NCBI GenBank assembly: GCA_046583095.1
Contig: JAYGDB010000008.1
Coordinates: 33,164 to 97,163 of the forward strand
From: Myxococcota bacterium
GTDB taxonomy: Bacteria > Myxococcota_A > UBA9160 > UBA4427
DNA: 64,000 nt
Direction of reading: 5' to 3'
Below are positions 1 through 64,000 of the stretch, one piece after another. The notes beneath the pieces are model-generated. The model saw only the letters and a list, made by a program, of their open reading frames with translations, was not told where the DNA came from and ran no database searches. Positions within the stretch are counted from its first letter, which is position 1. Each line of letters starts with the position of its first letter. A program made the translations under genes and the position numbers.

Positions 1-756
1 CCCCAGCGGCTTGATCGCCGCGCTGATCTTCTCTGCCATCTCGGGATCGAACGCGCGCTCCATCTCCTCGGGTGCGACCTCCACGCGGGCGAGGTCGCCG
101 TGATGCCGCAAGCGCACCTGGCGAAACCCGAGTGCCCGAAGCCGCTCTTCCCCCTCTTCTACCTGGGCAAGACGTTCGGGGGTCACCTCGGTTCCGTAGG
201 GCAGACGAGACGAGAGGCAGGCGGAGGCAGGGAGATCCGCAGTGGGGAGGCCGACCTCGCGAGACAGCTCTCGGATCTCGGCCTTCGAGAGGTCGGCGTC
301 GAGGAAGGGCGAGAGCACCCGGTGCTCGGCGGCCGCCCGGTGGCCCGGACGGAAGTCACTCGTGTCGTCGGTGTTGATGCCGTACGCGATCGCGTCGAAG
401 TCGAACTCTTCGACCACACCCTCGAGGCGTTCGAAGAGCTCGCTCTTGCAGTGGTAGCAGCGATCCGGCCCGTTGGCGCGGTAGTCCGCGCGGTCCATCT
501 CGTGGGTCTCGACGAAGCGATGGGGAATCGCGAAGTCCGCGACGAGCTGCTCGGCCATACGCCGGTGGCTGAGCGGGTAGGAGGGTGAAACGGCCGTGAT
601 AGCAAGGCAGGAGTCGCCGAGCACCTCGCGAGCCGCCCACGCCAAGTAGCTCGAATCGACGCCGCCCGAGAACGCGACCACGAGACGTCCCGCCGCCCGA
701 AGGCGGTCGAACAGGGCATTCTGCTTGGTCAGCAGCTCGGGGGAGGAGGGCGACAT
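1..756 (-). CDS. larE: PP-loop ATP pyrophosphatase of the LarE / TIGR00268-like sulfur-transferase family; C-terminus runs off the window start
   Basis: Not in ORF track (no stop inside window). Own translation from ATG at 756-754: MSPSSPELLTKQNALFDRLRAAGRLVVAFSGGVDSSYLAW...DRCYHCK...ACLSSRLPYGTEVT...LGFRQVRLRHHGDLARVEV. SGGVDS PP-loop and CLSSR motifs fit this family; high GC3 in this frame. Confidence 0.7.
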   Translation of the reverse strand, partial: MSPSSPELLTKQNALFDRLRAAGRLVVAFSGGVDSSYLAWAAREVLGDSCLAITAVSPSYPLSHRRMAEQLVADFAIPHRFVETHEMDRADYRANGPDRCYHCKSELFERLEGVVEEFDFDAIAYGINTDDTSDFRPGHRAAAEHRVLSPFLDADLSKAEIRELSREVGLPTADLPASACLSSRLPYGTEVTPERLAQVEEGEERLRALGFRQVRLRHHGDLARVEVAPEEMERAFDPEMAEKISAAIKPLG

Positions 757-887
757 CTAGACGAGGTTACGGAGGGCCTCCGGGGGGGTCAACAAGCGCC
801 CGCAGCGCGTCCGGAGAGAACCCGAAGGGAGAGCTGGGGGTCGCACGGTATAGTCGGGGGCGGCTGCTCCATGGTTCGGGGGGACAA

Positions 888-1985
888 ATGGGCAAGATCC
901 GGGTCGGGCTTCTCTTTGGCGGGCGTTCCGTCGAGCACGAGGTGTCGCTCAGCTCGGCGACCTCGATCTGCCACGCCCTCGATGCCGAACGCTACGACGT
1001 CAGCCTGATCGCCATCGATCACGAGGGGCGCTGGCGACTCGGAGCCGGGTCGGACCTGCTTCCCGAGCAGGCCATCCAGGGCGAGGAGGTGAATCTCCCG
1101 GCAGTGCCCGGGAGTTCGTTGATCCCCGTCGACCCGGGAGTTGCGGCTGACTCGACGCACTCTCTCGACGTCGTCTTCCCGATCATCCACGGGCGCGGCG
1201 GCGAAGACGGCCAGCTCCAGGGCCTTCTCGAGATGGCCGAGGTGCCCTACGTCGGCTCTGGGGTGCTCTCGTCCGCGGTCCAGATGGACAAGGACGTCGC
1301 GCGACGTCTGCTGGCCGCGTCCGGCTTGCCGGTGGTGCCAGACGTCGTGCTGCGCACCGTCGATCCGTCGACGCCGCAGGAACGAAGGTCGGCAGCAGAA
1401 GCTGCAGTCGATGCACTCGGCCTGCCGGTCTTCGTGAAACCCGCCAACTCGGGATCCTCCATCGGCATCTCGAAGGCGAGCGACCTGTCGAGCCTGCTCG
1501 AGTCCATCGACAGGGCCGCTCGCTTCGACACCAAGGTGGTGATCGAGAAGGCCCTTGATGCTCGCGAGATCGAGGTCGCCGTTCTCGGGAACGCGTGCCC
1601 CGAGGCATCGGTTCCCGGCGAGATCGTTCCAAACCAAGAGTTCTACGACTACGAGGCCAAGTACCTCAACGAGAGCACCGAGCTGCTGGTTCCGGCACCG
1701 CTCCCGGAGGACCTCAGCAAACGGATCCGCAGCTTGGCCCTGGAGGCGTTCCAGGCTCTCGAAGGCGAGGGCATCGCGCGGGTCGACTTCTTCCTCGAGA
1801 AGGAGACGGGTGAGATCTACATCAACGAGCTGAACAGCCTGCCGGGCTTCACCGAGGGCTCGATGTTCCCTCGGTTGTGGGCGGCGTCGGGCCTGCCGTA
1901 CCCCAAGCTGCTCGATCGCATGATCGATCTCGCCATCGAGCGGCATTCCCAGCGTTCGAAGCTCGTGACGCGCTACAGCCGCTAG
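888..1985 (+). CDS. ddl: D-alanine--D-alanine ligase
   Basis: 365-aa ORF from ATG 888: MGKIRVGLLFGGRSVEHEVSLSSA..., IIHGRGGEDGQLQGLLE, ELNSLPGFTEGSMFPRLW; classic Ddl ATP-grasp signatures. Confidence 0.95.
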   Translation: MGKIRVGLLFGGRSVEHEVSLSSATSICHALDAERYDVSLIAIDHEGRWRLGAGSDLLPEQAIQGEEVNLPAVPGSSLIPVDPGVAADSTHSLDVVFPIIHGRGGEDGQLQGLLEMAEVPYVGSGVLSSAVQMDKDVARRLLAASGLPVVPDVVLRTVDPSTPQERRSAAEAAVDALGLPVFVKPANSGSSIGISKASDLSSLLESIDRAARFDTKVVIEKALDAREIEVAVLGNACPEASVPGEIVPNQEFYDYEAKYLNESTELLVPAPLPEDLSKRIRSLALEAFQALEGEGIARVDFFLEKETGEIYINELNSLPGFTEGSMFPRLWAASGLPYPKLLDRMIDLAIERHSQRSKLVTRYSR

Positions 1986-2035
1986 CCCGCGAGTCTGCCG
2001 GCTAGCAGCGCCGACCCGACCTTCGGCCCTCGCGA

Positions 2036-3496
2036 CTAGGGCTGGGCGGCGGGATTCTGGGGAAGCTGCGGGCCCTTCTCCTTGAACTCGCGCCCGACCA
2101 CGTAGCCGAGGGCCCGGAGCTGCGCCTGGTGCATCTCGCTGAGCTCGACCTCCGGCGCAGCGTCCCAGTTCGTCTTGGGCTGAGCGAGGAAGGCGTCGAC
2201 CTCGGCGCGGAGTTCCCGGACGACCTCGGGCCGAGCGAGCGCGATGTCCCGCTTCTCCTTGGGATCGGTACTGCGGTCGTAGAGCTCCAGGCGGGCCGGC
2301 AGATTCGACGGGTAGTTCAGCCGGTAGAAGCCCTTCAGAACCGAAGTCGTCGGCTTCGGATCCGAACCCACGGTGCCCCAGCTACGGTCGAGCTGGGAGT
2401 ACAGCGGCCGGTCGGTCTCCGCGCCCCCCTCTTCCCGACCGGCGGCCGCGTCCAGGATCAGCGGCACCAGTGATCGCCCCTCTGCTCCGGGGAGTGACTG
2501 CAGCCCCAGCATGTCCAGTATCGTGGGCCACACGTCGATGTTGGCGACCCGCTGCTCGACCACCACTCCCTGCTCGAGCTCCCAGGGCAGGAGAATCAGC
2601 CATGGAGTTTCGAGCACTTCTCGATACAGGTTGCGGGCGTGGCCCTCGATCCCGTGCTCGAAGAAGGCTTCGCCGTGATCCGAGACGATCACCACGATCG
2701 TCTTGTCGATAATCCTCAGCTCCTGCAACGCCTGCATGATCCGGCCGACGTTGTAGTCAGTCCAGAAGATCGAGCTGTCGTAGAAGTCGGAGAAACTGGT
2801 CCCGAAGTCCGGAGAGAGATCGGTGTACAGGTATTGGTGGATGTCCATGTAGTGGAGATACAAGAAAAATGGATCGTTGACGGAGCCTGTCATGAATTCG
2901 ATCGCGGAGAGCGTGGCGTCCATGTCCGTGCCGGGGATCGAGCGCGAACCCGGAGGAAGGCGCTTCACCTTGTGCTCGGGCTTCGCCTGGCGCGGACGGA
3001 TGTAGAGGTCGAAGCCCTGGTCGAAGCCGAAGTTGTTTGCCACCCAGCCATTGCGCCAGACACCGGCTGTCCGGTAGCCGGCTTGCTGGAAGATCTCCGC
3101 AGGCATCGTGGCTTCCTGGGGCATGGCGTGGAAGAAGCGCTGGATCCCCGTTCGCTCCGGGTACATCGCCGTCCAGATCGATGCCATCGACGCCTTCGTC
3201 CAGCTCGACTGAGCTTCGACGTTCGCGAATCGGATTCCCTGGCTCGCGAGCCGGTCCATGACGGGACTGGTCTGCCTCGAGTAGCCATACATGGAGAGAC
3301 GATCGGCCCGCAGCATGTCGATCACAATGAACACGACATTCACGGGGTCGCGTTCGTCGAGGGTCTCCAGTTCCTGGATCGTGCCCGTCGGGCGGCCGGG
3401 TGGATAGAACTGGATCTGGGAGTACAGGCCACCGGCAAGCAGCAGCCCTGCAAGGCCGAAGTAGAGCCAGGGAGAATCCAGGATCCGACGGAACAT
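2036..3496 (-). CDS. Membrane-anchored sulfatase-fold (alkaline phosphatase superfamily) protein with Thr-type active-site motif
   Basis: 486 aa; N-terminal TM (WLYFGLAGLLLAGGLY). VNVVFIVIDMLRADRL, SSWTKASMASIWT at the position of the CxPxR motif, VSDHGEAFFEHG. Start ATG 3496 overlaps the upstream stop by 1 nt. Confidence 0.8.
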   Translation of the reverse strand: MFRRILDSPWLYFGLAGLLLAGGLYSQIQFYPPGRPTGTIQELETLDERDPVNVVFIVIDMLRADRLSMYGYSRQTSPVMDRLASQGIRFANVEAQSSWTKASMASIWTAMYPERTGIQRFFHAMPQEATMPAEIFQQAGYRTAGVWRNGWVANNFGFDQGFDLYIRPRQAKPEHKVKRLPPGSRSIPGTDMDATLSAIEFMTGSVNDPFFLYLHYMDIHQYLYTDLSPDFGTSFSDFYDSSIFWTDYNVGRIMQALQELRIIDKTIVVIVSDHGEAFFEHGIEGHARNLYREVLETPWLILLPWELEQGVVVEQRVANIDVWPTILDMLGLQSLPGAEGRSLVPLILDAAAGREEGGAETDRPLYSQLDRSWGTVGSDPKPTTSVLKGFYRLNYPSNLPARLELYDRSTDPKEKRDIALARPEVVRELRAEVDAFLAQPKTNWDAAPEVELSEMHQAQLRALGYVVGREFKEKGPQLPQNPAAQP

Positions 3497-5190
3497 CAGC
3501 GGACCGGCCGCTGTGTCTGGGCGCCGGCCTCACGACGGGCACGTGCGAGAGTCAACGCAATCACATTTTCGTCCGGAGCCATTCCGGCTGCCCTCTCCAG
3601 AAGTGGGATGGCTCTCGCGGGTTGCCCGCTCTCGAGCCACCCGCGACCCGCACGGAACAGCGCCGAGACATCGTCCGGCTGCAGAGCCAGCGCGGAATCA
3701 TAGGCGGTCGCCGCGAGCTGCCACTCCAACGCCTGCTCGTGCAACAGGCCCAGGGACTGAAACCCGCGCGCGGTCGGCGCGAGTCGAAGGCTTCGCTGGA
3801 ACGCGCTGAGAGCCGCTGCGCGCTGGCCCTCCCGCGCGAGGCGACGGCCGAGCTGGGTGTGGCGGCTGGGCCCGTCCCGGCCGATCCAGGCCAACCGGTC
3901 GAGCGCCTGTCTGGACGAGGCAAAGTCTCCTCTCTGCAGCGCCTCGGAGAACCCGAAGTCCCCGGCCCAGAAGGCGAAAGCCCCATACATGAGACAGGAG
4001 ACTCCGAGTGCCTGGAGACTGCGCCGGAGCCAGGGCACCCGGGGACCGCCAAGGTCGGGCTTGGGATCGGGCTGCACGTCTGCCCGAGAGCGCAGCAGCA
4101 CCCGGGCCACCCGACCGTCGCGCAGCTTCCAGACCGCGCCGTCGAGGATGAAGTGATGGAGGTTCACGACCGCTGCCACCATCAGCGCCAGCCCGGACTC
4201 GTGAGGAAGCCGTCCGAGCGCTCCGGGGGCGAAGACCAAGGCCGGCAGAATCCACACCGCATACCCCATCAACGTGGCCTTGACGAGGAAGAACAGGCGT
4301 CGCCGGGCAGCCGATGGTTGCACCCGGACCGCTTGCTCGGACTCCGTCCCGTAGTACGTAGTGATCCACAGGTACTGGATCGCGTGGCAGCCGGCGATCC
4401 AGAGAAAGCCGTACGCGGTGTAGATACTGAGGAAGATGCTCCCATCCCCCGCCAGCCCCCAGTAGCGGACGGGCACGGGAACCGTGAACCACAGCGCCTG
4501 CGTGGCCATCAACACCAAGGAGGGAAACGCGGCCCGGAAACGCCCGCCCCGGACGAGTCCGCCCACACCAACCACCGTCGACACCGCGTACACGACGCCG
4601 ATGAGTGCGATAGCCACGCCGACCCAGTCGTGCGGAATGCCGATCGGAAGCAATTTGAAGACGGAGTCTCCGTAGGAGACCGGTGCGTATCTGCCGTCCG
4701 GTTGGGCGCTGTGGAGAGCAAGGACGGTCAGCAGGTAGGAGGTGGTGAAGGACGCATGGACGAAGCGCTTCGTGGTGGACGAGATCACGACGCCCCGTCG
4801 AGCCGCGAGCATCAACGAGATTCCGTAGTTCTGACCGGTGTAGTGCCAAGGGCTCCAGGTCAGGTAGACGGTGAGGAGGAGAGATCCGACCCAATGGCCG
4901 TACAAGCTCGCAGCGAACGCCACCGCCACCAGGAGCGTCGCACCGACCGAGAAGACCCGGTACTTCCGCCGGTCGGCGGGGTCCTCGTACACGCGGACCA
5001 AGGTGGCGCCGTAGTGGGGCAGCGAGAAGAGCAGGACCAGCAAGGCCCCCGGCACCCAGCGTGCCAGGCCGTCCTCCCCGAGGCCCGCCTGAACGACCAT
5101 GATCGCCATCGAGCCGAGCCCGCACCCGAGAACCAGGTCGGTTCCAGAACCGAAGAGCCAGCCTCGCTTGTCCGGTCCCGCGTCACTCAT
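3496..5190 (-). CDS. Polytopic membrane protein with C-terminal TPR domain; membrane-domain family not recognised
   Basis: 564 aa. About 370 aa of hydrophobic helices, then TPR-like repeats (ALQRGDFASSRQALDRL..., LEWQLAATAYDSALALQPDD...). Conserved-looking His motifs LPHYGATL, WSPWHYTGQNYG, NLHHFILDGAVWKLRD. Confidence 0.7.
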   Translation of the reverse strand: MSDAGPDKRGWLFGSGTDLVLGCGLGSMAIMVVQAGLGEDGLARWVPGALLVLLFSLPHYGATLVRVYEDPADRRKYRVFSVGATLLVAVAFAASLYGHWVGSLLLTVYLTWSPWHYTGQNYGISLMLAARRGVVISSTTKRFVHASFTTSYLLTVLALHSAQPDGRYAPVSYGDSVFKLLPIGIPHDWVGVAIALIGVVYAVSTVVGVGGLVRGGRFRAAFPSLVLMATQALWFTVPVPVRYWGLAGDGSIFLSIYTAYGFLWIAGCHAIQYLWITTYYGTESEQAVRVQPSAARRRLFFLVKATLMGYAVWILPALVFAPGALGRLPHESGLALMVAAVVNLHHFILDGAVWKLRDGRVARVLLRSRADVQPDPKPDLGGPRVPWLRRSLQALGVSCLMYGAFAFWAGDFGFSEALQRGDFASSRQALDRLAWIGRDGPSRHTQLGRRLAREGQRAAALSAFQRSLRLAPTARGFQSLGLLHEQALEWQLAATAYDSALALQPDDVSALFRAGRGWLESGQPARAIPLLERAAGMAPDENVIALTLARARREAGAQTQRPVR

Positions 5191-5218
5191 GATTCCATAA
5201 CCAAAACAAGAGCTTAAT

Positions 5219-5626
5219 TCAGCCCCACTGCCTCCGCGAACACGTTCCCAGAACCCCGCGCGACCACCCCCGAGCGGGTGGCGCTTCCATCACACCCGGG
5301 AGTTCGGGCCGCCAGTTCTCGTACGCCGGACCGCCCGCGATGGAGGCATCGCCACCCTGGCTCGACGGCCTCATCGCCTTCTCGTTCGGCGTCGGCTGCA
5401 AGGTGAACGCAACACCCTGGAGAGTTCCGCGAGCCGGGATCGTGATGATGTTCTCCGTGACTCCCGTGATCACCCACGCGTTCGTCATGAAGGGACCGTT
5501 CTCGAGCGTGATGTTGCTGCCGACCATCGAGCAGCAGGCCGAGCGTACTGTTCGACGAATCGAATTCGCCCGCCCGAACCGAGCTGGCAACTTCGAACCG
5601 AAAGACAGCGGCGACACGCAAACCAA
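5219..5626 (-). CDS. Hypothetical small protein (weak call; may start at internal MVGSNITL)
   Basis: 135-aa ORF with high GC3, but it shares third-codon positions with the plus ORF 5340-5870, so strand is ambiguous. Same orientation as the downstream operon, 28 nt upstream of it. No motif recognised. Confidence 0.25.
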   Translation of the reverse strand: MVCVSPLSFGSKLPARFGRANSIRRTVRSACCSMVGSNITLENGPFMTNAWVITGVTENIITIPARGTLQGVAFTLQPTPNEKAMRPSSQGGDASIAGGPAYENWRPELPGVMEAPPARGWSRGVLGTCSRRQWG

Positions 5627-6033
5627 CCCTTCGCTCGATCGTGATCTGTTGCTGGCCGAGCTGTCCAGAATCGGCGCGAATCCGAAGGATTTACAGCGAA
5701 ACAGACCCGCGGCAAGCGAGGCGCGGATGCCCCCACAGCCACATCGCAGAAGCCCATCGGCGAACCCAACGGCACTGGGCGGGCTCCAAGGATGGAGGAA
5801 GTGCGAAGCACGAGGGGCCCGGAACTGTAGCCCCCCGGGGGATCAAACATCGAGTCAGGGAGCTGCGTAGCGCTTTGAGGACATCCGCAGGTCGGTTCCT
5901 CGGCGTACTTCACCTTATGGCCCACGCGGGCACTCACCTTGGCTGCCGAGACCCACGCCCAGAGTTTCCTTGGAAGCCCGCCAGCTTGCACCTAAGCTCC
6001 ATCGTCTCGATTTTCCGGAGGATTTGGCGCCCC

Positions 6034-8421
6034 ATGCCCCGTTTCACCCGCGCTTGCCTCGTGGCCGTACTCGCCGTTCTGCTGGCCGCATTCACAACGG
6101 CGTGTCAGTACGACCGCGAGTCTCGACTTGCCGAGATTCGGGCCCTGCACGCTGCCGGTCAGTTCGACGAATCGATCGCGCCGCTGCGCGTTCTACTCAC
6201 CGCCGACGCGGAGCATCCCGAGGCCAACTATCGGCTCGGTGTCTCGCTCGTGCAGACCGGGCGACCGAGTCTCGCGGTCTGGCCGCTGCAGAAGGCAACC
6301 CGATCCGAGGAATTCAAGATCCTGGCGGGCCTGCTGCTCGCGAGCACGCTCCTCCAGAGCGAGTCCTTCGAAGAAGCGATTCGTGCGGCGGACGGTGTTC
6401 TGGCCGTCGAACCCGACCGTGTCGCCGCCCTCTACACGCGAGCCCGGGCCAACATCGGCGCCGGTCGCCCCACCGAAGCGCTGGTCGACTCGGAGCACGT
6501 CCTTCAGCTTCGTCCGGACGACTTCATGGGAACGACCCTGAGGGTCGCAGCGCTGATAGATCTCGAGCGCTTCGACGAAGCCGAGGCCATGCACGTTCAG
6601 CTCAAGGAAGGCCGGGAGGCGGCCGGCGACGACGACAGCGCCGCGCGCGCTTGCGCGGTCCTCAGCCGCTTCTACGCAAGTCAGGATCGCATCGACGAGG
6701 CGACGGAGACGGTCCGCTCCTGCATCGAGCGTTACCCGACGCACGACTACGTGCAGCAGTACGCATCGGACTTCTTCACTGAGCTCGATCAGCCCGACGA
6801 GGCGGTGAAAATCTGGCGGGATGCGGTCGAGCAGACACCCGAGAACATCGGCCTCCGCTCGAAGCTGGCGAACCTCCTGCTCGCAGCCGGCCGGACAGAC
6901 GAGGCCGAGGCCGCTTACAAGGAAACCGTCGAGCTCTTCGATACCAGCCAGTCCTGGCAGTTGCTCGGCGTCTTCTATCGCCGCACCGGGCGAGTCACCG
7001 AGGCCCGGGAGTCCATCGAGAAGGCCTTGGAGCGGTCGCGCAAGGAGCCGGCGGTGCTTCGCTTCGCGCTCGCCGACATCCTCATCGCGGAGGGCAAGTA
7101 CGACCGCGCCGAGGAGGTCGCAAGCAGCATGAAGGAGCCGAGCTATCGATCCCTGATCCGGGGCAGCCTGAAGCTGGCGAAGGGCGACCCGGCCGGGGCA
7201 TTGAAGCAACTCGAATCCGGCCTGCGCCTGTGGCCCAACAATGCCGGCGCCCGCTACGTGGCAGGCCAGGCGGCGCTTCAGCTGGGCAATCTCGAGCGCG
7301 CGCTCGCGGAGTACCGCGAGGCAACCCGGATCGCAGACGATCAGACAGACGCGGCCCTGGCGATGGCCCGAATCTACTATTCCCTCCACAAATACAAGGC
7401 CGCGCTGCAGTTCGCCGAGCGTCACATCAAGACGCGGCCCTTCCAGAACGGTGACGCCTACGTGATCGCAATCCGGGCGGCCGCCGCTGAGAAGAATTGG
7501 GCGAAAGCCCAGAACCTTCTCGCCAGCCTCAACGCCCGCGAGGGCGCGCGCAACCTCGCCGTCGTCGAGCATGCCGGCGTCATGAGAGAGAAAGAAGGCT
7601 ACGAGGCAGCCGCCAAGATTGCCCAAGACAGCGGCCTCGATCTCACCAACTCGGAGAACGCCATGGCTCTCACGTCCCTGGCGCTCGACCTCATCTCGTT
7701 GGGACGCCCGGAGGAGGCGCTGAGCCGGGTAAACAAGGCGCTCGCAAAGCACGCAACTGATCCCAGGCTGCTCGACATCCAGGCGCGACTGCTAGCCCGA
7801 ATGGGCCGCGACGAGGAGGCCCAGGCCGCAGTCGCAAAGGCACTAGAGACGGATCCGAACTTCAGCCCAGCTCTCGAGGTGCGGGCCATGTACGCGGAGC
7901 AAGCGGGGCAGCTCGACGTAGCTCTGACTCACTACGATGGCGCGGCCGCAGCAGACCCGGAGAACGCCGACTACGCGTACCGCGCAGCACGCGTCGCGTT
8001 GAGGCTCGGAAACGCCGACGAGGCCGTCAGCCGGCTTCGAAAGGTCGTGAGTCTGTCCCCGGGTCATGTGGGCGCGACGAACGATCTAGCCTGGCGATTG
8101 GCCGAGCAAGGTCGGGAACTCGATTACGCGCTCGACCTCGCAAACCGCGCCCTTCAGCTGGACCGCGGGCCGGAGACCCTGGATACGCTGGGCTGGGTGC
8201 AGCTCAAGCGTGGCGAGGTCGACGCAGCGCTGAACTCTTTCGAAGCCGCCCTGAAAACTCGCCCCGACGCGCCATCCGTGCGGTACCGATTGGCCCTTGC
8301 GCTGGCGCAGAAAGGTGACTCCGACGGTGCCCGCGAGAACCTGAGCCGAGCCCTCGAGATGGATCCGTTCCCCGAGGTGCAGGCCGCCAAGGCGGAACTC
8401 GCTCGCCTCGAGAGCGACTGA
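6034..8421 (+). CDS. Large TPR-repeat protein with signal peptide (probable lipoprotein)
   Basis: Track ORF 5641-8421 trimmed to in-frame ATG 6034: MPRFTRACLVAVLAVLLAAFTTAC (Cys after the hydrophobic core); GGAGGA upstream. The remaining ~770 aa are TPR-like repeats. Confidence 0.8.
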   Translation: MPRFTRACLVAVLAVLLAAFTTACQYDRESRLAEIRALHAAGQFDESIAPLRVLLTADAEHPEANYRLGVSLVQTGRPSLAVWPLQKATRSEEFKILAGLLLASTLLQSESFEEAIRAADGVLAVEPDRVAALYTRARANIGAGRPTEALVDSEHVLQLRPDDFMGTTLRVAALIDLERFDEAEAMHVQLKEGREAAGDDDSAARACAVLSRFYASQDRIDEATETVRSCIERYPTHDYVQQYASDFFTELDQPDEAVKIWRDAVEQTPENIGLRSKLANLLLAAGRTDEAEAAYKETVELFDTSQSWQLLGVFYRRTGRVTEARESIEKALERSRKEPAVLRFALADILIAEGKYDRAEEVASSMKEPSYRSLIRGSLKLAKGDPAGALKQLESGLRLWPNNAGARYVAGQAALQLGNLERALAEYREATRIADDQTDAALAMARIYYSLHKYKAALQFAERHIKTRPFQNGDAYVIAIRAAAAEKNWAKAQNLLASLNAREGARNLAVVEHAGVMREKEGYEAAAKIAQDSGLDLTNSENAMALTSLALDLISLGRPEEALSRVNKALAKHATDPRLLDIQARLLARMGRDEEAQAAVAKALETDPNFSPALEVRAMYAEQAGQLDVALTHYDGAAAADPENADYAYRAARVALRLGNADEAVSRLRKVVSLSPGHVGATNDLAWRLAEQGRELDYALDLANRALQLDRGPETLDTLGWVQLKRGEVDAALNSFEAALKTRPDAPSVRYRLALALAQKGDSDGARENLSRALEMDPFPEVQAAKAELARLESD

Positions 8422-8432
8422 GCGCGGAAGCG

Positions 8433-10667
8433 ATGAGGGACTGGTCGAGGGGCAGGACTGCGCGGATCGCAGCCCTGCTGGTGATGTTATCCGCTCCCGC
8501 CTGTACCTCCGACGAGCAGCGTGCGCTCGATCATCTCGAGAACGGGAACGCCTACTTGCAAGACGGACGCCGAACCGAAGCCGCGCTGGAGTTTCGGAGC
8601 GCACTGAGGTTCGATCCCGAGAGCCTGAAGGCCCACAATCGACTCGCCGAGATCGACTTGATGAACGGCGCCTATGCGGCCGCCCTGGCCCACCTCGCAG
8701 CGGCCTATCAGCTCGATCCGACGGACGCACACACAGCCCTGTACCTGGCCTCCCTGGTCCGGTCCGACCAACCCGAACGCGCGGAGGCCCTGGTCGAGGC
8801 TGTCATCGAGCGGGAGCCCAACAATCCGGCCGGCTACATCGGACGCTCCGAGCAGGCTCTCTCGCAGGGACGCAGCCAGGCCGCGACCGCCGCCGCCCGC
8901 AAGGCGATGATGCTGGCTCCCGATGATCCGAGCGGCGACTGGCAGTATGGACGCGTCATGCAGGCCTTGATTCGCGAAGGGCAGGTGAAGGCCGAGCCCA
9001 TCGAGGAGACCGTCTACAGCTCCGCCATCAAGGCGTACCAGAGGTACATCGTCAAGGGCGGCGCCGCTCCGTGGAACGCGCAGGTCGAGCAAGCCAGGGT
9101 GATGGCTGCAAGACCGGGCAAGGGTCGAGAGGCGGCCGCACAGTCCCGCGTCGCCGTCGAGCACGCCCTCGAGAAGGGTCCGCAAGAGGATCAGCTGCAT
9201 GCCCTGATGTGGGCCGCCGACTTCGCGCGCTCCGTGAGAGAAAACGACCTCCTCGAGTGGTCCATCGATCACCTGATCGAGATCGAGCCTCGCGACCCTC
9301 GCTTGTGGCGCGACCTCGCACGCCTCTATTCGTACAAGAAAAGGGACCCGGAGGAGGTCTGGCTGCGGTTTCGCGAGAGGCTCCCGAACGAGCCGCGGCC
9401 CCACATCGAGTACGCCCGCTACCTCGTTTTCGACTGGAAGCTCGACGAAGCCCTCGCGTACCTGAGCGAGAAGGCCAGCGAGGGAGTCGACCCGCCCATG
9501 TTGCTGGGCGCCATGGCCAGCACCCAGATCGCGGCCGGTCGGATCAGAGACGCGACGGCCACCGTCAACCGGCTGGAACGAGAGCACCCGCGGCACCCGC
9601 GGACGATCGTCGAGCGAGCGCAGCTCGAGATGCGAAAGGGCCAGGTCGCGCAGGCCGGACGCTCGCTCCGCAGGCTCGTCGCGGAGCAACCCAACTACAA
9701 CGCCTATCTCCTGCTCGCGCGCGTCGAGGAGGTCTCCGACGACAACGACGCGGCCCTGGCAGCGATCGAGGCAGCCATCGAGTCGAGCCCCTTCTTCAAT
9801 TACGAAGCCGAGCGCATGCATGCGCGGCTGCTGGCGGCTGGAGGCAACTACCAAGAGTCGATCCGCCGCCTGCTCTTCATCCGGGATCGGATGGAGCTCT
9901 CTACGGCCGACCGGCTCCTGCTTGCACGCTGCCGCTACCAGACGGGCAGGGACGCCTTCGGCCGCGAGATCCTGAAGGAGCTGCTCGGGTCGCACCGTCC
10001 GCTTCCCGAGGCGGTAATCGAGTTCGCCCGCCGGGAGGGCGGCAACCCGGAGAGCGCCAACCTCGCGAGACGCGAGCTCGAAGCCTTGGTACGACGCTCG
10101 CCGCAGAACTGGGACGCAGTTAGCGAGCTCACACGTCTCGACGTCGGAGCGGACCGCATCACCGCGGCGCTGGAGCGACTCGACCGACTGGTAATCACAT
10201 GGCGGGACACCGTTCCTCCTCGGATCCGATTGCTGCGCGCCCGGGTGAGCGCCGATGCGGGACGCGAAGCCGGAACCCTGGCCGACGCGAAGGCGGCCTT
10301 CGAGGGCCAGCCTCGCCTTCCCGGCGCCCTCGAGCTGCTCGTAGCGCTCCACGTCCGCAAGGGTCAGATCGACGAGGCCATCACCTCCACCGAGGAGGCG
10401 CGACGGGCCGGAGCCTTCGATCCCGACCGTCGACTGCTGCTCGGACAGCTGTACCGCATGAACGGGCGCGACGACGACGCCTTGACGACCTTCGAGCAGG
10501 CGATCAAGGCCGGCCCAGAAGATCCGATGCTCTACTACCAGATGGGATTGGCCCTGCGTTCTCTCGATCGACGAGAGGAGGCTTCGCAAGCTTTCGAGAA
10601 GGCCCTCGCCCTCAGCTCGACCTTCCCGGAAGCCGACGCCGCACGACGCGCTCTCGAGGGAACCTAG
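8433..10667 (+). CDS. Large TPR-repeat protein with signal peptide (lipobox-like or AxA site)
   Basis: 744 aa; MRDWSRGRTARIAALLVMLSAPACTSDEQ then TPR repeats throughout; 11 nt after the previous TPR gene. Confidence 0.8.
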   Translation: MRDWSRGRTARIAALLVMLSAPACTSDEQRALDHLENGNAYLQDGRRTEAALEFRSALRFDPESLKAHNRLAEIDLMNGAYAAALAHLAAAYQLDPTDAHTALYLASLVRSDQPERAEALVEAVIEREPNNPAGYIGRSEQALSQGRSQAATAAARKAMMLAPDDPSGDWQYGRVMQALIREGQVKAEPIEETVYSSAIKAYQRYIVKGGAAPWNAQVEQARVMAARPGKGREAAAQSRVAVEHALEKGPQEDQLHALMWAADFARSVRENDLLEWSIDHLIEIEPRDPRLWRDLARLYSYKKRDPEEVWLRFRERLPNEPRPHIEYARYLVFDWKLDEALAYLSEKASEGVDPPMLLGAMASTQIAAGRIRDATATVNRLEREHPRHPRTIVERAQLEMRKGQVAQAGRSLRRLVAEQPNYNAYLLLARVEEVSDDNDAALAAIEAAIESSPFFNYEAERMHARLLAAGGNYQESIRRLLFIRDRMELSTADRLLLARCRYQTGRDAFGREILKELLGSHRPLPEAVIEFARREGGNPESANLARRELEALVRRSPQNWDAVSELTRLDVGADRITAALERLDRLVITWRDTVPPRIRLLRARVSADAGREAGTLADAKAAFEGQPRLPGALELLVALHVRKGQIDEAITSTEEARRAGAFDPDRRLLLGQLYRMNGRDDDALTTFEQAIKAGPEDPMLYYQMGLALRSLDRREEASQAFEKALALSSTFPEADAARRALEGT

Positions 10668-10673
10668 AGCCGG

Positions 10674-13600
10674 ATGCGCGCCAGAAGTTTCGGGCTGCTG
10701 CTGCTGTGTTTCTTCCTGTCCGGGCTTGCGGCCCTGATCTATCAGACCGCCTGGACGCGACAGTTCGCGTTCGTCTTCGGTACGTCGGAGCTCGCCGTCG
10801 CCAGCGTGCTCGCCGCCTACATGGGGGGCCTGGCGTTGGGCGCTGCGGTTGCGGGACGCCTCGTCCCGCGCATCCGCAGGCCGATCCTGGTCTACGGGCT
10901 GTTGGAGCTGGCCATCGGCCTGACCGCGCTCGCGGTTCCCTGGGGTGTCTCCGCCGCGACACGTCTATACGTAGCCGTCTTCGGATCCCAGGGCGCACCC
11001 GCGGACGAGGGGGGGCTCCTGTCAGCGCTCTTCTACCTCGCGTGCTCGTTCGCGATCCTACTGATTCCCACATCGCTCATGGGCGCCACCCTGCCGTTGC
11101 TCGCGCGTCATGCCGTCCGGCGTGAAGAAGATATTGGGCGGCGTATCGCGCACCTCTACGCGACGAACACTGCGGGTGCAGTGGTGGGAACCGTCCTGAC
11201 GGCCTTCGTGCTCCTGCCCGCCTTCGGACTCGCCACGACCGTGTGGCTCGCCGTGGGGGTCAACCTGGCGGTGTTTGCAGCAGCGGCCGTTCTCGCGCGG
11301 GTGTCCCCGCCGGTCGCAGACTCGGCATGGACCCCTGCCAACGCTGACCCGCGCGATCCCAATCGCTGGGTGCTCCCCCTGATCGCGATCTCCGGCGCCG
11401 TCTCGTTCACCTACGAGGTTCTCTGGACGCGTCTTCTCGGCCACGTCCTGGGCGGCAGCGTGTATGCGTTCGCGACGATGCTCGCGACCTTTCTTCTCGG
11501 CATCGCCATCGGTTCCTGGCTGGCTTCCGGGCGCCTGGTCTCGGATCGGCGCACAGCGGCGACAGCCTTCGCCTGGGCCCAGGTGGGCGCGGGGCTGCTC
11601 TCTCTCGTGGCGTATCTCGGAATCGACTCCACGCCCGGCTGGGTGCAGAGCACGGCGCTCCGGAACGAGCTGCGACTGTTGTTGGATGCCGGCATCAGCG
11701 CCGCCATCCTGCTCCCCGGAACTCTCTGCATCGGCGCCACCTTCCCGCTGGCGGTTCGCGTTCTTGCGCGCAGCCAGGACGAGGCAAGCCAGGCGAGTGC
11801 CCGGGTGTATTCCTGGAATACCGTGGGCGCCATCACGGGAGCGGTGGGAGCCGGCTTCTTCCTGATTCCGGCGATCGGCTTCGCCTGGACCCTGGCCATC
11901 GCAGTCGCCACGAACGCGGGCCTTGCGGTGGCCGCGGGACTTCGGACGCGCCCCCGTCCCCGGCTCGCGATGGTCGGCGCGGCACTGGTCCTGGCGGCGC
12001 TCGTCATCACCCAACCGGGCCCTCCCTGGCAGGTCCTTCGCATGGGAGGCATCGCGTCCCGGGTGAAGCAGGCCAAGGTTGCCTACTACGGCGTCGGTCG
12101 CAGTGCGACGGTGCTGCTGCAGCATTCGTCCGAGGGCTGGCAGCTCAGCTCGAACGGGCTCGCCGAGGCCCAGATCACTCGCCCAGGGGTGCGAATCGGG
12201 CGCTACGTCATGGTGCAGTGGATGAGCAACCTGCCGGCTTGGGGACGACCCGACGCGAAGTCAATCCTCATCGTCGGCTTCGGAGGTGGGCTCATCGTCG
12301 CAGCGGTGCATCCGAATTTCGAGAAGATCGATGTGATCGAACTCGAGTCGAAGATGATCACCGCCAACGAGCTGATTGCCGACGAGCGGCTGAAGGATCC
12401 GCTCGCGGATCCCCGCGTCGAGCTCATCATCAACGATGCCCGCAGCGCCCTGCTCCTCACCCAGGAGCGCTACGACGCAATCGCCTCACAACCCTCTCAT
12501 CCCTGGACGGCCGCGGCCGCGCATCTCTACACCCGCGAATTCTTCCAGCTGGTCCGGGATCATCTGGCAGACGACGGCGTGTTCGTGCAGTGGATGGGGC
12601 TCAGCTTCATCGATGAAATGCTGTTCAAGACATTGATCGCGACGCTCCATGACGTCTTTCCTCACGTGCGTGTCTACCGTCCCTCTCGGGGCGGCCTGCT
12701 CTTCACGGCCTCGCCGATGCCCTTCGAGCCGGAGCACGAGGCCGGAGCGGTCCTCGCGGCGGCCCCCGAGCTGGCTAAAAAGCTCGGCGTGCGGGGCGGG
12801 GCGGACATCGTCGCGCACATGTTGCTCGACGATGACACGAGTCGCGCGTTCGCCCGCGGTGCACCGATCAACACCGACGATCGAAACATCCTCCAGATGA
12901 GGTCTCCGGCAATCGTGCGCGGAAAAAATCGCTTCAATCCGAAGGACGTAATCGGCCCGTTCGATCCACTCGCGGTCTCGGCGCTGGACTGGGATCGCAG
13001 CTACCTGATTCGAAGATTGCTCGCGACGGGGCTGGACGACCGAGCCAGGCGGATCAGCGACGCCGCGACGAATCCGGTCGAGCGCCACGTCGGCCAGGGC
13101 TTCCTGGCGCGCCGCAAGGGCGACCGCGGCAAGGCGATGCAGCACTTTCGGGCGGCTCTCGAACTCGATGCGAACAACGCGGAGGCGCGGATCGCGATCC
13201 TCGAGCTCTTCCGAAGCACGGGTGTGGCCGAAGCCGCGCTTGCCGAGAGGCTGAGGCAGGAGCTCACCCCTCTCGAAGAGAAGCTCGTCTCGGGATGGCT
13301 GCTCGAAAGAGAGAAGAAGTGGGATGAGTTGCGTGAGTTGGAGAACGACTTCCGGAGCGTGCTGCCCCAGCACCCCGCCTTCCCGGCGGCGGCGCGTCTG
13401 CGCGCCGCCTGGCGCCTCGGGGAGGCGTCGAAGAACCGCGCCGAGCAGGCGATGGCGATCCTCGACGAAGTCCTGCCCCTGACCGACTCACTCAACGATC
13501 TCGTCGCACGCGCCGAAGCGAGCGGACTCGCCGGCTACCCAACCGGCGCCAGCTCGACGATCTGGGAGCTGATCCGAAGGGCCGACTCCCGCCCCCGCGG

Positions 13601-13718
13601 CGAAATCCGGCCCACCCTCCGCCGCGCAATCGTCATGCTGAGCAAACTCCCCCCCTCGGCCCTGCTACCCGGAATCCGCAAGGGGCTCACCACGAAGCTG
13701 CGCCAGAAGCTCCGCTAG
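10674..13718 (+). CDS. Fused polytopic membrane / spermidine-synthase-like / TPR protein
   Basis: 1014 aa; N-terminus LLLLCFFLSGLAALIYQTAWTRQFAFVFGTSELAVASVLAAYMGGLALGA typical of fused MFS/spermidine-synthase proteins. Middle domain ILIVGFGGGLIVAAV...IDVIELESKMI...INDARSAL...ASQPSHPWTAAAAHLYTREFF; C-terminal TPR. Confidence 0.85.
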   Translation: MRARSFGLLLLCFFLSGLAALIYQTAWTRQFAFVFGTSELAVASVLAAYMGGLALGAAVAGRLVPRIRRPILVYGLLELAIGLTALAVPWGVSAATRLYVAVFGSQGAPADEGGLLSALFYLACSFAILLIPTSLMGATLPLLARHAVRREEDIGRRIAHLYATNTAGAVVGTVLTAFVLLPAFGLATTVWLAVGVNLAVFAAAAVLARVSPPVADSAWTPANADPRDPNRWVLPLIAISGAVSFTYEVLWTRLLGHVLGGSVYAFATMLATFLLGIAIGSWLASGRLVSDRRTAATAFAWAQVGAGLLSLVAYLGIDSTPGWVQSTALRNELRLLLDAGISAAILLPGTLCIGATFPLAVRVLARSQDEASQASARVYSWNTVGAITGAVGAGFFLIPAIGFAWTLAIAVATNAGLAVAAGLRTRPRPRLAMVGAALVLAALVITQPGPPWQVLRMGGIASRVKQAKVAYYGVGRSATVLLQHSSEGWQLSSNGLAEAQITRPGVRIGRYVMVQWMSNLPAWGRPDAKSILIVGFGGGLIVAAVHPNFEKIDVIELESKMITANELIADERLKDPLADPRVELIINDARSALLLTQERYDAIASQPSHPWTAAAAHLYTREFFQLVRDHLADDGVFVQWMGLSFIDEMLFKTLIATLHDVFPHVRVYRPSRGGLLFTASPMPFEPEHEAGAVLAAAPELAKKLGVRGGADIVAHMLLDDDTSRAFARGAPINTDDRNILQMRSPAIVRGKNRFNPKDVIGPFDPLAVSALDWDRSYLIRRLLATGLDDRARRISDAATNPVERHVGQGFLARRKGDRGKAMQHFRAALELDANNAEARIAILELFRSTGVAEAALAERLRQELTPLEEKLVSGWLLEREKKWDELRELENDFRSVLPQHPAFPAAARLRAAWRLGEASKNRAEQAMAILDEVLPLTDSLNDLVARAEASGLAGYPTGASSTIWELIRRADSRPRGEIRPTLRRAIVMLSKLPPSALLPGIRKGLTTKLRQKLR

Positions 13719-15493
13719 GGCTTCCGACTTTCCCGAAGGCGCGAGAAGCGGATCGCTCGCTCCACCTCGGCGAGATCGACTTCCAGGTTCGCGGTGATGG
13801 GACCCCCGCGCTCGATGGCACGGAGGATCGTGTCGCGTGCGGAGTCCAAGTCATCGAGAACCAGCTGCGCCTGGGCGATCAGCTGCAGCTCGTGCTGGGA
13901 CGGCGAGTCGTTGCGGGAGAGACGCTCGATCCACTCGCGCGCCCAACGCTGCTTGAGTTTCACGAAGGCCGGGTCACTCTGAATCGCCGCATAACCCGCC
14001 ATCAACAAGTGATCCAAGCGGTTGTAGCCCCGCCGGTGAGCCCGCTCGAGCAACTCGACGGCCGTGTCGGCATCGCCGGCCTGGGCGGCACGGGTTGCGT
14101 CCTGCGTCTTGGCCGCGACGCCTTCCGGGTAGTGCTTGACTGCGTCGGCCATCACGAGGGACGCTGAACGCCAGATCGTCGCCCGGTCGAAGCTTCGCGC
14201 GGCGAAGACCACGAGCAGCAGCGCAGCAGCGATCCGCAAGCCGCGCCGGAAGGCGTCCGGGTTGGCGAGCTTGCGGCTGGCAATCCACTCGTGACCGGCC
14301 AGCGCGACGCCCCCGATCAAGCCCGGCAGGATGAAATAGAGATAGCGATCGGCCAGTGGGAAGGGGAGGGGGATCACGCCGCAAACCGGGGCGAACGAGA
14401 CCAACGCAAAGATCCACCAAGCTGCCTCCGGGCGGCGGTTGCGCAGCATCGCGAAGGTGCGCCAGCCGACGGCGGCCAGAATCGGGAGCGACGCGAGCCA
14501 CCACGGATCCAGCCATCCCGCGGCGTCGGGCTCGTGAAAGGCCGAGAGGCCATAGGAGGTCGACGCCATCACGAGGTATCGCATGGCGACAGCGAGGATT
14601 CCGCGAATCCGATCGCCAAAGTCTGCGTAGAGGGTCGGCGCCTGGCCGGCCGTCTGCCCAAAGGCGAAGAATTCGGCGACCGCAAACAGCGCGAGGAGCA
14701 CCGCCCAGCCGGCCAGCCAACTCCACCTCCAGTCGATCTCGTCCTTCGAACGCGCCCAGCCCAGGGCAACCGCAAAGAAGAGCGCCACAGCGGCCGTCGG
14801 CTTCGCCATCAGGGCCAGCGCGAACAGCAGGGCTCCCCAGCCAGGGCGTCGCGGGTGCATGAGCAGTCCGGCGAGGCATAAGACCATCGCCGAGGACGTC
14901 TTCAACTGATTGATCCATGCGACGGCCTCGACGTTGCCCGGATGCACCAGGAAGAAAGCCCCACCGATCACCGCCGCCGTCGCGGAAATTCCCGTACGTC
15001 GGAAGAGCGACACGAGCAACAGCGACGCGACGACGTGCAGGAAGACATTCACGACGTGATAACCAGTGACGTTCGGCCCGAATACCTGCCATTCGAGGGC
15101 GTGCAGCAGGATGTGGACGGGTGCGTAGTTCTCGACAATCACCGCCAACACGCTCGTCGGGTCGAGGATCGCGATCACGTTCTCGGGGGTGAGATCGTGA
15201 ACGAAGACGTTCCGCTGGACGTAGTGCTCGTCATCGGAGATGAAGCTCCCACCGAGTGCGGGCCAGTAGACGAGCAGCGCGATGACCAGGAAGCCGACGA
15301 AGAGCAGCCGCGAATCGACTCCCGACGACGCAGCCGGACGCGTCTCCCCGGTCCTCCGCCTTCCCTGCGCGCTGGAACTGGAGCTGGAACGAGCCAGGGG
15401 TCGACCTACTCGGAAAAGCCGTCGGGCTTTCGCTGCAGGAAGTTCCAGGCATCCCCGATGATGTCCTCGAGAGATGTCCGGCGGGCCTCCCAC
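13715..15493 (-). CDS. TMTC/PMT-like GT-C membrane protein (DUF1736-type) with C-terminal TPR domain
   Basis: 592 aa; LLVYWPALGGSFISDDEHYVQRN..., YHVVNVFLHVVASLLL, FFLVHPGNVEAVAWINQLK match bacterial TMTC-like O-mannosyltransferase homologs; TPR tail. Only canonical start is GTG 15493, inside the galE 3' end. Confidence 0.75.
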   Translation of the reverse strand: MGGPPDISRGHHRGCLELPAAKARRLFRVGRPLARSSSSSSAQGRRRTGETRPAASSGVDSRLLFVGFLVIALLVYWPALGGSFISDDEHYVQRNVFVHDLTPENVIAILDPTSVLAVIVENYAPVHILLHALEWQVFGPNVTGYHVVNVFLHVVASLLLVSLFRRTGISATAAVIGGAFFLVHPGNVEAVAWINQLKTSSAMVLCLAGLLMHPRRPGWGALLFALALMAKPTAAVALFFAVALGWARSKDEIDWRWSWLAGWAVLLALFAVAEFFAFGQTAGQAPTLYADFGDRIRGILAVAMRYLVMASTSYGLSAFHEPDAAGWLDPWWLASLPILAAVGWRTFAMLRNRRPEAAWWIFALVSFAPVCGVIPLPFPLADRYLYFILPGLIGGVALAGHEWIASRKLANPDAFRRGLRIAAALLLVVFAARSFDRATIWRSASLVMADAVKHYPEGVAAKTQDATRAAQAGDADTAVELLERAHRRGYNRLDHLLMAGYAAIQSDPAFVKLKQRWAREWIERLSRNDSPSQHELQLIAQAQLVLDDLDSARDTILRAIERGGPITANLEVDLAEVERAIRFSRLRESRKP

Positions 15494-16404
15494 CCCAACA
15501 ATTCGCGAGCAAGAGTGCCGCCGCTCACGAGCCGGGGCGGGTCACCGCTGCGACGCCCGGTGACCACCTCGGGGATCGGGTGCCCCGTCACTCTTCGCGC
15601 CACCTCGATGACCTCGCGCACCGAGTAGCCGGCCCCCGTGCCCAGGTTGCAGGCGATCCGCGGGGTGCCGTCCTGTAGCAGCCTCAGCGCCCGGAGATGC
15701 GCATCCGCGAGGTCGTCAACGTGGATGTAGTCGCGAATGCACGTACCGTCGGGTGTGTCGTAGTCGTCGCCGTAGATCGAGATCGACTCCCGCTTGCCTA
15801 GCGCCACCTGCAGGACCAGGGGAATCAGGTGCGTCTCGGGATCGTGGTCCTCGCCAAGGCTCGAATCGAGCGCGGCGCCCGCGGCATTGAAGTAGCGCAG
15901 CGCCGCGACGCGGAACCCGTAGGCCCGCGCGTAGTCGTCCATCATGTGCTCCATGTGGAGCTTGGTACGCCCATAGGTGTTGATCGGGGCCTGCGGGTGC
16001 GAGTCCGAAATCGGGATCTCTATCGGGTCGCCGTAGGTCGCGCAGCTCGAGGAGAAGACGATTTCGACACAGCCCGCCGCGCGCATTTCCTCGAGCAGAT
16101 TGAAGGTGTAGAGGACGTTCTGCTCGTAGTACTTCGCCGGATTCTCCATGGACTCGCCGACCAGGGCCTTCGCGGCGAAATGGATCACCGAGCGCGGAGC
16201 ATGCTCGGAGAAAAGTCGGGCCAGCGCCTCACGATCCCGAAGGTTTCCCTTCACGAAGGGCACCGACACGGCCTCTCGATGCCCATCCGAGAGATCATCG
16301 AAGACCACGACCTCGATGTCTCGCTCCTGAAGGGACCGCACGCTGTGGCTGCCGATGTAGCCGGCACCTCCGACGACGACGACCGGTCCTTCCGGATGCT
16401 CCAT
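15406..16404 (-). CDS. galE: UDP-glucose 4-epimerase
   Basis: Track ORF trimmed to ATG 16404 (MEHPEGPVVVVGGAGYIGSH), preceded by GGAGG. YGRTKLHME (YxxxK); overall GalE-like sequence. Confidence 0.9.
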   Translation of the reverse strand: MEHPEGPVVVVGGAGYIGSHSVRSLQERDIEVVVFDDLSDGHREAVSVPFVKGNLRDREALARLFSEHAPRSVIHFAAKALVGESMENPAKYYEQNVLYTFNLLEEMRAAGCVEIVFSSSCATYGDPIEIPISDSHPQAPINTYGRTKLHMEHMMDDYARAYGFRVAALRYFNAAGAALDSSLGEDHDPETHLIPLVLQVALGKRESISIYGDDYDTPDGTCIRDYIHVDDLADAHLRALRLLQDGTPRIACNLGTGAGYSVREVIEVARRVTGHPIPEVVTGRRSGDPPRLVSGGTLARELLGWEARRTSLEDIIGDAWNFLQRKPDGFSE

Positions 16405-16462
16405 CTCTCTGCCTCCAACGTTCGGGTCCGGAGCATACAGAAGTCGACTCGCGGGGAGACCG

Positions 16463-16729
16463 TTGTACCCTGAGTCGATGCAAACCGAGCCGCTCGAACT
16501 CTCGGTGGTGACGCCCTGTCTCGACGAGGCGGACACCCTGGGCATCGGCTTGATCGGCATCGCCGCTCGAAAGTGGCAGCTCGAGGGCTTCGGCCCCCTC
16601 GATTACGCGCAGACGATGCGCTGGGTGATCCCGGGCGTCACGCTCGCGGCCGTCGGCTTCCAGACCCTTCTCTCGGGTTGGTTCGTCAGCATCCTGGGGA
16701 TGAACCGCGTGGAGATGAAGAGCAGGTGA
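16463..16729 (+). pseudogene. GT2 glycosyltransferase remnant with in-frame loss of the catalytic domain
   Basis: 83-88 aa (ATG 16478 or TTG 16463). The N-terminus LELSVVTPCLDEADTLG is the first strand/helix of a GT-A fold. It joins directly to a C-terminal TM tail GFGPLDYAQTMRWVIPGVTLAAVGFQTLLSGWFVSILGM. Confidence 0.55.
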
Positions 16730-17334
16730 AGCTGGCGGAACGCCTGCACGAAGCCTCCGGCGGCGCGCGACGTCTCGAGGCCCTGAGCGAGCACGTGGGA
16801 GCGCTGCTGCCGGAGGGCGCGAAGGTGCTCGACGTCGGCTGCGGCGACGGCATGCTCGACGAGCGGATCCAGCAGCGCCATTCGCATCTCGAGATCACCG
16901 GGATCGACGTTCTCGTGCGGCCGGAGGCGCGTATCCCGGTGAGGTTGTTCGACGGACGCACGATCCCGCATGCGGAAGACAGCTTCGACGCGGTGCTCCT
17001 GATCGACGTCCTCCATCACTGTGACGATCCGGAGGCGATGCTCGCCGAGGCGATCCGCGTCGCACGCCGCTGCATCGTCCTCAAGGATCACATCCTGAGC
17101 GGTCCGCTCTCGGGTGCGCTTCTCCGCATCATGGATGACATCGGCAACCGCCGCTTCGGCGTGGCCCTGCCGCACAAGTACTGGAGCGAGGCGCGTTGGC
17201 AGCAGACATTCGAGCGGCTGGGTCTTCCTGTCGAGGCCTGGATCACGGATCTCGGTCTCTACCCCGGCCCCCTGGATTGGATCTTCGGGCGGTCACTGCA
17301 CTTCGTGACGCGCCTCGGGATCTCATCTGAATGA
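16726..17334 (+). CDS. Class I SAM-dependent methyltransferase
   Basis: Track ORF trimmed to GTG 16726 (GTGA overlap with the remnant stop). VLDVGCGDGMLDE motif I, DAVLLIDVLHHCDDP. Confidence 0.8.
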   Translation: MKLAERLHEASGGARRLEALSEHVGALLPEGAKVLDVGCGDGMLDERIQQRHSHLEITGIDVLVRPEARIPVRLFDGRTIPHAEDSFDAVLLIDVLHHCDDPEAMLAEAIRVARRCIVLKDHILSGPLSGALLRIMDDIGNRRFGVALPHKYWSEARWQQTFERLGLPVEAWITDLGLYPGPLDWIFGRSLHFVTRLGISSE

Positions 17335-18968
17335 TCCGCTCCCCCACGGCGCGGGTCTTCGCAGGCTGGCTGCTGCTCTCGGCCATCGTGCTCGGCATCG
17401 AAGCGCCGCCGGCTGGCGAGCCGGGCCTCTACTACGACGAGGCGTTCCTCGCCCAGCAAGGTCGGGATTTTCTCGAGCCTGATCGCCTCACCCGGCACCC
17501 GCCTGGCACATCGTCAACCTACGTCCTGGGCCGGCGTTTTCCCCTGAGCAACTCCAGCTATCTCGGCTCGCTCAAGAGCCAGCTTCTGATTCCGCCCCTC
17601 GCACTCTTCGGGGCGAGCGTCACGACCCTCCGGATAGCGACGCTATCTACCGCCCTGATCGCCCTGCTGTTCACGCTGCTCTGGGCGCGCCGGATCTTCG
17701 GGACCCCGCAGGCCCTGGCAACCGGAGCCCTGGTGGCCCTCGATCCCAGCTTCGTCTTTTTCGGGGCGTGCGAGTGGGGTCCGTACACGACGATGCTCCT
17801 GTGCCGGAGCATCGGCCTATACAGCTTGACGGTTGGCTGGCAGAGGCGACGAACGGGACTTCTCGTGTTGGGCGGACTCGCGCTTGGCCTCGGGGTCTAC
17901 GCCCGGGCCGACTTCGTGATCATCGGGATCGCCTCGGCTGTCGGACTCGTCGCAGCGCGCGGCCGGCACCTCCTGCGCGAGGTTCGGGAGCGTCCCCTGC
18001 CGATCGCGGCGGCGCTCACGGCAGTCGTGGTGGGCGCGATCCCAATGCTGATCGGGGCGCAGGACCTGCTGGCCACCCAGGCGGGCATCGCCGATCGGGG
18101 CGATCTCGTCTATCGGCTTCAGGTCTTGTGGAGCACTCTCGACGGCTCCCACTTCCATCGTGTCATGCACACCGGCGGGATCTTCGAGCGTATCTTCGAC
18201 GCCCCGGGCCCGGCCAGCCTCTTCGGGCTCGCGACCGCCGCAGCCGTGGGCGTCGCAGCGGGCACGCTGTTGCGGCAGTCCGAGCCGCGCATCACGTTCC
18301 TGCTCGTCACCGTCGTCGTGCTCGGGGTGGCGATGGTCCTGCTACCGGGCGCCGTTCGAGCGCATCATATGTTGAACTTGCTGCCGTTCACGCACCTCCT
18401 GGTCGCCGCAGTCGGGACTCACCTAGCCGGCACGCGGGGCGCTCGGATCGCGGCCAGTGTCGCGCTCGTCCTCGTGCTCGCGAGCGAAGCCCGCGTAACG
18501 TGGCAGACCCGAGAGGAGATCGCCGAGACTGGCGGTCGCGGGCGCTGGTCGAACTCACTCGACGCATTCGCCGCCGAGATCGGGACCGATCCGGACGCAG
18601 TCGCGGTCTCCCTCGACTGGGGGTTTCACGAGCCGCTGCTGTTCCTGACGACGAAGCAGAGCTTGATCGAGCCCATCTGGACGATTCCACAGCTCCTCCG
18701 ATTGGGCCGCAGCTGGATTCACCCGGGCGACGCGAACCACCGCTACCTCGTCCGCGAAGTTCCGTACGATCTCTTCCGACTCGGCCCGAAGCTCCTGGCC
18801 ACGGCCCGCGAGCTCGGGCCGGACCTCGCCGAGATCCGGACCCACACCGACCGACGGGGAGACGTCGCGTTCTATAGCGTTCGCTTCACCGCGCCTCACC
18901 AACTCGTCTTTTCGGGCGAGTTCGAGGTCCGCTTTCAGGGAGAAAGACAACCGAGGAGGCCTCGATGA
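17331..18968 (+). CDS. GT39/ArnT-like (PMT_2-type) GT-C membrane protein
   Basis: 545 aa, polytopic; first loop GEPGLYYDEAFLAQQG; ATGA overlap with the methyltransferase. Confidence 0.7.
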   Translation: MIRSPTARVFAGWLLLSAIVLGIEAPPAGEPGLYYDEAFLAQQGRDFLEPDRLTRHPPGTSSTYVLGRRFPLSNSSYLGSLKSQLLIPPLALFGASVTTLRIATLSTALIALLFTLLWARRIFGTPQALATGALVALDPSFVFFGACEWGPYTTMLLCRSIGLYSLTVGWQRRRTGLLVLGGLALGLGVYARADFVIIGIASAVGLVAARGRHLLREVRERPLPIAAALTAVVVGAIPMLIGAQDLLATQAGIADRGDLVYRLQVLWSTLDGSHFHRVMHTGGIFERIFDAPGPASLFGLATAAAVGVAAGTLLRQSEPRITFLLVTVVVLGVAMVLLPGAVRAHHMLNLLPFTHLLVAAVGTHLAGTRGARIAASVALVLVLASEARVTWQTREEIAETGGRGRWSNSLDAFAAEIGTDPDAVAVSLDWGFHEPLLFLTTKQSLIEPIWTIPQLLRLGRSWIHPGDANHRYLVREVPYDLFRLGPKLLATARELGPDLAEIRTHTDRRGDVAFYSVRFTAPHQLVFSGEFEVRFQGERQPRRPR

Positions 18969-19699
18969 TCGAGAAGATTTGCAACGTCCGGACCGCCGAC
19001 GGCGAAATGGAGACCTTCACGGCGCGCCCCGCCGGCGATGGCCCGTTTCCGGCGGTCGTGCTCTACATGGACGCTCCGGGAATCCGGGGGGAGCTCTACG
19101 ATTTCGGACGCCGGATCGCCGGAGAGGGCTACTACGCCCTGGTTCCGGACCTCTACTACCGGCGCGGCCGTGTACGGCTCGATATGACCCTCCGAGGGGC
19201 CCGAAAAGTGATGTACGGCCACATGGAGAGCCTCTCGAATGCCCGCGTAGCGGCCGATACCGAGGCGCTATTCGAGCTTCTGGCGGACGAGCCCAGCGCC
19301 GCCTCGGGCCCGAAGGGTTGCATCGGCCACTGCATGAGCGGGCAGTTCATCGCCACGGTTGCAGGCACCTTCCCGGACCACTTTCGCGCATCGGTCTCGT
19401 GCTACGGCGTACGCATCGTGACCGACGAACCCGACAGTCCCCACAACCTGCTTGCTCAAGCGCAGGGAGAAATCTTCTTCGCCTTCGCGGAGCGGGACGA
19501 TCACGTGCCGGACGCCGCGATCCAGGTACTGCGCGATACCCTCGAAGAGGCCTCGGTCGAGAGTGTGGTGGAAGTCTATCCGAACACCGAGCACGGCTTC
19601 TGCTTCCCGGAGCGGAAACAGGTCTATGCCCCGGCCGCGGCCGAAGACGTGTGGAAGCGCAGCTTCGAGATGTTCCAGAGACAGCTGCGTCGGAGCTAG
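18965..19699 (+). CDS. Dienelactone hydrolase family protein
   Basis: 244 aa; DGPFPAVVLYMDAPGIRGEL, GCIGHCMSGQF nucleophile elbow, NTEHGF; ATGA overlap with the upstream gene. Confidence 0.85.
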   Translation: MIEKICNVRTADGEMETFTARPAGDGPFPAVVLYMDAPGIRGELYDFGRRIAGEGYYALVPDLYYRRGRVRLDMTLRGARKVMYGHMESLSNARVAADTEALFELLADEPSAASGPKGCIGHCMSGQFIATVAGTFPDHFRASVSCYGVRIVTDEPDSPHNLLAQAQGEIFFAFAERDDHVPDAAIQVLRDTLEEASVESVVEVYPNTEHGFCFPERKQVYAPAAAEDVWKRSFEMFQRQLRRS

Positions 19700-19724
19700 C
19701 TGCCGAAGCTGGCGCTTCACCCGA

Positions 19725-21920
19725 CTAGGAGTCGGATAGAACCACCACCCGTCCTTCCTGCACGTCCGCCTCGCTCACCGCGACGGCGTGTACCTCATCG
19801 CCGATCCGCACGCGATACGGCCCTTCCGAGGCCACTGCCTCTTCGTGGAGGGGTGGCCCAGTCGCGTACGGGACTCGCAGCCGGGCCACGCCGTCCGCGC
19901 CCGCGGTCGCATTCGACTCGTAGTCGATCCGACGACCCGAGGGCGAAGCCAGGCGAAGCGTGACGATCACGACTTCACCTTCCGTCGCCCGGACCTCGAG
20001 CATCGCACCTTCGACTCTCTCGAAGAGCTTGTAGGGCAGCGTCGCTGACCCCGTCACGCGCTGGCCCGACAACTGGAAGGAGCGGGCGAAGTGCACGCCA
20101 CGCTCCGGCCCCTCCGCGACGAGTCGGAAGTTCTCGCTTGCGGGGAAGCGCACCACTGCGGTGCCGTCCGCATGGTGCAGCCAACCCTCGACGGTATCCG
20201 GATCGGCGCTCGAGAAGGTGATCACGTACCGCGCCTTCAGCTGTCTTGCGAGGGCGACGGCCCTGGATTCGGAGGAAGCCCCCAGGAGTTGGAACGCCGC
20301 GTTCCAGTTTTCCAAACCGATGAAGGCCCAGAACGGATCCGTCGGCGTCGGGCGGCGAGCGACGTTCTGGATCGCATGTCCCAGGTTCGCGTGTGCGACC
20401 ACGCCGTACTCGGGGGCCTGTCGGATGTCGAAAGAGCCTGACGTCTCGGGCGTAACCCTCCGCACTCGCTGCATGAAACGTGTGAGGCTCCCAGCGACAG
20501 TGAGGAGCGCCCGGTCGCGGCCCGCGAGTTCGCCCCGCCACACACGCAGGGCGCTGCCCAACCGCGGTGCCATCTGCAGTGCGATCGGAGGCGCGAGCAG
20601 GACGAGCCCGATCCCCACGCAGGCCGAGACGACTGCGAGTCGGGAGCCACCGGCCCAAGCCGCGAGACGCCGTCCCACTGCGGCAATCACGATCGCGAAG
20701 CCCACCGCCGCCGCGGGACCGAGATCGTTTCCGTACCGGCGCTGCACGAGGGCGAGCGCACCGAACCAGAAGCACCAGGCTGCAACCACCCAACCGATCG
20801 CACGCGTTTCCTTCGGGCATGCCCACAGGACCGCGAAGGGCAGTACCGGAATCAGGTATCCGAACAACCCCCAGACCTGCCAGACCGGCCGACCCGTCGC
20901 GCGCCCGAAGATGGCGAAGAGCGGAAGCTGCTCCCCGGTTCGCAACCCGACTCCGTCGCTCATGGTGAGGAAGCGCAGCGCCGGCTCGAGGCCCTCGCGA
21001 ATCGCGGGAAGCAGCAGCGCGAGACCGACCGCGGCCAGGCCGAAGCCGGCCGTCCAACCGAGACGCACGAGCGGAGGGCGTTGGCGGCCGCTCCCTTCAA
21101 GCCACCACATCCCGGCCGAGACGATCGCGACGAGAAGTACGGCCAGCACATGGAGTCGGGAGAGCGCGATCGCCGACCAGGCGCCGCCGAGCGGCTCGGG
21201 GAAGAACCAGACGAGCGGCGCCAATACGACCCCGGTCGCGAAGGCGCTCGTCGCCTGCACCCGGTAGAGATCCCGACGACCCGTGCACGCCGCCGCCAGC
21301 CAAAGGATGCCCTCGACGAGTGCGAGATAGAGAAGGCTACCGTGCCAGGTGAGGAGCATCGCGAGGCGGCCCGCAGACAGACCGACACCCAATCGCGCCG
21401 GAACTCCCTCGCTCGAAACCAGGCGTGCAACGACCCACAGCAAACACGCGCCGATGAAAGCCACTGCGCAGTGATGGTCGAGTTGTCCGACACGGCTGTA
21501 GTTGACGTGGATCGGCAGTAGCGCGAGGAATGCAGCGGCACCCACGCCCACGCCGGGACCCCCGATGCGGCACCCGAGCGCATACACGGGCAACAGGGTT
21601 GCGGCGCCGATGAACGCAGGCACCCAGGCCGCGAACACCTCGAAGCCGTGCGGGTCAGCAGCCAGGACCCGCCCGAGGGCGGCAACCGTGAAGTCGAAGA
21701 GCGGAGGCCAGGAGATCGCCGCCCCTCCCGGGTAGTTGATATACGGGTCCGAGAAGAGAATCGTTGGAAAATTCACCCAGGCGTAGAGAGCCCGGCGAAC
21801 GTGGTACTGGGCGTCTCCCGGCGCGAAGACCACCGTCTCGCCATCGATGAAGACCCACTCGAAGCCGAGGGCCCGCAGGCCGAGGGCCAGCAGGAGGGCC
21901 GCTCCCAGCCAGGTCTTCAA
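19725..21920 (-). CDS. AglB/STT3-family oligosaccharyltransferase homolog with divergent WWDYG motif
   Basis: 731 aa, TTG start in a TTGA overlap. GDAQYHVRR, SDPYINYPGGAAISWPPLFD, VGQLDHHCAV and RTGEQLPL align with AglB EL1, DxH and EL5 motifs as I recall them. The WWDYGHWI position reads AHANLGHAI; KARYVITF follows. Confidence 0.75.
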   Translation of the reverse strand: MKTWLGAALLLALGLRALGFEWVFIDGETVVFAPGDAQYHVRRALYAWVNFPTILFSDPYINYPGGAAISWPPLFDFTVAALGRVLAADPHGFEVFAAWVPAFIGAATLLPVYALGCRIGGPGVGVGAAAFLALLPIHVNYSRVGQLDHHCAVAFIGACLLWVVARLVSSEGVPARLGVGLSAGRLAMLLTWHGSLLYLALVEGILWLAAACTGRRDLYRVQATSAFATGVVLAPLVWFFPEPLGGAWSAIALSRLHVLAVLLVAIVSAGMWWLEGSGRQRPPLVRLGWTAGFGLAAVGLALLLPAIREGLEPALRFLTMSDGVGLRTGEQLPLFAIFGRATGRPVWQVWGLFGYLIPVLPFAVLWACPKETRAIGWVVAAWCFWFGALALVQRRYGNDLGPAAAVGFAIVIAAVGRRLAAWAGGSRLAVVSACVGIGLVLLAPPIALQMAPRLGSALRVWRGELAGRDRALLTVAGSLTRFMQRVRRVTPETSGSFDIRQAPEYGVVAHANLGHAIQNVARRPTPTDPFWAFIGLENWNAAFQLLGASSESRAVALARQLKARYVITFSSADPDTVEGWLHHADGTAVVRFPASENFRLVAEGPERGVHFARSFQLSGQRVTGSATLPYKLFERVEGAMLEVRATEGEVVIVTLRLASPSGRRIDYESNATAGADGVARLRVPYATGPPLHEEAVASEGPYRVRIGDEVHAVAVSEADVQEGRVVVLSDS

Positions 21921-23014
21921 GCGCCCTCGAGCAACGACGCCAAGACCGATACGACGTGCTCCTGCTGGTCCGGACGGATCCCCGGATAGATCGGAAGCGA
22001 GAGCAATTCGCCGGCCGCGCGCTCGGCCACGGGGAAGTCGCCGAGACTGTGGCCCAGGTGCTGGAAAGCCCCCTGCAAGTGGATGGGCCGCGGATAGTGG
22101 ATCCCGGCTCCGATTCCCGCTCCGTTCAGTCCAACCAGCAGCCGATCGCGCTCGGGAACGCGAATCGTATACAGGTGCCAGACGTGGGCGTTGCCCTCGA
22201 GGGTCTGGGGCAGGACGACATCGGGAACGCCGCTGAGCAACTCGTCATAACGGCGCGCCGCTTCCGCGCGATGTTCGTTCCAGGCGTCGAGCTTTCGCAG
22301 CTTGGCTCGCAGCACGACCGCCTGCAGGGTATCGAGCCGCGAGTTGAAACCCTGTTCGGGGTGATGGTACTTCTTCTCGCTTCCGTACTGGCCCAGGCTG
22401 CGAACTCGCGCGGCCAGGTCCGGGTCGTCGGTGACGACCGCACCGGCGTCACCGTAGGCGCCGAGGTTCTTGCCGGGAAAGAAGCTCGTCCCGGCCACCA
22501 CCCCGAATGAACCCGAGAGCCGACCCTTCCGGCGCGCGCCCTGGGACTGCGCGGCGTCCTCGATGAGCGGCACGCTTGCGTCGGCAAGGGCCTCGAAAGC
22601 GGCGACCTGGCCGAAGAGGTTGACGGGCATGATCGCGCGGGTCTTGGGACCGACCCGACTCAAGGCCGAGGCGCTGTCGAGAAGGTGCGTGGCCGGATCC
22701 GAGTCGACGAGCACCGGCGTCGCACCCGTGCGCGCAATGGCGAGCGCCGAGGCGATGAAGGTGTTCGCAGGAACCACCACCTCGTCGCCGGGCCCGATGT
22801 CGAGTGCGCGACAGGCCAGCTCGAGAGCATCCGTTCCGTTCCCGACGCCGATGCAATGACCGACTCCGGACGCCACCGCGAACTCCTCCTCGAAGGCGCG
22901 CACGTCCGGCCCTTGGATGAAGGCGGTGCTCTCGATCACCCGTTCGAGGCCGGCCTTCACCTCGGCGGCGATTTCTCGATGCTGCCAGGCGAGATCGACG
23001 AGCGGAATCTCCAT
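21917..23014 (-). CDS. DegT/DnrJ/EryC1/StrS-family PLP-dependent nucleotide-sugar aminotransferase
   Basis: 365 aa; MEIPLVDLAWQHREIAAEVKAGLERVIESTAFIQGPDVRAFEEEFA...GNGTDALELA...VPANTFIASA; family-typical sequence. Confidence 0.9.
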   Translation of the reverse strand: MEIPLVDLAWQHREIAAEVKAGLERVIESTAFIQGPDVRAFEEEFAVASGVGHCIGVGNGTDALELACRALDIGPGDEVVVPANTFIASALAIARTGATPVLVDSDPATHLLDSASALSRVGPKTRAIMPVNLFGQVAAFEALADASVPLIEDAAQSQGARRKGRLSGSFGVVAGTSFFPGKNLGAYGDAGAVVTDDPDLAARVRSLGQYGSEKKYHHPEQGFNSRLDTLQAVVLRAKLRKLDAWNEHRAEAARRYDELLSGVPDVVLPQTLEGNAHVWHLYTIRVPERDRLLVGLNGAGIGAGIHYPRPIHLQGAFQHLGHSLGDFPVAERAAGELLSLPIYPGIRPDQQEHVVSVLASLLEGA

Positions 23015-24048
23015 CAGCGCCGGTCTCCCCCCACGCGCACCTCACGTCCCCCCTCGGCGATCGATCGGCTGATGGCATCCAGGGTGCGGACGACGGCAAG
23101 CCCTTCACGTCCGTCGGTGATCGGCACGCCGCCGCTCTCGATGCAGTCGAGGAAGTGATCGCATTCGTTGCGCAGGGGCTGGCTTGCGGGGACCTTCGGA
23201 ACGCTGATGTCGCCATCGCGCACGACCATCCGGAACGTCGCGAAGGAGTCGACGAGCGCGGGATGGCTGCGCTCCTCGGACACCTGCTTGTCGTAGATTC
23301 GCAGGGGCTCGGTCAGGCTGATGTCATCGAAGGTGAGCATCCGCTTCTCACCGACCACGGTGATGTCCCGGGTCTTGCGCGGGTGCAGCCAGGACGCGTG
23401 GAGGTGAACGAGCACGTCATTCGGATACTGGAGGGTCGCAAAGACCGCGTCCTCGACGCCGGGATTGATCCAGGCCGTCCCCCTCGCCGAGACGCTCTCG
23501 GGCTGCGCGTCGAGCCAGTAGCTCGCGAGGGCGATGTCGTGGGATGCCAGATCCCACGCGGCGTTCACGTCCACTCGGATCGGCCCGAGGTTCGTGCGCG
23601 TCATCGAGATGTAGTAGATGCGTCCGAGGTCACCGTCGACCAGATAGCGCTTGGCCTGCTGGGAGGCCGCGTTGAAGACGAAGACGTGGCCGACCATCAG
23701 GATGCGGGCACTGCGCTCCGCGATCTCACACAGAGCCTCGGCGTCGCGAACGCTGTCGGCCATCGGCTTCTCGACCAGCACGTGTCTACCAGCCTCGAGC
23801 GCCTGCCGGGCCAAATCGAAGTGGGTGCTCGTGGGGGTCGCGATCACGACGGCATCAACGGAAGCATCGCCGAATGCGTGGGTGGCATCGTCGCTCACGC
23901 GGATGTCGGGAAAGCGGAGCCCGACGGCCTGCCGGCGGCTGGCATCGCGATCGATCACCCAGGCCACCTCGCTGCGCTGGCGGTCGTGGAAATTCGCGAT
24001 GAGGTTCGGGCCCCAGTGTCCGGCACCGATCACAGCGACGCGGATCAT
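23014..24048 (-). CDS. Gfo/Idh/MocA-family NAD-dependent oxidoreductase (WbpB/GnnA-like nucleotide-sugar dehydrogenase)
   Basis: Track ORF trimmed to ATG 24048 (MIRVAVIGAGHWGPNLIANF) with a GAGAGGA-like RBS. Rossmann N-terminus, EKPMA motif. Confidence 0.85.
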   Translation of the reverse strand: MIRVAVIGAGHWGPNLIANFHDRQRSEVAWVIDRDASRRQAVGLRFPDIRVSDDATHAFGDASVDAVVIATPTSTHFDLARQALEAGRHVLVEKPMADSVRDAEALCEIAERSARILMVGHVFVFNAASQQAKRYLVDGDLGRIYYISMTRTNLGPIRVDVNAAWDLASHDIALASYWLDAQPESVSARGTAWINPGVEDAVFATLQYPNDVLVHLHASWLHPRKTRDITVVGEKRMLTFDDISLTEPLRIYDKQVSEERSHPALVDSFATFRMVVRDGDISVPKVPASQPLRNECDHFLDCIESGGVPITDGREGLAVVRTLDAISRSIAEGGREVRVGGDRR

Positions 24049-24071
24049 GGGTTCCTCTCGATCGGTCGGGC

Positions 24072-24794
24072 TCACTTCTTGAGACGAAGTCCGACGAGCA
24101 GGACCGGCTTCAGGATCGACCACCATCCGACGATCGGCTTCATCTTGGTCTGCCCGATGCGCTTCGGAGGGTAGACCTTCGAAACCGGCTCTTCCAGCGT
24201 GCGATGGCCGAGCTGGATGGCCCGGATGTAGAGGTACGGCTCGAGCGCGTACTCGTCGAGCCACGCTTGATCGAGGTCGAGGCGTTCGTCTTCGAGCACC
24301 CGGCGGTGGACCGCCCGGAAGCCGTTGGTGGACTCCGTCACGCGCCGGCCCGTCACCAGCGAGAAGAGGAGGGGATGGATGCGCGTCGCGATCTTGCGGT
24401 AAAAGGGCATCTCGCCGAAGTCAGCACCCGGCTCGAGAAAGCGCGAGCCCTGAACGAAGTCCGCGCGCCCCTCCGCGATTGGATCCAGGAGGCGCGGGAT
24501 TTCCTCCGGCGAATCCTTGTTGTTCCCCGCCATCACGACCGCGACGTCGTAGCCGCCGCGAAGTGCCTCGGCATAACCGACCCGAAGTGCGGCACCGACC
24601 CCCGCGACGCGTCCCATCGAGATCACCCGTGCACCGCCTTCCCGCGCGACCTCGGCCGATCGGTCCGTCGACCCGTCGTCGATGACGAGCAGGTCGTCGA
24701 CGACGTCTCGAGGAGTACGACGCACGACCTCGCCGATCTTCACCTCCTCGTCGAGAACGGGAGCCATCGCGATCACCCGTAGGCCGCGGTACAC
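24072..24794 (-). CDS. GT2 glycosyltransferase, polyprenol-phosphate sugar synthase type
   Basis: 240 aa, GTG start 3 nt after the upstream stop. VIAMAPVLDEEVKIGEVV, LLVIDDGSTDRS, VVMAGNNKDSPEE, FVQGSRF. Confidence 0.85.
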   Translation of the reverse strand: MYRGLRVIAMAPVLDEEVKIGEVVRRTPRDVVDDLLVIDDGSTDRSAEVAREGGARVISMGRVAGVGAALRVGYAEALRGGYDVAVVMAGNNKDSPEEIPRLLDPIAEGRADFVQGSRFLEPGADFGEMPFYRKIATRIHPLLFSLVTGRRVTESTNGFRAVHRRVLEDERLDLDQAWLDEYALEPYLYIRAIQLGHRTLEEPVSKVYPPKRIGQTKMKPIVGWWSILKPVLLVGLRLKK

Positions 24795-24797
24795 CGT

Positions 24798-26165
24798 CTA
24801 GTCCTCCACCGGCGCCGGCGGCAGATAGCCGAGGGCGCGGAGTCGCTCGACGTCTTCGTCGCTCATCGCATGGGCGGGTACGGGGGTGACCGCCGAGGCC
24901 AGATAGCCGTGGATTTCCGGCGGCAACGGACTTGCAGCGGACTTGCGCCAGCCGCCTTCCACTCGCTCGAAGCGCTGCGGGTGGAGTGGCCGGCCTTGGC
25001 CCAACGGACCCTTACCCAGGATCTTGACGGTCAGGTAGCCCCTCGAATCGTAGGCGCTCAGCTCGTGACCGACGTCGCTCAAGACAACGCGATCGGGCAG
25101 CGGCGCTTCTCCGCGAAGAGCGGGGACGAGCGAGATCCCGCTGGCTGCTTCGAGTTTCGCGAGGCCCGCGAGCTCGAGCAGGGTCGGGGCGATGTCGACG
25201 TGGCTCGTAACACCTTCGATCCGGCGCGGAGCGATGCCGGGCGCTACGACGATGAGCGGCACCAACGCCTGCTCGGGCGTCGTCGTGTGACCGTGCTGGA
25301 AGAAGAAGCCGTTCTCGTCGAGGCTCTCTCCGTGGTCTGCGGTGAGTGCGATCACGGCGTCGTCTCCATCCACCGCCGCCAGGAGCTCGCCCACCCAGTG
25401 ATCCGTGAAGGCGATCTCTCCGGCATACAGGGCCGCGTACCGCGGTGCCCGCCGAATACCGACGAGGGCCTGGTAGCTGGGGATGCCGCCGCGTCCCCGG
25501 TTCACCGGCAGTACGGAAAGCACCCGATCCGTCCGGAGTGGAACCTCATCGACGACGTCCGCCCAGGCGCCGGGCGGGGTGTAGGGACCGTGGGGATCCT
25601 GCAGATGCACCCACAAAAAGAAGGGCCGATCCCGGGGCTGTGCGAGCCAGGCGAGGGCACGCCCCGCGGTGTCGTCCGCAGTTCGTTCGAAGTACTCGCC
25701 GCGATTCGCCTCGCTGGAGGGCAGCAGATCGTCGTAGACGTCGAAGCCTTGATCGAGCCCGGTACGGGTCTTGAGAACGACATTGCTCACGAACGCGGCG
25801 GTGTCGTAGCCCGCCGACCGGAGCGACTCCGCCAACGTCGTTACGCCCGTGAGCCGCGTCGCACCGTTCTCGGAACCCACTGAGTGCTCGCGGACGTAGC
25901 GCGAGGTCATGATCGAGGCGTGGGCGGGAACCGTCGCCGTCGAAGCCGCGATGGCAGTCTCGAAGAGGACGCCCCGGGCCGCCAGAGCGTCCATGTTGGG
26001 AGTGATCTCCCTCGAGAAGCCGTAGCTGTGCACGAAGTCGGCCCGGAGGGTGTCTATCGTGATCAGCAGAACGTCGGGATGCGAGCCAGAGCGTGGACTG
26101 CAGCCCAGCTGAAGGATCGCGGCCAGGAGACCCACGACAGTGATGCAACGGACAGACGACGACAT
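24798..26165 (-). CDS. Sulfatase-fold lipoprotein with Thr-type active-site motif
   Basis: Track ORF trimmed to ATG 26165: MSSSVRCITVVGLLAAILQLGCSP (lipobox LQLGC). DVLLITIDTLRADF, ASTATVPAHASIMTSRY at the CxPxR position, LTADHGESLDENG. Confidence 0.8.
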   Translation of the reverse strand: MSSSVRCITVVGLLAAILQLGCSPRSGSHPDVLLITIDTLRADFVHSYGFSREITPNMDALAARGVLFETAIAASTATVPAHASIMTSRYVREHSVGSENGATRLTGVTTLAESLRSAGYDTAAFVSNVVLKTRTGLDQGFDVYDDLLPSSEANRGEYFERTADDTAGRALAWLAQPRDRPFFLWVHLQDPHGPYTPPGAWADVVDEVPLRTDRVLSVLPVNRGRGGIPSYQALVGIRRAPRYAALYAGEIAFTDHWVGELLAAVDGDDAVIALTADHGESLDENGFFFQHGHTTTPEQALVPLIVVAPGIAPRRIEGVTSHVDIAPTLLELAGLAKLEAASGISLVPALRGEAPLPDRVVLSDVGHELSAYDSRGYLTVKILGKGPLGQGRPLHPQRFERVEGGWRKSAASPLPPEIHGYLASAVTPVPAHAMSDEDVERLRALGYLPPAPVED

Positions 26166-26262
26166 CGACGGCGGGCAGCATACCGCGTCCGGCACGCAGC
26201 TTGCGCGCAACCGGCGAGCCACTTCGCTCGCGGAGCCTTCGGGCTTCGGCGATACTCCTCCC

Positions 26263-27288
26263 GTGACCGAACCCGCGGCAGCAACCGGAGCTTGCGTGCT
26301 CTGCGGAGAACCCGGCACGCCCCTCCATACCCAGTTGAGCGATCGCCTCTTCGACGCGACCGGCACGTGGTCGCTGCTCTCGTGCACCGGCTGCTCACTC
26401 GTATGGCTCGACCCCCGGCCCGAAAACCCCCTCGAACTCTACGACCGCTATTACACCCACGGCCGTGAAGGAGATCCCGAAACCAGCTCGCTGCTTCGGC
26501 GTGCCGTGAATCGCGGCATCCCAGCGGCGCGGATGGGCTATCCGGCGGCGCCGGGTGCGCCTCCCCTCGAGCGATGGCTCGGACAGCTGCTCTCCTGGAT
26601 CGGCCCCCTGCGCGAGATCGCCGAGCACGGCGTGATGTGGCTACCCGTTTCGCGGCGCGGACGGCTGCTCGACGTCGGCTGCGGCTCGGGTCTCTTCCTC
26701 GAACGGATGCGCGACTTCGGCTGGCAGGTCGCGGGCGTCGAGCCGGACGCCCCCGCCGCCAGTGCCGCCGTGCAGCGGTTGGGTGACGACGCCCTCGTCG
26801 TGGCCCACCTCGACGATCCGGCGCTCGCATCGGAATCCTTCGACGCCGTCAGTATGTCCCACGTAATCGAGCACGTGCCCGACCCGATCGGCACACTGAG
26901 CAAGTGCCGCGAGCTGCTGGCACCCGCAGGTACCCTGGTCTGCGTCACCCCGAACACGCGAAGCCTCGGCGTCCGATCCTTTGGCGCGAACTGGCTCCAC
27001 TGGGATCCGCCCCGCCATCTGAACGTCTTCGACCCCGCTTCCCTCGAGCGGACGATCCGGGAAGCCGGATTCGAGGTCGAGCGCGTGGCGACCCCCGGCA
27101 GCACCGCGCACTTCGTCTGGCAGGCCAGCAGCCTGATCGAGCGCCACGGCCGGCTCCCCGACATCGATCTCTCGGGAGTCTCGCCGGCGCTGCTGCTCGA
27201 GAGCATCGGCTTCTGGGCACTCGAGTACCTGCTCACCCGAATCGGTCGCCGCTGCGGTGAGGAGGTCCTCGTGGTGGCGAAGCGGTGA
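26263..27288 (+). CDS. Class I SAM-dependent methyltransferase with N-terminal Cys4 zinc-ribbon
   Basis: CVLCGEPG...CTGCSLVWLDPRP, LLDVGCGSGLFLE, FDAVSMSHVIEHVPDP. Start uncertain: GTG 26263 proposed. The track start 26140/26143 would overlap the divergent lipoprotein signal peptide. Confidence 0.75.
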   Translation: MTEPAAATGACVLCGEPGTPLHTQLSDRLFDATGTWSLLSCTGCSLVWLDPRPENPLELYDRYYTHGREGDPETSSLLRRAVNRGIPAARMGYPAAPGAPPLERWLGQLLSWIGPLREIAEHGVMWLPVSRRGRLLDVGCGSGLFLERMRDFGWQVAGVEPDAPAASAAVQRLGDDALVVAHLDDPALASESFDAVSMSHVIEHVPDPIGTLSKCRELLAPAGTLVCVTPNTRSLGVRSFGANWLHWDPPRHLNVFDPASLERTIREAGFEVERVATPGSTAHFVWQASSLIERHGRLPDIDLSGVSPALLLESIGFWALEYLLTRIGRRCGEEVLVVAKR

Positions 27289-28250
27289 GTTCCGCCCGGG
27301 TCTCGGTCGCGATGGCGACCTGCGACGGCGAGCGGTTCGTCCTCGAGCAGCTCGAGAGCATTGCGAGCCAGAGTCGCCTGCCTGACGAGTTGATCGTCTG
27401 CGACGACGCTTCTCGGGACGATACCTTCGCGCAACTCGAAGCCTTCGCGTCACGCGCCCCCTTCGAGGTTGTCGCCACATGCAATCCAGACCGACTCGGG
27501 ATCACCGCAAATTTCGAGCGCGCCATCTCGGCCTGCAGCGGGGACATCATCTTCCTCGCCGATCAGGACGACGTCTGGCTTCCGGAGAAGATCGCGACCC
27601 TCGCGCCGCTTCTCATAGAGCACCCCGACACGGGAGCCGTGTTCAGCGACGGCGAGATCGTCGATGCAGACGGCCACTCACTCGGCGACTCGCTCTGGCG
27701 TTCTCTCGGCTTCACCCGACGCGAGCAGGAGGCGGTCCGTGGGGGGCGGACCGTCGATGTCTTCCTGCGTCACGTCGTGGCCGCGGGAACGACGATGGCG
27801 TTCCGGTCGAGCCTGCGAGACCTGGCGCTGCCGTTTCCGACGCTTCGGAGTTGCCACGACGCCTTCGTCGCTTTCATCGCGGCCGCGACCTCCCGGGTGG
27901 AGATTGTCCCCGAGCGACTGATCCGGTATCGCCTGCACGGCGCAAACCAGATCGGAATTCGCAACCTCGACGTCTTCGGGCAACTCGCGAAAGCGCGCGA
28001 GCAGATCGAGACGGGAGCCTTTCCATACGCGGTCGAGTTCTTCCAGGCGGCGCGCGACCGGCTCGCGTTGGCGCCGCCCCCGACGCTCATGCAGATCGAC
28101 CAGAAGATCCTCCACGCGAGCCGCCGGGCCAGCATGTCCTCGCGCCTGGGCGGGCGCCTGGGAGCGATCCGACAGGAGATTCAGAGCCGGCGCTACTGGC
28201 GCTACTCGTACGGCTGGAAGAGCGTCGCCCAGGATCTCCTGCTGCGGTGA
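27285..28250 (+). CDS. GT2 glycosyltransferase
   Basis: 321 aa, GTGA overlap with the methyltransferase. VSVAMATCDGERFVLEQLESI, LIVCDDASRDDT, FLADQDDVW. Confidence 0.85.
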   Translation: MSSARVSVAMATCDGERFVLEQLESIASQSRLPDELIVCDDASRDDTFAQLEAFASRAPFEVVATCNPDRLGITANFERAISACSGDIIFLADQDDVWLPEKIATLAPLLIEHPDTGAVFSDGEIVDADGHSLGDSLWRSLGFTRREQEAVRGGRTVDVFLRHVVAAGTTMAFRSSLRDLALPFPTLRSCHDAFVAFIAAATSRVEIVPERLIRYRLHGANQIGIRNLDVFGQLAKAREQIETGAFPYAVEFFQAARDRLALAPPPTLMQIDQKILHASRRASMSSRLGGRLGAIRQEIQSRRYWRYSYGWKSVAQDLLLR

Positions 28251-30253
28251 GGTCTTGGGTCGGCCAGAGCGACCGCGTCTGCGACGCCGCCGTCTGCGGC
28301 TTCGCGGTGTGGACGCTGTGCTGTCACGCAGCCGCCTTCGCCGGCGGTAGCCTGGACACTCTCCTCTGGCTCTTCGCCGTCGGAGTCATCGCCCTGGGGA
28401 CCGCAGCCTGGAAGATGCGCGGGGCGGAGCCGGACCGCGAGGCACCCGGGGACGGCGAAGACTCGAGCGCGCCTGCGGGCTGGCAGCGCGCGTCCGTTGC
28501 AGTCTGGGCGCTGGGCTGCGTGCTGGCCGTCTCCCTCGACGCACCACTCCAACTCGTCTGGCTCGCGGCCGCCGCCCTCGCGATCGGTTTGTCGGCGCGC
28601 GAGCTATTCGCGTCGAAGGCCGAAGACGACCGGTCTCGCGCGCGCGAGACCGGGGTGCTCTGGATCGCAGGTCTCGCAGTCCTGTGCGTCATCATCACGC
28701 TCAGCTCGCATCGGCCGGACGCAGACGACGGCTTCTATTTGAATCTCGCCGTTGCGGCCGCTGAGAATCCGGGCGCCCCGGTGCTCGCGAACGACACGCT
28801 CCATCGGATCCCGGACGTTCCCCTGTCGCTACCCGTGTATCGGACACATTCGCTGGAGCTGCTGCAAGCTGCGCTCTCGCGCATCAGCGGCGCACCCGTC
28901 CTCGACGTCGCACACCTGTGGCTCCCGACGTTGGCGGCGCTGTGGGTGCCCTTCGCCTTCGCCCGCCTGACCCGACGCATCCTTCCTAGAGCGTGGCCCT
29001 GGGCGACCGGAATCTGGCTCGCCGTGCTGCTCTTCGCGGGGACCGCGAGCCACGGCTGGTCGAACTTCGGGCTCGTGCGGCTCCACCAGGGCAAGGCGCT
29101 GCTTCTCACCCTGCTCGCCCCACTCACGATCGCCTACGCGCTCGAATTCGCCCAGAGAGGCGGGGCACGGTCGTGGCTGCGCCTCGCGGCCGTGCAGATC
29201 TGCGCAGTGGGCGTGAGTGCGTCGGGCCTGTGGCTGGCTCCTGCGATGTCGGCAACCGCGCTGCTGGCCGGCGTCCGCAGCGTCGGGGAGGCCGCTTCGC
29301 GCAGGCGTCTCGCGATTGGGCTCGCCGCATCGGCCTACGTGCTCGTTCTCGCCCTGGCATTGCGCGGCGCCACCGTCGCCGCGTTCGAGAACGCGCCGAT
29401 TCAGAGCCCGGAACTCGATCTCTCGAGCCTGAAGCTCGCCACGCAGGCCATGCGCACGGTAATTGGCCCGGGACTCCCCGGCGCCTTTGCGCTCTTCGCG
29501 GCCTTCGGCGCCTGGGCGTTCGCCGAGAGAGCCGTCGCGCGACGACTCTGCGCGTTCTCGGCGGCCGCAACGCTGCTGCTCTGGAACCCGTTCGCCGCTT
29601 CCTTCGTTGCAGCGCACCTCACGAGCGCACCGACCTACTGGCGAATCCTGTGGCTGCTTCCGGTACCGGCGATGATCGCGGTCGTGCTGACGGCCCCGAT
29701 CGAGCGAGGTCTGCCCCCGAAGTCAGCAGCAGCAATCGTGATCGCTGCCACGATCCTTCTCTTCGGTGCCTCAGTGGCCTTCACCCCCAAGGCTCTGGCT
29801 CCTTCGGCTGCGAACCTCGTTCGCATCGCTGCGCCGGGTTGGAAAGTGCCTCCGAGCGAGTTCGACGCGGCCCGTGCGATCGCTGAAGCCAGCTCACCGA
29901 CCGACCGAGTACTCGCCCCCAAGCTCGTCGCACCCTGGGTTCCGACCTTCAGCGGCCATCCGACGCCTCTCGTCGTCCGAATCGAGTACCTCCCGGTGCT
30001 CTACGCCGCACTTGGACCCGAGGAACTGGCTCGTCGAATGCACCTGATGCGCCTGGTCTCCGGGGACCGGCACTCATCGCGTGCCGAGGCGATGCTGCGC
30101 GCTGTCATCCTCGAGGACGGCCTCGCGATCGTGTGCCTCGCGAATGCAGCCAAGCGCTGGCCCAACGTTACGCGCATCCTTGTAGAGACCGGCTTTCAGA
30201 AGATCCACGCGAACGCCGATTACGAAGTGTGGAAGCGGTCGTCTACCCTGTGA
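28247..30253 (+). CDS. Large polytopic membrane protein, GT-C-like, family not recognised
   Basis: Track ORF 27479-30253 trimmed to in-frame GTG 28247 (GTGA overlap). About 668 aa, many TM helices, first loop HRPDADDGFYLNLAVAAAENPG. Confidence 0.6.
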   Translation: MRSWVGQSDRVCDAAVCGFAVWTLCCHAAAFAGGSLDTLLWLFAVGVIALGTAAWKMRGAEPDREAPGDGEDSSAPAGWQRASVAVWALGCVLAVSLDAPLQLVWLAAAALAIGLSARELFASKAEDDRSRARETGVLWIAGLAVLCVIITLSSHRPDADDGFYLNLAVAAAENPGAPVLANDTLHRIPDVPLSLPVYRTHSLELLQAALSRISGAPVLDVAHLWLPTLAALWVPFAFARLTRRILPRAWPWATGIWLAVLLFAGTASHGWSNFGLVRLHQGKALLLTLLAPLTIAYALEFAQRGGARSWLRLAAVQICAVGVSASGLWLAPAMSATALLAGVRSVGEAASRRRLAIGLAASAYVLVLALALRGATVAAFENAPIQSPELDLSSLKLATQAMRTVIGPGLPGAFALFAAFGAWAFAERAVARRLCAFSAAATLLLWNPFAASFVAAHLTSAPTYWRILWLLPVPAMIAVVLTAPIERGLPPKSAAAIVIAATILLFGASVAFTPKALAPSAANLVRIAAPGWKVPPSEFDAARAIAEASSPTDRVLAPKLVAPWVPTFSGHPTPLVVRIEYLPVLYAALGPEELARRMHLMRLVSGDRHSSRAEAMLRAVILEDGLAIVCLANAAKRWPNVTRILVETGFQKIHANADYEVWKRSSTL

Positions 30254-30260
30254 GGACACC

Positions 30261-31226
30261 ATGATCGCCGTCGTCATTCCCTGCTACCGGGTGAAGAGCC
30301 GGATCCTCGACGTCGTGTCCGGGATCGGCCCCGAGTGCCAGGCCATCTACGTGGTCGACGACGGCTGCCCGGAGGGCAGCGGCGACCACGTCGAGGCCGA
30401 ATGCCGGGACCCTCGGGTCCACGTCCTGCGGCACGAGAGAAACCAGGGAGTCGGTGCCGCCACCCTCACTGGCTACCAGGCCGCGCTCGACGGGGGCGCT
30501 GCGGTGATCGTCAAGCTCGACGGCGACGGGCAGATGGATCCCACATGGATCCCGCGCCTGGTGCGGCCCATCCAGGACGGCGAAGCCGACTACGTGAAGG
30601 GAAACCGCTTCTTCGACCTGGGCGATCTCGGTGCAATGCCGCGCGCGCGCGTGCTCGGCAATTCGCTCCTCTCGTTCGCCAGCAAGCTCTCGAGCGGATA
30701 CTGGAACGTCTTCGATCCGACGAACGGCTTCACAGCCATCCACGCCGCGGTGGCCCGCCGGCTTCCCCTTGCAAAGCTCTCGAAGGGCTACTTCTTCGAA
30801 TCGGACCTGCTCTTCCGCCTCGGCATCCTCCGCGCCGTGGTCTGCGAGGTTCCGATGCCCGCCGTCTACCAGGATGAGCCCAGCAGCCTGGTGATCCGAC
30901 GGGTGATCTTCCAGTTCGCAGGTAGGCACTTCGTCAACACCTTCAAGCGGATCTTCTACAGCTATTACCTGCGCAACTTCAACATCGCCTCGATCGAGAT
31001 CCTGGCCGGCCTGGCCTTCCTCGCTTTCGGTGTGTGGTTCGGCACTTCCGAGTGGATCGACGGCATCCGAGCGAACGTTCCCGCCACCAGTGGCACCGTG
31101 ATGGTCGCAGCCCTGCCCGTGATCGTCGGAGTTCAGCTCATCCTCGCGTTCCTGAGCTACGACCTGCAGAACGTGCCCCGCGAGATCCTGCATCGGCGTC
31201 TGGAGCCCGCGCCGTCGAAGGTTTGA
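30261..31226 (+). CDS. GT2 glycosyltransferase with C-terminal TM helices (GtrB/ArnC/DPM1-like polyprenol-phosphate glycosyltransferase)
   Basis: 321 aa; MIAVVIPCYRV, IYVVDDGCPEGSG, NQGVGAATLTGY, KLDGDGQMDP, DYVKGNRF; two C-terminal TM segments; GAGGA RBS. Confidence 0.85.
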   Translation: MIAVVIPCYRVKSRILDVVSGIGPECQAIYVVDDGCPEGSGDHVEAECRDPRVHVLRHERNQGVGAATLTGYQAALDGGAAVIVKLDGDGQMDPTWIPRLVRPIQDGEADYVKGNRFFDLGDLGAMPRARVLGNSLLSFASKLSSGYWNVFDPTNGFTAIHAAVARRLPLAKLSKGYFFESDLLFRLGILRAVVCEVPMPAVYQDEPSSLVIRRVIFQFAGRHFVNTFKRIFYSYYLRNFNIASIEILAGLAFLAFGVWFGTSEWIDGIRANVPATSGTVMVAALPVIVGVQLILAFLSYDLQNVPREILHRRLEPAPSKV

Positions 31227-31228
31227 CG

Positions 31229-32230
31229 GTGAGGCGCGCGACCGGGCTCCTGCTGCGCGCGGCCGTGGCTCTGGCAGGGCTGGCGCTGGCGTTCCGGCTT
31301 GCCCTGCCCGCAGGTGAAGACTCCGTCGTCGCCTCCCTGCTCTCGGCCTGGCAGGTGCCCGTGGGCGAAGCGCTTCTCTGGTTCGGCGTCGCCGTGGTGC
31401 TCCTCGGCGCGAACCTGGGGATCGGGGCCCTTCGCTTCCGCGGGCTGCTGCGCGGCGCGGGCCTGCACATCGACCTCGGCACCCTGGCTCGCGCCTACCT
31501 GGTTGCGTCCTTCTTCAACCTCGTCCTCCCGGGGGCAATGCTCGGCGACGTCTACCGCTTCTGGGACGCTCGGCGCGACACCGGCGAGGGCTCGCGGGTG
31601 CTGGCTGTCGTAGTCCTGGAGCGACTCCTCTCCCTCGCGGCGCTCGGGGCCATCGCGCTTGCGGTGGCACCGGTGATTCCGTCACTTCACGAAGACCGGC
31701 AGCTGTTGCTGTGGCTCGTCCTTGCGGGCGGATCCTTCGTCGTGGTCGCGATCGGCGTGCTGCTGCCGAGGGTGAACCAAGTGTTGCGGAGAATCGCGCA
31801 CAGCCTCGGTCGTTTCCACGAATCCCTATCGACCACCGGCGTGCGCGCACTCGAGGCCGTCGGCTCGCTCGCGTCGAAACCCGCTGTCGTCTCACGCGCA
31901 TTCGGATGGAGCCTCGTCAACCAGGCTCTCCCGGTGCTCGCCCTTGTCGTCCTGGCGATTCCCCTCGACGCCTGGGTGCCTTGGTACTGGTTCGCCGTCA
32001 TCGTGCCCTTCGTGACCCTCGTATCGCTGCTTCCGATCAGCATCGGCGGAACGGGCGTCCGGGAGGTCCTCTACGTGTCACTCTTCGGAGCCGTCGGAAT
32101 GCGCGCCGATGTCGCGCTGGCCCTGTCCCTGTCGGTACTCGCGGCTGCCCTCATCTGGGGCGGCATCGGGCTGGCCGTATTCGCCGTGGGACGTCGTGGC
32201 GATTCGTCGCTGGCAACGACGGAGGGGTGA
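31229..32230 (+). CDS. Flippase-like membrane protein (LPG_synthase_TM / UPF0104-type)
   Basis: Track ORF trimmed to GTG 31229 (or TTG 31223), directly after the GT2 stop. FFNLVLPGAMLGDVYRFWDARR and VLERLLSLAALG resemble this family. Confidence 0.7.
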   Translation: MRRATGLLLRAAVALAGLALAFRLALPAGEDSVVASLLSAWQVPVGEALLWFGVAVVLLGANLGIGALRFRGLLRGAGLHIDLGTLARAYLVASFFNLVLPGAMLGDVYRFWDARRDTGEGSRVLAVVVLERLLSLAALGAIALAVAPVIPSLHEDRQLLLWLVLAGGSFVVVAIGVLLPRVNQVLRRIAHSLGRFHESLSTTGVRALEAVGSLASKPAVVSRAFGWSLVNQALPVLALVVLAIPLDAWVPWYWFAVIVPFVTLVSLLPISIGGTGVREVLYVSLFGAVGMRADVALALSLSVLAAALIWGGIGLAVFAVGRRGDSSLATTEG

Positions 32231-33132
32231 CGTTGGCCTTCCTCGGCATCGCGATCCCGTTCTACCGAAACGTCTCCTACCTCCGGACCGCGATCGAGAG
32301 CGTCACCGAGCAGTCGTCATCCGATTGGCGGTTGTGGGTGCTGGATGACTCCGGTGGAAACGAGCCCGAGGAGACGGTCCGGCAGCTGATCGCGTCCTTC
32401 GACGACGACCGGATCCGCTACCACCGAAACCCCGAGACGGTCGGCATGGCCGCGAACTGGAACCACTGCCTCGACTCGGCGGATACCGAGTTCATCACCC
32501 TGCTGCACGGCGACGACCGCCTCCTCCCGAACTACCTGGATGCGATCCAACGCGTCGCCCGTGCCCATCCGCAGGCGGTGGCCGTCTATTGCGATACGAC
32601 GATCATCGGCGCCTCGGGCGAGACTGAGTTCTCCCTGGCCGACCGGGTCAAGGGCTTCTTCTCACCAGGAGGCAGTGGCGAGGTAGTGCTCACCGGCCAG
32701 CCGGCAGCGACTGCGCTCATGCGTGGCAATTTCATCATGTGCCCCACCCTGAGCTTCCGTCGTTCCTTGCTCGGAGCGCGGCGCTTCGACGCCGGTTGGG
32801 AGCAGGTGCAAGACCTCGATCTGACGCTGCGGCTGCTGATGGATGGCGAGACGTTGGTCGGTGCCGCGGAGATCGCCTACGCGTACCGGCGCCACCCGGA
32901 GAGTGCGACATGGGTACAATCCCAGAATCGCCTCCGCTTCGACGAGGAGTTTCGGCTCTTCGACCAGATCGCGGCGCGCGCAGAAGCGCTCGGCTGGAGC
33001 GAGACGGCTCGCGTCTCGCGCCGCAAGCGGATTGTGAAGCTACACCTCGCGTACCGGGCGCTCCGGGCCTTCGCCAGGCTGCAACCGCGAAGCGCCGTCG
33101 AGACCCTGCGCTACCTGCGCTCCCGCTGGTAG
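32227..33132 (+). CDS. GT2 glycosyltransferase
   Basis: Track ORF trimmed to GTG 32227 (GTGA overlap). LGIAIPFYRNVSYLRTAIESV, WVLDDSGGNE, TLLHGDDRLLPNY. Confidence 0.85.
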   Translation: MTLAFLGIAIPFYRNVSYLRTAIESVTEQSSSDWRLWVLDDSGGNEPEETVRQLIASFDDDRIRYHRNPETVGMAANWNHCLDSADTEFITLLHGDDRLLPNYLDAIQRVARAHPQAVAVYCDTTIIGASGETEFSLADRVKGFFSPGGSGEVVLTGQPAATALMRGNFIMCPTLSFRRSLLGARRFDAGWEQVQDLDLTLRLLMDGETLVGAAEIAYAYRRHPESATWVQSQNRLRFDEEFRLFDQIAARAEALGWSETARVSRRKRIVKLHLAYRALRAFARLQPRSAVETLRYLRSRW

Positions 33133-34724
33133 GGCCCGTCGCGCCGCGTCCAGAACGTGCCGGAGCGAATCTGGGCGCCGGAGATTGGAACCAGGACCGT
33201 CACGTCCTCGAAGAGCCACCCCTTCATCTCGTAGTGGCGCTCGAGCAGACCGTCGGGCAGGTAGTTGCGAAGGAAGGCCGTGTTGCTGTCGATGACGACG
33301 GCAAAGCGCTTCTCGCGAATCGCACGCGTGTACGACTCGCGCAGCTCCTCGGCGTCCGCGAGGCCACTCTTCGCGTAGTCGGCGACAGGCATCTGATGCG
33401 CGAAGACGCGCTTTCCCGCGCGTCCCGCCAGGTAACCCTGGACGGGCATCAGCACCTCACCCTCGATTCCGGCTACCCGGGCCGCTAGGGCATTTCCAGC
33501 GCGACGATCGGCTTCGGTCGGCAGGATTCCGTCCGGCACCCGCATCAGGAGGGCTAGTTGCAACAGCAGACCCGCCGCCACCATGACCGCCACCGCCGCC
33601 GATCGTTCAGGGGATACGACAGCGCGGATACGAGCGATCGAGACCCCCAGCACGACAGCCAGCCAGGCGTGGGCCGGGATCAGATTGTTGGCAGCGCCGC
33701 CGACCTTGATACGCGGAATCAGGCAGGCCAGCAGCACGCAGACGAGGACGAGGAGATGGAAGCCGTCCCACTCGTCCTGCTGGCGGCGCCGAAGAACCAG
33801 CCACAAGAGGGGCGCCAGGCTGAGGACCGGCACCGAGAGCAGGAGATCGCGCCAGAGGAACCAGCCCACCATGTGGGGAAGGATCCCGTGCTGCTGCTGG
33901 GCGCCTACGATGTGCAGCAGGAAGTGCTCCTCGAGGATCCCGTTCAGGAGCCCGGTCGCAGTCCCGACGAGCGCTGCGAGCACCAACCCGTACGCGATGA
34001 AGCGATCCCACTCCCGAAAGCGTCCGAGATCTCGCTTGGTCGCCTTCCAGTCCGCCCAGGCGCACCACAGGGCCAGCGGTGCCACCACGACGACGGCGGT
34101 CTGCTTCGTCATCACGGCCAGGAAGGCCAACACCGCTGCGAGCACGAGATCCGAGCGTCCCTGCGCAAAACGAAACCGGTAGAGGGAAGCGAGCAGCAGG
34201 AAGGTGAAGAGGGAGTCGAGCCGGGCGACGTCGAAATAGAGCCCGGAGGCTCGCCATGTCGCCAGGAAGATGCCGGCGGCAATCGCGCCGAAGACCACGC
34301 GGCCCGTCTCCCGGCGCACGAATCGATGCACGATCCAGGCCGTGCCGAGGGAGGCGGCTAGGGAGATGATCCGCAGGGGAAGAAGGCCCGGCCCCGTGAG
34401 CTTGGAGACGATCGCACCCAGGTAGTAGTAGAAGGGCGGGTACGGGAAGGGAACGAACTCGATGGACGGCCTGACGTAGAGGGGGTCTCCGCGTAGCACC
34501 CGCATCAGGTGCTCGAGAGATCCCCCCTCCATCCACTCGAGTTCGAACGGATACGTGAGGCGCTGAAGCGAAGAACCGAGGTAGAGCGCCGCGAAGCCCA
34601 CAGACGCGACGACGCAAGCTGCCAGGATGGTGCGTTCGAGGCGCTCGGACACCGCGCAAGGGTATCGCAGCAGCGTTGACAGACGCGGCATGACCGGGGT
34701 CGATCGCCTACTTTCCGAGACCAT
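33111..34724 (-). CDS. GT39/ArnT-like GT-C membrane protein
   Basis: 537 aa (alternative start ATG 34691). YPFELEWMEGGSLEHLMRVLRGDPLYVRPSIEFVPFPYPPFYYYLG, polytopic. 22-nt convergent overlap with the GT2 at 32227-33132. Confidence 0.7.
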   Translation of the reverse strand: MVSESRRSTPVMPRLSTLLRYPCAVSERLERTILAACVVASVGFAALYLGSSLQRLTYPFELEWMEGGSLEHLMRVLRGDPLYVRPSIEFVPFPYPPFYYYLGAIVSKLTGPGLLPLRIISLAASLGTAWIVHRFVRRETGRVVFGAIAAGIFLATWRASGLYFDVARLDSLFTFLLLASLYRFRFAQGRSDLVLAAVLAFLAVMTKQTAVVVVAPLALWCAWADWKATKRDLGRFREWDRFIAYGLVLAALVGTATGLLNGILEEHFLLHIVGAQQQHGILPHMVGWFLWRDLLLSVPVLSLAPLLWLVLRRRQQDEWDGFHLLVLVCVLLACLIPRIKVGGAANNLIPAHAWLAVVLGVSIARIRAVVSPERSAAVAVMVAAGLLLQLALLMRVPDGILPTEADRRAGNALAARVAGIEGEVLMPVQGYLAGRAGKRVFAHQMPVADYAKSGLADAEELRESYTRAIREKRFAVVIDSNTAFLRNYLPDGLLERHYEMKGWLFEDVTVLVPISGAQIRSGTFWTRRDGPYQRERR

Positions 34725-36222
34725 GGACGCGACCCCTCGCGGATCGCGAAGCGGCTCTCGGATCGCACTGCTCGTCGGCTGCGCGAGCTTCCTCTTCTTC
34801 CTGCTTCTCCAACACGGTCACTTCAAGGGAAGCGACGAACTCGCGGTCTACGAGATGAGCCGCTCGATCCTCGAGAACGGCGACCTCGCCGTTCCGCCAC
34901 TCCGGCACACCGAGGTCGGTGCGGACGGCCGGCGCTACAGCTACTTCGCGCCCGGCCAGTCGGTCCTCGCGCTCCCGCTGTTCGCGCTGGCCGAGCCCCT
35001 GGGCGCCGTACTGCCCACCGCCTGGAGCGAAGCGCTGGCCGGCCCTCCGAATCGGCGTGGCGCCTACCGCTTCGGAGGCGAACTCGAAGCCACCCTGGTG
35101 GGCCTCTTCGGACCGCTCTCTGCCGCAGCGCTGATCGCGCTCTTCTTCGTGTTCCAGCTCGATCTCGGAGTCTCTCCTCGCCGCGCGGTGATCGTCGCCC
35201 TGCTCGTCGCGATGTCGACCCACACCGCGGTGATGTCCGCATATTTCTTGCGGCACACCACCGAGGCAATCACCCTACTGGGCGCGCTGCTCCTCTTCCG
35301 GCGTTTCAGCCAGTCCGGCTCCCTCAAGACCCTTGGCATCGGCAGCGCCCTCGCGTCCCTCACGCTTCTCATCCGGGTTCCCGCCGCGATCGCGGCGCCG
35401 ACCCTGGCCAGCTACCTCGTGTGGGTGCTCTACCAGCGCGGCGAGTGGCGCATGGGCGGCGCTCGGTTCGCCGGCATCCTCGCGGCCATCCTGATGCCGC
35501 TCGGGATCGCCCTCGCGATCCATGTCGGCATCAGCGAAGCGAAGTGGGGAAGCTGGCTGATTTCGCCGATGGTCGAGCAGCAGGGCCGCTTCAACAATCC
35601 CCTGCTGCGCGGCCTCGCCGGTCTGCTGCTGAGCCCGGGATCGAGCATCTTCGTGTACTCACCGCTGCTGCTGCTTGCCCCGTTCGGACTCACCAGGCTG
35701 TGGCGCCGGGAACGCGCCCTGGCGGCGGCGGCCCTCGCCCTGACCGCCACCTGGCTGCTCTTCTACGCGCGCTTCGACGGTTGGAGTGGCCTCTGGTCGG
35801 CGCCCGGCCCGCGCTACCTGTTCCTGCTCGTTCCCCTGCTGCTGCTCCCGCTTGGCCTGTGGCTCGACTCGCCACGACGCTGGGCGGCCGCTTCGCTGCT
35901 CGCGGTCGCGGGGTTGTTCGTTCAGCTGGTCTCGACGCTGGTCCGCTGGGGATCCGTGCCCGGCCTCGCCGATTATCCGATTCTCGGACCCGACCAGGCG
36001 GACTTCCTCTTCCAGATCTCGCGCAGCCCCGTCCTAGTCATGACCGGGCTGCTGGCAAGCGGCGGCCCGATCGACTCCTGGCTGTGGAACCTGTGGCACG
36101 GGTGGGAGGGCTTCGCAGGACAGCCTGGCGCGGTCGTCGCGCTTCTCGGCCTCTGGACTGCGGCGGCGAGCGTCTGCGGAATCGGGCTCCGGCGCGCGCT
36201 GCGCGCAACGCGGGCCAGCTGA
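34723..36222 (+). CDS. Polytopic membrane protein, GT-C-like
   Basis: Start ATG 34723 (alternatives 34690, 34627). HFKGSDELAVYEMSRSILENGDLAVPP...YSYFAPGQSVLALPLFALAEPLG; about 12 predicted TM helices. Confidence 0.55.
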   Translation: MDATPRGSRSGSRIALLVGCASFLFFLLLQHGHFKGSDELAVYEMSRSILENGDLAVPPLRHTEVGADGRRYSYFAPGQSVLALPLFALAEPLGAVLPTAWSEALAGPPNRRGAYRFGGELEATLVGLFGPLSAAALIALFFVFQLDLGVSPRRAVIVALLVAMSTHTAVMSAYFLRHTTEAITLLGALLLFRRFSQSGSLKTLGIGSALASLTLLIRVPAAIAAPTLASYLVWVLYQRGEWRMGGARFAGILAAILMPLGIALAIHVGISEAKWGSWLISPMVEQQGRFNNPLLRGLAGLLLSPGSSIFVYSPLLLLAPFGLTRLWRRERALAAAALALTATWLLFYARFDGWSGLWSAPGPRYLFLLVPLLLLPLGLWLDSPRRWAAASLLAVAGLFVQLVSTLVRWGSVPGLADYPILGPDQADFLFQISRSPVLVMTGLLASGGPIDSWLWNLWHGWEGFAGQPGAVVALLGLWTAAASVCGIGLRRALRATRAS

Positions 36223-36223
36223 G

Positions 36224-37933
36224 GTGCCCGCGACCCCTGATCGGCGGGCCACTGCAGTCGCCCTCGTAGGCGTCACCTGCGCCGCCCTGTTGGCGGGCAG
36301 CGCCCTGCTACGGCCGGGCTTTTACGACTCTCACGACGGCCTCCTCAACGTCCACCGGCTCTTCGAGTTCGAGAAGTGCCTGGCCGATGGCCAGATCCCC
36401 TGCCGCTGGGTTCCCGACATGGGCGCCGGCTACGGCTACCCGCTCTTCAATTTCTATCCGCCGCTTCCGACCGCAGTGGCAGAGGGCTTCCGGCTGCTCG
36501 GCGCCTCGTTGCTCGACGCCATCAAATGGGCGTTCCTGCTGGGACTCGTCGTCGGGGCCCTCGGGATGTTCCGCCTGGCCTCCAGGTTCTTTGGTCCAGC
36601 AGGCGCAGTGCTCGCCGCGGTCCTCTACGTGTTCGCTCCCTACCAGGCCATCGACGTCTTCGTGCGGGGCGCTCTCGGCGAAGCGTGGGGAATGGCGCTC
36701 CTCCCGTTCGTCTTCTTGACAGGCCACCGCTGCCTCACCGAGCCGGGACGAGCCCTCCGTCACGCGCTCCCGTGCGCGCTCTCCTGGGCGGCCCTGCTCC
36801 TCACGCACGACATCGTCGCCTTGATGGCCACCCCGTTCTACGCGGCCTGGTTGTGGGTCAGCTGGCGGACGAGTCGTCGGAGCCCGGGCCCTGCCGTGCT
36901 GGCGCATGCGCTCGCGCTGGGGCTTTCGGCGTTCTTCCTACTGCCGCTCGCGTTCGAGCTGCACCACGTCCACGCCGACACCCTCACTCAGCTGTATCCC
37001 TGGGCACGTTTCGAGAACAACTTCCTCTCCGTGACCCAGCTGCTCGGCGCTCCGAGAGCCTGGGGATACGGCGCCCTCGGCTCTCACAACCCGATGTCCC
37101 TCTTCATCGGCCGGCTCCACTTCCTCCTCGGTGCCGGGGCGATCGGGATATGCGCAATTGCCTGGCTGCGGGAACGGCGAGTCGACACCAGCGGGGCCGC
37201 GGCGCTGACGCTGGGGTCGGCGGCACTCGTGGCCGCGTTCATGATCCTGCCGGCATCGCGCTTCGTCTGGGAGGCGACCCCACCCCTCTCGTTCCTGCAG
37301 TTCCCGTGGCGCTTTCTCGCGATCACGAGCTTCGGCCTCGCGTTTGCCGCCGGCTGGCTCGTGTACTGGACCCGCAACCGCGGCCCCATCCCGCTGGCGA
37401 TCGTCGCCGTCGCGACGATCGCCGCGATCGCCACGAGCTGGGGTTGGTTCCGCCCGTCGGCGATGCACGTCGTACAGGAGCAGGTGCTGGCAAACGAGTG
37501 GGAGATCGCGAAGGCCCGCCACGGACTCTTCGACTTCCTGCCGCGCAGCGTCGATCTCGAGCACTTCCTCGCGAGCCCGCCGGCGCCGCTGCCGCCGCCG
37601 GTCCACGCGCCACCGGGTGTAAGCCTGAGCAAGCTAGAGCGAACCACGAATCGAATCGGCTTCGATGCCCGGGTCCGCGGCGACGAGACGGCGCGGGTTC
37701 GAATCAACGTGTTCGACTTCCCGGGCTGGACCCTCGAGGTCGATGGCCGGCCTGAAAACTTCGCGGCAAGCGACGACCCACTCGGCCGACTCCACCTCAG
37801 CCTGGCGCCGGGCAGCCATAGGGTCGTAGTGCGCTTCGAGAACACGCCGATCCGATCCCTCGCGAACGCCGTCTCCCTCCTCTCGCTCGTCGCGGCCCTC
37901 CTCTGGACGGCCGCCATCATCCGGTCGCGGTAG
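36224..37933 (+). CDS. PTPS-related (6-pyruvoyl-tetrahydropterin-synthase-related domain) integral membrane protein
   Basis: 569 aa, GTG start 1 nt after the upstream stop. YDSHDGLLNVHRLFEFEKCLADGQIPCRWVPDMGAGYGYPLFNFYPPLP matches the N-terminal signature of that family as I recall it. Confidence 0.65.
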   Translation: MPATPDRRATAVALVGVTCAALLAGSALLRPGFYDSHDGLLNVHRLFEFEKCLADGQIPCRWVPDMGAGYGYPLFNFYPPLPTAVAEGFRLLGASLLDAIKWAFLLGLVVGALGMFRLASRFFGPAGAVLAAVLYVFAPYQAIDVFVRGALGEAWGMALLPFVFLTGHRCLTEPGRALRHALPCALSWAALLLTHDIVALMATPFYAAWLWVSWRTSRRSPGPAVLAHALALGLSAFFLLPLAFELHHVHADTLTQLYPWARFENNFLSVTQLLGAPRAWGYGALGSHNPMSLFIGRLHFLLGAGAIGICAIAWLRERRVDTSGAAALTLGSAALVAAFMILPASRFVWEATPPLSFLQFPWRFLAITSFGLAFAAGWLVYWTRNRGPIPLAIVAVATIAAIATSWGWFRPSAMHVVQEQVLANEWEIAKARHGLFDFLPRSVDLEHFLASPPAPLPPPVHAPPGVSLSKLERTTNRIGFDARVRGDETARVRINVFDFPGWTLEVDGRPENFAASDDPLGRLHLSLAPGSHRVVVRFENTPIRSLANAVSLLSLVAALLWTAAIIRSR

Positions 37934-37944
37934 AATCCCCGCTC

Positions 37945-38694
37945 ATGTCGCGGACGTGGATCGTGATCCCCTGCTACAACGAGGCGAATCGGCTTCGCGG
38001 AGACGAATTCTCGCGCTTCGTGAGCGAGCACGCCGACGTTCACTTCGTCTTCGTCGACGACGGCAGTACCGACGCAACCTCGTCCAGGCTGGCCGAGATC
38101 GCGATGTCGAGCCCAGGCTCCTTCGACGTCATCAGCCAATCCTCGAACCGGGGAAAGGCCGAGGCCGTCCGGCGCGGCATCAACCAGGCCTTCGACGGCG
38201 GCGCAACCTATGTAGGCTACTGGGACGCGGACCTCGCGACCCCCCTCGCCGAGATCCCCCGCTTCGTCGAGACGCTCGACGCCCATCCAGACCTCGAGAT
38301 GCTCTTCGGCTCCCGCGTCCAGCTCCTGGGACGCAGGATCGATCGCCGGGCCCGGCGCCACTACCTGGGACGCGTCAGCGCCACCGCCATCTCGCTGACG
38401 CTCGGCCTCGCGGTCTACGACACCCAGTGCGGTGCCAAGCTCTTCCGGGTTTCGCCGGACTGCAAGGCGCTATTTGCCGAGCGCTTCCTCACGAACTGGG
38501 TATTTGACGTGGAGATCATCGCCCGCATGATCGAGAACCGACGCGGTACGGGCCGGCCCGGTCCCGCCGAGGTGATCCGCGAAATCCCACTCTGGGAGTG
38601 GCGCGACGTCGAGGGCTCGCAGGTGAAGCCGCTGGACTTCTTCCGCTGTCTGGCCGAGCTGTTGCGAATCTACCGCCGCTACCTGCGCGGGTAG
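37945..38694 (+). CDS. GT2 glycosyltransferase, Alg5/dolichyl-phosphate glucosyltransferase-like
   Basis: 249 aa; WIVIPCYNEANRL, FVFVDDGSTDAT, NRGKAEAVRRG, YWDADLATP, YDTQCGAKLF. Confidence 0.85.
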   Translation: MSRTWIVIPCYNEANRLRGDEFSRFVSEHADVHFVFVDDGSTDATSSRLAEIAMSSPGSFDVISQSSNRGKAEAVRRGINQAFDGGATYVGYWDADLATPLAEIPRFVETLDAHPDLEMLFGSRVQLLGRRIDRRARRHYLGRVSATAISLTLGLAVYDTQCGAKLFRVSPDCKALFAERFLTNWVFDVEIIARMIENRRGTGRPGPAEVIREIPLWEWRDVEGSQVKPLDFFRCLAELLRIYRRYLRG

Positions 38695-40220
38695 ACGCTC
38701 AGCCGCCAGATCGCGCCGAACCGGCCCGGAGCGAAGAGCGGAGCACGAGTCGCGAGACGAATGTCTTCGTAGAGCGCGTGATGAGCCGGGGCGGCCAGGA
38801 GGTTCGCGTCCTGCTCGAGGCTATCGCGATAGCCACGGGGAACCCGGCGGAAGTAGTGCCCGACGCGCCACCTCGTAGGATCGATCATCGGCATGCGTGC
38901 GAGCAGCGGGTCCGAAAGCGCGCAGCGATCTGCCAGGAAGGTCGCGCGACAAGCGCTGAAACTCTCGTACCCCAGCTCGCCGCAGACGCTGCGAATCACC
39001 ACCGGGGCGCTGTCTTCGCGACATCGAGAACCCGCCGTCAGCTCGCGCTCCGCCTCCCGGGCGAGCAAACCGCGCCGCCGGTAGTAGAAGCCCCGCTCGT
39101 CCGAGATCCCCCGGTCCGCCAGGACCTGGGCCTCGTCGCGGTTCTCGTAGTCCCGGCCCGCGCGAAGCGGCGAAAGCGGGTTCATCAGCGACACCACCAG
39201 ACACAGGAGTGCGAGCCCACCGAACCCCGCCGCCGGCCAAGCGACACGGGCCAACAGGGCGACGGCCGCGAAGAACGGCGGCGCGAGCAAGCGGCCGGCC
39301 ATGAAGTCCCCGCCAATCTCGACCAAGTAGAGGAGTTGCAGGACGATTCCGGCCGCGACGGCCGCCGCCGAGAAGCTCCGCCGCCGAGCCGCTACGACCG
39401 CCGCGAGGCAGAGCGAGATCAGGATCACTGCCGGAGTCACGATGTCGAAACGAAACGAGTGTCCCAGGAAGAACAGGCCCTGTTCGCGAAGGAGCGCGCC
39501 CTCGATGCCCGTCGTCAACTTCGCATAGAAGGTGTTGGGAAGCGGCGTGCCGTAGTAGAAAGTCGCGAAGACGAGCCACGACAGGGCCGGGGTGAAGCCC
39601 AGCAGCAGCGATGCCAACCAGCTGCGCGTCGGCGTCGGGCCTCGGACTTCGCCCGCGATCGAGAGCAGCAGCGGGGGCAGCAGCAGCAGGACCGAGTCCA
39701 TCCGGTTCACGAAGGCCAGCGAGGTGACCAGCGCGAGCGCGCCGAGTCTCCTCGGCTCCGACAGTGCCAGGTGGATACCGATCGCCAGCAGCAGGTAGGA
39801 AAGGGGAGTTTCGAGGCCGGAGGTCGTGTAGTCGACGAAGGCCTTGGAAGAGAGCAGGCAAGCTCCGGCCGCCGAGGCCGCGAGCCAACGCCCCTCTCGC
39901 ACCGGGACGACCAGGAGACCGGCCACGGCCACAGAGGAGACCACGAGCGAGACGAGCATCGGTGTATAGAACGCTTCGCCCGTCGCGAGGTAGACCGGCG
40001 CGAGCAGGAAGAGCCAGAGGGGATGCGTATACGACTGGACCCGTTCGGCCAGGTTGAAGCGAAGGCCGTCGCCATTCACGAAGTGCTCGAGCGTGCGGAA
40101 GGTGATGAGGCCGTCGTCCGACAGCCACGCGCTCTGCACCATCATCCACGCGAGCACGAGCGAGGTGGCAGCAAAGAGGAGTTGCCAGCGGCGCGAGTCG
40201 GGCAAGACGCGGCGAAGCAT
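38679..40220 (-). CDS. Polytopic GT-C-like membrane protein (DD-x-ITFR first-loop type)
   Basis: Start ATG 40220 (MLRRVLPDSRRWQLLF) or ATG 40277. AWLSDDGLITFRTLEHFVNGDGLRFNLAERVQSYTHPLW. 16-nt convergent overlap with 37945-38694. Confidence 0.6.
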   Translation of the reverse strand: MLRRVLPDSRRWQLLFAATSLVLAWMMVQSAWLSDDGLITFRTLEHFVNGDGLRFNLAERVQSYTHPLWLFLLAPVYLATGEAFYTPMLVSLVVSSVAVAGLLVVPVREGRWLAASAAGACLLSSKAFVDYTTSGLETPLSYLLLAIGIHLALSEPRRLGALALVTSLAFVNRMDSVLLLLPPLLLSIAGEVRGPTPTRSWLASLLLGFTPALSWLVFATFYYGTPLPNTFYAKLTTGIEGALLREQGLFFLGHSFRFDIVTPAVILISLCLAAVVAARRRSFSAAAVAAGIVLQLLYLVEIGGDFMAGRLLAPPFFAAVALLARVAWPAAGFGGLALLCLVVSLMNPLSPLRAGRDYENRDEAQVLADRGISDERGFYYRRRGLLAREAERELTAGSRCREDSAPVVIRSVCGELGYESFSACRATFLADRCALSDPLLARMPMIDPTRWRVGHYFRRVPRGYRDSLEQDANLLAAPAHHALYEDIRLATRAPLFAPGRFGAIWRLSVYPRR

Positions 40221-40264
40221 ACTACAGTTGGGCCTCTCCCCTGGATGCCCCCGCTTCCGAGAGC

Positions 40265-42253
40265 GTGCCCGTGACATCCATCAGCCGCTGGCAACTCGTA
40301 CTCGCGTTGGCAGCCGTCGCCGCTTCGGCCGCGTGGATCGTCGATGCGACGCTGCGGAACCCGAACATCCCGTTCCTCCCAGCGGTGGACGACCCCGAAT
40401 GGATCGGTGTGCATGCCCCGACCGATACCGACGCGATCCAGGTCGATCGCAGGAATGTCCCTAGTTACACGTTCTCGACGCGCTTCGCTCTCGACGCGGT
40501 GGCTCCCAACACCGTCGTCCGCACGCGATCACTAGGCAAGCTCGAACTCCGCATCAACGGGGCCCTCGTCTGGAAGTCCGATCCCACGACCAGCTGGAAG
40601 CGCGAGGCGGTCGCCTCCGTGGCCGAGCTGCTCCGATCCGGCGACAACGAGATCCGCGCGCGCGTCTCGAACGCGCGAGGCCCGGCGCTGCTGCAGCTGC
40701 GCCTGGAAGATGGCGACCGCAGGATCCTCGAGACCGACTCGAGCTGGCGGGCGATCGGCCCGGGCTCGAGGAGCTTCGGCAGCGTGCGCGCGAGCGACAC
40801 GCGCCTCGACCCCCAGTCCTCATCGCTGCCGGGGAGCGGCACGATACGGGTCCGCCACGCAGCCGCGCTGGGGCTCTTCTTCGGGCTGGGGGCGCTCGGC
40901 CATCTCGCGATCCGTCGCCGCCTCTCGGAGCGCGCGCTCGCGCGCGCTCCCGAAGCGGTTCTCGCCCTCGCGACGCTCTTCTGGCTGCTCGTCTACATGT
41001 TCAAGAGCACGAGCCTGCCCGTGCTGATGGGCTTCGACATCGTCGGGCATCTCGCGTACATCGACTTCCTGCGCGAGCACGGCGCGCTCCCGCTCGCGAC
41101 CGATGGGGGGTCGATGTACCACCCACCCCTCGGCCACGCGGTGATTGCCGGGCTCGCCGGCCTCTTCGATCTCGCCCGGGAAGAGCCGGCGAGCCGATGG
41201 CTCTACCGCCTCCCGACCTTCGTGGCCGGCCTCGGAAACGTCTGGGCGGTGTGGTTTGTCGCGCGACGCCTCTTCGACCGCGACCCGCTGCGCACGAGCC
41301 TCGCGGTCGGCTTCGCAGGACTGCTCCCGATGAACGTCTACATGAGCGCCTACGTGTCGAACGAGCCTGTCCACAGCTTCCTGGTGAGCGTTTCCCTGTG
41401 CATCGCTTGCGTGCTGCTGCTGACGCCGGGTGCCGCTCGATCCCGTGTCGCCGGTCTCTCCGTAGCTCTCGGGCTCGCCATCCTCACGAAGTTCACCGCG
41501 CTGATTGCGGTTCCGATCGTCGGGCTCTTCCTCGCCGCAAAGCTGTGGATCGTGGACCGCGCGACGCCGCTCCGCGCCCTCGCAACGAGCGCCGCGATGG
41601 GAGTCGGCGTCGCGGCCGTCGGTGGCTGGGTGTACCTGCGCAACTGGCGCCACTTCGGGCGCCCCGTCGTCGGCAACTGGGACCTCCCGGGAGATCTCGC
41701 GTGGTGGGAGCAGCCGGGGTTCCACACCGCGGACTACTACACGAGCTTCGGCCAGTCCCTCTCGCATCCCTTCTTCGCGGGCTACGCGTCCTTCTGGGAC
41801 GGCGTCTACTCGACCTTCTGGGGCGATGGGCTCGTCGCCGGGATGCTGCGTCTATCCACGCGGCACGATGCCTGGAATTACGATTTCATGACGGCGAGTT
41901 ACTGGCTCGCCTTCCCCGCGACGCTCGCGCTGATGCTGGGGTTCGTCCGCGCTCTGCGCTTCTGCGTGGCAGGCAGCGACCTGCGTCGGCGTCTGGCGAT
42001 GAGCATGCTGGTGGTCTTCCTGTACGCGGCGTGCTTCGCACTCCTCGCAATCACGTTCCAGCTCCCCTATTACGCCCAGGCGAAGGCGTTCTACCTGCTG
42101 TCGGCCATCGTTCCGCTGTGCCTCATCGCGGCGCTCGGGCTCAGTTGGGTGTTCGAGCGCTTCTCGGAACCGCGTTGGCTCTTCGTCCAGACGATCTACT
42201 GCGGCTGGCTGGGAAGCCTGGCCGGAGCGCTCATCCTCTCCTTCCTCGGCTAG
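40265..42253 (+). CDS. GT39/PMT_2-like GT-C membrane protein with extra N-terminal extracytoplasmic domain
   Basis: 662 aa, GTG start. One TM, then a ~170-aa soluble-looking domain, then FDIVGHLAYIDFLREHGALPLATDGGSMYHPPLGHAVIAGL and a polytopic region. Confidence 0.7.
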   Translation: MPVTSISRWQLVLALAAVAASAAWIVDATLRNPNIPFLPAVDDPEWIGVHAPTDTDAIQVDRRNVPSYTFSTRFALDAVAPNTVVRTRSLGKLELRINGALVWKSDPTTSWKREAVASVAELLRSGDNEIRARVSNARGPALLQLRLEDGDRRILETDSSWRAIGPGSRSFGSVRASDTRLDPQSSSLPGSGTIRVRHAAALGLFFGLGALGHLAIRRRLSERALARAPEAVLALATLFWLLVYMFKSTSLPVLMGFDIVGHLAYIDFLREHGALPLATDGGSMYHPPLGHAVIAGLAGLFDLAREEPASRWLYRLPTFVAGLGNVWAVWFVARRLFDRDPLRTSLAVGFAGLLPMNVYMSAYVSNEPVHSFLVSVSLCIACVLLLTPGAARSRVAGLSVALGLAILTKFTALIAVPIVGLFLAAKLWIVDRATPLRALATSAAMGVGVAAVGGWVYLRNWRHFGRPVVGNWDLPGDLAWWEQPGFHTADYYTSFGQSLSHPFFAGYASFWDGVYSTFWGDGLVAGMLRLSTRHDAWNYDFMTASYWLAFPATLALMLGFVRALRFCVAGSDLRRRLAMSMLVVFLYAACFALLAITFQLPYYAQAKAFYLLSAIVPLCLIAALGLSWVFERFSEPRWLFVQTIYCGWLGSLAGALILSFLG

Positions 42254-42308
42254 CGCCGAGACCTGAGGTTCGAGGCAAGACAGGTCGCGTTGCACCGGCT
42301 CGCGTCGG

Positions 42309-44507
42309 TCAGGCGGGCTCCAGGTTCGCGTAGCGGACCATCACCGTCTTGATGCCCGCTCGGTCGAACCGGATCTTGAGCTTCTGGTCGAGCCCCTCGC
42401 CGATCACCGCGTCGATGGTGCCGAGCCCGAAGACCGAGTGCCGCACCCGCATTCCGGGCTGGATCCCGTCGTCGTAGGTCTCCTGGGCGTAGGAATGATC
42501 GAGGTGACCTGAATCGGCCGCACGTCGGCGGGATCCGCGAGGGCGCCGCGGCGCGCCCGGGCTCGTCTGCACATCCATCAACTCTTCCGGCACCTCGCGC
42601 AGGAAGCGCGACGGGGACTGGAAGCTGGAGCTACCGAAGCGCCGCCGTTCCCGCGCACAGGTCATGAAGAGCTGCTCCATCGCACGGGTCATGCCGACGT
42701 AGCAGAGCCGACGCTCCTCCTCGAGACCCTCGTCGTCGTAGGAGGACGACGCGTGGGGGAAGATGCCCTCCTCCATGCCGACGAGGAAGACCACCGCGTA
42801 CTCGAGCCCCTTGGAGGAGTGAGCGGTCATCAGCGAGACGCTCTGGGGCTTGTGCTCGTAGTTGTCGAGATCCGAGATGAGTGCGACCTGGTCGAGATAC
42901 AGCTCGAGTTCGCTGCGCTCCTCGTCCTGCACCTCGGCGTTCGCCGTGTGGAAATCCTCCGCACTCGAGATCAGCTCGCGCAGGTTGTCGATACGCACTT
43001 CCGCGTCCGGGTTCTCCTGCATCACGAGCGCCTTCATGTAGCCGCTGCGCTCGAGTACCTCCGACAGGATCTCGTCGACCGGACGCTCCGCGAAGTGCTC
43101 CAGCTCACCGAGCATGTCGAGAAATTCGCGCAGCCGGGTCGCTGTACGCTTGGCTGCGCCCGCTTCGGCAAACAGACGAAGCCCTTCGCGAAGCGACACG
43201 TCTCGCTCGATCGCCAGCGCCTCGGCACGCTCCATCGTCGTCTTGCCGATCCCACGCGTGGGCTTGTTGACGATCCGGCGCAGGGCCTGGGCGTCCTCGG
43301 GGTTCACCACCAGCCGCAGGTAGCAGAGAACGTCCTTGATCTCGGCTCGCTCGTAGAAGCGCACCCCGCCCACGACGACGTAGGGCAGGTCGTACTTCAG
43401 TAGTTCCTCTTCGAAGCAGCGCGACTGCGAGTTTGTCCGGTAGAGGATCGCGTAGTCGCCCAGCGAGCGACCCTCGCTGCGCGCTCCCTGGAGGATGTGC
43501 CCGACCACGTAGGCGGCTTCGTCGCGCTCGTCCTCGGACTCGAAGAAGCGAATCAGCTCGCCCCCCTCCCGCTCGGTGAACATGCTCTTCTTCTTGCGCC
43601 CGAGGTTGTTCTCGACCACCGCCGTCGCGCCGGACAAGATCGGCTGGGTCGACCGGTAGTTCCGCTCGAGCTTGATCACCTTCGCGTTGGCGTAGTCGCG
43701 CTCGAAGTCGAGGATGTTGCGAATGTCGGCACCACGCCACGCGTACACGCTCTGATCCGGATCCCCCACCACGCAGAGGTTCTCTTGCGTTCCCGTCAGC
43801 TGCTTGACCAGGTCGTACTGCACGCGGTTGGTGTCCTGGTATTCGTCCACAAGGATGTACTGCCAGCGACGCTGGTAGTAGGCGAGAACCCGGGGAGCGC
43901 GTTTGAAGAGTTCGCGGGTCTGCAGCAGCAGGTCGCCGAAATCGAGGGCATTCGCGTCGAAGAGGAGCCGCTGGTACGTCGCGTAGAGCTCCGCGGTCAG
44001 CTCATCGTCGATGTCGCTCGCCTGGGCGGCGGCCTGCGCCGGCAGGAGCCCCTGGTTCTTCCACTCGTCGATCCGCCAGCGGAGCTTCTTGGGCTCGTAC
44101 TGCCGCGGATCGAGGCCGTGGCGCTTGAGTACCTGCTTCGAGATGCCCAGGCTGTCGGCGTCATCGTAGATCACGAAACCGCGCGAGCGTTCGAGGGCGC
44201 CGATGTCTCGCCGCAGGATGCGTACGCACATCGAGTGAAAGGTCGAGATCCACAGCCCACCCGGCGTCGGTCCGAGCATCTTCTCCACCCGGTCGCGCAT
44301 CTCGCCCGCCGCCTTGTTGGTGAACGTGACCGCCAGGAGCGACTCCACGGGGATGCCGCAGACGCCGATCAGGTAGGCGATACGACTCGTAAGGACCCTC
44401 GTCTTCCCGCTGCCGGCACCCGCGAGCACGAGCAGTGGGCCCTCGGTGGTCTCGACGGCGCGGCGCTGTTCGGGGTTCAAACCCTCGAGAATCGAATCGG
44501 CAAGCAA
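42309..44507 (-). CDS. uvrD: ATP-dependent DNA helicase, UvrD/PcrA family
   Basis: 732 aa, TTG start. LNPEQRRAVETTEGPLLVLAGAGSGKTRVLTSRIAYL, VTFTNKAAGEM, LVDEYQDTN, C-terminal VRHSVFGLGTI. Confidence 0.9.
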   Translation of the reverse strand: MLADSILEGLNPEQRRAVETTEGPLLVLAGAGSGKTRVLTSRIAYLIGVCGIPVESLLAVTFTNKAAGEMRDRVEKMLGPTPGGLWISTFHSMCVRILRRDIGALERSRGFVIYDDADSLGISKQVLKRHGLDPRQYEPKKLRWRIDEWKNQGLLPAQAAAQASDIDDELTAELYATYQRLLFDANALDFGDLLLQTRELFKRAPRVLAYYQRRWQYILVDEYQDTNRVQYDLVKQLTGTQENLCVVGDPDQSVYAWRGADIRNILDFERDYANAKVIKLERNYRSTQPILSGATAVVENNLGRKKKSMFTEREGGELIRFFESEDERDEAAYVVGHILQGARSEGRSLGDYAILYRTNSQSRCFEEELLKYDLPYVVVGGVRFYERAEIKDVLCYLRLVVNPEDAQALRRIVNKPTRGIGKTTMERAEALAIERDVSLREGLRLFAEAGAAKRTATRLREFLDMLGELEHFAERPVDEILSEVLERSGYMKALVMQENPDAEVRIDNLRELISSAEDFHTANAEVQDEERSELELYLDQVALISDLDNYEHKPQSVSLMTAHSSKGLEYAVVFLVGMEEGIFPHASSSYDDEGLEEERRLCYVGMTRAMEQLFMTCARERRRFGSSSFQSPSRFLREVPEELMDVQTSPGAPRRPRGSRRRAADSGHLDHSYAQETYDDGIQPGMRVRHSVFGLGTIDAVIGEGLDQKLKIRFDRAGIKTVMVRYANLEPA

Positions 44508-44562
44508 GGAGTCTCGCTTCTGATGGGGTGGGGGGGCAGAGTAATCGACCGCCCGCTCGTCC

Positions 44563-46011
44563 TCAACGCAGGGGCATCAACCACCTCTCCGGATCGATCT
44601 GCTGGAGGAACCACGGGAAGTCGCCGTAGAGATAGAAAGCCGCCACGCCGGCGACGAGCCAGGGCCGCGCCTTCTCGGGAGCCAGTTCGCCAATACCGTA
44701 CGCGACGAGACCGTAGATCGGAACCAGCACCGGGAAGATGTAGCGGCCCTGCAGGCCCAACTCGATGAAGCGCGAGGCCTGGTAGTTCGGGTAATTGACG
44801 AACCACATCAGTATCAATGCGTAGCCAGCGGCCAGGAAGGCAGCGTCCGCTGGAACTCCGTGACTCGCGCCGGGACGCCAGCGCCAGGCCAGCAGGAGCG
44901 CGGCGAGCAGGAAGACCGCCGTGTAGGCGTAGATCGCATCGTCGCTCTTCTCGACCCGCCGGTGGCCCAGGTACCCCACGCTGCTCTTGAGAATGCGCCA
45001 GCTCCACTGCCCCACGTACTGGATCCGTCCACTCACAGACGAGGCTGGACGCTGCGCGGCCTTCAGCAGGATGATCGTGTCGCGGCGATCGCCCAGGTGG
45101 CGGATCTTCCGCGAGAGGCGGCGCGCCTCGCCGACGGTGATCTCGCCCGCCCGAAAGCGTTCGAGGATGCGAGCACGCGCGAAGACCCGGTTCTGCATGG
45201 CATTTTCCTCGCCGACGACCTGGTCGAAGGCGGGCGACAGACTTCGGTACTGGAGCAGGTTGCCGCCGAAGAGAGCCAGCGCGAGACCGCCGAGGATCAG
45301 CACCGTCGCGAGCAGTGCCCAGGTGCTCGCGGTCGCAGCCCGGAACGCTGCGGTGGTGTGCTCGACGAGATTGCCGAGGTGACTCCGCTCGCGAAAGAGC
45401 ATCCAGACGACGAGCAGGAAACCCAGGGGCAGAAAGGTGCGCTTGGCGAGACAGCCCGCCAGCACCAGCGCAACGAAGGCCAGCAGCCACTCCGCGCTTC
45501 GCCGGCTGCGGAAGCGGGTGAACGCCAGTACGGAAGCAGCGGCCAGCAGATTCGCCCCGTTGTCGTAGCTCACGCTGCCGGCCAGCCCCGTGAGCATCAA
45601 GGTGTTCGTCACGAGCACTCCGAACAACACCCGCGCCCACGGGCTGCGGCACCACTCCTGAACCCACAGGATGGCGAGGACCGCCGTCGCGAGACCGAGC
45701 ACACCGTTCATCAGGCGCACGAAGAAGAGATCCGGGATCGGAAAGACGTTGAGGGCGACCGTCCGCGCCATCCCCCAGTAGTAGAGCCAGGGGCGGTGGT
45801 CGAGAAGCCCGTACTCGAAGCTCGCGGGGCCGTTTTCAGGCACGCCCCAGGAGTTCGCGTAGGCGAGCACCCGGCCGATGTGGGTGATCTCGTCCGGAGG
45901 CACATAGGGGTGGATGCGCAACGCGAGCCAGACGACGCGCGCCGCGAAGTACGCGAGCAGCAGCCCGTAGACCGCGAGCTCCCACCGTTCGGGCTTGGAC
46001 CGGGAGCTCAA
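44563..46011 (-). CDS. Polytopic membrane protein, GT-C-like
   Basis: 482 aa; first loop IHPYVPPDEITHIGRVLAYANSWG; many TM helices; starts 9 nt after the glmS stop. Confidence 0.6.
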   Translation of the reverse strand: MSSRSKPERWELAVYGLLLAYFAARVVWLALRIHPYVPPDEITHIGRVLAYANSWGVPENGPASFEYGLLDHRPWLYYWGMARTVALNVFPIPDLFFVRLMNGVLGLATAVLAILWVQEWCRSPWARVLFGVLVTNTLMLTGLAGSVSYDNGANLLAAASVLAFTRFRSRRSAEWLLAFVALVLAGCLAKRTFLPLGFLLVVWMLFRERSHLGNLVEHTTAAFRAATASTWALLATVLILGGLALALFGGNLLQYRSLSPAFDQVVGEENAMQNRVFARARILERFRAGEITVGEARRLSRKIRHLGDRRDTIILLKAAQRPASSVSGRIQYVGQWSWRILKSSVGYLGHRRVEKSDDAIYAYTAVFLLAALLLAWRWRPGASHGVPADAAFLAAGYALILMWFVNYPNYQASRFIELGLQGRYIFPVLVPIYGLVAYGIGELAPEKARPWLVAGVAAFYLYGDFPWFLQQIDPERWLMPLR

Positions 46012-46020
46012 GGCCGGCTT

Positions 46021-47871
46021 CTACTCGACGGTGACGCTCTTGGCGAGATTCCGAGGCTGATCGACATCGGTGCCCTTGAGGGTGGCGATGTGGTACGCGA
46101 GGAGCTGCAACGGAACCACCGCCAGAGCGGGCGTCAGGTACTCACCCAGGTCGGCGATCCGGATCACGTCGTTCGCCTTCTTCGCGATTTCGGTATCTCC
46201 CTGGGTCGCCACCGCGATCACCTGGCCGTCCCGGGCCCGAACCTGCTCGAGATTCGAGATGACCTTCTCGTAGAGCGGTCCCTGGTTCGCGATCACCACG
46301 ACCGGCATGTTCTCGTCGATCAGCGCGATGGGTCCGTGCTTCATCTCGCCGGCCGCGTAGGCCTCGGCGTGAATGTACGAGATCTCCTTCAGCTTCAGCG
46401 CGCCCTCGAGAGCGATCGGGAACATGATGCCCCGGCCGAGGAAGAGGAAGTCTGTCGCGCGGAAGTACTTGTGAGCGATCTCGCGGATGGATTCATCGAG
46501 ATCAAGGGTCTCCTCGAGCATCCGCGGCATCCGTTGCAGATCGCGAATCCGCTCCCGCAGCTCGTCGGATCCGAGCCGGCCGCGCACAGTGGCGAGCTTG
46601 AGTGCGAGGAGGTAGAGGGCCACCACCTGGCACATAAAGCACTTGGTCGATGCGACACCGATCTCCGGACCGGCCTGGGTGTAGAGGACGTCGTCGCTCT
46701 CTCGGGCGATGCTCGACTCGCGGGTGTTCGTGATGGAGAGGATGCGCGCGCCCTGCTCTCGGCCTTCTCGAAGTGCCGCCAGGGTGTCTGCGGTCTCACC
46801 GGATTGGGAGACGGGGACGACCAGGCAGCTGGGATCCAGGATCGGGTGCCGGTAGCGAAATTCGCTCGCGAGATCGACCTCGCAGGGAATTCCTGCGATC
46901 TGCTCGATCATGTACTTGCCGAGCATGCACGCGTAGGAGGCGGTCCCGCACGCGACGAGAGCCACGCGGGCGATCTTCTCCACCTGGTCCCGGCTGAACT
47001 CGATGCCGTCCAGATCGATCTCGAGATCGACCTCGTTGATGCGCGTGCCGATCGTATCGGTGACGGCGCGAGGCTGCTCGAAGATCTCCTTCTGCATGAA
47101 GCGGTCGTAGCCGCCCTTCTCGGCGGAGACCGGGTCGAAGTTCACCCTCTTGAACTCGCGGTCCACCGGCCGGCCGTCGATATCGACAACCTGGATCCGC
47201 TCCGAGTCGAGGACCGCGAAGTCGCCGTCCAGCATGAACATCATCTGGCGCGTGTAGGGCAGGATCGCGTGAATGTCGCTGCCGATGTAGGCCTGGCCGG
47301 GGCTCATGCCCAGGATGATCGGAGACCCGCCGTTCCTGGCGGCCACGAGGTGGCTGGGATCGCTCTCGCACAGTGCGCTGAACGCGTAGGAGCCGACGAC
47401 CCGCCGACAGGCCTCGCGCACCGCCGTGAGCAGGTCGGCGCCCGCCTGCATTTCGATGTCGATCATGTGAGCGAGCAGCTCGGTATCCGTCTCGGACTGG
47501 ATCTCGCAACCCGCCTCGTCCAGTTGCTCTCGCAGCTCGCCGTAGTTCTCGATGATGCCGTTGTGAACGATCAACACGGATCCCGCGCGATGGGGATGGG
47601 CGTTGCTCTCGGAGGGCTTGCCGTGGGTCGCCCAACGGGTATGGCCGATGCCGACATGACCTTCGATCGGCGTCTCCCGGAGAAGTGCCTCCAGGTTCTC
47701 GAGCTTGCCGACCGCCCGCCGCACCTCGACCGGAGCGGCTTCACCGTCGCGCGTGCTGGAGATCGCAACGCCTGCCGAGTCGTAGCCCCGGTACTCGAGC
47801 CGGCGTAGCCCTTCGATGAGCACGTCCTGGGCTCGACGTTGCTTTCCGATGGTTCCGACGATTCCGCACAT
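46021..47871 (-). CDS. glmS: Glutamine--fructose-6-phosphate aminotransferase (isomerizing)
   Basis: 616 aa; MCGIVGTIG...LEYRGYDSAG, two SIS domains, C-terminal AKSVTVE. Confidence 0.97.
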   Translation of the reverse strand: MCGIVGTIGKQRRAQDVLIEGLRRLEYRGYDSAGVAISSTRDGEAAPVEVRRAVGKLENLEALLRETPIEGHVGIGHTRWATHGKPSESNAHPHRAGSVLIVHNGIIENYGELREQLDEAGCEIQSETDTELLAHMIDIEMQAGADLLTAVREACRRVVGSYAFSALCESDPSHLVAARNGGSPIILGMSPGQAYIGSDIHAILPYTRQMMFMLDGDFAVLDSERIQVVDIDGRPVDREFKRVNFDPVSAEKGGYDRFMQKEIFEQPRAVTDTIGTRINEVDLEIDLDGIEFSRDQVEKIARVALVACGTASYACMLGKYMIEQIAGIPCEVDLASEFRYRHPILDPSCLVVPVSQSGETADTLAALREGREQGARILSITNTRESSIARESDDVLYTQAGPEIGVASTKCFMCQVVALYLLALKLATVRGRLGSDELRERIRDLQRMPRMLEETLDLDESIREIAHKYFRATDFLFLGRGIMFPIALEGALKLKEISYIHAEAYAAGEMKHGPIALIDENMPVVVIANQGPLYEKVISNLEQVRARDGQVIAVATQGDTEIAKKANDVIRIADLGEYLTPALAVVPLQLLAYHIATLKGTDVDQPRNLAKSVTVE

Positions 47872-47957
47872 GCGATCTCTCCCGCTGCCAGCGACCCCGG
47901 ACCTTGGTTGGTTGCCGGTCGGGGCGCGGCCGTTCCGCCTTTATCGCGTTTGGCCGG

Positions 47958-49325
47958 CTACTTCTGCTCCTGCTCTTCTTTCGCCTTGCCGGCGCGGGCC
48001 ACGCGTCGCGCCACCCAGCCATCGATGTTGCGTTGCTTGGCTCGAGCCACCGCCAGGGCTTCCTCGGGCACTTCCAGGTTGATGGTGGAGCCGGCGGCCA
48101 CGTACGAGTGGTTCCGGACGGTCACCGGAGCAATCAGGTTCACGTTGCACCCGATGAAGACGTCATCGCCGACGGACGTATGGTGCTTGGCGAACCCGTC
48201 GTAGTTCACGACCACACTGCCGCAGCCGAAATTCACCCTCTCGCCCACAGTTGCATCACCGATGTAGGTGAGGTGCGCCGCCTTGGTGCCTTCGCCCAGC
48301 ACCGCGTTCTTCAGTTCGACGAAATTCCCGATCTTCACGCCCTGATCGAGCTGGGTGTCGGCACGCAGATGCGAGCTCGGCCCGACCGATACGTCGTCAC
48401 CGATCCGGCTCGACTCGATCACCGTGTAGGCCTTGATGTGGCAGTCCTCTCCCACGACCGTGCCGCCGAGGATCTGGCAGCCCGGCTCGATCACGGTGTC
48501 GCGACCGATCCGAACGTCCGTGTCGATGTAGGTGCTCGCAGGATCGACCAGGGTGACGCCTTCGTCCATCCAGTGGGAATTGATGCGGCTGCGCAGGACG
48601 GCAACGGCGTCTGCCAGCTCTTCACGCGTGTTGATGCCCAGGCACTCGTTCGCGTCCTCGAGCTGCATCGCCGAGACGCGCTTCCCGCTGGCAACCGCCA
48701 GGCCGACGACGTCGGTGAGATAGAGCTCGCCCTGGGCATTCGAGTCGTCGAGCTTCGCGAGGCAGCTGCGCAGGAGTTGTGCGCCGAGCAGGTACACCCC
48801 GGTGTTGCGTTCGAGGATTGCCATTTCCGCGCGGGTGGCGTCCTGCTTCTCGACGACCCGCGTCACGCGCCCAACGGCGTCGCGCAGGATGCGCCCCGGG
48901 ATCGTCTCGGCCTCGGCGGTCAGGATCAAGAGGTCGGCCTCCCCGTGCTCCTTGTCGGCCAGCATTGCGCGCAGGGTCTCGGGCCGTAGCAGGGGAACGT
49001 CGGCGTAGAGAACCAGGACGTCACCGTCGAAGTCCGACAGCTTCGGTTCGGCCTGCAGGACGGCGTGGCCGGTGCCCTTCTGCTCCGCCTGAAGGACGAA
49101 CTCACAGCGGCCCACGAAGGTCTGCTCGACTTCCTCCGCGCCTTCGCCGACGACGACGATCAGGCGCTCGGGCTCGAGGGCCTCGGCGGTCGTCAGCACG
49201 TGCGCGAGCATCGAGCGCCCGCACATCTCGTGGAGCACCTTCGCCCGCCTGGACTTCATGCGGGTGCCGCTGCCGGCTGCGAGAACGATTACCGCGAGGT
49301 TCGAGGGAGAGTTGCGCATGGTCAT
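47958..49325 (-). CDS. glmU: Bifunctional UDP-N-acetylglucosamine pyrophosphorylase / GlcN-1-P N-acetyltransferase
   Basis: 455 aa; LAVIVLAAGSGTRMKS..AKVLH, left-handed beta-helix hexapeptide repeats in the C-terminal half. Confidence 0.95.
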   Translation of the reverse strand: MTMRNSPSNLAVIVLAAGSGTRMKSRRAKVLHEMCGRSMLAHVLTTAEALEPERLIVVVGEGAEEVEQTFVGRCEFVLQAEQKGTGHAVLQAEPKLSDFDGDVLVLYADVPLLRPETLRAMLADKEHGEADLLILTAEAETIPGRILRDAVGRVTRVVEKQDATRAEMAILERNTGVYLLGAQLLRSCLAKLDDSNAQGELYLTDVVGLAVASGKRVSAMQLEDANECLGINTREELADAVAVLRSRINSHWMDEGVTLVDPASTYIDTDVRIGRDTVIEPGCQILGGTVVGEDCHIKAYTVIESSRIGDDVSVGPSSHLRADTQLDQGVKIGNFVELKNAVLGEGTKAAHLTYIGDATVGERVNFGCGSVVVNYDGFAKHHTSVGDDVFIGCNVNLIAPVTVRNHSYVAAGSTINLEVPEEALAVARAKQRNIDGWVARRVARAGKAKEEQEQK

Positions 49326-49462
49326 CCTGTCATCGGCGCGCCCGTCGGGAATCGTGACCGGGCCGAGGAGATTACCGCGACGCGGCTCAGCCGCCTCCCC
49401 CGGGGCAACTCGCCGCCCCGGACAGCCTCCCCTACGCTCTCGGGGCCGCTGAGGAGCCCCAT

Positions 49463-51160
49463 ATCCAGATCTTTGGCAATACCCATGGCCTGAAAGCCAG
49501 CCAGGTCCGCTCCATCGAGCGCCTCCACAAGCGCCGCCTCCCGGCAGACCGGCTCCTCACGAACGAGTTTGCCCGCCAACTCGCCGAGATCAGCCGCGAG
49601 ATCCGGCGCGAGGTCGGCGTCCTCGTGGACCGCCGGGGTGACGTCACCCACGTCATGGTCGGAACCTCCGGCGCCATCGAGATGCCGGATTGGGGCCGCA
49701 TCCGCGCGGGCCGGGGACGACTCCGGGGCCTTCGCTGCATCCACACCCACCTCTCGGACGAAGGTCTCACGCGGGACGACCTCACCGACCTGCTGCTGCT
49801 GCGACTCGACGCCATCGTGACCGTTGCAGTGCTGGAAGACGGTTTGCCCGGCCTCGCCCACACGGCAGCCCTGCGTCCCGAGGACGGGGAGGGGGGCACC
49901 GACGGGCTGGAACGCGGCGTCCAGAAGCTCGACCCGGTCCACCCCGCGCAATTCGACCTCGACTTCCAGGGCTGGATTCGCGACCTCGAGAACGACCTCG
50001 CCCGGAGCACCGGCGCTCAGCAGGTCGGCGACGGCGAGCGAGCGATCCTCGTCGCGGTCACCGCCGGTCGCTCACAGGATGAGTTCGAGGCCCACGTCGA
50101 AGAACTCACCGAACTGGCGCGCTCCGCCGACGTCAAGTTGGTAGACGTCATCACCCAGCAGAGACGCCGGGTCGACCCCAAGACGGTCGTCGGGAGCGGC
50201 AAGCTGCAAGATCTGATGATTCGCTCGTTCCAGAGCGACGTGGATCTCGTCATCTTCGATCAGGATCTGACGCCGACCCAGGCACGCAACCTGTCCGAGC
50301 GCATGGAGCTGCGCGTCATCGATCGCACCCAGCTCATCCTCGACATCTTCGCCCAGCGGGCCAGCACCGGGGACGGCAAGCTGCAGGTCGAACTCGCGCA
50401 GCTCAAGTACCGCCTGCCGCGTCTCGCCCAACGCGGAGATCTCTCGCTCTCACGCCTGGAGGGTGGAATTGGCGGACGCGGACCGGGTGAGTCGAAGCTC
50501 GAGACCGACCGCCGCCGGGTGCGCGACCGCATAACTCGACTCGAGAAGCAGCTCAAGCAACTCGGCAAACAGCGTAAGAATCGCAGGCGTCGGCGGGAGC
50601 GGCGTGACGTGCCGGTCCTCTCGATCGTCGGTTACACGAACGCCGGGAAGAGCACACTGCTCCGCGCGCTCACGGACAGCGACGTCCCGATCGCGGACAA
50701 GATGTTCGCGACCCTCGATCCCGTCTCGCGTCGGCTTCGCTTCCCGCGCGAGCGCGAGGTGATCATCACCGACACGGTCGGGTTCGTGCGAGACCTGCCC
50801 AAAGAGCTCGTTGCGGCGTTCCGGGCCACCCTGGAAGAACTCGCGGGCGCCAGCCTGCTGCTGCACGTGGTGGACGTCTCGGCGCACGACCTCGAACGCC
50901 GCATGACGGCCGTCCGGAAGATCCTCGACGAGCTCAAGCTCGGCGACGCCCCAGAGCTTCTGGTGTTCAACCAGGCCGATCGCCTGGCCTCCGGCGAGGC
51001 CAGGGCGATCGCGGAGCGGTTCGGGGGCGTAGCCGTTTCAGCCCTCACCCGCGCAGGCCTGAACGAGCTGCTGGAGACCGCGGAGAAGCTGCTCTGGAGC
51101 CACGAGAGTGTCGCAGACGGAAGCCGACGCGCTGAAGATCTGACGGCCAGCGGCCGCTAG
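49463..51160 (+). CDS. hflX: GTPase HflX with conserved N-terminal extension; proposed non-canonical ATC start (conservative start GTG 49625)
   Basis: HflX N-domain and G-domain (VLSIVGYTNAGKSTLL, DTVGF, NQAD). In-frame upstream sequence IFGNTHGLKASQVRSIERLHKRRLP...VGVLVDRRG resembles long-form HflX N-termini. The frame is open only from 49358, with no ATG/GTG/TTG before 49625. GAGGAG at 49451-49456 lies 6 nt before ATC 49463. Confidence 0.85.
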   Translation: MQIFGNTHGLKASQVRSIERLHKRRLPADRLLTNEFARQLAEISREIRREVGVLVDRRGDVTHVMVGTSGAIEMPDWGRIRAGRGRLRGLRCIHTHLSDEGLTRDDLTDLLLLRLDAIVTVAVLEDGLPGLAHTAALRPEDGEGGTDGLERGVQKLDPVHPAQFDLDFQGWIRDLENDLARSTGAQQVGDGERAILVAVTAGRSQDEFEAHVEELTELARSADVKLVDVITQQRRRVDPKTVVGSGKLQDLMIRSFQSDVDLVIFDQDLTPTQARNLSERMELRVIDRTQLILDIFAQRASTGDGKLQVELAQLKYRLPRLAQRGDLSLSRLEGGIGGRGPGESKLETDRRRVRDRITRLEKQLKQLGKQRKNRRRRRERRDVPVLSIVGYTNAGKSTLLRALTDSDVPIADKMFATLDPVSRRLRFPREREVIITDTVGFVRDLPKELVAAFRATLEELAGASLLLHVVDVSAHDLERRMTAVRKILDELKLGDAPELLVFNQADRLASGEARAIAERFGGVAVSALTRAGLNELLETAEKLLWSHESVADGSRRAEDLTASGR

Positions 51161-51198
51161 ACTCCGCATCTCGAACAACCGCCCGGATCGGGGAGAGC

Positions 51199-52215
51199 AT
51201 GAGCAGCAGCGGCAGCTTGCGCGTCAAGATCACGGGCACCGGCATGTGCATCCCCGACCGTGTCGTGACGAACCACGACCTCGCCGGCCGCATGGATACG
51301 AGCGACGAGTGGATCCGCCAGCGTACGGGCATCGTCGAGCGGCACTGGGTCGAAGAGGGCCAACAACCGGCCGACCTTGCCGAGAAGGCCTGCCGCGATG
51401 CTCTCGAAGCAGTCGACCTCGAGCCGAGCGACATCGATTGCATCCTGCTGGGAACGCTGTCGTCCCAGGCCGACTTCCCCGGCACCTCGTTCTTTCTTCA
51501 GGCCGCTCTCGGGCTCGAGGACACCCCCTGCATGGACGTGCGGGCCCAGTGCAGCGGCTTCCTCTACTCCCTGCAGCTCGCCAATGCCCTCGTGCGCTCG
51601 GCCACGTACCGGCGCGTACTCGTGGTGGGCTGCGAGGTTCACTCGACGGGCCTCGACATCAGCACCCGCGGACGCGATGTCTCGGTGATCTTCGGAGACG
51701 GAGCCGCAGCGGTGGTCGTCGAGGCAAATGACGACCCGGCAGATCCGTCGGAGATCCTCGAGATACGCATCCACTCCCAGGGCGAGCACGCCAAGCGACT
51801 CTGGGTCGAGGCGCCGGGATCGGGCATCTCACCCCGGATCAACCACGAGATGATCGACGACGCCCGGATCTTCCCGCACATGGAGGGACGCTTCGTCTTC
51901 AAGCACGCTGTGACGCGCATGCCCGAGGTGATGCTCGAGACACTCGGGGCCGCCAGCCTGAAGCTCGAGGACGTGGATCTGTTCCTGTTCCACCAGGCGA
52001 ACCTGCGCATCAACGAGTTCGTCGCCCAGAAGCTCGAGATCCCGGCCGACAAGATCTACAACAACATCCAGCACTACGGGAACTGCTCGGCCGCCTCGAT
52101 CCCCATCCTGCTCCACGAGTGCCAACGGGACGGCCTGATCGAGCGTGGCCAACTGGTGAGCATGACGGCCTTCGGGTCCGGCTTCACCTGGGCGAGTGCC
52201 GCGATCCGCTTCTAG
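51199..52215 (+). CDS. fabH: 3-oxoacyl-ACP synthase III (KAS III)
   Basis: 338 aa; ITGTGMCIPDRVVTNHDL, SDEWIRQRTGI, AQCSGFLYSL (active-site Cys), HQANLRI, GNCSAASIP. Confidence 0.9.
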   Translation: MSSSGSLRVKITGTGMCIPDRVVTNHDLAGRMDTSDEWIRQRTGIVERHWVEEGQQPADLAEKACRDALEAVDLEPSDIDCILLGTLSSQADFPGTSFFLQAALGLEDTPCMDVRAQCSGFLYSLQLANALVRSATYRRVLVVGCEVHSTGLDISTRGRDVSVIFGDGAAAVVVEANDDPADPSEILEIRIHSQGEHAKRLWVEAPGSGISPRINHEMIDDARIFPHMEGRFVFKHAVTRMPEVMLETLGAASLKLEDVDLFLFHQANLRINEFVAQKLEIPADKIYNNIQHYGNCSAASIPILLHECQRDGLIERGQLVSMTAFGSGFTWASAAIRF

Positions 52216-52334
52216 CTCACCGCGCGGCAGACCAATTTGATGCATCGCGTCCTGCGAGTTCCCCGAAGGGACCTCAATATACGACGCATCGGGTCAAAAT
52301 TAGCCTCTATATCGATTTAAATTCACTTAGCGTC

Positions 52335-52362
52335 TTGACTTTATGACGCACCGTATTAAATT
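52335..52362 (+). promoter_or_regulatory. Candidate sigma-70-type promoter for the phasin-like gene
   Basis: TTGACT (52335-52340), 16-nt spacer, TAAATT (52357-52362), inside a ~240-nt AT-rich island in an otherwise GC-rich genome. Confidence 0.35.
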
Positions 52363-52370
52363 GGCTTCCG

Positions 52371-52389
52371 TTCAACGCGATGCGTTGAA
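52371..52389. promoter_or_regulatory. Perfect inverted repeat TTCAACGC-GAT-GCGTTGAA, candidate operator
   Basis: 8-bp perfect arms read directly; it lies about 9 nt downstream of the candidate -10 element. Confidence 0.4.
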
Positions 52390-52453
52390 AACCCAGGATA
52401 TCAAACCCCACCTACTACGCGCTGGCACACGAGCGAGCACATGGAGAACAGTC

Positions 52454-52819
52454 ATGGAACAGCGAGCCAACTTCATCGACGAAGGGATCGACCGCTTCCA
52501 GGAAGCCTGGAGTTCCGTCGAGGACGAGTTCGAGAAGCGCCGGAAGAGCTTCTCGGAGCAGACCGCGAAGCGCGTGAAGGAGTTCGAGAGCACGACCTTC
52601 GGCAAGCGCGTCGTGACGTTCCGCGGTGAAGCGCAGAAACAGATCGGGACCAACCTCGAGAGCGTCCTCGGCCTCCTGCCCGTCGCCTCCCGCGTCGACG
52701 TGAAGCGGCTCGAGCGCAAGGTCACGCGGCTCACCCGCAAGCTGAACGCCCTCGAGAAGGCGGGCGCTGCCAAGCCCTCCGCCGTCAGCGGGAAGACCGA
52801 GACGCAGGCATCTGCCTGA
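52454..52819 (+). CDS. Phasin-like (PHA granule-associated, PF05597-like) small coiled-coil protein
   Basis: Track ORF trimmed to ATG 52454 (GGAGAA 5 nt upstream). C-terminal LGLLPVASRVDVKRLERKVTRLTRKLNALEK resembles the phasin motif LGVPSRKEIKALSSKVDELTRQIEKL. Confidence 0.55.
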   Translation: MEQRANFIDEGIDRFQEAWSSVEDEFEKRRKSFSEQTAKRVKEFESTTFGKRVVTFRGEAQKQIGTNLESVLGLLPVASRVDVKRLERKVTRLTRKLNALEKAGAAKPSAVSGKTETQASA

Positions 52820-52868
52820 AGATCCACCGAGTACAGAGACGAGGTACTCGTCTCGCTCGCAAGACATA

Positions 52869-52903
52869 GGGCCCGGCGGAACACCGCCGGGCCCTTTCTG
52901 TGT
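52869..52903 (+). terminator. Rho-independent terminator
   Basis: GGGCCCGGCGG-AACA-CCGCCGGGCCC (11-bp perfect stem) followed by TTTCTGTGTT. Preceded by a second hairpin GAGACGAG-GTA-CTCGTCTC at 52836-52854. Confidence 0.75.
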
Positions 52904-52944
52904 TCCGCTACCCTCCGCCTCACCCTTCGATTCGGAGACCCCCT

Positions 52945-54117
52945 GTGCCCGATTACGCCGGCGTCGACTTCCTGCGTCTCGACGACACCCAGTTCTCGAA
53001 CGAGGAGCGGGTCGTCCGGGACTCGATACGCGACTGGGTCTCCAAGGAGTTCCTGCCCCGACTGCAGGAACACATCCGCCAGGACGGCTCCTTCCCGATG
53101 GAACTCGTTCCGCAGATCGCCGAGCTCGGCATGTTTGGCGCGAACCTCTCGGGCTATGGCTGTGCGGGCATGAACAACGTGGCCTACGGGCTGTTGATGC
53201 AGGAACTCGAGCGCGGCGACTCGGGACTCCGCTCCTTCGCATCGGTGCAGGGCTCTCTCTGCATGTACCCGATCCACGCCTATGGGAGCGAGGAGCAGCG
53301 CCAGCGCTGGCTGCCCGAGATGGCGGCCGGCCGCAGCATCGGTTGCTTCGGACTCACCGAGCCCGACTTCGGCAGCTTCGTGACGGGCATGGTCACCCGC
53401 TGCGAGCCCAAGAACGACGGCTGGGTGCTCTCGGGCACCAAGCGCTGGATCACCAACGGTACGCTTGCGCAGCTCGCGATCATCTGGGCGAAGGATCCGG
53501 AAGGCGTGGTCCGCGGTTTCGTGGTGGAGACCGATCGTCCCGGCTTCGAGGCACGCGACATCAAGGGCAAGTTCTCGCTACGCGCGTCGGTAACGTCGGA
53601 GATCTTCCTGCAAGACGTCGAGATCCCCGACGAGAATCGGCTAGCCGGTGTCGAGGGACTCCGCGGACCGCTGGGCTGCCTCACCCAGGCCCGATACGGC
53701 ATCGCCTGGGGGGCCATCGGTGCGGCCATGGCCTGCTACGACGAGGCTGTCGAGTACACGAAGGAGAGGCTCGTGCAGGGCGGGCCCCTCGCCGGCAAGC
53801 AACTCACCCAGCAGAAGCTCGTCTTCATGCTGACCGAGATCACAAAGGCCCAGCTGCTCGCCCTGCAGCTCGGGCGCTTGAAGGACGCGGGCCAGTATGA
53901 CCACACCATGGTCTCGATGGCCAAGCGCAACAACGTGGACATCGCCCTGCGAATCGCCCGGGACGCCCGCGACCTGCTCGGCGCGAACGGCATCGTCGAC
54001 GACTACGCGGCCATGCGCCACATGATGAACCTCGAGACGGTCCGCACCTACGAGGGCACCCACGACGTCCACATGCTGATCCTCGGCGAACACATCACCG
54101 GCATGCGCGCAATCTGA
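52945..54117 (+). CDS. gcdH: Glutaryl-CoA dehydrogenase
   Basis: Track ORF trimmed to GTG 52945 (GGAGA 6 nt upstream; the track start lies inside the terminator). GYGCAGMNNVAYGLLMQELERGDSGLRSFASVQGSLCMYPIHAYGSEEQRQRWLP, GKFSLRAS, ARYGIAWG and YEGTHDVHMLILG closely match GCDH as I recall it. Confidence 0.9.
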   Translation: MPDYAGVDFLRLDDTQFSNEERVVRDSIRDWVSKEFLPRLQEHIRQDGSFPMELVPQIAELGMFGANLSGYGCAGMNNVAYGLLMQELERGDSGLRSFASVQGSLCMYPIHAYGSEEQRQRWLPEMAAGRSIGCFGLTEPDFGSFVTGMVTRCEPKNDGWVLSGTKRWITNGTLAQLAIIWAKDPEGVVRGFVVETDRPGFEARDIKGKFSLRASVTSEIFLQDVEIPDENRLAGVEGLRGPLGCLTQARYGIAWGAIGAAMACYDEAVEYTKERLVQGGPLAGKQLTQQKLVFMLTEITKAQLLALQLGRLKDAGQYDHTMVSMAKRNNVDIALRIARDARDLLGANGIVDDYAAMRHMMNLETVRTYEGTHDVHMLILGEHITGMRAI

Positions 54118-54174
54118 ACACTTCTCGGCACGGCCCAACCTCTCACGAGACTGACCCGGCCAGGCGGGTCGTCC

Positions 54175-55026
54175 TCAGGCGCGATTCGTGGTGTGCGCAT
54201 CGCGCACGGCGCCGGGGACACTGCCCCCATTGCAGTCAAGGAGGCGGCGCGCCTCGTGAGGATCGACGCTGGCGAGTTGCATGACGATGCGCACGGCGCG
54301 CTCCCGCAGCTTCTCGGAGACCGGCGTCACGTTCGTCATCAGGTTTCCCTGTACGCGTCCGAGCTGGACCATCACGGTGGTCGAAAGCAGGTGCAGCACC
54401 ATCTTCTGGGCGAGGCCGCCCTTCAGCCGCGTCGAGCCCGCAATGACCTCGGCACCCGTCTGGGGAACGATCGCGATCTCGGCGGCGTGAACGAGGGGCG
54501 AGTCCGCGTTGCAACTGATCGCGATCCGACGCGCGCCCACCTCCTGGGCGATCTCGAAGGCCCCCAACGCGAAAGGCGTCCGTCCGCTCGCGGAGATCGC
54601 CACGACCGAGTCGGCCATGGAGAGGCCTCGCTCGCGCAACTGCCAGGCGCCATCCTCGGCGTTGTCCTCGGCCCCCTCGATGGCTTCGCGCAGGGCGCGG
54701 TCACCGCCGGCAATCACTCCCTGGACGACATCGGGGGACATTCCGAAAGTCGGCGGGATCTCGGATGCGTCGAGCACACCGAGACGACCGCTCGTTCCCG
54801 CACCCACGTTGAACCAACGGCCTCCGCCGCGGATCGAGCAGGCAAGCACGTGCACGGCTTCGGCGATGGTGGGCAATACCCGCCCAACCGCCGCATGGGC
54901 CGCGGCGTCCTCCCGGTGCATCAACTCGAGGACTTCGGCGACGCTCTTCTGATCGAGGTCGCGGGCGTCGTCGAGGATGCCCTCGGTAGGCGACTCGCCC
55001 CCGCTGATCGGCCCCTCCCGGCTCAT
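54175..55026 (-). CDS. murQ: N-acetylmuramic acid 6-phosphate etherase
   Basis: 283 aa; SIS domain. RWFNVGAGTSGRLGVLDASEIPPTFG, GVIAGGDRALREAIEGAEDN, AISASGRTPF. Confidence 0.9.
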   Translation of the reverse strand: MSREGPISGGESPTEGILDDARDLDQKSVAEVLELMHREDAAAHAAVGRVLPTIAEAVHVLACSIRGGGRWFNVGAGTSGRLGVLDASEIPPTFGMSPDVVQGVIAGGDRALREAIEGAEDNAEDGAWQLRERGLSMADSVVAISASGRTPFALGAFEIAQEVGARRIAISCNADSPLVHAAEIAIVPQTGAEVIAGSTRLKGGLAQKMVLHLLSTTVMVQLGRVQGNLMTNVTPVSEKLRERAVRIVMQLASVDPHEARRLLDCNGGSVPGAVRDAHTTNRA

Positions 55027-55058
55027 GGCTGTTCGTTTCGGAAGGCTACCTTCGGGAC

Positions 55059-57449
55059 ATGAGCTTCCGCGTCACGCAGAAGACGCTCGAAAGCCTGGAG
55101 TGGCCGCAGGTCGCTCGACGACTGCGCGAAGAATGCCGCACCCCCCGGCAAGAAACCGGCAACTCGTTCGCCGACTTCGCGGAGGGCCTGAGCGAGGTGA
55201 AAGCTCGTCTCACCGAGACGAGCGAGGCTCGCGCTCTGCTCGACGGCGATCAGGTCGCGCCCCTCGGCGGAGTGGTCGAGCTGTACGCGGCCTTCCAACA
55301 CGCCGAAAAGGGCGGCACGCTGACGCCGCAGCAGCTCCTCGATGTGCGCTCCACGCTCGTCGCCCTCCACGAAACGAAACGCTTCCTGGAAGGAAACGCC
55401 GAGCAGGCACCGCAGCTCGCCGCGCAGGCTTCGATCCTTTCGGATCGCCGCGCGCTGGAGCGGGACATCGACCAGTCGATCGACTCCGCCGGAGAAGTGC
55501 GCGACGAAGCATCGGCCGCACTCGCCTCGGCTCGGCGCGAGAGCAACCAGCTCGCGGGCGATCTCCAGCTCCGCCTTGCCCGTTACCTGCAGGACCCGGA
55601 AGTCTCGCCGAGCCTGTCCGACGACTTCTACACGGTGCGCAACGATCGCTACGTGCTGCCCGTCCGAGCGGACGCCAAGGGCGCCGTGCGCGGCATCGTC
55701 CACGACGCATCGCGCTCGGGAACGACTCTCTTCATCGAGCCGGAGGCCGTGGTCGAACTCAACAACAAGCTCAAGCAGGCAGAACTCGCCGTCGCTCGCG
55801 AGAGTTTCCGGGTTCTGCGCGATCTCACCGCACAGGTGGCCGAGGAGGCGCCCGAGCTGCTCGCCGACATCGAATTGCTCGCCCACATCGATCTCGCCTT
55901 CGCGCGCGGACGGCTATCGCAACAGATGCAGGCCGTAGAGCCCCGGGTCGAGAGAGACGGCGTATTCCGATTGGTGCAGCTGCGCCACCCGCTGCTGGAT
56001 CCCGATGAGGCCGTCCCCAACGACCTCCACTTGGGAGAGGACTGGCACGTGCTGGTGATCTCCGGGCCGAACGCCGGGGGCAAGACTGTCGCCCTCAAGT
56101 CCCTCGGGCTCGCGGCACTCTTCGTGCGCGCAGGCCTTCACGTCCCTGCGGATCGCGGCGCTCGGGTCGCGCTGGTCGACGACCTGCTGGCGGATATCGG
56201 CGACGGCCAGGACATGCGCGAGAGCCTGTCGACGTTCTCGGCCCACATGGTCAACCTCGCCACCATCGTCGGCGCAGCGGCGCGGAACACCCTCGCGCTG
56301 CTCGACGAGGTCGGCGTCGGCACCGACCCAGGAGAAGGCGCCGCGCTCGCGCAAGCGGTGCTCGAGACCCTCGCCGACGCGGGAACACGGGTTGTCGCCA
56401 CCACCCACTACAACCTCCTCAAGGAGATGGCGGCCGTAGACCCCCGCTTCTGCAACGCGAGCGTCGACTTCGATCCCGAAACCCTGGCACCCACCTATCG
56501 GCTTCACCTCGGTACGCCCGGCGCATCGTCGGCGACGGCGGTCGCAGCGCGCATGGGCATGCCGCCCGCGGTTCTCGAACGCGCGAACGCGCTGCAGAAC
56601 CGCGAGGACCGCAGGCTGGATCGCATGCTCTCAGAGCTCGCCGCGAGCCGCGCCGCCCTCGAAGCGGAGCAACGCGAACTCGAGGCTGCTCGCCTCGCAG
56701 GCGAGAACGTGCGCGACGAGTACCGGGAGAAGCTCGAGCGACTGCAGGAGCGGCGCGACAAGCTCTTCGTCTCCATGCGCGAGGATCTCGATGCCGCCTT
56801 CAAGCAAGCACATGGGGAGGTCGCGACGGTAATCCGCGATCTACAGCGGAAGGGCACCGCCCAGGACGCCGCTCGGGCGAGGTCCAAGCTCGAGGATCTT
56901 CAGCAGAAAGCACGCGAGGCGGAGACTCTGGCCGGCGTCCATCACGAAGAGGGCCCGCGGCCCGACGCCGTAGATTGGCGTCACGCCAAGCCGGGCGATC
57001 GGGTTGGCATTCCGGGCGGTGGCACCGGGGTGCTTTCGGCTCTGCCGGATCAGAAAGGACGCGTTCGAGTGAAGACCGACAGCGCCACGATTGTCGTGCT
57101 CTCCGACAAGCTGGCGGCGGTCGCAAAGCCGACCCCCAAACCCGAGCGCAATCGCGTTCGCTTCGAGACAGCAGCGGGCGCCGAGACCCACCGCGGCGGC
57201 GGTACGCTCCACTGCGACCTGCGCGGGCTACGCGTCGAAGAGGCACGCGAGAAGGTGGTCGAGGCGCTCGATCGCGCTCTCGCCGATGACCGGGCCGCCG
57301 TGGAATTCATTCACGGGGTCGGCACCGGCGCCCTGCGGCAGACGGTTCGCGAAGAACTCGCCGCATCCACCTACGTGACCGACGTCCAGTCGGGCGACCC
57401 GGATCACGGCGGTGACGGGGTCACGACGGCGATGGTCGATCGGTCCTAG
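55059..57449 (+). CDS. mutS2: Endonuclease MutS2 (MutS domain V plus C-terminal Smr)
   Basis: 796 aa; VISGPNAGGKTVALKSLGLAALF, LLDEVGVGTDPGEGAAL, C-terminal Smr (CDLRGLRVEEAREKV...FIHGVGTGALR). Confidence 0.9.
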   Translation: MSFRVTQKTLESLEWPQVARRLREECRTPRQETGNSFADFAEGLSEVKARLTETSEARALLDGDQVAPLGGVVELYAAFQHAEKGGTLTPQQLLDVRSTLVALHETKRFLEGNAEQAPQLAAQASILSDRRALERDIDQSIDSAGEVRDEASAALASARRESNQLAGDLQLRLARYLQDPEVSPSLSDDFYTVRNDRYVLPVRADAKGAVRGIVHDASRSGTTLFIEPEAVVELNNKLKQAELAVARESFRVLRDLTAQVAEEAPELLADIELLAHIDLAFARGRLSQQMQAVEPRVERDGVFRLVQLRHPLLDPDEAVPNDLHLGEDWHVLVISGPNAGGKTVALKSLGLAALFVRAGLHVPADRGARVALVDDLLADIGDGQDMRESLSTFSAHMVNLATIVGAAARNTLALLDEVGVGTDPGEGAALAQAVLETLADAGTRVVATTHYNLLKEMAAVDPRFCNASVDFDPETLAPTYRLHLGTPGASSATAVAARMGMPPAVLERANALQNREDRRLDRMLSELAASRAALEAEQRELEAARLAGENVRDEYREKLERLQERRDKLFVSMREDLDAAFKQAHGEVATVIRDLQRKGTAQDAARARSKLEDLQQKAREAETLAGVHHEEGPRPDAVDWRHAKPGDRVGIPGGGTGVLSALPDQKGRVRVKTDSATIVVLSDKLAAVAKPTPKPERNRVRFETAAGAETHRGGGTLHCDLRGLRVEEAREKVVEALDRALADDRAAVEFIHGVGTGALRQTVREELAASTYVTDVQSGDPDHGGDGVTTAMVDRS

Positions 57450-58813
57450 GAGCCCAGATCGGAGACGATCGCGGTGGCGGCGCGAACCCCCGAGGCTACC
57501 GCGTCTTCGAAGCGCGGCCCTGCCAGGTAGTCGCCCGCGAAGTAGAGCCGGCGCCCGAGTCGGCGCCGGTCCTGCTGAACACGCTGAAAGCGCGCCAGCT
57601 CCCGGTAGGCCCCGACCTCGAATCGCGGCACGCCTAGGGGGTCCCGGTGGAGCGCGGTCGCTCGCAGCGACCGACGCAGCGATGGAAAGATCCGGTCGAG
57701 CGACGACAGCAGCGACCGCTCGATGTGATCGTCGTCGGCGCTCGCGTTCTGCTCGGCCCAGGATTGCCGCGCGCACAAGGTCACGCGGGCGCCTCCCTCG
57801 CGCGCCCGGCCGCCCGGAACCCCGGGCTCGACGAGCAGCACCTCGATCGGGCTGGCCTCTACGTGTGGAACCCGCAAGAGCTGTGGAAGGCCCGTGAGGG
57901 GACGGCTCGTCGCAACGCTCAGCGTGACAAGAGGAGCCGAGCGCACGCCTGCAAGGAAGTCTCGTTCGGCGGGGGTCGCGACTCCGGCCGCAAGTCGTCC
58001 GGCTTCGCCGGCGGATGTCGCCAGCACCAACGCGTCGATCTCCGCGACCTCATCGACGCACTCGAGCGCCAAGCGACCCGATGAGAGCTCCTTGATCTGT
58101 TCGGCGCGAATCTGCATCCGAACGTCGAGTCCTTGCGCCGCTGCAGCCGCCAACTCGCCGAGGGCTCGCGCCGGCATCCCCAGGCGGGCAGCACCGCAGC
58201 GCGACGCCTGCCAGTGCAGCAGAAACGCGACCCGCGAGAGTTCACGCTCGTCACCCAGCGTGTCCGCAGTCACGCGAGGCGTAACGAAGCGCTCGAAGAC
58301 CGAGCGTCCGAAATACAGGCGCGCGAAGTCAGCCACGCTGCGATAGTCGAGATCGGCCGCCATCTCGGGCCGCTCCGGATCGAGCAGCGCCGAGTAGCGC
58401 CGCATCAGCCGCGGAAGCCGCAACAGGCGCGCCCGATCGCGCCAGCGGACACCCGCAGTGCGGCCGATCTCCGCCAGACCGCGGGCTCCCGTTGCGACGA
58501 TCCGACCGGCATGGAGCTGGGCGGTGTGAACCGAGCGCAGCGGCAGGAGCGAGTCGCCGACCTCCAGCTCTTGCATCCACGAGAGCAGACGCCGGTCCTC
58601 GAAGAGGAGCACCTGCAGTGAACGATCCACCGCAAGGCCGTCCCGTGAGACGAGGGCCGCCTTGCCACCGATCTCCTTCGCCTCCTCGACGACGAAGACA
58701 CGCGCCCCGGCGGCGCTCAGCTGAGACGCCGCGCGAAGACCCGCCAGGCCTGCGCCCACGACGCCGACCTGTCGGCCGGCGAGAGGTTGTGTCTGGAGCG
58801 GGGGGGCACTCAC
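57446..58813 (-). CDS. FAD-dependent oxidoreductase, protoporphyrinogen-oxidase/amine-oxidase-like
   Basis: 455 aa, GTG start. VGVVGAGLAGLRAASQLSAAGARVFVVEEAKEIGGK dinucleotide-binding motif; C-terminal LYFAGDYLAGPRFEDAVASG. Confidence 0.75.
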   Translation of the reverse strand: MSAPPLQTQPLAGRQVGVVGAGLAGLRAASQLSAAGARVFVVEEAKEIGGKAALVSRDGLAVDRSLQVLLFEDRRLLSWMQELEVGDSLLPLRSVHTAQLHAGRIVATGARGLAEIGRTAGVRWRDRARLLRLPRLMRRYSALLDPERPEMAADLDYRSVADFARLYFGRSVFERFVTPRVTADTLGDERELSRVAFLLHWQASRCGAARLGMPARALGELAAAAAQGLDVRMQIRAEQIKELSSGRLALECVDEVAEIDALVLATSAGEAGRLAAGVATPAERDFLAGVRSAPLVTLSVATSRPLTGLPQLLRVPHVEASPIEVLLVEPGVPGGRAREGGARVTLCARQSWAEQNASADDDHIERSLLSSLDRIFPSLRRSLRATALHRDPLGVPRFEVGAYRELARFQRVQQDRRRLGRRLYFAGDYLAGPRFEDAVASGVRAATAIVSDLGS

Positions 58814-58825
58814 GGGCGGCGCAGC

Positions 58826-61432
58826 TTAGCGCGGCTCGGAGACAGCCGGGAGCGGCCGGCCTGCGCGAACGGCCTCCAGGCAATCGATTACCTCGTGGAG
58901 GTTCTCGAAGGGCACGAACGGCTCGCCACGCTCGAGCAGGGCCGCCACCAGGGTGTCCTTCTCGCCGTGTCGCGCGAACGTGATATCTGCGGCCCGGGCG
59001 CCGCACAGATCCGAAACCCGGCCGTTGCCGATGTGCACGCACAGCGAGTTCGGATGCCTCGTCCGGAAATCAGAGATGATGCGACCCTTGCAGGTTCCCG
59101 TCCCGCAGCCACAGCTTTCATCCGGATGCCCCGGCCGGATGCTCCAGGCACCTCTCTGGTAGACAAGATGATTCGCTCGATAGTCGAAGTCGATGCGGTG
59201 AATGCTCTGAAACTTCTCGAGGTTGTGATCGAATCCGTCGGACAGGATCTGGAACGGAACCTCGCGCTCGTTGCACCACGCCACCAGCTCCCGGCTGCCC
59301 GGATCGAGTTCGACTCCCTGCAGGAACGCATCGAGAACGTCCTCGGGCAGGACGAAGCCATCGAGCAGCTCCTCCGCATAGCCCCACGGCGTGAGTTCAC
59401 CGGACTCGTAGCGCCCCCAGAGGAGTTCACGCCGATCCGGAATGTGCTCCTGGGCCAGGCTCGAACCGATGTCCTGGATCAGGAACGTGCCGTCGAAGTC
59501 GCAGAAGACCGCGAGCCGACGCACGCCCGAAGCCGTGACGACGCGGCTCTGGTGCGGCCCGGTCGTGTCGGGAAGCCCCTCGATGTGCGGAGCCGCACCC
59601 AGCTCGATCGCTCTCTCCTGGTCACCTCGGTTGAGCAGGCAGACCGTTGCATCGACACCTCGTGACGTGAAGAGCACGCCCGGGCTCTCGTTCGCGAGCA
59701 GATCGCCGACCCGCGTCACGCCGCGCGTGTCCGCGCCGTCCACCAGCGCGGCGCGGCTCGCGCACTCCCGGATCAGCGCGCGGCTGTCCTCGTCGAGTTC
59801 GGGAACGTCGTCGGACACCAGCACCATCCCACCCGTCGCCGCTATCGCGTCTGCCAGGCAGCGGGCCTCGCCGGCGCTGAGCTGGGTGTTCTCCCGGCGC
59901 GCCATCAGGCAGTCCGGATCGTTCAGCCACAGGCGCCGGTGCATCCAGGCGCGATGCACGATGCTCTGGATGGCGGTCTTCGTTGCGGGCACGGTCGGCT
60001 CCAGGCCAGGAATGACGCCCTCGGCATCGGCTTGCCAATACGGCGCCACGTCAGGTCCGATTCGCATGGCATCGACGATCCCGACGGCCGGACCCAGCGG
60101 CGATCCGCAGCCCAGCAGGAAAGCGTCGTCTCCGGCTCCCCTGCGGATGGCGCGGAGTCCGTCGCGCAGGCGTTCGGCGCGGGTCCGTCGCGGATCGTGA
60201 GCTTCCGCGAGCATTGCCGCCACGTGCAGAAAGTCGAGCTTGAGATAGCTGAAGCCCATCTCGACGAGCTGCCGGAAGGTCGATTCGAGGTGCGCGATCA
60301 CCTGCGGGAGGGTCGGGTCCAGCGCGTAGACCCAGAAATTCTCCGTCCAGGCGTTATGGGCCAGCCCGCGAAAGAAACGGTCTCCTTCGCGCAACAGCCA
60401 CTCGGGGTGCTCGTCGTGGATGCGGCTCTCGCTCACGATGCAGAAAGGGGCCGTCCAGATTCCAGCCGTGAAGCCCGCAGCTCGGATCTCCTTGCCGAGG
60501 GACGCCAGGCCGTGGGGAAATTTCTCGTTGGTCTCGAGCCAGTCGCCGATGGCGCGTTGGTAACCGTCGTCGAGTTGTACGATCTCGACCGGGATCTCGT
60601 CACGCGACTTCGCGAGGGCCTCGAGGTTGCGGAGGATATCCGTCTCGGTGACACCGTGGAAGAAGTGATACCAGCTGCACCAACCCACCCGGAACGGACT
60701 CGTCGTGCGAGCATTCGCGGCACGTCCCCACAGCTCGCCAAAGGACTCGAGGAGTCGGTTCGGATCGTCGCCAAGGGCCACCCGTACCGGGTCGAGAGTG
60801 CGAGATTCCCCGGCCGAGAGAGGCGTCTCGACGCGCTGCTCGACCTCGACGAGGACCGCATCACCCTCCCGACGGAGGTAGACGACCCCGAAGGTGTTGC
60901 CCCTTTCGAGCACGCCGGCCAGACACGCGGGGCGGCCGGGACCCGAGCCCGCCACGCTCAGCGTCGCCGATTCATGCCAGCCTGCTCGATCGGACGGGGG
61001 CTCGTTCACGACGTGGTGGATCCCGCGCAGCCAGTGGCCGGACGGGAACTCGGGCTCCCCCGCGTCGTCGAGCTCCTTCGTCGCCGTGAGCGACCAGGAC
61101 TGCCAGCCGTTGCGCAGGAAGCGGAGAACCCCCGGATCGTGTCCCGTCATCCGGAACCCCAGCACGACGCTGTCCACGAAGACGGGCTCGTCCCCCGGAT
61201 TGCGGATCGCCAACTCGAAGGTTGCGGCGTCGCCCTGACGCGCACAGTCGAGTTCCACCTCGAGTCTGCCCACACGCCGCACGCCCGTTCGCAACTCGTC
61301 GCGCGAGAAGTGAGCGATTGCCGTCCGCAGCGGCGGATTCGGGCCGGAGCCGCGGAAGGCCCGAACACCGATGCGAACCGGCGTGAGGCGAACGCTGCCC
61401 CCGTGCGTCAACATCGCGGACGGCCTCGACAT
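58826..61432 (-). CDS. Fusion protein: GH36 alpha-galactosidase domain plus C-terminal MtnX-like HAD phosphatase domain
   Basis: Track ORF trimmed to ATG 61432 (or 61414). GH36: NGWQSWS, GWCSWYHFFHGVTE, VQLDDGYQ, FSYLKLDFL, WLNDPDCLM. HAD: LAVFCDFDGT (59486-59500), ILSDGFDHN, CGCGTGTCKGRI, HIGNGRVSD. Confidence 0.8.
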   Translation of the reverse strand: MSRPSAMLTHGGSVRLTPVRIGVRAFRGSGPNPPLRTAIAHFSRDELRTGVRRVGRLEVELDCARQGDAATFELAIRNPGDEPVFVDSVVLGFRMTGHDPGVLRFLRNGWQSWSLTATKELDDAGEPEFPSGHWLRGIHHVVNEPPSDRAGWHESATLSVAGSGPGRPACLAGVLERGNTFGVVYLRREGDAVLVEVEQRVETPLSAGESRTLDPVRVALGDDPNRLLESFGELWGRAANARTTSPFRVGWCSWYHFFHGVTETDILRNLEALAKSRDEIPVEIVQLDDGYQRAIGDWLETNEKFPHGLASLGKEIRAAGFTAGIWTAPFCIVSESRIHDEHPEWLLREGDRFFRGLAHNAWTENFWVYALDPTLPQVIAHLESTFRQLVEMGFSYLKLDFLHVAAMLAEAHDPRRTRAERLRDGLRAIRRGAGDDAFLLGCGSPLGPAVGIVDAMRIGPDVAPYWQADAEGVIPGLEPTVPATKTAIQSIVHRAWMHRRLWLNDPDCLMARRENTQLSAGEARCLADAIAATGGMVLVSDDVPELDEDSRALIRECASRAALVDGADTRGVTRVGDLLANESPGVLFTSRGVDATVCLLNRGDQERAIELGAAPHIEGLPDTTGPHQSRVVTASGVRRLAVFCDFDGTFLIQDIGSSLAQEHIPDRRELLWGRYESGELTPWGYAEELLDGFVLPEDVLDAFLQGVELDPGSRELVAWCNEREVPFQILSDGFDHNLEKFQSIHRIDFDYRANHLVYQRGAWSIRPGHPDESCGCGTGTCKGRIISDFRTRHPNSLCVHIGNGRVSDLCGARAADITFARHGEKDTLVAALLERGEPFVPFENLHEVIDCLEAVRAGRPLPAVSEPR

Positions 61433-61481
61433 GGCCGCGGAGTATAGGCAGCTGCCCGATTCATGGAGTTCTCGCCTGGGC

Positions 61482-62354
61482 ATGGGCCCACCCATCCTGC
61501 TCGACGGCGCGCTCGGCACGGAACTCGAGCGGCGGGGCGTCCCGTCAGGCTTACCGCTCTGGTCCACCCAGGCGCTGCTCGAGGCCCCGGACGCCGTGGC
61601 GGCAATCCACCGGGACTACGTCTCGGCGGGAGCCGAGGTGTTGACCGCGGGTACCTTCCGAACCCAGCGGCGCACCCTCGCGCGAGCGGGACACGCCGGC
61701 CTCGAAGGGCAGGCCGCCGCGCTGACGAGACAGGCCGTGCTGCTCGCGCGGCAGGCGGCAGAAGCCGCACCGCGGAGCTGCTGGGTGGCGGGATCGGCGC
61801 CTCCTCTCGAGGATTGCTACCGACCGGACCTCGTACCGGACGATGACGTGGCAGCTGCCGAGCACGCGGAGCACATCGCGCATCTGGTCGAAGCCGGCGT
61901 CGACGTGATCGCCGTCGAGACGATGAACTGCGCGCGCGAAGCTCGGGTGGCCGCGCGGGCCGCCGCAGAGACGGGAGTTCCCTTCTGGGTGAGCTTCGTA
62001 TGTGGCGCCGATGGCTGTCTGCTGTCCGGCGAATCGCTGCAGACCGCGATCGAGGGGGTCCGCGACAGCGGCCCAACCGCGGTCGGAGTCAACTGCGTGC
62101 CAGCGTCCGACCTCAGGGCAAGCCTCACGGCCCTGCGTTCGTGCGGTCTCGACTTCCTCGTCTATGCGAACCTCGGCGCACCCGCGGCGGACGGCTCGCA
62201 CGCCGAGAAACCCGGGCCGACCGAGTTCGCAGCCGAGGTCAGCCGCTGGGCGCTCGCTGGCGCAGCCATCGTCGGCGGTTGCTGTGGCACGCAACCGGAC
62301 CACATTCGAGCAGCCGCCGACACGCTCACAGCTCGTACCCCAACAGACGGCTGA
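61482..62354 (+). CDS. Homocysteine S-methyltransferase
   Basis: Track ORF trimmed to ATG 61482 (MGPPILLDGALGTELERRG). LWSTQALL, IHRDYVSAGAEVLTAGTF, GVNCV, GGCCGTQPDHI (zinc-binding Cys residues). Confidence 0.85.
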   Translation: MGPPILLDGALGTELERRGVPSGLPLWSTQALLEAPDAVAAIHRDYVSAGAEVLTAGTFRTQRRTLARAGHAGLEGQAAALTRQAVLLARQAAEAAPRSCWVAGSAPPLEDCYRPDLVPDDDVAAAEHAEHIAHLVEAGVDVIAVETMNCAREARVAARAAAETGVPFWVSFVCGADGCLLSGESLQTAIEGVRDSGPTAVGVNCVPASDLRASLTALRSCGLDFLVYANLGAPAADGSHAEKPGPTEFAAEVSRWALAGAAIVGGCCGTQPDHIRAAADTLTARTPTDG

Positions 62355-62594
62355 ACAGCCCGCGCGCCAGCGGGGACGCAATTTGCGTCACGCACTGCGA
62401 CAGATCTGCGCGGCCCCTGCCGCCTCGACTCGAGCGGGCGGCGACGAGACCCCGACATTTCGCGCAGTTACGGTCCGGACGAGTTTCGGGAGCGTTCTGG
62501 CACACCGCTTGCTTCGACTCTCCCACGGAGGGGCACTGAACCCGCGGGAGCCCGCGCCTGCCAGCCCGCGGCTGCCGCTGGATCGAACTCAATG

Positions 62595-62672
62595 ACGCCC
62601 GGGACGGCAACCCCTCCCTTCGCACTGTGTGCGAGGAGTCGTCCCGGGCGTTTCTCGTTCGCTGCAACGCCC
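62595..62672 (+). promoter_or_regulatory. Extended stem-loop with weak U-tract plus an overlapping alternative hairpin, in the 350-nt gap upstream of the GH20 gene
   Basis: ACGCCCGGGACG (62595-62606) pairs with CGTCCCGGGCGT (62640-62651). Inner helix CTCC..TCGCAC-TGT-GTGCGA-GGAG, followed by TTCTCGTT. GGGCGTT (62646-62652) can alternatively pair with AACGCCC (62666-62672). Confidence 0.35.
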
Positions 62673-62704
62673 TTCCGGGTAACACATGGGGCTAGGCTTC
62701 CGGC

Positions 62705-64000
62705 ATGCCCGCGGCGCGATCGCTCCCGCCCCTCCTCCCGGCCCCCCGCAGCGTCCGGCGCCGGGCCGGTTCGTTCGTGATGCGGGACGGCACGCCGATC
62801 GTTCTGGCTCCCGACGCGGACTTCGTAGACTTCGAGACGGCCCGGGCGCTTTCAGACGAGGCCCGGAGAACGGCAGACGTCGCGCTCCCGATCGAGAGCC
62901 ATCGCGCCGGCGAGGCGCCAGGGCCCCACGTGGTCCTGCGACGGACCGACACGCTGCGGACCCCGGGCGAGGAGGCCTACCGCCTCTCCGTAACTCCGCA
63001 CCGAATCGAGATACTCGCCAGATCGTCCGCGGGCCTGCGCTGGGGTGTGGAGACGCTACGTCAGCTCGTCGATGTCCGGGGACGCGTTCCCGCCTGTACG
63101 GTCGATGACGCGCCGTCCCTATCTCTTCGCGGCATCATGCTCGACGTCTCGCGGGGCAAGGTGCCGCGACCGGACACCCTGCGCGAGATCATCGATCTGT
63201 GTGCACGCACCAAGTTGAACGTGCTGATGTTGTATACGGAACACACCTTCCGCTTCCGGCGACACCCGAAGATCGGTGCCCAGGATTCGCCCCTCGACGC
63301 CGAGACGATGCGTGAACTCGACGCCTACGCGGCCGCTCGGTGCGTCGATCTGATTCCGTGCCTGCAATCCCTCGGACACATGTCTCACGTTCTCGAGCAT
63401 GACGAGTACAAGCATCTCGACGAGACGGACGAGGGCTGGACCCTGTCTCCCGCGGAACCCGGCACCTACGAGCTGCTTCGAGACCTGTACGACGAATACC
63501 TGCCGAACTTCCGTTCGAGCTGGCTGAACGCAAACTGTGACGAGCCCTGGGATCTGTGCCGCGGGAAGTCGAAGGCCCGCGAGGAACAACTCGGTCCCGG
63601 CGGCGTCTATCTCGAGCACGTCGGCCGCCTACAGGAGCTGGCCGCTGCGAACGGCAAGCGCACCATGATCTGGGGCGACGTCGTACACGCGCACCCGGAG
63701 CGGATTCCGCAGATCGATCGGGATCTCGTCCTGCTGGACTGGTGGTACGAGGCCGAGTTCGACTTCGATCGGGTGAAGGTCTTTCTCGAGAACGACATCG
63801 AGTTCCTGGTCTGCCCGGGCACGTCCAGCTGGAACTGCCTGTTCCCTCGCGTCGAGACGAGCAACCTCAACATCGAACGCTGGGCAGCCGCTGCACGCCG
63901 CCATGGAGCGAAGGGCCTGATCAACACCGACTGGGGGGATTACGGACACTACAACCTCCAGGGCAACTCCTGGTTCGCGTACGCCTACGGGGCAGAGCAG
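62705..64000 (+). CDS. GH20 beta-N-acetylhexosaminidase-like protein; C-terminus runs off the window end
   Basis: Not in ORF track (no stop in window). Own translation from ATG 62705: MPAARSLPPLLPAPRSVRRRAGSFV...YRLSVTPHRIEILARSSAGLRWGVETLRQL...VDDAPSLSLRGIMLDVSRGKVP...LNVLMLYTEHTFRF...IPCLQSLGHMSHVL...NANCDEPWDL...WGD. GH20-type N-domain and TIM-barrel motifs. Confidence 0.8.
   Translation, partial: MPAARSLPPLLPAPRSVRRRAGSFVMRDGTPIVLAPDADFVDFETARALSDEARRTADVALPIESHRAGEAPGPHVVLRRTDTLRTPGEEAYRLSVTPHRIEILARSSAGLRWGVETLRQLVDVRGRVPACTVDDAPSLSLRGIMLDVSRGKVPRPDTLREIIDLCARTKLNVLMLYTEHTFRFRRHPKIGAQDSPLDAETMRELDAYAAARCVDLIPCLQSLGHMSHVLEHDEYKHLDETDEGWTLSPAEPGTYELLRDLYDEYLPNFRSSWLNANCDEPWDLCRGKSKAREEQLGPGGVYLEHVGRLQELAAANGKRTMIWGDVVHAHPERIPQIDRDLVLLDWWYEAEFDFDRVKVFLENDIEFLVCPGTSSWNCLFPRVETSNLNIERWAAAARRHGAKGLINTDWGDYGHYNLQGNSWFAYAYGAEQ

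Follow-up and report, generated by a model that had tools for sequence, protein, structure and literature searches.

Upstream of a methyltransferase gene, the window (the whole stretch of 64,000 nucleotides that was analysed) holds an open reading frame of 83 codons that begins like a glycosyltransferase and ends like a membrane protein. Is it a small membrane protein in its own right or the remnant of a larger gene, and what should be made of its frame having stayed open at the head of a chain of overlapping genes? The first-pass annotation had taken it for a GT2 donor synthase reduced by deletion, with the first part of a GT-A fold joined directly to a C-terminal membrane tail and about 300 aa lost between them. 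The features of the region are the following.

15406..16404, minus strand: galE-like NAD-dependent epimerase (Pfam Epimerase, 2.3e-60), divergent from the stub
16405..16477, no strand assigned: divergent intergenic region, with the presumed operon promoter and, read from the sequence, the putative ribosome-binding site of the stub (GGGGAG, 16453-16458)
16478..16729, plus strand: GT2 deletion relic (the stub), 83 codons from ATG; 88 codons from the alternative TTG start at 16463
16478..16543, plus strand: N-terminal relic (MQTEPLELSVVTPCLDEADTLG), first beta-strand of GT-A and the following loop; 72-81% identity to the N-termini of full-length orthologues, in the same frame
16538..16546, plus strand: deletion junction L21-G22-I23 (CTG GGC ATC), from a codon-level comparison with 14 orthologues and L003
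16544..16729, plus strand: C-terminal relic, with the second half of TM3, the GFGPLDY loop, TM4 and the tail NRVEMKSR; 62-79% identity to orthologue C-termini
16726..16729, plus strand: GTGA, overlap of stub stop and MT start (sequence read)
16726..17334, plus strand: class I SAM-dependent methyltransferase (MT), 202 aa, ORF intact (Pfam Methyltransf_11, 3.7e-13)
17331-17334, plus strand: ATGA, overlap of MT and PMT_2 (sequence read)
17331..18968, plus strand: PMT_2-family GT-C glycosyltransferase, 545 aa, multi-TM by hydropathy (PF13231, 1.6e-10, above cut-off)
18965-18968, plus strand: ATGA, overlap of PMT_2 and DLH (sequence read)
18965..19699, plus strand: dienelactone-hydrolase family protein (DLH; PF01738, 1.2e-39)
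24072..24794, minus strand: soluble PfDPMS/AglJ-like GT2, 240 aa, candidate substitute donor synthase (PDB 5mlz, 3.5e-11)
30261..31226, plus strand: PfDPMS/ArnC-like GT2, 321 aa, candidate substitute donor synthase (PDB 5mlz, 1.6e-10; PF00535, 4.6e-20)

The 83-codon frame and its full-length orthologues

When the stub is compared with 14 related Myxococcota MAG loci, its residues ~2-22 and ~21-77 fall in each case into one reading frame of a single GT2 ORF, about 925 nt apart, which bears out the two-part structure proposed at first. The segment missing from the stub measures exactly 310 residues (930 bp) in 14 of 14 loci, close to the ~300 aa given in the first-pass annotation, and the deletion is in frame, as had been claimed. 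What the stub retains is the first ~21 and the last ~61 residues of its parent, an ORF of 388 residues when counted from 12 residues ahead of the PCL motif to the end and of ~390 aa overall. The order in the related loci is g592<- (galE<-) GT2-> MT-> PMT_2-> AglB<-, with the GT2 full-length in 14; galE stands intact in the same divergent position in seven related loci, with a fragmentary match in L006. The stub, having the same neighbours and both halves in the frame of that GT2, is its positional orthologue, and the synteny galE<- GT2-> MT-> PMT_2-> thus recurs in relatives.

The full-length orthologues combine a Glycos_transf_2 catalytic domain (PF00535, 1.5e-25 for L024) with a four-helix GT2_TM_C, and four hydrophobic segments were seen, as in the C-terminus of the P. 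furiosus dolichol-phosphate mannose synthase (PfDPMS). This enzyme is also the best PDB match (5mlz, 2.2e-11), followed by ArnC and GtrB, the GT-A domain being shared at E values of 2e-11 to 8e-6; against NCBIfam equivalog profiles every score of the orthologue was far under the cut-off. The first 21 residues of the stub correspond to beta-strand 1 and its loop in PfDPMS, ArnC and GtrB, and in the orthologue-to-PDB alignment the N-terminal relic aligns with PfDPMS 'KVSVIIPTYNERENL'. Unlike these enzymes, the stub is without the whole catalytic domain and 3.5 of the four helices and is a relic, not a working member: PF00535 is absent, with ~13 residues of the domain left. The deleted segment held the DNGS and GDADDSY (DXD) motifs, the interface helices, TM1, TM2 and half of TM3, and the alignment places the metal- and nucleotide-sugar-binding DXD within the 310-residue gap. 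With these parts lost, the stub is dead as an enzyme and unable to make a lipid-linked sugar, so that the window has a dead donor synthase in this module.

The C-terminal end described earlier as a membrane tail is indeed a membrane C-terminus, but there is more to it than a tail, since it comprises half of TM3, the GFGPLDY loop, TM4 (best 19-residue hydropathy 1.55, residues 54-74) and a five-residue extension that is lineage-specific in the alignment with orthologues. Of the four hydrophobic segments of the orthologue, the stub retains just TM4 and one half of TM3. The domain name GT2_TM_C (PF26629) was assigned to the stub by precomputed Pfam annotation, its sole source; the stub and its short homologues gave no match to the local Pfam copy, even at E<=10.

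A single deletion fused codon 21-23, where the first beta-strand ends in its loop ('PCLDEADTLG'), to a point midway through TM3, and native start and native stop both survive in the relic. The junction residues fit the full-length genes on either flank of the gap, on the N-side (DTL[G/A][T/I]) as well as on the C-side (..ALG L..). Slippage or microhomology-mediated deletion at a short repeat (CTGGGC-like) is the probable origin of the junction, whose exact breakpoint is approximate. On these comparisons, 16478-16729 is the relic of a ~390-residue membrane-anchored GT2 enzyme that lost exactly 310 codons in one deletion. A tblastn search of the 64-kb window with full-length orthologues for the missing 930 bp matched only paralogues (27-34% identity), and therefore the segment has not been relocated inside the window; a second full-length copy of this GT2 may lie in another part of the genome. 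Creation of the full-length form by a mobile-element insertion was also considered, as was programmed variation, and neither found support.

Age of the deletion and its short relatives

One and the same junction is shared by 13 DNA contigs, each from its own assembly (the window and its counterparts), and by 18 of 18 protein alleles of the cluster. The counterparts, all with the ungapped stub allele, are L026, L001, L002 and L036-L044 at 97.0-99.7% nucleotide identity; when the MT was used as query, a metagenome scan gave one close locus, L026. The intergenic region differs from that of L026, L001 and L002 at 0-3 positions. Within one species-level population (97-99.7% nucleotide identity) the deletion has reached fixation, while L003, the relative that comes next, has kept the TM3 region lost here (its upstream part). 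The comparison supports an evolutionarily recent loss of the GT2, in agreement with the first proposal. The closest relatives by PMT_2 identity, L004 and L005, are without galE, GT2 and MT and have kept PMT_2.

Two readings would deny that a gene decayed here. A collapsed or chimeric contig could mimic such a junction: the window derives from a MAG, and a chimera is possible for another hybrid 'stub', L035, whose contig has 672 nt and a coverage of 2.7x. However, the same junction recurs in 13 DNA sequences whose samples and assemblers are independent (ENA, JGI, NCBI) and which show strain-level variation on either side of it; short of one systematic error common to all of them, the probability of an assembly or sequencing artefact seems negligible. 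The other reading makes the 83-aa product a genuine small membrane protein with its own or an acquired function, such as that of a single-pass partner to the GT-C enzyme. It would fit the fixation of the stub across a widespread population, the one probable TM helix left in it and the many database proteins of 55-145 aa with GT2_TM_C alone; indeed, the first homologue search, which returned only proteins of that length, suggested the widespread small-protein family that the first-pass annotation had named as its own refutation, a reading rejected in view of split genes and contig-end fragments. Of six short relatives whose genomic context was inspected, three are full-length genes split by frameshifts, with a Glycos_transf_2 piece or the matching GT2 frame directly upstream, two are other deletion stubs and one is a possible chimera; further short matches, judged on sequence and contig size, look like contig-end fragments. 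No conserved small-protein family turned up among the short relatives inspected, the verdict covering these six plus others read from sequence, and the exhaustive representative search was so dominated by fragments that its length distribution is unusable as small-protein evidence. Moreover, the stub architecture is confined to one cluster of at least 89% identity, TM3 is halved, the ratio of nonsynonymous to synonymous variants (NS:S) in the stub is 10:2, and some alleles have changed at positions where the parent family does not vary (LDY to RAY, QT to QP). We consider a small functional protein very unlikely. A warning for annotation follows from the GT2_TM_C-only database 'proteins' inspected here, which are fragments or relics, not small proteins.

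Constraint on the neighbouring genes and possible supply of the donor

NS:S was counted over 13 sequences, with the flanking genes (39:52) as reference; the counts are small and some singletons may be sequencing errors. For the stub, the 10:2 ratio gives an omega of about 1.6 (p=0.012 against the flanks; 12 variants, a small sample), and its variant density, 12 per 249 sites, is about the synonymous density of galE, 11 per 248. From this small sample, the stub appears to have drifted like neutral DNA since the deletion, under selection relaxed relative to its neighbours. The MT had been called intact, which holds for its reading frame but not for its constraint: a ratio of 23:11 (omega about 0.70) against 39:52 in the flanks (p=0.016; p=0.047 without 7 of the 34 variants, all from the final 45 nt of a single contig, L002) points to relaxation. 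As the MT carries no private changes at family-invariant sites, with 22 of 22 such residues retained, it is without visible damage and the relaxation signal consists of the population NS:S ratio only. In galE the ratio is 10:11 (omega 0.30), in PMT_2 10:19 (omega about 0.20) and in DLH 3:5 (omega 0.19), so the GT-C gene and the hydrolase appear to be still under purifying selection.

The GT-C protein had been described as GT39-like. Its PMT_2 match (PF13231) upholds the broad assignment, but PF02366 (PMT) is absent at E<=0.01, and a PDB sequence search with the protein gave no significant relative; the label seems to reach no further than membership of the PMT_2 / GT-C group. A GT2 lipid-linked sugar synthase beside a GT-C transferase, as in three-component periplasmic glycosylation modules (Gtr / Arn / Ppm-Pmt type), is the ancestral state, a full-length GT2 standing two genes upstream of PMT_2 in 14 related loci. 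The GT-C enzyme may now draw its lipid-linked donor from another PfDPMS-like GT2, which is plausible because two such paralogues lie in the window and PMT_2 is under purifying selection. The 240-aa candidate is 72-90% identical across related loci, and its matches to AglJ and dolichyl-P hexose transferase profiles are under the cut-offs; the 321-aa candidate has two C-terminal TM helices (240-263 and 273-303).

The Salmonella gtr family II operons (gtrA-gtrB-gtrC) carry a conserved gtrB deletion, and donor synthases encoded elsewhere in the genome may supply the donor (Davies et al. 2013, PMC3688519). They are a near-identical precedent: in both cases a periplasmic glycosylation module of GT2 and GT-C type has a conserved deletion in its GT2 polyprenyl-phosphate sugar synthase, and the GT-C partner is intact. 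In contrast to Salmonella, the locus here belongs to marine-type Myxococcota MAGs, an MT separates the GT2 from the GT-C gene, the mapped deletion measures exactly 310 codons and is in frame, with the 4-nt start/stop overlap preserved, and a sister lineage has lost GT2 and MT completely.

Possible translational coupling along the operon

The stub and the MT overlap by GTGA, an arrangement (cggcGGTGA) found in most orthologous loci, and the overlap is ancestral and was preserved through the deletion, as first proposed; the two ATGA overlaps downstream are also as described. A scan of 16300-19900 for the sigma-70 consensus found none, a result that is uninformative for this phylum. Overlaps of 4 nt go with tight termination-reinitiation coupling, a process limited to genes that overlap or lie very close together (Huber et al. 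2023, PMC10666635). GTGA, ATGA and ATGA link stub, MT, PMT_2 and DLH in the same manner as such coupled pairs; unlike in those pairs, the first ORF of the chain here is a pseudogene relic and the coupling is a predicted one. Neither the MT start nor the PMT_2 start is preceded by a recognisable Shine-Dalgarno sequence, but DLH has a strong one of its own (GAGGAGG, 18953-18959). Therefore, the earlier suggestion that the stub is retained for translational coupling is compatible with the sequence, and plausible. The relic may still be translated, and the 4-nt overlaps would hand ribosomes to the MT and then to the GT-C gene. This coupling would be a passive inheritance and not a demonstrably selected function, and selection to keep the stub frame open is beyond what these data have the power to reveal.

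A stronger version holds that the stub, and perhaps the MT too, is kept open since translation of the GT-C gene depends on the reinitiation chain (GTGA, then ATGA), so that selection acts on the act of translation and not on the peptide. It would explain why start and overlapping stop were both retained in an in-frame deletion and why no sequenced allele (0) has an internal stop or frameshift although the amino acids drift freely; the contrast in Shine-Dalgarno sequences, the purifying selection on PMT_2 after the deletion and the short distances needed for coupling also speak for it, and an independent stub, L033, likewise overlaps a downstream membrane-protein gene by ATGA. However, an in-frame result is expected by chance in one case out of three, stubs located through protein similarity can only be in-frame relics, and a neutral 252-nt ORF at 1-3% divergence would usually stay open. 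In addition, a third independent stub, L034, sits 115 nt from the next gene, and L004 and L005 express PMT_2 without any upstream ORF, which argues that PMT_2 can evolve its own initiation. Selection on translation of the stub is thus a possibility to which we give limited credence. The extended form, in which the stub and increasingly the MT are 'relay ORFs' with dispensable products and the sole ribosome route to the still-essential GT-C gene, the L033 and L034 stubs are recurrent outcomes of the same constraint, and dead genes in tightly coupled operons are trimmed in frame instead of removed, is rather doubtful; if selection on translation were true, the locus would be a testable example of how it shapes pseudogene decay in operons.

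Taken as a whole, a GT2 deletion relic under neutral drift, with passive coupling and a GT-C enzyme fed by another GT2, is very probably the right explanation, and the case is one of ordinary yet cleanly documented gene decay inside a still-used operon. The locus would then offer a natural snapshot of a module being dismantled, in which the donor synthase dies first by one in-frame deletion, the coupled MT then loses constraint and the GT-C transferase persists, presumably on donor from a paralogous synthase; the sister lineage would represent the end state, with both genes gone. Among the related loci, the DLH gene that closes the chain is present only in the species of the window and, at 40% identity, in L005.

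Gene layout and the two ends of a full-length GT2

The first-pass annotation took the open reading frame at 16478-16729 (hereafter, the stub; 83 codons, or 88 from an upstream TTG) for a GT2 glycosyltransferase reduced by deletion and still coupled to downstream genes. A profile search of the stub against a local copy of Pfam gave no match. It meets the methyltransferase gene in a GTGA overlap, with the methyltransferase GTG start at 16726, and the PMT_2 gene overlaps both the methyltransferase gene upstream and the hydrolase gene downstream through ATGA. The features of the locus are as follows.

10674-13718, +, 1014-aa fusion protein with an MFS-like membrane part, a spermidine-synthase-like domain and a weak TPR match below threshold; adjoins the 592-aa protein gene
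13715-15493, -, 592-aa protein, at least 6 TM segments, conserved in most related loci; no Pfam or NCBIfam match
15406-16404, -, galE-like epimerase, divergently transcribed (Pfam Epimerase, 2.3e-60)
16478-16729, +, stub, ATG 16478 to TGA 16727-16729, TTG upstream at 16463 (ORF list and raw sequence)
16726-17334, +, class I SAM methyltransferase (MT), 202 aa, GTG start (Pfam Methyltransf_11, 3.7e-13)
from 17331, +, PMT_2-family membrane protein, 545 aa, ATG overlapping the MT stop at 17331-17334 (Pfam PMT_2, 1.6e-10)
18965-19699, +, dienelactone hydrolase (DLH), ATG overlapping the PMT_2 stop at 18965-18968 (Pfam DLH, 1.2e-39)
19725-21920, -, AglB/STT3-like oligosaccharyltransferase (AglB_L1, 4.5e-17; archaeosortase-A-associated STT3 profile, 6e-71, below cut-off)
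21917-24794, -, aminotransferase, oxidoreductase and 240-aa DPMS-like GT2, clustered with the AglB/STT3-like gene

A scan of one genome per species with the PMT_2 protein as query brought up 22 loci, almost all of them in MAGs of Myxococcota or 'Deltaproteobacteria'. At 14 of these loci, the two parts of the stub (residues ~2-22 and ~21-77) align ~925 nt apart within one reading frame of a single open frame, which immediately precedes the MT and PMT_2 orthologues; this confirms the stub as a truncated GT2 and places its full-length counterpart in the same gene order. Counted from its first beta-strand to its C-terminus, the full-length GT2 has 388 residues in all 14 loci, and alignment with these genes shows that the stub lacks exactly 310 of them (930 bp). 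Its N-terminal remnant, MQTEPLELSVVTPCLDEADTLG, holds the first strand and a loop, and is followed by IGLIGIAARKW, which makes up the second half of TM3, by the invariant loop GFGPLDY, by TM4 and by the tail. The deletion took out the DNGS and GDADDSY (DXD) motifs together with the remainder of the GT-A domain, the amphipathic region, TM1 and TM2, and TM3 as far as its middle. The tail has a 5-residue extension common only to L003, the nearest relative outside the population that shares the stub. This extension (16706-16723, 'RVEMKS') is polymorphic, as the allele P0220 ends in ..GMNSR after a 15-nt in-frame loss that brings back the family-typical length.

The full-length orthologue carries PF00535 (1.5e-25) and four hydrophobic segments, its best solved relatives are the P. 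furiosus dolichol-phosphate mannose synthase (PfDPMS; 5mlz, 2.2e-11), ArnC and GtrB, and the NCBIfam AglJ and dolichyl-phosphate hexose transferase profiles match it below their cut-offs. The solved relatives and the domain content show that the parent gene was a polyprenyl-phosphate sugar synthase-type GT2. With neither catalytic domain nor DXD motif, and with one of the four helices, the stub falls short of a working GT2 and calls for annotation as a pseudogene relic.

The deletion and other short relatives

The junction codons L21-G22-I23 (16538-16546, CTG GGC ATC) could belong to the sequence on either side; at the corresponding places, relatives show DTL(G/A)(T/I)CI on the N-side and ..ALG L(V/G)LI.. 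on the C-side. A CTGGGC-type short repeat probably lay at both ends and led to the deletion by slippage or microhomology. The same ungapped allele is found in 12 other DNA sequences (L026, L001, L002 and L036-L044), 97.0-99.7% identical to the window and derived from different samples and assemblers (NCBI, ENA, JGI), and the junction DTLGIGLIG is present in all 18 distinct alleles of the 90% protein cluster. The deletion is not an artefact but a single event. In L003 the stub C-terminus is 79% and the MT 72-76% identical, and the sequence upstream of the breakpoint, ..RFFELVNLERGLLAGFGSLALGLVLISVAGREW.., is still encoded. As this sequence is retained in L003 and the junction is uniform in the population, the deletion arose after the split from L003 and is fixed in a single species-level population, in line with the recent loss first proposed.

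A conserved small-protein family was suggested by the first homologue search, which returned only 55-145-aa proteins carrying PF26629 (GT2_TM_C); however, those inspected were fragments of longer genes. P0015, P0066 and P0067, short proteins encoded on long contigs, are pieces of full-length genes split in long-read-style contigs: a Glycos_transf_2 piece is called directly upstream of P0015 and P0067, the GT2 frame of P0066 carries on upstream across a frameshift (tblastn), the GT2 is followed by MT matches in each of the three, and P0015 has a PMT_2 gene downstream. Full-length GT2 genes are split by frameshifts in L030 (3040-4204) and L031 (3021-3853), with 60-90-aa GT2_TM_C-only entries, and L032 (3026-4264) has a GT2_TM_C-only gene-call fragment, yet its GT2 matches lie in a single reading frame. 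For annotation of the domain, such 60-90-aa database entries on long contigs are a pitfall. By sequence and extent of contig, the other short matches in the first list look like contig-end fragments.

An exhaustive search gave 343 relatives, and nearly all of the 150 listed match stub residues ~20-77 only. Two independent in-frame deletion stubs with different breakpoints were found:

L033, 796-1110, stub P0076, joins orthologue residues 4-51 to 347-389
L034, 1322-1549, stub P0159, joins orthologue residues 2-51 to 357-389

The GT2 gene has been gutted more than once. The reading frame of these two stubs is uninformative on selection because protein-based detection sees in-frame relics only. 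In both, the N-side break falls right after 'ADNGSxD', and in L033 the stub and a 611-aa multi-TM gene, for which no Pfam match was found, overlap through ATGA. P0069 (L035) is possibly a chimeric hybrid, on a 672-nt contig at 2.7x coverage. The short matches inspected are therefore split genes, other deletion stubs and a possible chimera, and not a widespread, conserved short homologue.

Translational coupling and selection after the deletion

The GTGA overlap of this in-frame relic, preserved as first described, is ancestral, since the GT2 gene ends in ..cggcGGTGA in most relatives. By sequence inspection, neither the MT GTG nor the PMT_2 ATG has a Shine-Dalgarno-like sequence at a suitable distance in front of it; DLH has its own strong site (GAGGAGG, 18953-18959), 5 nt before the start codon. 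In E. coli and Haloferax experiments, 4-nt overlaps gave tight termination-reinitiation coupling, which a spacing of ~20 nt abolished (PMC10666635). Taken together, the ancestral overlap, the lack of Shine-Dalgarno sequences before MT and PMT_2 and the tightness of 4-nt coupling suggest that the stub is well placed to pass ribosomes down the operon chain. That it was kept for the sake of this coupling, as the first-pass annotation held, is unproven: an out-of-frame deletion might have been polar, but an in-frame outcome is a one-in-three chance, a neutral 252-nt frame at 1-3% divergence is normally still open, and in the related loci L004 and L005 PMT_2 manages without any upstream ORF. For these reasons, we regard the coupling as inherited by the relic and do not take it as a proven cause of the relic's survival.

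The 12 population sequences were projected onto the window and variant codons were counted as nonsynonymous (NS) or synonymous (S).

Variant codons in the population (gene; NS : S; per-site ratio)
Stub; 10 : 2; about 1.6
MT; 23 : 11; 0.70
PMT_2; 10 : 19; 0.20
DLH; 3 : 5; 0.19
galE; 10 : 11; 0.30
592-aa gene; 7 : 8; 0.31
AglB-like; 5 : 5; 0.37

Compared with the pooled flanking genes (39:52), amino-acid changes are significantly enriched in the stub (p=0.012) and in MT (p=0.016, or p=0.047 without the variant cluster at the end of contig L002). Variants in the stub (12 per 249 sites) are as dense as synonymous variants in galE (11 per 248), as expected under neutrality; some alleles alter residues invariant in the parent family (LDY to RAY, QT to QP). 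The methyltransferase, first described as intact, does have an intact ORF and 22 of 22 family-invariant residues, yet with its raised NS:S it is probably no longer constrained, and the relaxation, if real, is recent. In L001 (MT at 1378-1977) the MT stop comes three codons early and the ATGA overlap with PMT_2 is gone, and L038 carries a compensated insertion/deletion pair 2 nt apart near position 17115. Since every sequence in this comparison carries the deletion, the purifying selection seen on PMT_2 and DLH postdates the death of the donor synthase, which means that the GT-C enzyme is still in use. The GT39-like label given to this enzyme holds as far as a PMT_2-family GT-C protein, which is not a demonstrated member of GT39.

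Module decay in relatives and candidate donors

The conserved cluster of the clade, with arrows for orientation, reads 592-aa membrane protein<- (galE<-) GT2-> MT-> PMT_2-> AglB-like OST<- aminotransferase<- oxidoreductase<- 240-aa GT2<-. L004 and L005, which have the highest PMT_2 identity to the window (59-66% for PMT_2, ~90% for the 240-aa GT2), are devoid of galE, GT2 and MT (L004 4250-6001; L005 4179-6001), and their PMT_2 is directly abutted by the 592-aa gene. Counting the deletion in the window, the subclade has therefore lost the GT2 at least twice, and in these relatives MT went along with it while the GT-C gene was kept. L005 shows frame breaks in PMT_2 and the aminotransferase that look like long-read indel errors.

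The proposed dependence of the GT-C enzyme on another GT2 is unproven. Two genes of the window could be sources of a lipid-linked donor:

24072-24794, -, 240-aa soluble PfDPMS-like GT2 (5mlz, 3.5e-11)
30261-31226, +, 321-aa PfDPMS-like GT2 with two C-terminal helices (5mlz, 1.6e-10)

From their sequences, we infer that they may substitute for the lost synthase. The nearest precedent is that of the Salmonella gtr operons, and the stub is a further case of this known type of event, in another phylum and another module (GT2-MT-PMT_2); unlike that precedent, the deletion is mapped here to the codon, with population evidence on the later fate of each partner.

The AglB/STT3-like, aminotransferase, oxidoreductase and 240-aa GT2 genes cluster beside PMT_2 in ~18 Myxococcota MAG loci; the group resembles an N-glycosylation cluster of the archaeal type, here in bacteria. 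Among the related loci, DLH occurs only in the window's species, plus L005 at just 40% identity, and seems to have joined the operon later.

Follow-up and report, generated by a model that had tools for sequence, protein, structure and literature searches.

A conserved Myxococcota operon joins a putative amino-sugar module to an AglB/STT3-type protein without the WWD motif

In euryarchaea such as Haloferax, Methanococcus and Archaeoglobus, N-glycosylation is based on dolichol monophosphate: a GT2 enzyme of the AglJ/AglK type begins the monophosphate-linked glycan, which serves as the donor for transfer by AglB (PMC8342417, PMC8993221). This pathway is the closest known logic to that of a five-gene operon in a Myxococcota bacterium, and it is nearer than the Arn modification of lipid A, which a preliminary description of the locus had chosen as its guide. 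As in the euryarchaeal pathway, the GT2 of the operon best matches the DPM1-like family, and the GT-C protein, which has the AglB_L1 peripheral domain, belongs to the AglB-L type, with a TM-score of 0.80 to AfAglB-L. Archaeal N-glycans also typically contain 2,3-diamino or 2,3-diacetamido sugars made by a 3-dehydrogenase, an aminotransferase and an acetyltransferase, and the AglS/AglD pair finds a parallel in a second, PMT-like GT-C with its own Dol-P-sugar synthase. On the other hand, the host is bacterial and the carrier presumably of the undecaprenyl type, the operon proteins lack the WWDYG and DK motifs as well as the DXD of the GT2, all matches lie below the equivalog cut-offs, and a sulfatase-fold lipoprotein heads the operon.

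Other described systems share parts of this arrangement. In the Arn pathway (ArnB, ArnC, ArnT) a GT2 likewise loads a nucleotide amino sugar onto polyprenyl phosphate before a GT-C acting on the outer face transfers it, and ArnC ranks near the top of the structural matches to the operon GT2; the aminotransferase of the operon, however, is of the C3 and not the C4 type, equivalents of ArnA, ArnD and ArnE/F are missing, and the GT-C has a GT66/STT3 fold. The mycobacterial galactosamine pathway of PpgS (Rv3631) and Rv3779 (mentioned in PMC3485146) also uses a GT2 of about 240 residues without transmembrane helices to attach an amino sugar to polyprenyl-P, from which a GT-C passes it on to a glycan of the cell envelope, but its GT-C belongs to another family, its sugar is GalNAc/GalN and its host is an actinobacterium. 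DPY19 C-mannosyltransferases have an STT3-like GT-C fold without WWDYG and use a polyprenyl-monophosphate monosaccharide donor and a non-sequon peptide motif, which makes them an example of the OST fold serving another acceptor; they differ from the Myxococcota protein in being eukaryotic and only distantly related in structure, and in linking their sugar to Trp through a C-glycosidic bond. The sugar genes of the operon belong to the same families, two or three in number, and stand in the same order as those of WbpB/WbpE/WbpD, GnnA/GnnB and the archaeal UDP-GlcNAc 3-dehydrogenase pathway, but the operon has no UDP-GlcNAc 6-dehydrogenase nearby and, in this lineage, no acetyltransferase.

The five genes occupy positions 19725-26165 of the minus strand in the window, that is, the whole 64-kb stretch analysed. 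Their order according to Pfam and NCBIfam (sulfatase-fold protein, GT2, Gfo/Idh/MocA oxidoreductase, DegT aminotransferase, AglB/STT3-like protein) and their spacing agree exactly with the preliminary description when compared with ORF calls and junction sequences. Gaps of 3 nt and 23 nt precede the GT2 and the oxidoreductase, the latter with a GAGAGGA ribosome-binding site; oxidoreductase and aminotransferase overlap by 1 nt, and aminotransferase and AglB homolog by 4 nt, with a TTG start within TTGA and GAGGG upstream. A search within the block gave no sigma-70-like promoter, and its terminator-like matches did not exceed shuffled expectation; the genes are almost certainly co-transcribed. 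A tblastn comparison of the window proteins with 56 related genome loci, all from uncultured MAGs, recovered all five genes in the same order in 17 species-level Myxococcota genomes or loci, and the core from GT2 to AglB homolog in 19. The order had been proposed for such a check, and the genes are indeed co-conserved. Because it persists while AglB-homolog identity falls to 42-45%, the arrangement is not due to chance. In some lineages the AglB homolog is found beside housekeeping genes without the sugar genes, and the coupling is therefore not obligatory. Our literature search found no paper describing this family.

The last gene (19725..21920, minus strand) encodes a 731-residue GT-C protein of the AglB-L-type STT3 family (TIGR04154 archaeo_STT3, 6e-71; AglB_L1, 4.5e-17). 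The profile of its family aligns with AfAglB-L (3WAJ) at 1.3e-50, the motifs corresponding residue for residue, and the AF2 model of the protein (pLDDT 91.6) superimposes on A. fulgidus AglB (7E9S/3WAK) with a TMq of 0.80-0.81, compared with TM-scores of 0.52 for DPY19 and 0.31-0.36 for ArnT. The residues D36, D148-H149-H150, E330 and R395 are invariant in the family, and the equivalents of AfAglB D47, D161-H163, E360 (TIXE) and R426 are retained residue by residue. In this alignment D36, D148 and H150 correspond to the metal site, R395 to the phosphate-binding arginine and E330 to the acceptor-activating glutamate of the fifth external loop, EL5. Profile and model thus bear out the earlier view of the gene: both indicate a genuine GT-C of STT3/AglB fold whose catalytic centre is intact, and it is predicted to act as a transferase.

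At the WWDYG position, however, the protein reads H-A-N-L-G, a feature that the preliminary description did not mention. All 238 family members examined lack the WWD and have (A/S)H(A/P)N(L/F)G or a different sequence in its place, while the lysine of the DK motif aligns with Ser/Thr. In solved OST structures the Ser/Thr pocket is formed by WWDYG together with DK/MI (PMC8342417). Judged from the alignments, this family has lost the motif for recognition of the N-X-S/T glycosylation signal, so that the protein probably glycosylates something other than the classical sequon. The acceptor could be a different peptide determinant or not a protein at all.

The second gene (24072..24794, minus strand) encodes a 240-residue GT2 of the DPM1/AglJ/PpgS/ArnC type (Pfam Glycos_transf_2, 2.9e-10). 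Its top NCBIfam matches are AglJ (5e-23), Dol-P hexose transferase (4e-22) and PpgS (2e-17; 63 bits against a cut-off of 370), each under its cut-off. PDB sequence matches include DPMS (5MLZ, 3.5e-11) and ArnC (5e-8), and the AF2 model (pLDDT 88) gives Foldseek TMq values of 0.75 for DPMS, 0.74 for ArnC and 0.72 for GtrB, with soluble GpgS scoring nearly as high. We presume from these matches that it is a polyprenyl-phosphate amino-sugar synthase. The earlier assignment to the ArnC/GtrB type holds as far as the relatives are polyprenyl-phosphate glycosyltransferases, but the protein is not a standard member: the DXD is replaced by A-G-N (VVMAGNNKD), invariant in 20 orthologs, whereas paralogs retain the DXD, and neither the protein nor its orthologs (72-89% identity between loci) have a transmembrane helix, only a C-terminal hydrophobic or amphipathic helix being present in the protein itself. 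The lack of DXD and membrane helices makes any assignment of donor, metal use and acceptor uncertain.

The third gene (23014..24048, minus strand; Pfam GFO_IDH_MocA, 4e-29) has as its top NCBIfam match the archaeal UDP-GlcNAc 3-dehydrogenase NF040723 (3.5e-49, 168 bits against a cut-off of 450), and its PDB matches are 3C1A, 7BVJ (6e-21), which we take to be GnnA, and WlbA 3Q2K (1.6e-15). The fourth (21917..23014, minus strand; Pfam DegT, 1e-103) is a PLP-dependent aminotransferase of the C3 sugar type that matches QdtB (6e-101), DesV (2OGA, 1.6e-92) and WbpE (4e-78) far better than ArnB (1e-42 to 4e-44), at 341 bits for the C3 group versus about 150, which does not support an Arn likeness at this step. 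The pair resembles a UDP-GlcNAc 3-dehydrogenase and a C3-aminotransferase, as had been proposed for a 3-amino sugar, and the oxidoreductase is presumably such a 3-dehydrogenase. Since no UDP-GlcNAc 6-dehydrogenase is encoded nearby, the substrate is probably UDP-GlcNAc and not a uronic acid; GlmS, GlmU and GalE, all encoded in the window, are predicted to be able to supply UDP-HexNAc. The operon contains no N-acyltransferase, and the sole left-handed beta-helix (LbH) protein across the 64-kb window is GlmU. Eleven syntenic relatives, however, carry a hexapeptide-repeat LbH N-acetyltransferase between the DegT gene and the AglB homolog, while several of the deep lineages in the family tree lack such an enzyme. 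The suggested free amine may thus apply to lineages such as the one studied, but it is not a feature of the whole system.

The first gene (24798..26165, minus strand) belongs to the alkaline-phosphatase superfamily (Pfam Sulfatase, 3e-48; Phosphodiest, 2.3e-11). That it is a lipoprotein agrees with the lipobox Cys, the last residue of an [LFA][GA]C pattern at the end of the signal peptide, which is conserved in all orthologs. Aligned to choline sulfatase it has Thr at the Cys/formylglycine position and His at the Arg position (T-V-P-A-H versus C/S-x-P-x-R), and T-x-P-x-H is invariant among the orthologs. We predict a periplasmic phosphoesterase or phosphotransferase and not a sulfatase.

The notion that an AglB-type transferase stands here instead of ArnT is misleading, as a convergent PMT_2 (ArnT/PMT-family) GT-C with about nine transmembrane segments (17331..18968, plus strand; Pfam PMT_2, 1.6e-10) adjoins the operon. 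In about 23 loci it comes directly after the AglB homolog, and no gene is linked to the latter more constantly. The same operon contains a class I SAM methyltransferase (16573..17334, plus strand; Pfam Methyltransf_11/23), syntenic in about 17 loci. In relatives, this GT2-methyltransferase-PMT_2 operon is headed by a DPMS-like GT2 with DXD and four C-terminal transmembrane helices. From translation, ORF calls and tblastn of proteins from loci L003, L010 and L016 against the window, only an 88-residue relic of it is left (16463..16729, plus strand), comprising the first 22 or so and the last 58 or so of about 390 residues; the true start of the methyltransferase is probably after 16729. On the other side, a methyltransferase (26140..27288) precedes a divergent GT2 with an intact DXD (DQD; 27285..28250, plus strand; Pfam Glycos_transf_2, 1.2e-18), syntenic in about 14 loci and a candidate extender of the lipid-linked sugar. 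A second AglJ/PpgS-like GT2 with C-terminal transmembrane helices follows (30261..31226, plus strand; AglJ 1.4e-16, PpgS 3.6e-15), and after it an MprF-type flippase-like membrane protein (LPG_synthase_TM, Pfam 1.7e-33, plus strand, ending at 32230). GalE (15406..16560, minus strand; TIGR01179, 413 bits against a cut-off of 262) and a 592-residue GT-C-like membrane protein with a TPR-like tail and the loop motif FISDDEHY (13715..15493, minus strand), which has no match in Pfam or NCBIfam, accompany the AglB homolog in many loci.

How could these proteins work together? By homology, the Gfo/Idh/MocA enzyme would oxidise UDP-GlcNAc at C3 and the DegT enzyme would transaminate the product to UDP-GlcNAc3N, which in about half of the syntenic relatives the LbH enzyme would convert to a 2,3-diacetamido sugar. 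The short DPM1/AglJ-like GT2, which may work without a divalent metal because AGN-NK replaces the DXD, would then load the sugar onto polyprenyl monophosphate at the inner membrane face. The lipid-linked sugar, with or without prior elongation by the product(s) of the divergent GT2 gene(s), would be flipped and then transferred on the periplasmic face by the AglB-L-derived GT-C, most likely acquired from a euryarchaeal pathway of the monophosphate type. Least defined is the part of the Thr-nucleophile lipoprotein, which probably carries out a phosphoester reaction on this product or its carrier in the periplasm. To this whole scheme, an amino-sugar module, a polyprenyl-P GT2 and a non-sequon AglB-type transferase, we give roughly even chances.

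Ordinary Pgl/Agl-type N-linked glycosylation at N-X-S/T sequons would suit the STT3 fold with its intact catalytic residues, and relatives are annotated by JGI as 'asparagine N-glycosylation enzyme Stt3', but the family-wide replacement of WWDYG and of the DK lysine, which build the Ser/Thr pocket, makes it distinctly unlikely. The missing pocket is also compatible with a non-protein acceptor. Could the AglB homolog then move cationic GlcNAc3N from polyprenyl-P to a lipid A phosphate or the core and so alter the surface charge, in an Arn-like manner? The Gram-negative host, the GT2-then-GT-C logic and the acetyltransferase-less state here and in deep branches fit this idea. We consider it unlikely: the amine would be acetylated in the 11 relatives, the EL5 glutamate, typical for amide glycosylation, is invariant, and no lipid A genes are linked. 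Moreover, all lipid A amino-sugar transferases known to us (ArnT and the GalN/GlcN lipid A transferases) are of the GT83/PMT type, and it is such an enzyme that adjoins the operon.

It could be this neighbour that actually uses the lipid-linked amino sugar, as with Haloferax AglD/AglS, leaving the AglB homolog to move another glycan pre-assembled by the surrounding GT2s. PMT/ArnT-type enzymes usually consume polyprenyl-P-monosaccharides, the PMT_2 gene is the most constant partner of the AglB homolog, its operon here retains only the relic GT2, and further GT2s and the flippase-like gene are at hand. We nevertheless regard this as rather improbable, since in relatives the PMT_2 operon has its own DPMS-like GT2, and this leaves the five-gene operon's GT2, which is translationally chained to the AglB homolog, as that protein's partner. 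Very improbable is a pair of GnnA/GnnB equivalents making UDP-GlcNAc3N for a GlcN3N lipid A backbone and merely adjacent to glycosyltransferases. The enzyme families are the same and 7BVJ is among the best matches, but the pair lies between GT2 and GT-C with the 1-nt and 4-nt overlaps, syntenic in 19 loci, and the N-acetyltransferase following it in 11 loci would block N3 acylation of lipid A.

Amino-sugar synthesis, loading onto polyprenyl phosphate and transfer by an AglB-type protein are best explained as one unit within a large island for envelope glycosylation in this uncultured Myxococcota bacterium, and the family-wide loss of the WWD in WWDYG is the most unusual feature of the system.

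The five minus-strand genes between positions 19725 and 26165 show the GC pattern across codon positions that real genes have, in a window of 64 kb with a GC content of 64-70%. Pfam and NCBIfam agree with the preliminary description on all five families, namely a sulfatase-fold lipoprotein, a GT2, a Gfo/Idh/MocA oxidoreductase, a DegT aminotransferase and an AglB homolog, and the gene junctions reported there are exact. The sulfatase-fold and GT2 genes are separated by 3 nt, the oxidoreductase gene comes after 23 nt that include a GAGAGGA ribosome-binding site, and the following overlaps are 1 nt (oxidoreductase/aminotransferase) and 4 nt (TTGA, aminotransferase/AglB-like gene), the last gene starting at a TTG with GAGGG upstream. 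According to a tblastn comparison of the window proteins with 56 loci, on contigs from one genome per species, the complete order is retained in 17 loci and the order of the last four genes in 19. The intergenic gaps stay small in these relatives, and the objection that the genes might not be conserved together does not hold. A promoter scan gave no promoter-like sites, and terminator-like matches were at chance level. The AglB homolog and a dienelactone-hydrolase gene converge with their stops 25 nt apart (19699..19725), and between the stops lies the inverted repeat CCGAC-TAGGA-GTCGG, without a T-run terminator.

Because the window also encodes Ddl, GlmU, FabH, UvrD, HflX and MutS2, as well as GlmS, the host is bacterial; the first six, together with the complete Myxococcota chromosomes among the relatives, rule out an archaeal contig. 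Nearly all homologs of the AglB-like gene belong to MAGs of uncultured Myxococcota (Deltaproteobacteria). Our literature search on AglB/STT3 homologs in Myxococcota or myxobacteria, on WWDYG-less homologs and on GT66 in bacterial phyla returned nothing on this AglB-like family, and Lombard 2016 notes only a few bacterial sequences within the euryarchaeal AglB clade. The observation in the preliminary description is thus confirmed, and its interpretation is partly supported.

The AglB homolog (19725..21920) has the GT66 architecture, a GT-C fold of about 13 transmembrane helices followed by a C-terminal globular domain, and its AF2 model reaches a pLDDT of 91.6. In Foldseek searches the closest structures are those of A. 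fulgidus AglB-L (7E9S and 3WAK, TMq 0.80-0.81), followed by STT3 (0.56-0.60), DPY19 (0.52), PglB (0.46-0.50) and ArnT (0.31-0.36). Likewise, with a profile built from 29 members of the family, the match to A. fulgidus AglB-L reaches 1.3e-50 and that to STT3A only 2e-3, and PglB gives no match. The protein scores 62 bits against the AglB_L1 Pfam cut-off of 23.6, and it stays below the cut-offs of TIGR04154 (240 vs. 450 bits) and of Pfam STT3 (16.4 vs. 24.5). In HMM alignments, D36 of the first external loop (in D-x-x-Y-H-x-R-R) aligns with Asp-47 of AfAglB, and D148-H149-H150 of the second loop aligns with D161-H-H163; both of these DXD-type motifs of the metal site show no variation in 29 aligned sequences and almost none in 238. 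In the fifth loop, T-G-E330-Q is found opposite the T-I-A-E of AfAglB, with an invariant glutamate and variable Thr and Ile positions. The equally invariant R395 aligns with Arg-426, the arginine near the donor phosphate, so that both parts of the TIXE/Arg feature are present.

The WWDYG motif is treated as a universal oligosaccharyltransferase signature across the three domains of life, and in solved OSTs it joins the DK/MI motif in forming the pocket that takes the Ser/Thr at +2 (PMC8342417). In the AglB homolog the WWDYG position reads H-A-N-L-G. WWD is absent from all 238 members, 150 of which represent 50%-identity clusters, and only the glycine and usually a following histidine are kept. 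In the DK/MI region, where alignment confidence is low, a Ser/Thr stands opposite the AfAglB lysine (E-T-G-K vs. D-P-D-T). Functional membership of the OST family therefore fails on WWDYG. Taken with the invariant catalytic residues, the loss of WWD throughout the family suggests from sequence that OST chemistry has been kept and the sequon reader has not.

A library search at E<=1e-30 returned 1732 matches to the family, a count that also takes in true AglBs. Single genomes carry up to three AglB-like paralogs, all without WWD, as in MAG OFTM73 (loci L003, L031 and L050), and at two loci such paralogs form divergent tandem pairs (L030, 7630..12187; L032, 7623..12175). Obligatory linkage of the AglB homolog to sugar genes is ruled out by loci with housekeeping neighbours. 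At one of these (L005, 4000..19400, with a lower GC content of 59%) the homolog lies among genes for class I LysRS, 2-oxoacid:ferredoxin oxidoreductase and PQQ dehydrogenase, and no glycan genes occur within 10 kb of it. With other paralogs the linked genes are instead those for TPR proteins and for a fusion of MFS with spermidine synthase.

Among protein families, the GT2 (24072..24794) matches AglJ, a haloarchaeal Dol-P hexose transferase, PpgS and ArnC best, all with scores below the cut-offs, and its nearest relatives of solved structure in a sequence search are DPMS from Pyrococcus and ArnC. The AF2 model (pLDDT 88) is closest to ArnC (TMq 0.74), DPMS and GtrB, with TM-scores of 0.72-0.75. 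Because the soluble GpgS nearly equals the polyprenyl-phosphate glycosyltransferases in this fold search, we only infer that the acceptor is polyprenyl phosphate. A homolog search returned near-identical metagenomic sequences only, with the automatic label 'dolichol-phosphate mannosyltransferase' as the sole functional name. The preliminary description had assigned an ArnC/GtrB type; the nearest fold and sequence matches are compatible with this, but the enzyme has neither the DXD motif nor the two C-terminal transmembrane helices of the ArnC type. Where DPMS and ArnC carry D-A-D, the GT2 and all 20 orthologs have A-G-N, within an invariant VVMAGNNKD(S/A)PEEI (residues 86-99), whereas the other GT2 paralogs of the window retain DXD. 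No transmembrane segment is predicted, and the C-terminus contains a hydrophobic helix (residues 220-235). The GT2 remains 72-89% identical across genomes whose AglB homologs share only 42-70%, the latter figure dropping to 42-45% among syntenic relatives. Conservation this high argues that the GT2 is functional; it may be speculated that the lysine of NNK takes the place of the metal.

The aminotransferase (21917..23014) scores highest with C3 enzymes (QdtB 341, DesV 314 and WbpE 266 bits), compared to only 145-155 bits for ArnB structures, and so does not group with the C4 type. The oxidoreductase (23014..24048) has as its best curated family the archaeal UDP-GlcNAc 3-dehydrogenase (3.5e-49, below the cut-off), and its PDB matches include WlbA enzymes and 7BVJ, which is possibly GnnA. 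Both proteins thus find their best matches in 3-dehydrogenase/C3-aminotransferase families, yet below equivalog cut-offs, and no UDP-sugar 6-dehydrogenase is present near the operon. These matches favour the UDP-3-amino sugar proposed in the preliminary description, and judged from the sequences the product is most likely UDP-2-acetamido-3-amino-2,3-dideoxyglucose.

Would the amine stay free? The preliminary description saw no N-acyltransferase, and this stands for the window: a search of the 64 kb for a WbpD-type acetyltransferase matched only GlmU, at 26% identity, the only hexapeptide-repeat (LbH) protein there. It does not stand for the system, since in 11 syntenic relatives a gene for a 191-residue LbH acetyltransferase sits precisely between those of the aminotransferase and the AglB homolog (L003 9311..9886, and likewise placed in L009, L011, L013, L015, L017, L018, L020, L022, L038 and L043). 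The window lacks this gene, as do L001, L002, L004, L010, L014, L016, L024, L027 and L049. When the AglB homologs are arranged in a neighbour-joining tree, the loci with the acetyltransferase fall within one crown clade, and the clade of the window and other deep branches are without it. A free amine is therefore possible in the lineage of the window, although an unlinked acetyltransferase could be encoded beyond the 64 kb, and it is not a property of the whole system.

Could the amino sugar be used by a different GT-C? We keep alive the alternative that it goes to an ArnT-family PMT_2 enzyme instead of the AglB homolog. A PMT_2 GT-C gene (17331..18968, plus strand) converges on the operon after the AglB homolog, an arrangement found in about 23 loci. 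In the relatives this convergent operon encodes a DPMS-like GT2 (about 390 residues, with DXD and four transmembrane helices), a methyltransferase and the PMT_2 GT-C, the intact GT2 heading the operon in L003, L010 and L016. The relatives thus have two sets of a GT2 and a GT-C, and the operon joins the DXD-less GT2 to the AglB homolog, which supports the pairing made in the preliminary description. In favour of the alternative, the second GT2 of the window is reduced to an in-frame relic of 88 residues (16463..16729, plus strand), next to the methyltransferase gene (called at 16573..17334, its true start probably after 16729). The relic retains the first ~22 and the last ~58 of ~390 residues, the catalytic domain and three transmembrane helices having been deleted in the lineage of the window. 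With no intact GT2 in its operon, the PMT_2 enzyme of the window must draw on another synthase.

The preliminary call of a lipoprotein for the first gene (24798..26165) is upheld by a signal peptide that ends in a cysteine conserved in all orthologs. In an alignment with choline sulfatase, T-V-P-A-H is found opposite C-A-P-A-R, placing threonine at the formylglycine cysteine and histidine at the motif arginine. The absence of the formylglycine (S1) motif C/S-x-P-x-R rules out a sulfatase. The orthologs share an invariant T-x-P-x-H-x-S-I-M-T (motif region residues 76-88), which resembles the Thr-nucleophile motif of nucleotide pyrophosphatase/phosphodiesterases (NPP), and the Pfam family Phosphodiest matches at 2e-11. 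Its likely role is to hydrolyse or transfer a phosphoester in the periplasm. In most relatives the gene is present as a tandem pair, and another sulfatase-family gene lies at 2036..3496 in the window.

The operon is part of a glycosylation island of about 40 kb. This has at least four GT2 genes besides that of the operon, one MprF-type flippase-like gene, and genes for two methyltransferases and GalE. The island also encodes GT-C-like membrane proteins (two PMT_2, one YfhO-like, one DUF6077 and one unannotated protein of 592 residues). The last of these (13715..15493, minus strand) has no Pfam or NCBIfam match; with FISDDEHY in its first loop and a TPR-like C-terminal region it looks like a TMTC/PMT-type GT-C, and over 20 loci show it in synteny with the AglB homolog. 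The island further includes two large TPR proteins (926 and 744 residues) and a fused MFS/spermidine-synthase protein of 1014 residues, encoded within 5641..13718. At other loci (L019, L025, L028, L029, L035 and L039) such proteins accompany AglB-like paralogs even without sugar genes. On the plus strand, 30261..33132 encodes an AglJ/PpgS-like GT2 with C-terminal transmembrane helices, an MprF-type flippase-like protein (LPG_synthase_TM) and another GT2, possibly a synthase-flippase unit for a second lipid-linked sugar.

Arn, mycobacterial PpgS/Rv3779 and euryarchaeal N-glycosylation have a common logic, in which a nucleotide amino sugar is loaded by a GT2 onto polyprenyl phosphate and then transferred by a GT-C. 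The Arn-like logic of the preliminary description survives as this GT2-to-GT-C scheme, but membership in Arn does not: the aminotransferase is of the C3 and not the C4 type, the GT2 is without DXD and transmembrane helices, and the final transferase does not belong to the ArnT family (GT83), the PMT_2 GT-C of the window being located in the convergent operon. Moreover, the annotated ORFs of the window include no equivalents of ArnA, ArnD and ArnE/F (formyltransferase/decarboxylase, deformylase and small flippase). The pathway of 3-dehydrogenase, aminotransferase and LbH acetyltransferase is represented by its first two enzymes in the window operon and by the third only in the 11 relatives. The evidence agrees best with the euryarchaeal route, the GT-C of the operon being of the AglB-L type. 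A further parallel is the PMT-like second GT-C, served by a Dol-P-sugar synthase of its own, which recalls AglS/AglD. The donors of euryarchaeal AglBs are of the monophosphate type and are begun by AglJ/AglK-type GT2s (PMC8342417, PMC8993221), and archaeal N-glycans often contain 2,3-diacetamido sugars (PMC8993221). As DPY19 shows, an STT3-like fold can take a monosaccharide donor and act on an acceptor that is not a sequon.

The system represents a variant of periplasmic, lipid-linked glycosylation on which we found no paper. The unit transferred may be one sugar or an oligosaccharide, and we are, as a rough estimate, divided about evenly between a protein and a non-protein acceptor. A bolder hypothesis, which we hold tentatively and at clearly less than even chance, is that the Myxococcota AglB-like proteins form a new functional class of STT3: an archaeal-derived GT-C that has lost the Ser/Thr pocket and takes a 3-amino sugar off polyprenyl monophosphate and passes it to an acceptor other than a sequon, with the donor made by a metal-independent, DXD-less DPM1-like GT2. 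The sugar would be a cationic GlcNAc3N in the lineage of the window and the diacetamido form elsewhere, and either a new peptide determinant or an outer-membrane lipid or glycan could serve as acceptor. If true, this would be the first bacterial STT3-family enzyme with a specificity other than N-X-S/T. The AglB-like proteins themselves most likely document a second, AglB-type transfer of the enzyme from archaea to bacteria, along with the archaeal-style logic of a monophosphate carrier. The highly conserved GT2 without DXD is a separate enzymological puzzle. The AglB-like proteins, abundant in marine and sediment metagenomes, are a large bacterial clade (hundreds of 50%-identity clusters) with the catalytic centre but without WWDYG. 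Nature has in this way set up an experiment that can show how the STT3 fold comes by its acceptor specificity, and the clade may also bring to light a new kind of Myxococcota envelope glycoconjugate.

Follow-up and report, generated by a model that had tools for sequence, protein, structure and literature searches.

A six-gene chain with a putative extracytoplasmic glycosylation module in a glycosylation island of an uncultured Myxococcota bacterium

Gene layout and start codons

The locus is a chain of six tightly packed plus-strand genes (26263-33132) from an uncultured Myxococcota bacterium. Table 1 lists these genes and the surrounding features in the window, that is, the whole 64-kb stretch of DNA that was analysed.

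Table 1. Features of the chain and its surroundings (positions in the window).
Feature	Position	Strand	Remarks
Gene 1, class I SAM-dependent methyltransferase, 341 aa	26263..27288	+	N-terminal CxxC...CxxC motif; soluble
Gene 2, soluble GT2 (GT-A fold), 321 aa	27285..28250	+	GTGA overlap with gene 1
Gene 3, polytopic membrane protein, DUF6077, 668 aa	28247..30253	+	predicted GT-C fold; C-terminal extracytoplasmic domain; GTGA overlap with gene 2
Shine-Dalgarno GAGGA, gene 4	30252..30256	+	overlaps gene 3 stop codon; 4-nt spacer to ATG 30261; direct reading
Gene 4, polyprenyl-phosphate glycosyltransferase-type GT2, 321 aa	30261..31226	+	two C-terminal TM helices
Gene 5, MprF-flippase-domain-like (PF03706 / UPF0104 / PplT) membrane protein, 333 aa	31229..32230	+	
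Gene 6, soluble GT2, 299 aa (301 if GTG 32227)	32233..33132	+	
Divergent intergenic region, 127 bp	26136..26262	.	separates gene 1 from the minus-strand sulfatase/AglB-like operon; candidate promoter of the chain
Divergent operon	19725..26135	-	sulfatase-family protein, DPMS/AglJ-like short GT2, GFO oxidoreductase, DegT aminotransferase, AglB/STT3-like membrane enzyme
Context, GT-C-like/large membrane proteins and third DPMS-like GT2	33111..42253	.	
PMT_2/GT87	33111-34691	-	
GT-C-like or large membrane protein	34723-36222		
YfhO/PTPS-like protein	36224-37933		
DPMS-like GT2, third of its type	37945-38694		
AftB-like protein	38679-40220	-	
GT-C-like or large membrane protein	40265-42253		

A sequence-only reading had placed GTGA overlaps at 27285-27288, 28247-28250 and 32227-32230. 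Direct reading finds all three. It also finds the described 7-nt gap with GAGGA before 30261 (the gene 3 TGA occupies 30251-30253) and the TTG or GTG start abutting the stop at 31226 (the gene 4 TGA occupies 31224-31226). TTG 31223 and GTG 31229 share the frame of the open reading frame 31034..32230. Likewise, starts do lie hidden within longer mechanical reading frames in genes 3 (27479..30253), 5 (31034..32230) and 6 (31711..33132), and also in gene 1 (26140..27288). These upstream extensions are non-coding. Their GC3 is 0.46-0.49, against 0.81-0.85 within the genes proper, and a frame plot of codon-position GC changes frame exactly at each gene junction.

The worry that automated annotation would mis-start these genes was not borne out, since the public calls on identical contigs already have correct starts for genes 2-5 (321, 668, 321 and 333 aa). 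Only two genes differ in length between the public calls and the first reading, namely gene 1 (382 against 341 aa) and gene 6 (299 against 301 aa). For gene 1, GTG 26263 matches the call in the related locus L007 (341 aa). In L014/L015, conservation begins at this codon though the remainder of the gene is deleted. On both grounds the start at 26140, called in L001, is less likely. GTG 27285 of gene 2 is the earliest in-frame start codon, ahead of the GT-A beta-1 strand. In gene 5, the choice of GTG 31229 over TTG 31223 rests on GAAGG 31217-31221 with a 7-nt spacer and on the public calls. For gene 6, TTG 32233 is the more probable start. The position of the junction had been read correctly, but its GTG 32227 start is the less likely one: GGAGG 32221-32225 stands 7 nt from TTG 32233 and only 1 nt from GTG 32227, and the 299-aa protein is called in L001, L003 and L007. 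The gene 5/gene 6 junction is then a 2-nt gap with no overlap.

GTGA occurs in the window about as often as expected (196 times against about 186). What exceeds chance is its placement at frame-switch points, together with the tight junctions kept in relatives. Among the 13 same-strand junctions of the island, 5 are at -4 or -1 when gene 6 starts at TTG 32233 and 6 if it starts at GTG 32227, with all the rest at 23 nt or less. Throughout the locus, genes as a rule overlap or abut one another, so the overlaps are unremarkable for the chain.

In the upstream region, GGCAGCATACCGCGT and TTCGGCGATACT are conserved over five loci, with no more than 50-85% identity between their proteins. A scan of 26136..26262 for consensus sigma-70 promoters found nothing, and no Shine-Dalgarno sequence stands ahead of GTG 26263. 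GATACT (26251-26256) ends 6 nt before this codon. It might be the -10 element of a leaderless gene 1 start. No promoter-like site splits the chain internally. Terminator-like sites number 2 against 3.0 expected, which is below chance, and the sole one in the chain is weak. The six genes probably form one translationally coupled operon, for which we infer a single transcript.

Families and folds of the encoded proteins

The domain assignments first made from the sequence hold for all six genes (Methyltransf_23, GT2, membrane protein, GT2, LPG_synthase_TM and GT2). No TM segments are found in genes 1, 2 and 6. Gene 1 matches Pfam Methyltransf_23 with 110 bits, and its PDB relatives are generic O-methyltransferases of small molecules or sugars. 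Genes 2 and 6 match Glycos_transf_2 (68 and 68.7 bits, respectively). The PDB relatives of gene 2 are SpsA-type and polymer-building GT2s, and it also has a weak match to haloarchaeal AglG.

Gene 3 belongs to PF19554 (DUF6077; 62 bits, cutoff 27), and a sequence search against the PDB gave no match. Its AF2 model has a pLDDT of 90.3 and a pTM of 0.92. With Foldseek, 17 of the top 20 PDB matches are GT-C enzymes at probability 1.00 (STT3, AftA, DPY19, PglB, AglB), and EmbA appears at rank 34 (probability 0.93); TM-scores are moderate, about 0.4. The credible matches are all GT-C, with no non-glycosyltransferase family among them. The earlier guess of a GT-C-like protein is thus supported at the level of the predicted fold. 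These matches use polyprenyl-P- or polyprenyl-PP-linked donors. The donors are P-linked monosaccharides for AftA, DPY19 and Emb, and PP-linked for oligosaccharyltransferases of the STT3/PglB type. The former three score equal to STT3. Residues R156, D160 and D161 (HRPDADDxFYLN) are invariant and lie directly after TM5, on the predicted periplasmic side. D160 and D161 are unchanged in 28 homologues with identity as low as 24%. Further invariant residues are D183, E204 and R278/Q281/G282/K283.

The GtrB-like label given to gene 4 agrees with our results: it is a GtrB/DPMS/ArnC-like GT2, and its TM segments lie at ~242-260 and ~273-298. The best PDB sequence matches are the dolichol-P-mannose synthase (DPMS) of P. 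furiosus (5mlz, E 1.6e-10, residues 2-229) and ArnC. D87-G-D89-G-Q91 aligns with the DxDxQ motif of DPMS. The top NCBIfam matches, AglJ (60.8 vs 325 bits) and PpgS, are each sub-cutoff, and no NCBIfam equivalog cutoff is reached. The 120 best clusters are all at least 69% identical to gene 4. The DPMS-like short GT2 at 24072-24794 is a paralogue (36% identity, E 6e-21).

Gene 5 matches LPG_synthase_TM with 118.5 bits (cutoff 33.4) and scores 31.1 against TIGR00374, under the cutoff of 43.2. It has about 8 hydrophobic segments. The six best Foldseek PDB matches of its AF2 model (pLDDT 85.5) are all MprF (probability 1.00, TMq 0.44-0.60). The flippase-like description therefore seems apt, in the sense of a modelled MprF flippase-domain fold. 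No stand-alone PF03706 protein is known to have a demonstrated flippase activity.

Conservation of the chain and of its island

All relatives compared were MAGs or metagenome contigs. The entire chain is conserved in L007, L008/L013 and L014, and in all of them the divergent operon is kept beside it. The region 33111..42253 is conserved in L007 and L008. Junction spacings, in order, are -4, -4, +7, +2, +2 in L007; -4, -4, +67, +16, -4 in L008; -4, -4, +5, +13, -4 in L045; and -4, -4 in L046.

The chain sits in an envelope-glycosylation island of ~28 kb that contains an AglB/STT3-like enzyme. The divergent operon was assigned by Pfam and NCBIfam matches. The AglB/STT3-like gene lies 4 kb from the chain, is conserved with it and scores 240 bits on archaeo_STT3; the WWDYG motif is absent from its protein. 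AglJ is the top NCBIfam match of the 24072-24794 GT2. All Agl-family matches in the island fall far under the equivalog cutoffs.

We counted the linkage of DUF6077 in 27 loci from GTDB species representatives with adequate downstream sequence. In 12/27 loci (Myxococcota, Acidobacteriota, Spirochaetes, Binatia and others), the next gene downstream has the same orientation and encodes a DPMS-like GT2, most often as the only partner. Another 12/27 have none within 5 kb. DUF6077 also stands, with no DPMS-like GT2, beside teichoic-acid genes in Micromonospora, and beside Wzx and sulfotransferase genes.

Homologues of gene 5 (~50% identity) are always flanked by two GT2 genes, one like gene 4 and one like gene 6, and a Methyltransf_23 gene is close by. 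A GT2 follows the homologue every time in L045, L046, L047 and L026. A GT-C gene (DUF6077, GT87 or PMT_2) is near in 2/3 cases. Among DUF6077 loci, gene 5 is confined to the closest clade (4/32), and L046 carries the GT2-flippase-GT2 triplet with no GT-C gene within 6 kb. The partnership of genes 3 and 5 is therefore not obligatory. Two overlapping modules are conserved: DUF6077 with a DPMS-like GT2, and methyltransferase–GT2–flippase-like–GT2.

A proposed glycosylation route and its alternatives

We consider it probable that the core of the chain is an extracytoplasmic glycosylation module of the three-component type. A lipid-linked sugar would be made inside, flipped across the membrane and attached to a surface glycan outside, which is the likelier course of events in our judgement. 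The gene structures, the families and folds assigned to the proteins and the synteny are shown by our results; the lipid carrier, the sugar, the flipping and the acceptor are inferred. On the cytoplasmic face, gene 4 would load the sugar of a nucleotide sugar onto polyprenyl (undecaprenyl) phosphate. Gene 5 would carry the lipid-linked sugar to the periplasmic leaflet. Gene 3, with its invariant acidic motif on the predicted periplasmic side of the membrane and its C-terminal periplasmic domain, would hand it to an acceptor glycan or glycoconjugate. Genes 1, 2 and 6 may work on the cytoplasmic side, either on the same intermediate or on a lipid-linked glycan made by the surrounding island. Nevertheless, the simple three-component model has no need of the methyltransferase or of the always-present GT2 of gene 6, and simple Gtr logic leaves both unexplained.

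In Gtr logic a GT2 makes a polyprenyl-P-sugar, a membrane protein is the presumed flippase and a GT-C-type enzyme makes the periplasmic transfer (PMC11127046). The chain shares these three steps, and a GT2 with two C-terminal TM helices, with GtrA/GtrB/Gtr* (GtrC) of phage O-antigen glucosylation in Shigella and Salmonella. However, it has no GtrA-family small flippase, so it is Gtr-like in working and not a Gtr member. A PF03706/MprF-fold protein stands in for GtrA, the transferase is from the uncharacterised DUF6077 family, and two soluble GT2s and a methyltransferase are added. Moreover, the chain is chromosomal, inside a glycosylation island, whereas Gtr is phage-borne. The first description as an expanded GtrA/GtrB/GtrC arrangement thus stands as a functional parallel, but not as a single self-contained unit, given the two separately conserved modules and the larger island.

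Three-component systems are established, and their flippase families are interchangeable (PMC11127046; PMC8035078). In ArnC/ArnEF/ArnT, CsbB/GtcA/YfhO, PpgS/Rv3632/Rv3779 and the Citrobacter GT136 system (MATE flippase), too, the synthase of a polyprenyl-P-sugar is combined with a flippase and a GT-C transferase. Gene 4 matches ArnC and PpgS of these systems; the PF03706 flippase and the DUF6077 GT-C distinguish the chain from all four. In archaea, PF03706 is a predicted flippase that is fused to GT2 in Haloferax AglD and neighbours AglD-like GT2 and PMT/STT3-like genes (PMC5898192). The parts arCOG00897 (GT2), arCOG00899 (UPF0104) and arCOG00563 (PMT/STT3-like) are predicted to cooperate (PMC5898192). 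This module (Haloferax AglD/AglR/AglS) has the same three part families, and here too an AglB/STT3-like gene is nearby. However, our host is bacterial, its GT2 and flippase-like protein are on separate genes, and its GT-C partner belongs to DUF6077. Gene 5 shares flippase-domain fold and Pfam family with MprF but, at only 333 aa, lacks the aminoacyl-PG synthase domain, and its sequence is under the TIGR00374 cutoff.

An unlikely alternative, though the most credible of three, is archaeal-style assembly of an oligosaccharide on polyprenyl monophosphate instead of single-sugar decoration. In Haloferax, assembly on polyprenyl-P begins with AglJ, which attaches the first sugar; AglG, AglI and AglE extend it, and AglP methylates. 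Correspondingly, gene 4 would start, genes 2 and 6 extend, gene 1 methylate and gene 5 flip a short lipid-P-oligosaccharide, with en bloc transfer by gene 3 or the AglB/STT3-like neighbour. This accounts for methyltransferase, GT2, flippase-like and GT2 genes travelling together. It agrees with the AglJ matches of gene 4 and the 24072-24794 GT2, the weak AglG match of gene 2 and the conserved archaeo_STT3 match. The large ORFs of the window that were scanned include no phosphoglycosyltransferase (PF00953 or PF02397), although a priming enzyme could be outside the window. On the other hand, the Agl scores are well short of cutoffs, the AglB-like protein is without WWDYG, and the usual pairing of DUF6077 with one DPMS-like GT2 fits single-sugar transfer better.

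We find it rather improbable that these are only co-transcribed envelope-polysaccharide genes with no dedicated relay, where gene 3 would be a ligase or polymerase on polyprenyl-PP-linked units (in the style of OST or O-antigen ligase), independent of genes 4 and 5. Its best fold matches of the STT3/PglB type and the DUF6077 loci without a DPMS-like GT2 are compatible with this. Nevertheless, the equal scores of AftA, DPY19 and Emb speak against it, and same-strand downstream pairing in several phyla is hard to explain with no functional link. Still more doubtful is that genes 4-6 and gene 1 produce and flip a membrane glycolipid, a phospholipid or diacylglycerol that carries a sugar and perhaps a methyl group, with gene 3 a mere neighbour. 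Its models are GpgSDF (Pseudomonas GlcN-phosphatidylglycerol) and HexSDF (C. difficile), which couple a cytoplasmic glycosyltransferase in an operon to a UPF0104/PplT predicted flippase; GpgF is the predicted GlcN-PG flippase (PMC12713373). Phospholipids are the characterised substrates of the MprF flippase fold, and the L046 triplet points the same way. However, those systems have a GT4, a deacetylase and no GT-C, and their substrates are phospholipids or glycolipids. The chain has a GT-C gene, no deacetylase and, in gene 4, a catalytic domain nearest to polyprenyl-phosphate enzymes (DPMS, ArnC), not to GT4 GpgS. Gene 3 is also tied to DPMS-like GT2s across phyla, and in this chain as in L007, L008 and L045 it either overlaps the adjoining genes or abuts them.

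The three-component module remains our preferred reading. Its part list of GT2, UPF0104 flippase and GT-C enzyme was already predicted for archaea in 2015, and here it is bacterial. The system is of an ordinary bacterial kind, with parts that are partly uncharacterised.

Gene layout and start codons

Reading the sequence directly, we recovered every junction described in the sequence-only reading. The GTGA overlaps at 27285-27288, 28247-28250 and 32227-32230 are all present. The ATG of gene 4 at 30261 comes after a 7-nt gap, and GAGGA (30252-30256) overlaps the TGA of gene 3 (30251-30253). At the stop codon of gene 4 (TGA 31224-31226), two possible starts, TTG 31223 and GTG 31229, share the frame of the ORF that follows. 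In the window, GTGA occurs 196 times against about 186 expected, so the tetranucleotide itself is not over-represented. Its position at frame switches is what departs from chance, along with the tight junctions conserved in relatives.

The window has a GC content of 65-69%, and mechanical ORF lists are therefore crowded with spurious long ORFs. Codon-position GC sorts them out: GC3 is 0.81-0.87 in the six genes, against 0.46-0.49 in the upstream stretches whose frames conceal the starts of genes 3, 5 and 6. Every junction of the chain is a switch point in the frame plot.

The sequence-only reading warned that automated annotation may mis-start these genes. We compared the gene calls for the same DNA in nine public contigs (ENA, NCBI GCA_004566355.1 and Logan), and this warning did not hold. 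Public calls of 321, 668, 321 and 333 aa give genes 2 to 5 the same starts as the manual reading. Departures are limited to gene 1 (382 aa in contig L001 and 341 aa in the Myxococcota contig L007) and gene 6 (299 aa). Calling by longest ORF would go wrong on this chain, but standard callers do not. For gene 1, GTG 26263 is most likely the start as proposed, given the 341-aa call and a conservation that begins at that codon even in two related MAGs (L014 and L015). For gene 6, the proposed GTG 32227 gives way to TTG 32233 as the most likely start. This codon has GGAGG (32221-32225) at a spacing of 7 nt and corresponds to the 299-aa calls in identical and related contigs.

Coordinates of the chain, its surroundings and related loci. 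Positions refer to the window unless a contig handle (L and a number) is given.
Feature	Location	Strand	Remarks
Two large TPR proteins, then a 1014-aa fusion	5641-13718		Fusion of MFS-like membrane and spermidine-synthase-like domains
Glycosylation island	roughly 13700-42300		About 28 kb
AglB/STT3-like protein, 731 aa	19725-21920	-	TIGR04154 archaeo_STT3, 240 bits (cutoff 450); PF18079 AglB_L1
DPMS-like GT2	24072-24794		Short, AglJ/DPMS/PpgS-like; paralogue of gene 4
Divergent intergenic region	26136-26262		Two conserved DNA motifs
Gene 1, methyltransferase	26263-27288	+	Most likely start GTG 26263
Gene 2, GT2	27285-28250	+
Gene 3, DUF6077, 668 aa	28247-30253	+
Gene 4, DPMS-like GT2	30261-31226	+
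Gene 5, PF03706	31229-32230	+
Gene 6, GT2	32233-33132	+	Most likely start TTG 32233
PMT_2/GT87 gene	33111-34691	-	Convergent to gene 6; 22-nt 3' overlap, 33111-33132
DPMS-like GT2	37945-38694		Downstream of the chain
Gene 1 remnant	L014, ~8900-9000		Aligned to window 26263-26330
Gene 1 remnant	L015, ~1650-1750		Aligned to window 26263-26330
AglB-like gene adjoining exosortase (EpsH) gene	L009, 168-3476		More distant DUF6077 locus
DUF6077 beside teichoic-acid genes	L010, 8001-10142		Micromonospora
DUF6077 tandem pair	L011, 6022-10004
Spermine_synth+TPR protein	L046, 11616-12999		Close to a GT2-PF03706-GT2 triplet

The genes share one strand, overlap or abut, contain no internal terminators between them and keep their order in relatives. 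This layout predicts a single translationally coupled operon. Overlapping genes are the norm in the locus: the methyltransferase/PMT_2, PMT_2/DLH and AglB/DegT pairs overlap by 4 nt each and DegT/GFO by 1 nt. The architecture is ordinary for a high-GC bacterium. A sigma-70 consensus scan of 25500-34000 found no site, and this consensus says nothing on Myxococcota promoters. Across the whole window, neither Rfam (at the gathering threshold) nor a tRNA scan gave a match. At the 3' end, gene 6 overlaps the convergent PMT_2/GT87 gene, which leaves no space for a terminator between them.

The intergenic region upstream of gene 1 contains two DNA motifs, GGCAGCATACCGCGT and TTCGGCGATACT. Both are conserved across five loci, although protein identity among these loci is just 50-85%. 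The motif TTCGGCGATACT stops 6 nt short of the start of gene 1, and this gene has no Shine-Dalgarno sequence. It may be a -10 element, and the gene 1 mRNA may be leaderless. A sigma-54 promoter in the conserved motif was considered and dropped, with the GG/GC spacing off by one as judged by eye. In L014 and L015, gene 1 is deleted. Both keep its first ~15 codons (VTE.A...C.LC) between the promoter-like motif and gene 2.

Fold and family of the encoded proteins

Gene 3 belongs to DUF6077 (PF19554; 62.0 bits, cutoff 27), a domain present in 35/35 of its homologues. With a limit of E<=1e-3, the profile retrieves 3618 clusters defined at 50% identity, and the family had no mention in our literature search. 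The longer members (800-1075 aa) show no second Pfam domain. A sequence search against the PDB gave no match even at E<=10, so the fold search alone is informative. The AF2 model, built from a 28-sequence alignment, reached a pLDDT of 90.3 and a pTM of 0.92. Among its top 20 Foldseek matches in the PDB, 17 are GT-C enzymes with probability 1.00 (yeast and human STT3, AftA, DPY19, PglB and AglB). EmbA follows at rank 34 (0.93), and the GT-C TM-scores are 0.36-0.43. As modelled, gene 3 has a GT-C fold. The 668-aa protein had been guessed to be GT-C-like, and the guess stands, with every credible fold match a GT-C glycosyltransferase.

Residues R156, D160 and D161 of gene 3 are invariant in 28 homologues and lie directly after TM5. 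By the positive-inside rule, loops 56-81 and 118-136 are cytoplasmic, which places residues 153-225 outward in the predicted topology. The acidic motif would then sit on the periplasmic face, at the membrane interface. It follows five TM helices and not one, implying four extra N-terminal helices. The AF2 model places residues ~515-668 outside the membrane, as an α/β domain.

Gene 4 scores 72.7 bits against the Pfam GT2 family. Its best solved relatives are the dolichol-P-mannose synthase (DPMS) of P. furiosus (E 1.6e-10, residues 2-229) and ArnC. The D87-G-D89-G-Q91 stretch aligns with the DADLQ (DxDxQ) of both enzymes. Two C-terminal TM helices, with hydropathy peaks at 242-260 and ~273-298, reproduce the GtrB/ArnC architecture. 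These features assign the protein by family to the polyprenyl-phosphate glycosyltransferases (GtrB/DPMS/ArnC). The equivalog cutoffs leave its specificity unassigned: AglJ 60.8 vs 325 bits, PpgS 56 vs 370 and ArnC 25.8 vs 529. Conservation is high, with at least 69% identity across the 120 best clusters. Close homologues number thousands in metagenomes (7958/8000 candidates at E<=1e-3). The gene 4 homologues examined for Rosetta-stone fusions are all GT2-only. Across five related loci (L008, L013, L014, L016 and L026), gene 4 outconserves its neighbours, at 72-86% vs 39-58% for gene 3 and 48-69% for gene 5. It is 83-86% identical at loci where gene 3 reaches just 52-58%.

Gene 5 is a member of PF03706 (LPG_synthase_TM, also UPF0104 or PplT), with 118.5 bits over a cutoff of 33.4. 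It falls below that of TIGR00374 (31.1 vs 43.2). The model (pLDDT 85.5) has MprF as its sole confident structural match. More precisely, the top six Foldseek entries are all MprF (7duw, 9goe, 9j8q, 9j8s, 7f47 and 6lvf; probability 1.00, TMq 0.44-0.60), and the protein combines PF03706 with the fold of the 8-TM MprF flippase domain. Our literature searches found no demonstration of lipid translocation by a stand-alone PF03706 protein and no papers on LPG_synthase_TM plus glycosyltransferase. The 120 closest homologues are all single-domain PF03706, with no Rosetta-stone fusion, so the GT2-PF03706 fusion rests on the literature on AglD.

Finally, the class I SAM methyltransferase of gene 1 is soluble and carries an N-terminal Cys4-like motif. 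The GT2 enzymes of genes 2 and 6 are also soluble, have the GT-A fold and are distant paralogues of one another.

Conserved modules and the surrounding island

We surveyed DUF6077 loci in GTDB species representatives (32 loci, all MAGs) and identified neighbours by competitive tblastn, querying with every protein of the island. The loci come from Myxococcota, Acidobacteriota, Spirochaetes, Planctomycetes, Binatia, Methylomirabilota and others. A DPMS-like GT2 is next downstream on the same strand in 12/27 loci that have 900 nt or more of downstream sequence (a raw count, without a formal null), and lies within 5 kb in 15/27. A flippase-like gene is found beside DUF6077 in the closest clade only. 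For gene 5, three homologues of ~50% identity on long contigs all show the order GT2 (~320-340 aa), PF03706, GT2 (~300-340 aa), and a Methyltransf_23 gene adjoins the triplet each time. The GT-C genes near these triplets are DUF6077 and GT87 in L045 and PMT_2 in L047, with none within 6 kb in L046. Both synteny results indicate that the chain is the union of two conserved modules. One consists of DUF6077 and the DPMS-like GT2; the other of methyltransferase, GT2, PplT and GT2.

Other DUF6077 genes have a different company. In Micromonospora, the gene lies by teichoic-acid genes (Glyphos_transf, a TagGH-like ABC transporter and TarI/J-like genes). A tandem pair in L011 lies by sulfotransferase, PAPS-synthesis and Wzx genes. 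The teichoic-acid and sulfotransferase/PAPS contexts would fit modification of extracytoplasmic glycopolymers.

A glycosylation island surrounds the chain. The window carries bacterial housekeeping genes (UvrD/PcrA, GlmS, GlmU, HflX, FabH and MutS2), and entries identical or nearly identical to its proteins bear the label Myxococcota bacterium MAG. A haloarchaeal origin of the window, suggested by its 67% GC and the AglB, AglJ and AglG matches, was rejected in view of UvrD/PcrA, HflX, FabH and MutS2 and of these labels. The divergent upstream operon encodes a sulfatase-family protein, a DPMS-like GT2, a GFO oxidoreductase, a DegT aminotransferase and the AglB/STT3-like protein. Further upstream are a methyltransferase, a PMT_2 GT-C and an epimerase. 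Downstream of the chain we found a PMT_2/GT87 GT-C, an LA_3751-family putative glycosyltransferase, a YfhO/PTPS-like protein, the third DPMS-like GT2, an AftB-like protein and a 660-aa unknown. The island has as many as eight large polytopic membrane proteins. Five have GT-C-type or related matches (PMT_2 twice, LA_3751 family, YfhO/PTPS-like and AftB-like); the remaining ones are the AglB-like, DUF6077 and 660-aa proteins. BLASTP among these large proteins detected no paralogy with gene 3. Synteny over the entire island extends to three MAG lineages, namely L007, L008/L013 (Deltaproteobacteria bacterium OFTM107) and L014. Genes for TPR and spermidine-synthase-like proteins precede it in the window, and a Spermine_synth+TPR protein also occurs in L046.

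The AglB-like gene is a more unusual item than the chain itself. The protein keeps the N-terminal catalytic motifs (GDAQYH, LDHH as DxH, and GEQLPLF). In alignment to A. fulgidus AglB (3wai), the sequon-binding motif WWDYG is replaced by HANLG. The replacement is conserved: L007, L008 and L014 have (S/A)H(A/P)N(L/F)G, and L009 has CTPSLG. These motifs suggest an STT3-type transferase with a non-canonical acceptor. Literature searches on bacterial AglB and on Myxococcota or exosortase-linked oligosaccharyltransferases (OSTs) gave archaeal papers only. One on WWDYG, AglB and PglB in Deltaproteobacteria gave only work on a single-subunit OST used to glycosylate antibodies in E. coli. In L009, the AglB-like gene directly adjoins an exosortase gene. 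This pair mirrors the known association of archaeosortase A with OST in archaea.

A probable three-step relay and its alternatives

Glycosylation outside the cytoplasm by three components is well established, as in GtrABC, ArnC/EF/T, CsbB/GtcA/YfhO, PpgS/Rv3632/Rv3779 and Citrobacter GT136, and the flippase family varies among these systems (SMR/GtrA-like, MATE or Wzx-like) (PMC11127046, PMC8035078). For archaea, Makarova et al. 2015 predicted a GT2, PF03706 and PMT/STT3-like GT-C combination, and noted the fusion of PF03706 to the GT2 of AglD (PMC5898192). GT-A/PplT fusions are also given in the PplT preprint. The chain is an ordinary kind of system. It works like GtrABC, but without the small GtrA-family flippase (~120 aa, 4-TM), in whose place stands gene 5. 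Intergenic gaps of at most 7 nt leave no room for a GtrA-type gene, so the chain is not a member of the Gtr family. Nor does it reach the equivalog cutoff of AglJ, PpgS or ArnC. The functional guess of the sequence-only reading was largely right in its GT-C-like protein, GtrB-like GT2 and flippase-like protein, and failed on GtrA.

We consider it probable that genes 4, 5 and 3 act as a relay. Gene 4 would make a polyprenyl-P-sugar on the cytoplasmic face, gene 5 would flip it, and gene 3 would pass the sugar to a periplasmic acceptor. In the cytoplasm, the substrate of genes 1, 2 and 6 would be this or a related lipid-linked glycan. The analysis establishes family, fold, motif, predicted topology and synteny, while the carrier lipid, the sugar, the flipping, the acceptor and the transcript structure are our inferences. 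The putative donor of gene 3 is a polyprenyl-phosphate- or diphosphate-linked sugar, with the DPMS-like GT2 next downstream in 12/27 loci as indirect evidence. That gene 3 works independently, on PP-linked units, seems to us quite unlikely. Synthesis and flipping of a glycolipid, by analogy with GpgSDF, is more doubtful still.

A Haloferax-like pathway has a somewhat better claim and is still unlikely. Gene 4 would initiate on polyprenyl monophosphate, genes 2 and 6 would extend, gene 1 would methylate, gene 5 would flip the oligosaccharide, and its en bloc transfer would fall to gene 3 or to the AglB-like enzyme. This pathway explains better than the relay the conserved methyltransferase-GT2-PplT-GT2 core and the missing phosphoglycosyltransferase, none of which appeared among the window ORFs scanned. 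It draws on sub-threshold family matches. On a wider scale, and just as tentatively, the chain could form one branch of a glycosylation system that uncultured Myxococcota run in archaeal style. With no phosphoglycosyltransferase found in the window, AglJ/DPMS-like GT2s would prime polyprenyl monophosphate. Soluble GT2s and the methyltransferase would extend and methylate, and the PplT-type protein would flip. The AglB/STT3-like enzyme with (S/A)H(A/P)N(L/F)G would deliver the glycan, to an acceptor other than the canonical N-X-S/T sequon given the replaced WWDYG. Decoration of the product in the periplasm would be the work of DUF6077 and as many as six further GT-C-like enzymes.

Under the preferred relay, the new part is modest. 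It comprises a bacterial instance with DUF6077 as the putative GT-C, model-based fold evidence for that assignment, and synteny evidence for a donor-supplying partner. If the relay is true, the members of DUF6077 (~3600 clusters at 50% identity) would act as GT-C transferases in the periplasm and receive their donor from a neighbouring polyprenyl-P-sugar synthase. Likewise, bacterial stand-alone MprF-like (PplT/UPF0104) proteins would be flippases of lipid-linked sugars, a role so far predicted for archaea only. The methyltransferase-GT2-PplT-GT2 core and the DUF6077-GT2 pair are compact modules, usable for heterologous tests of lipid-linked sugar flipping.
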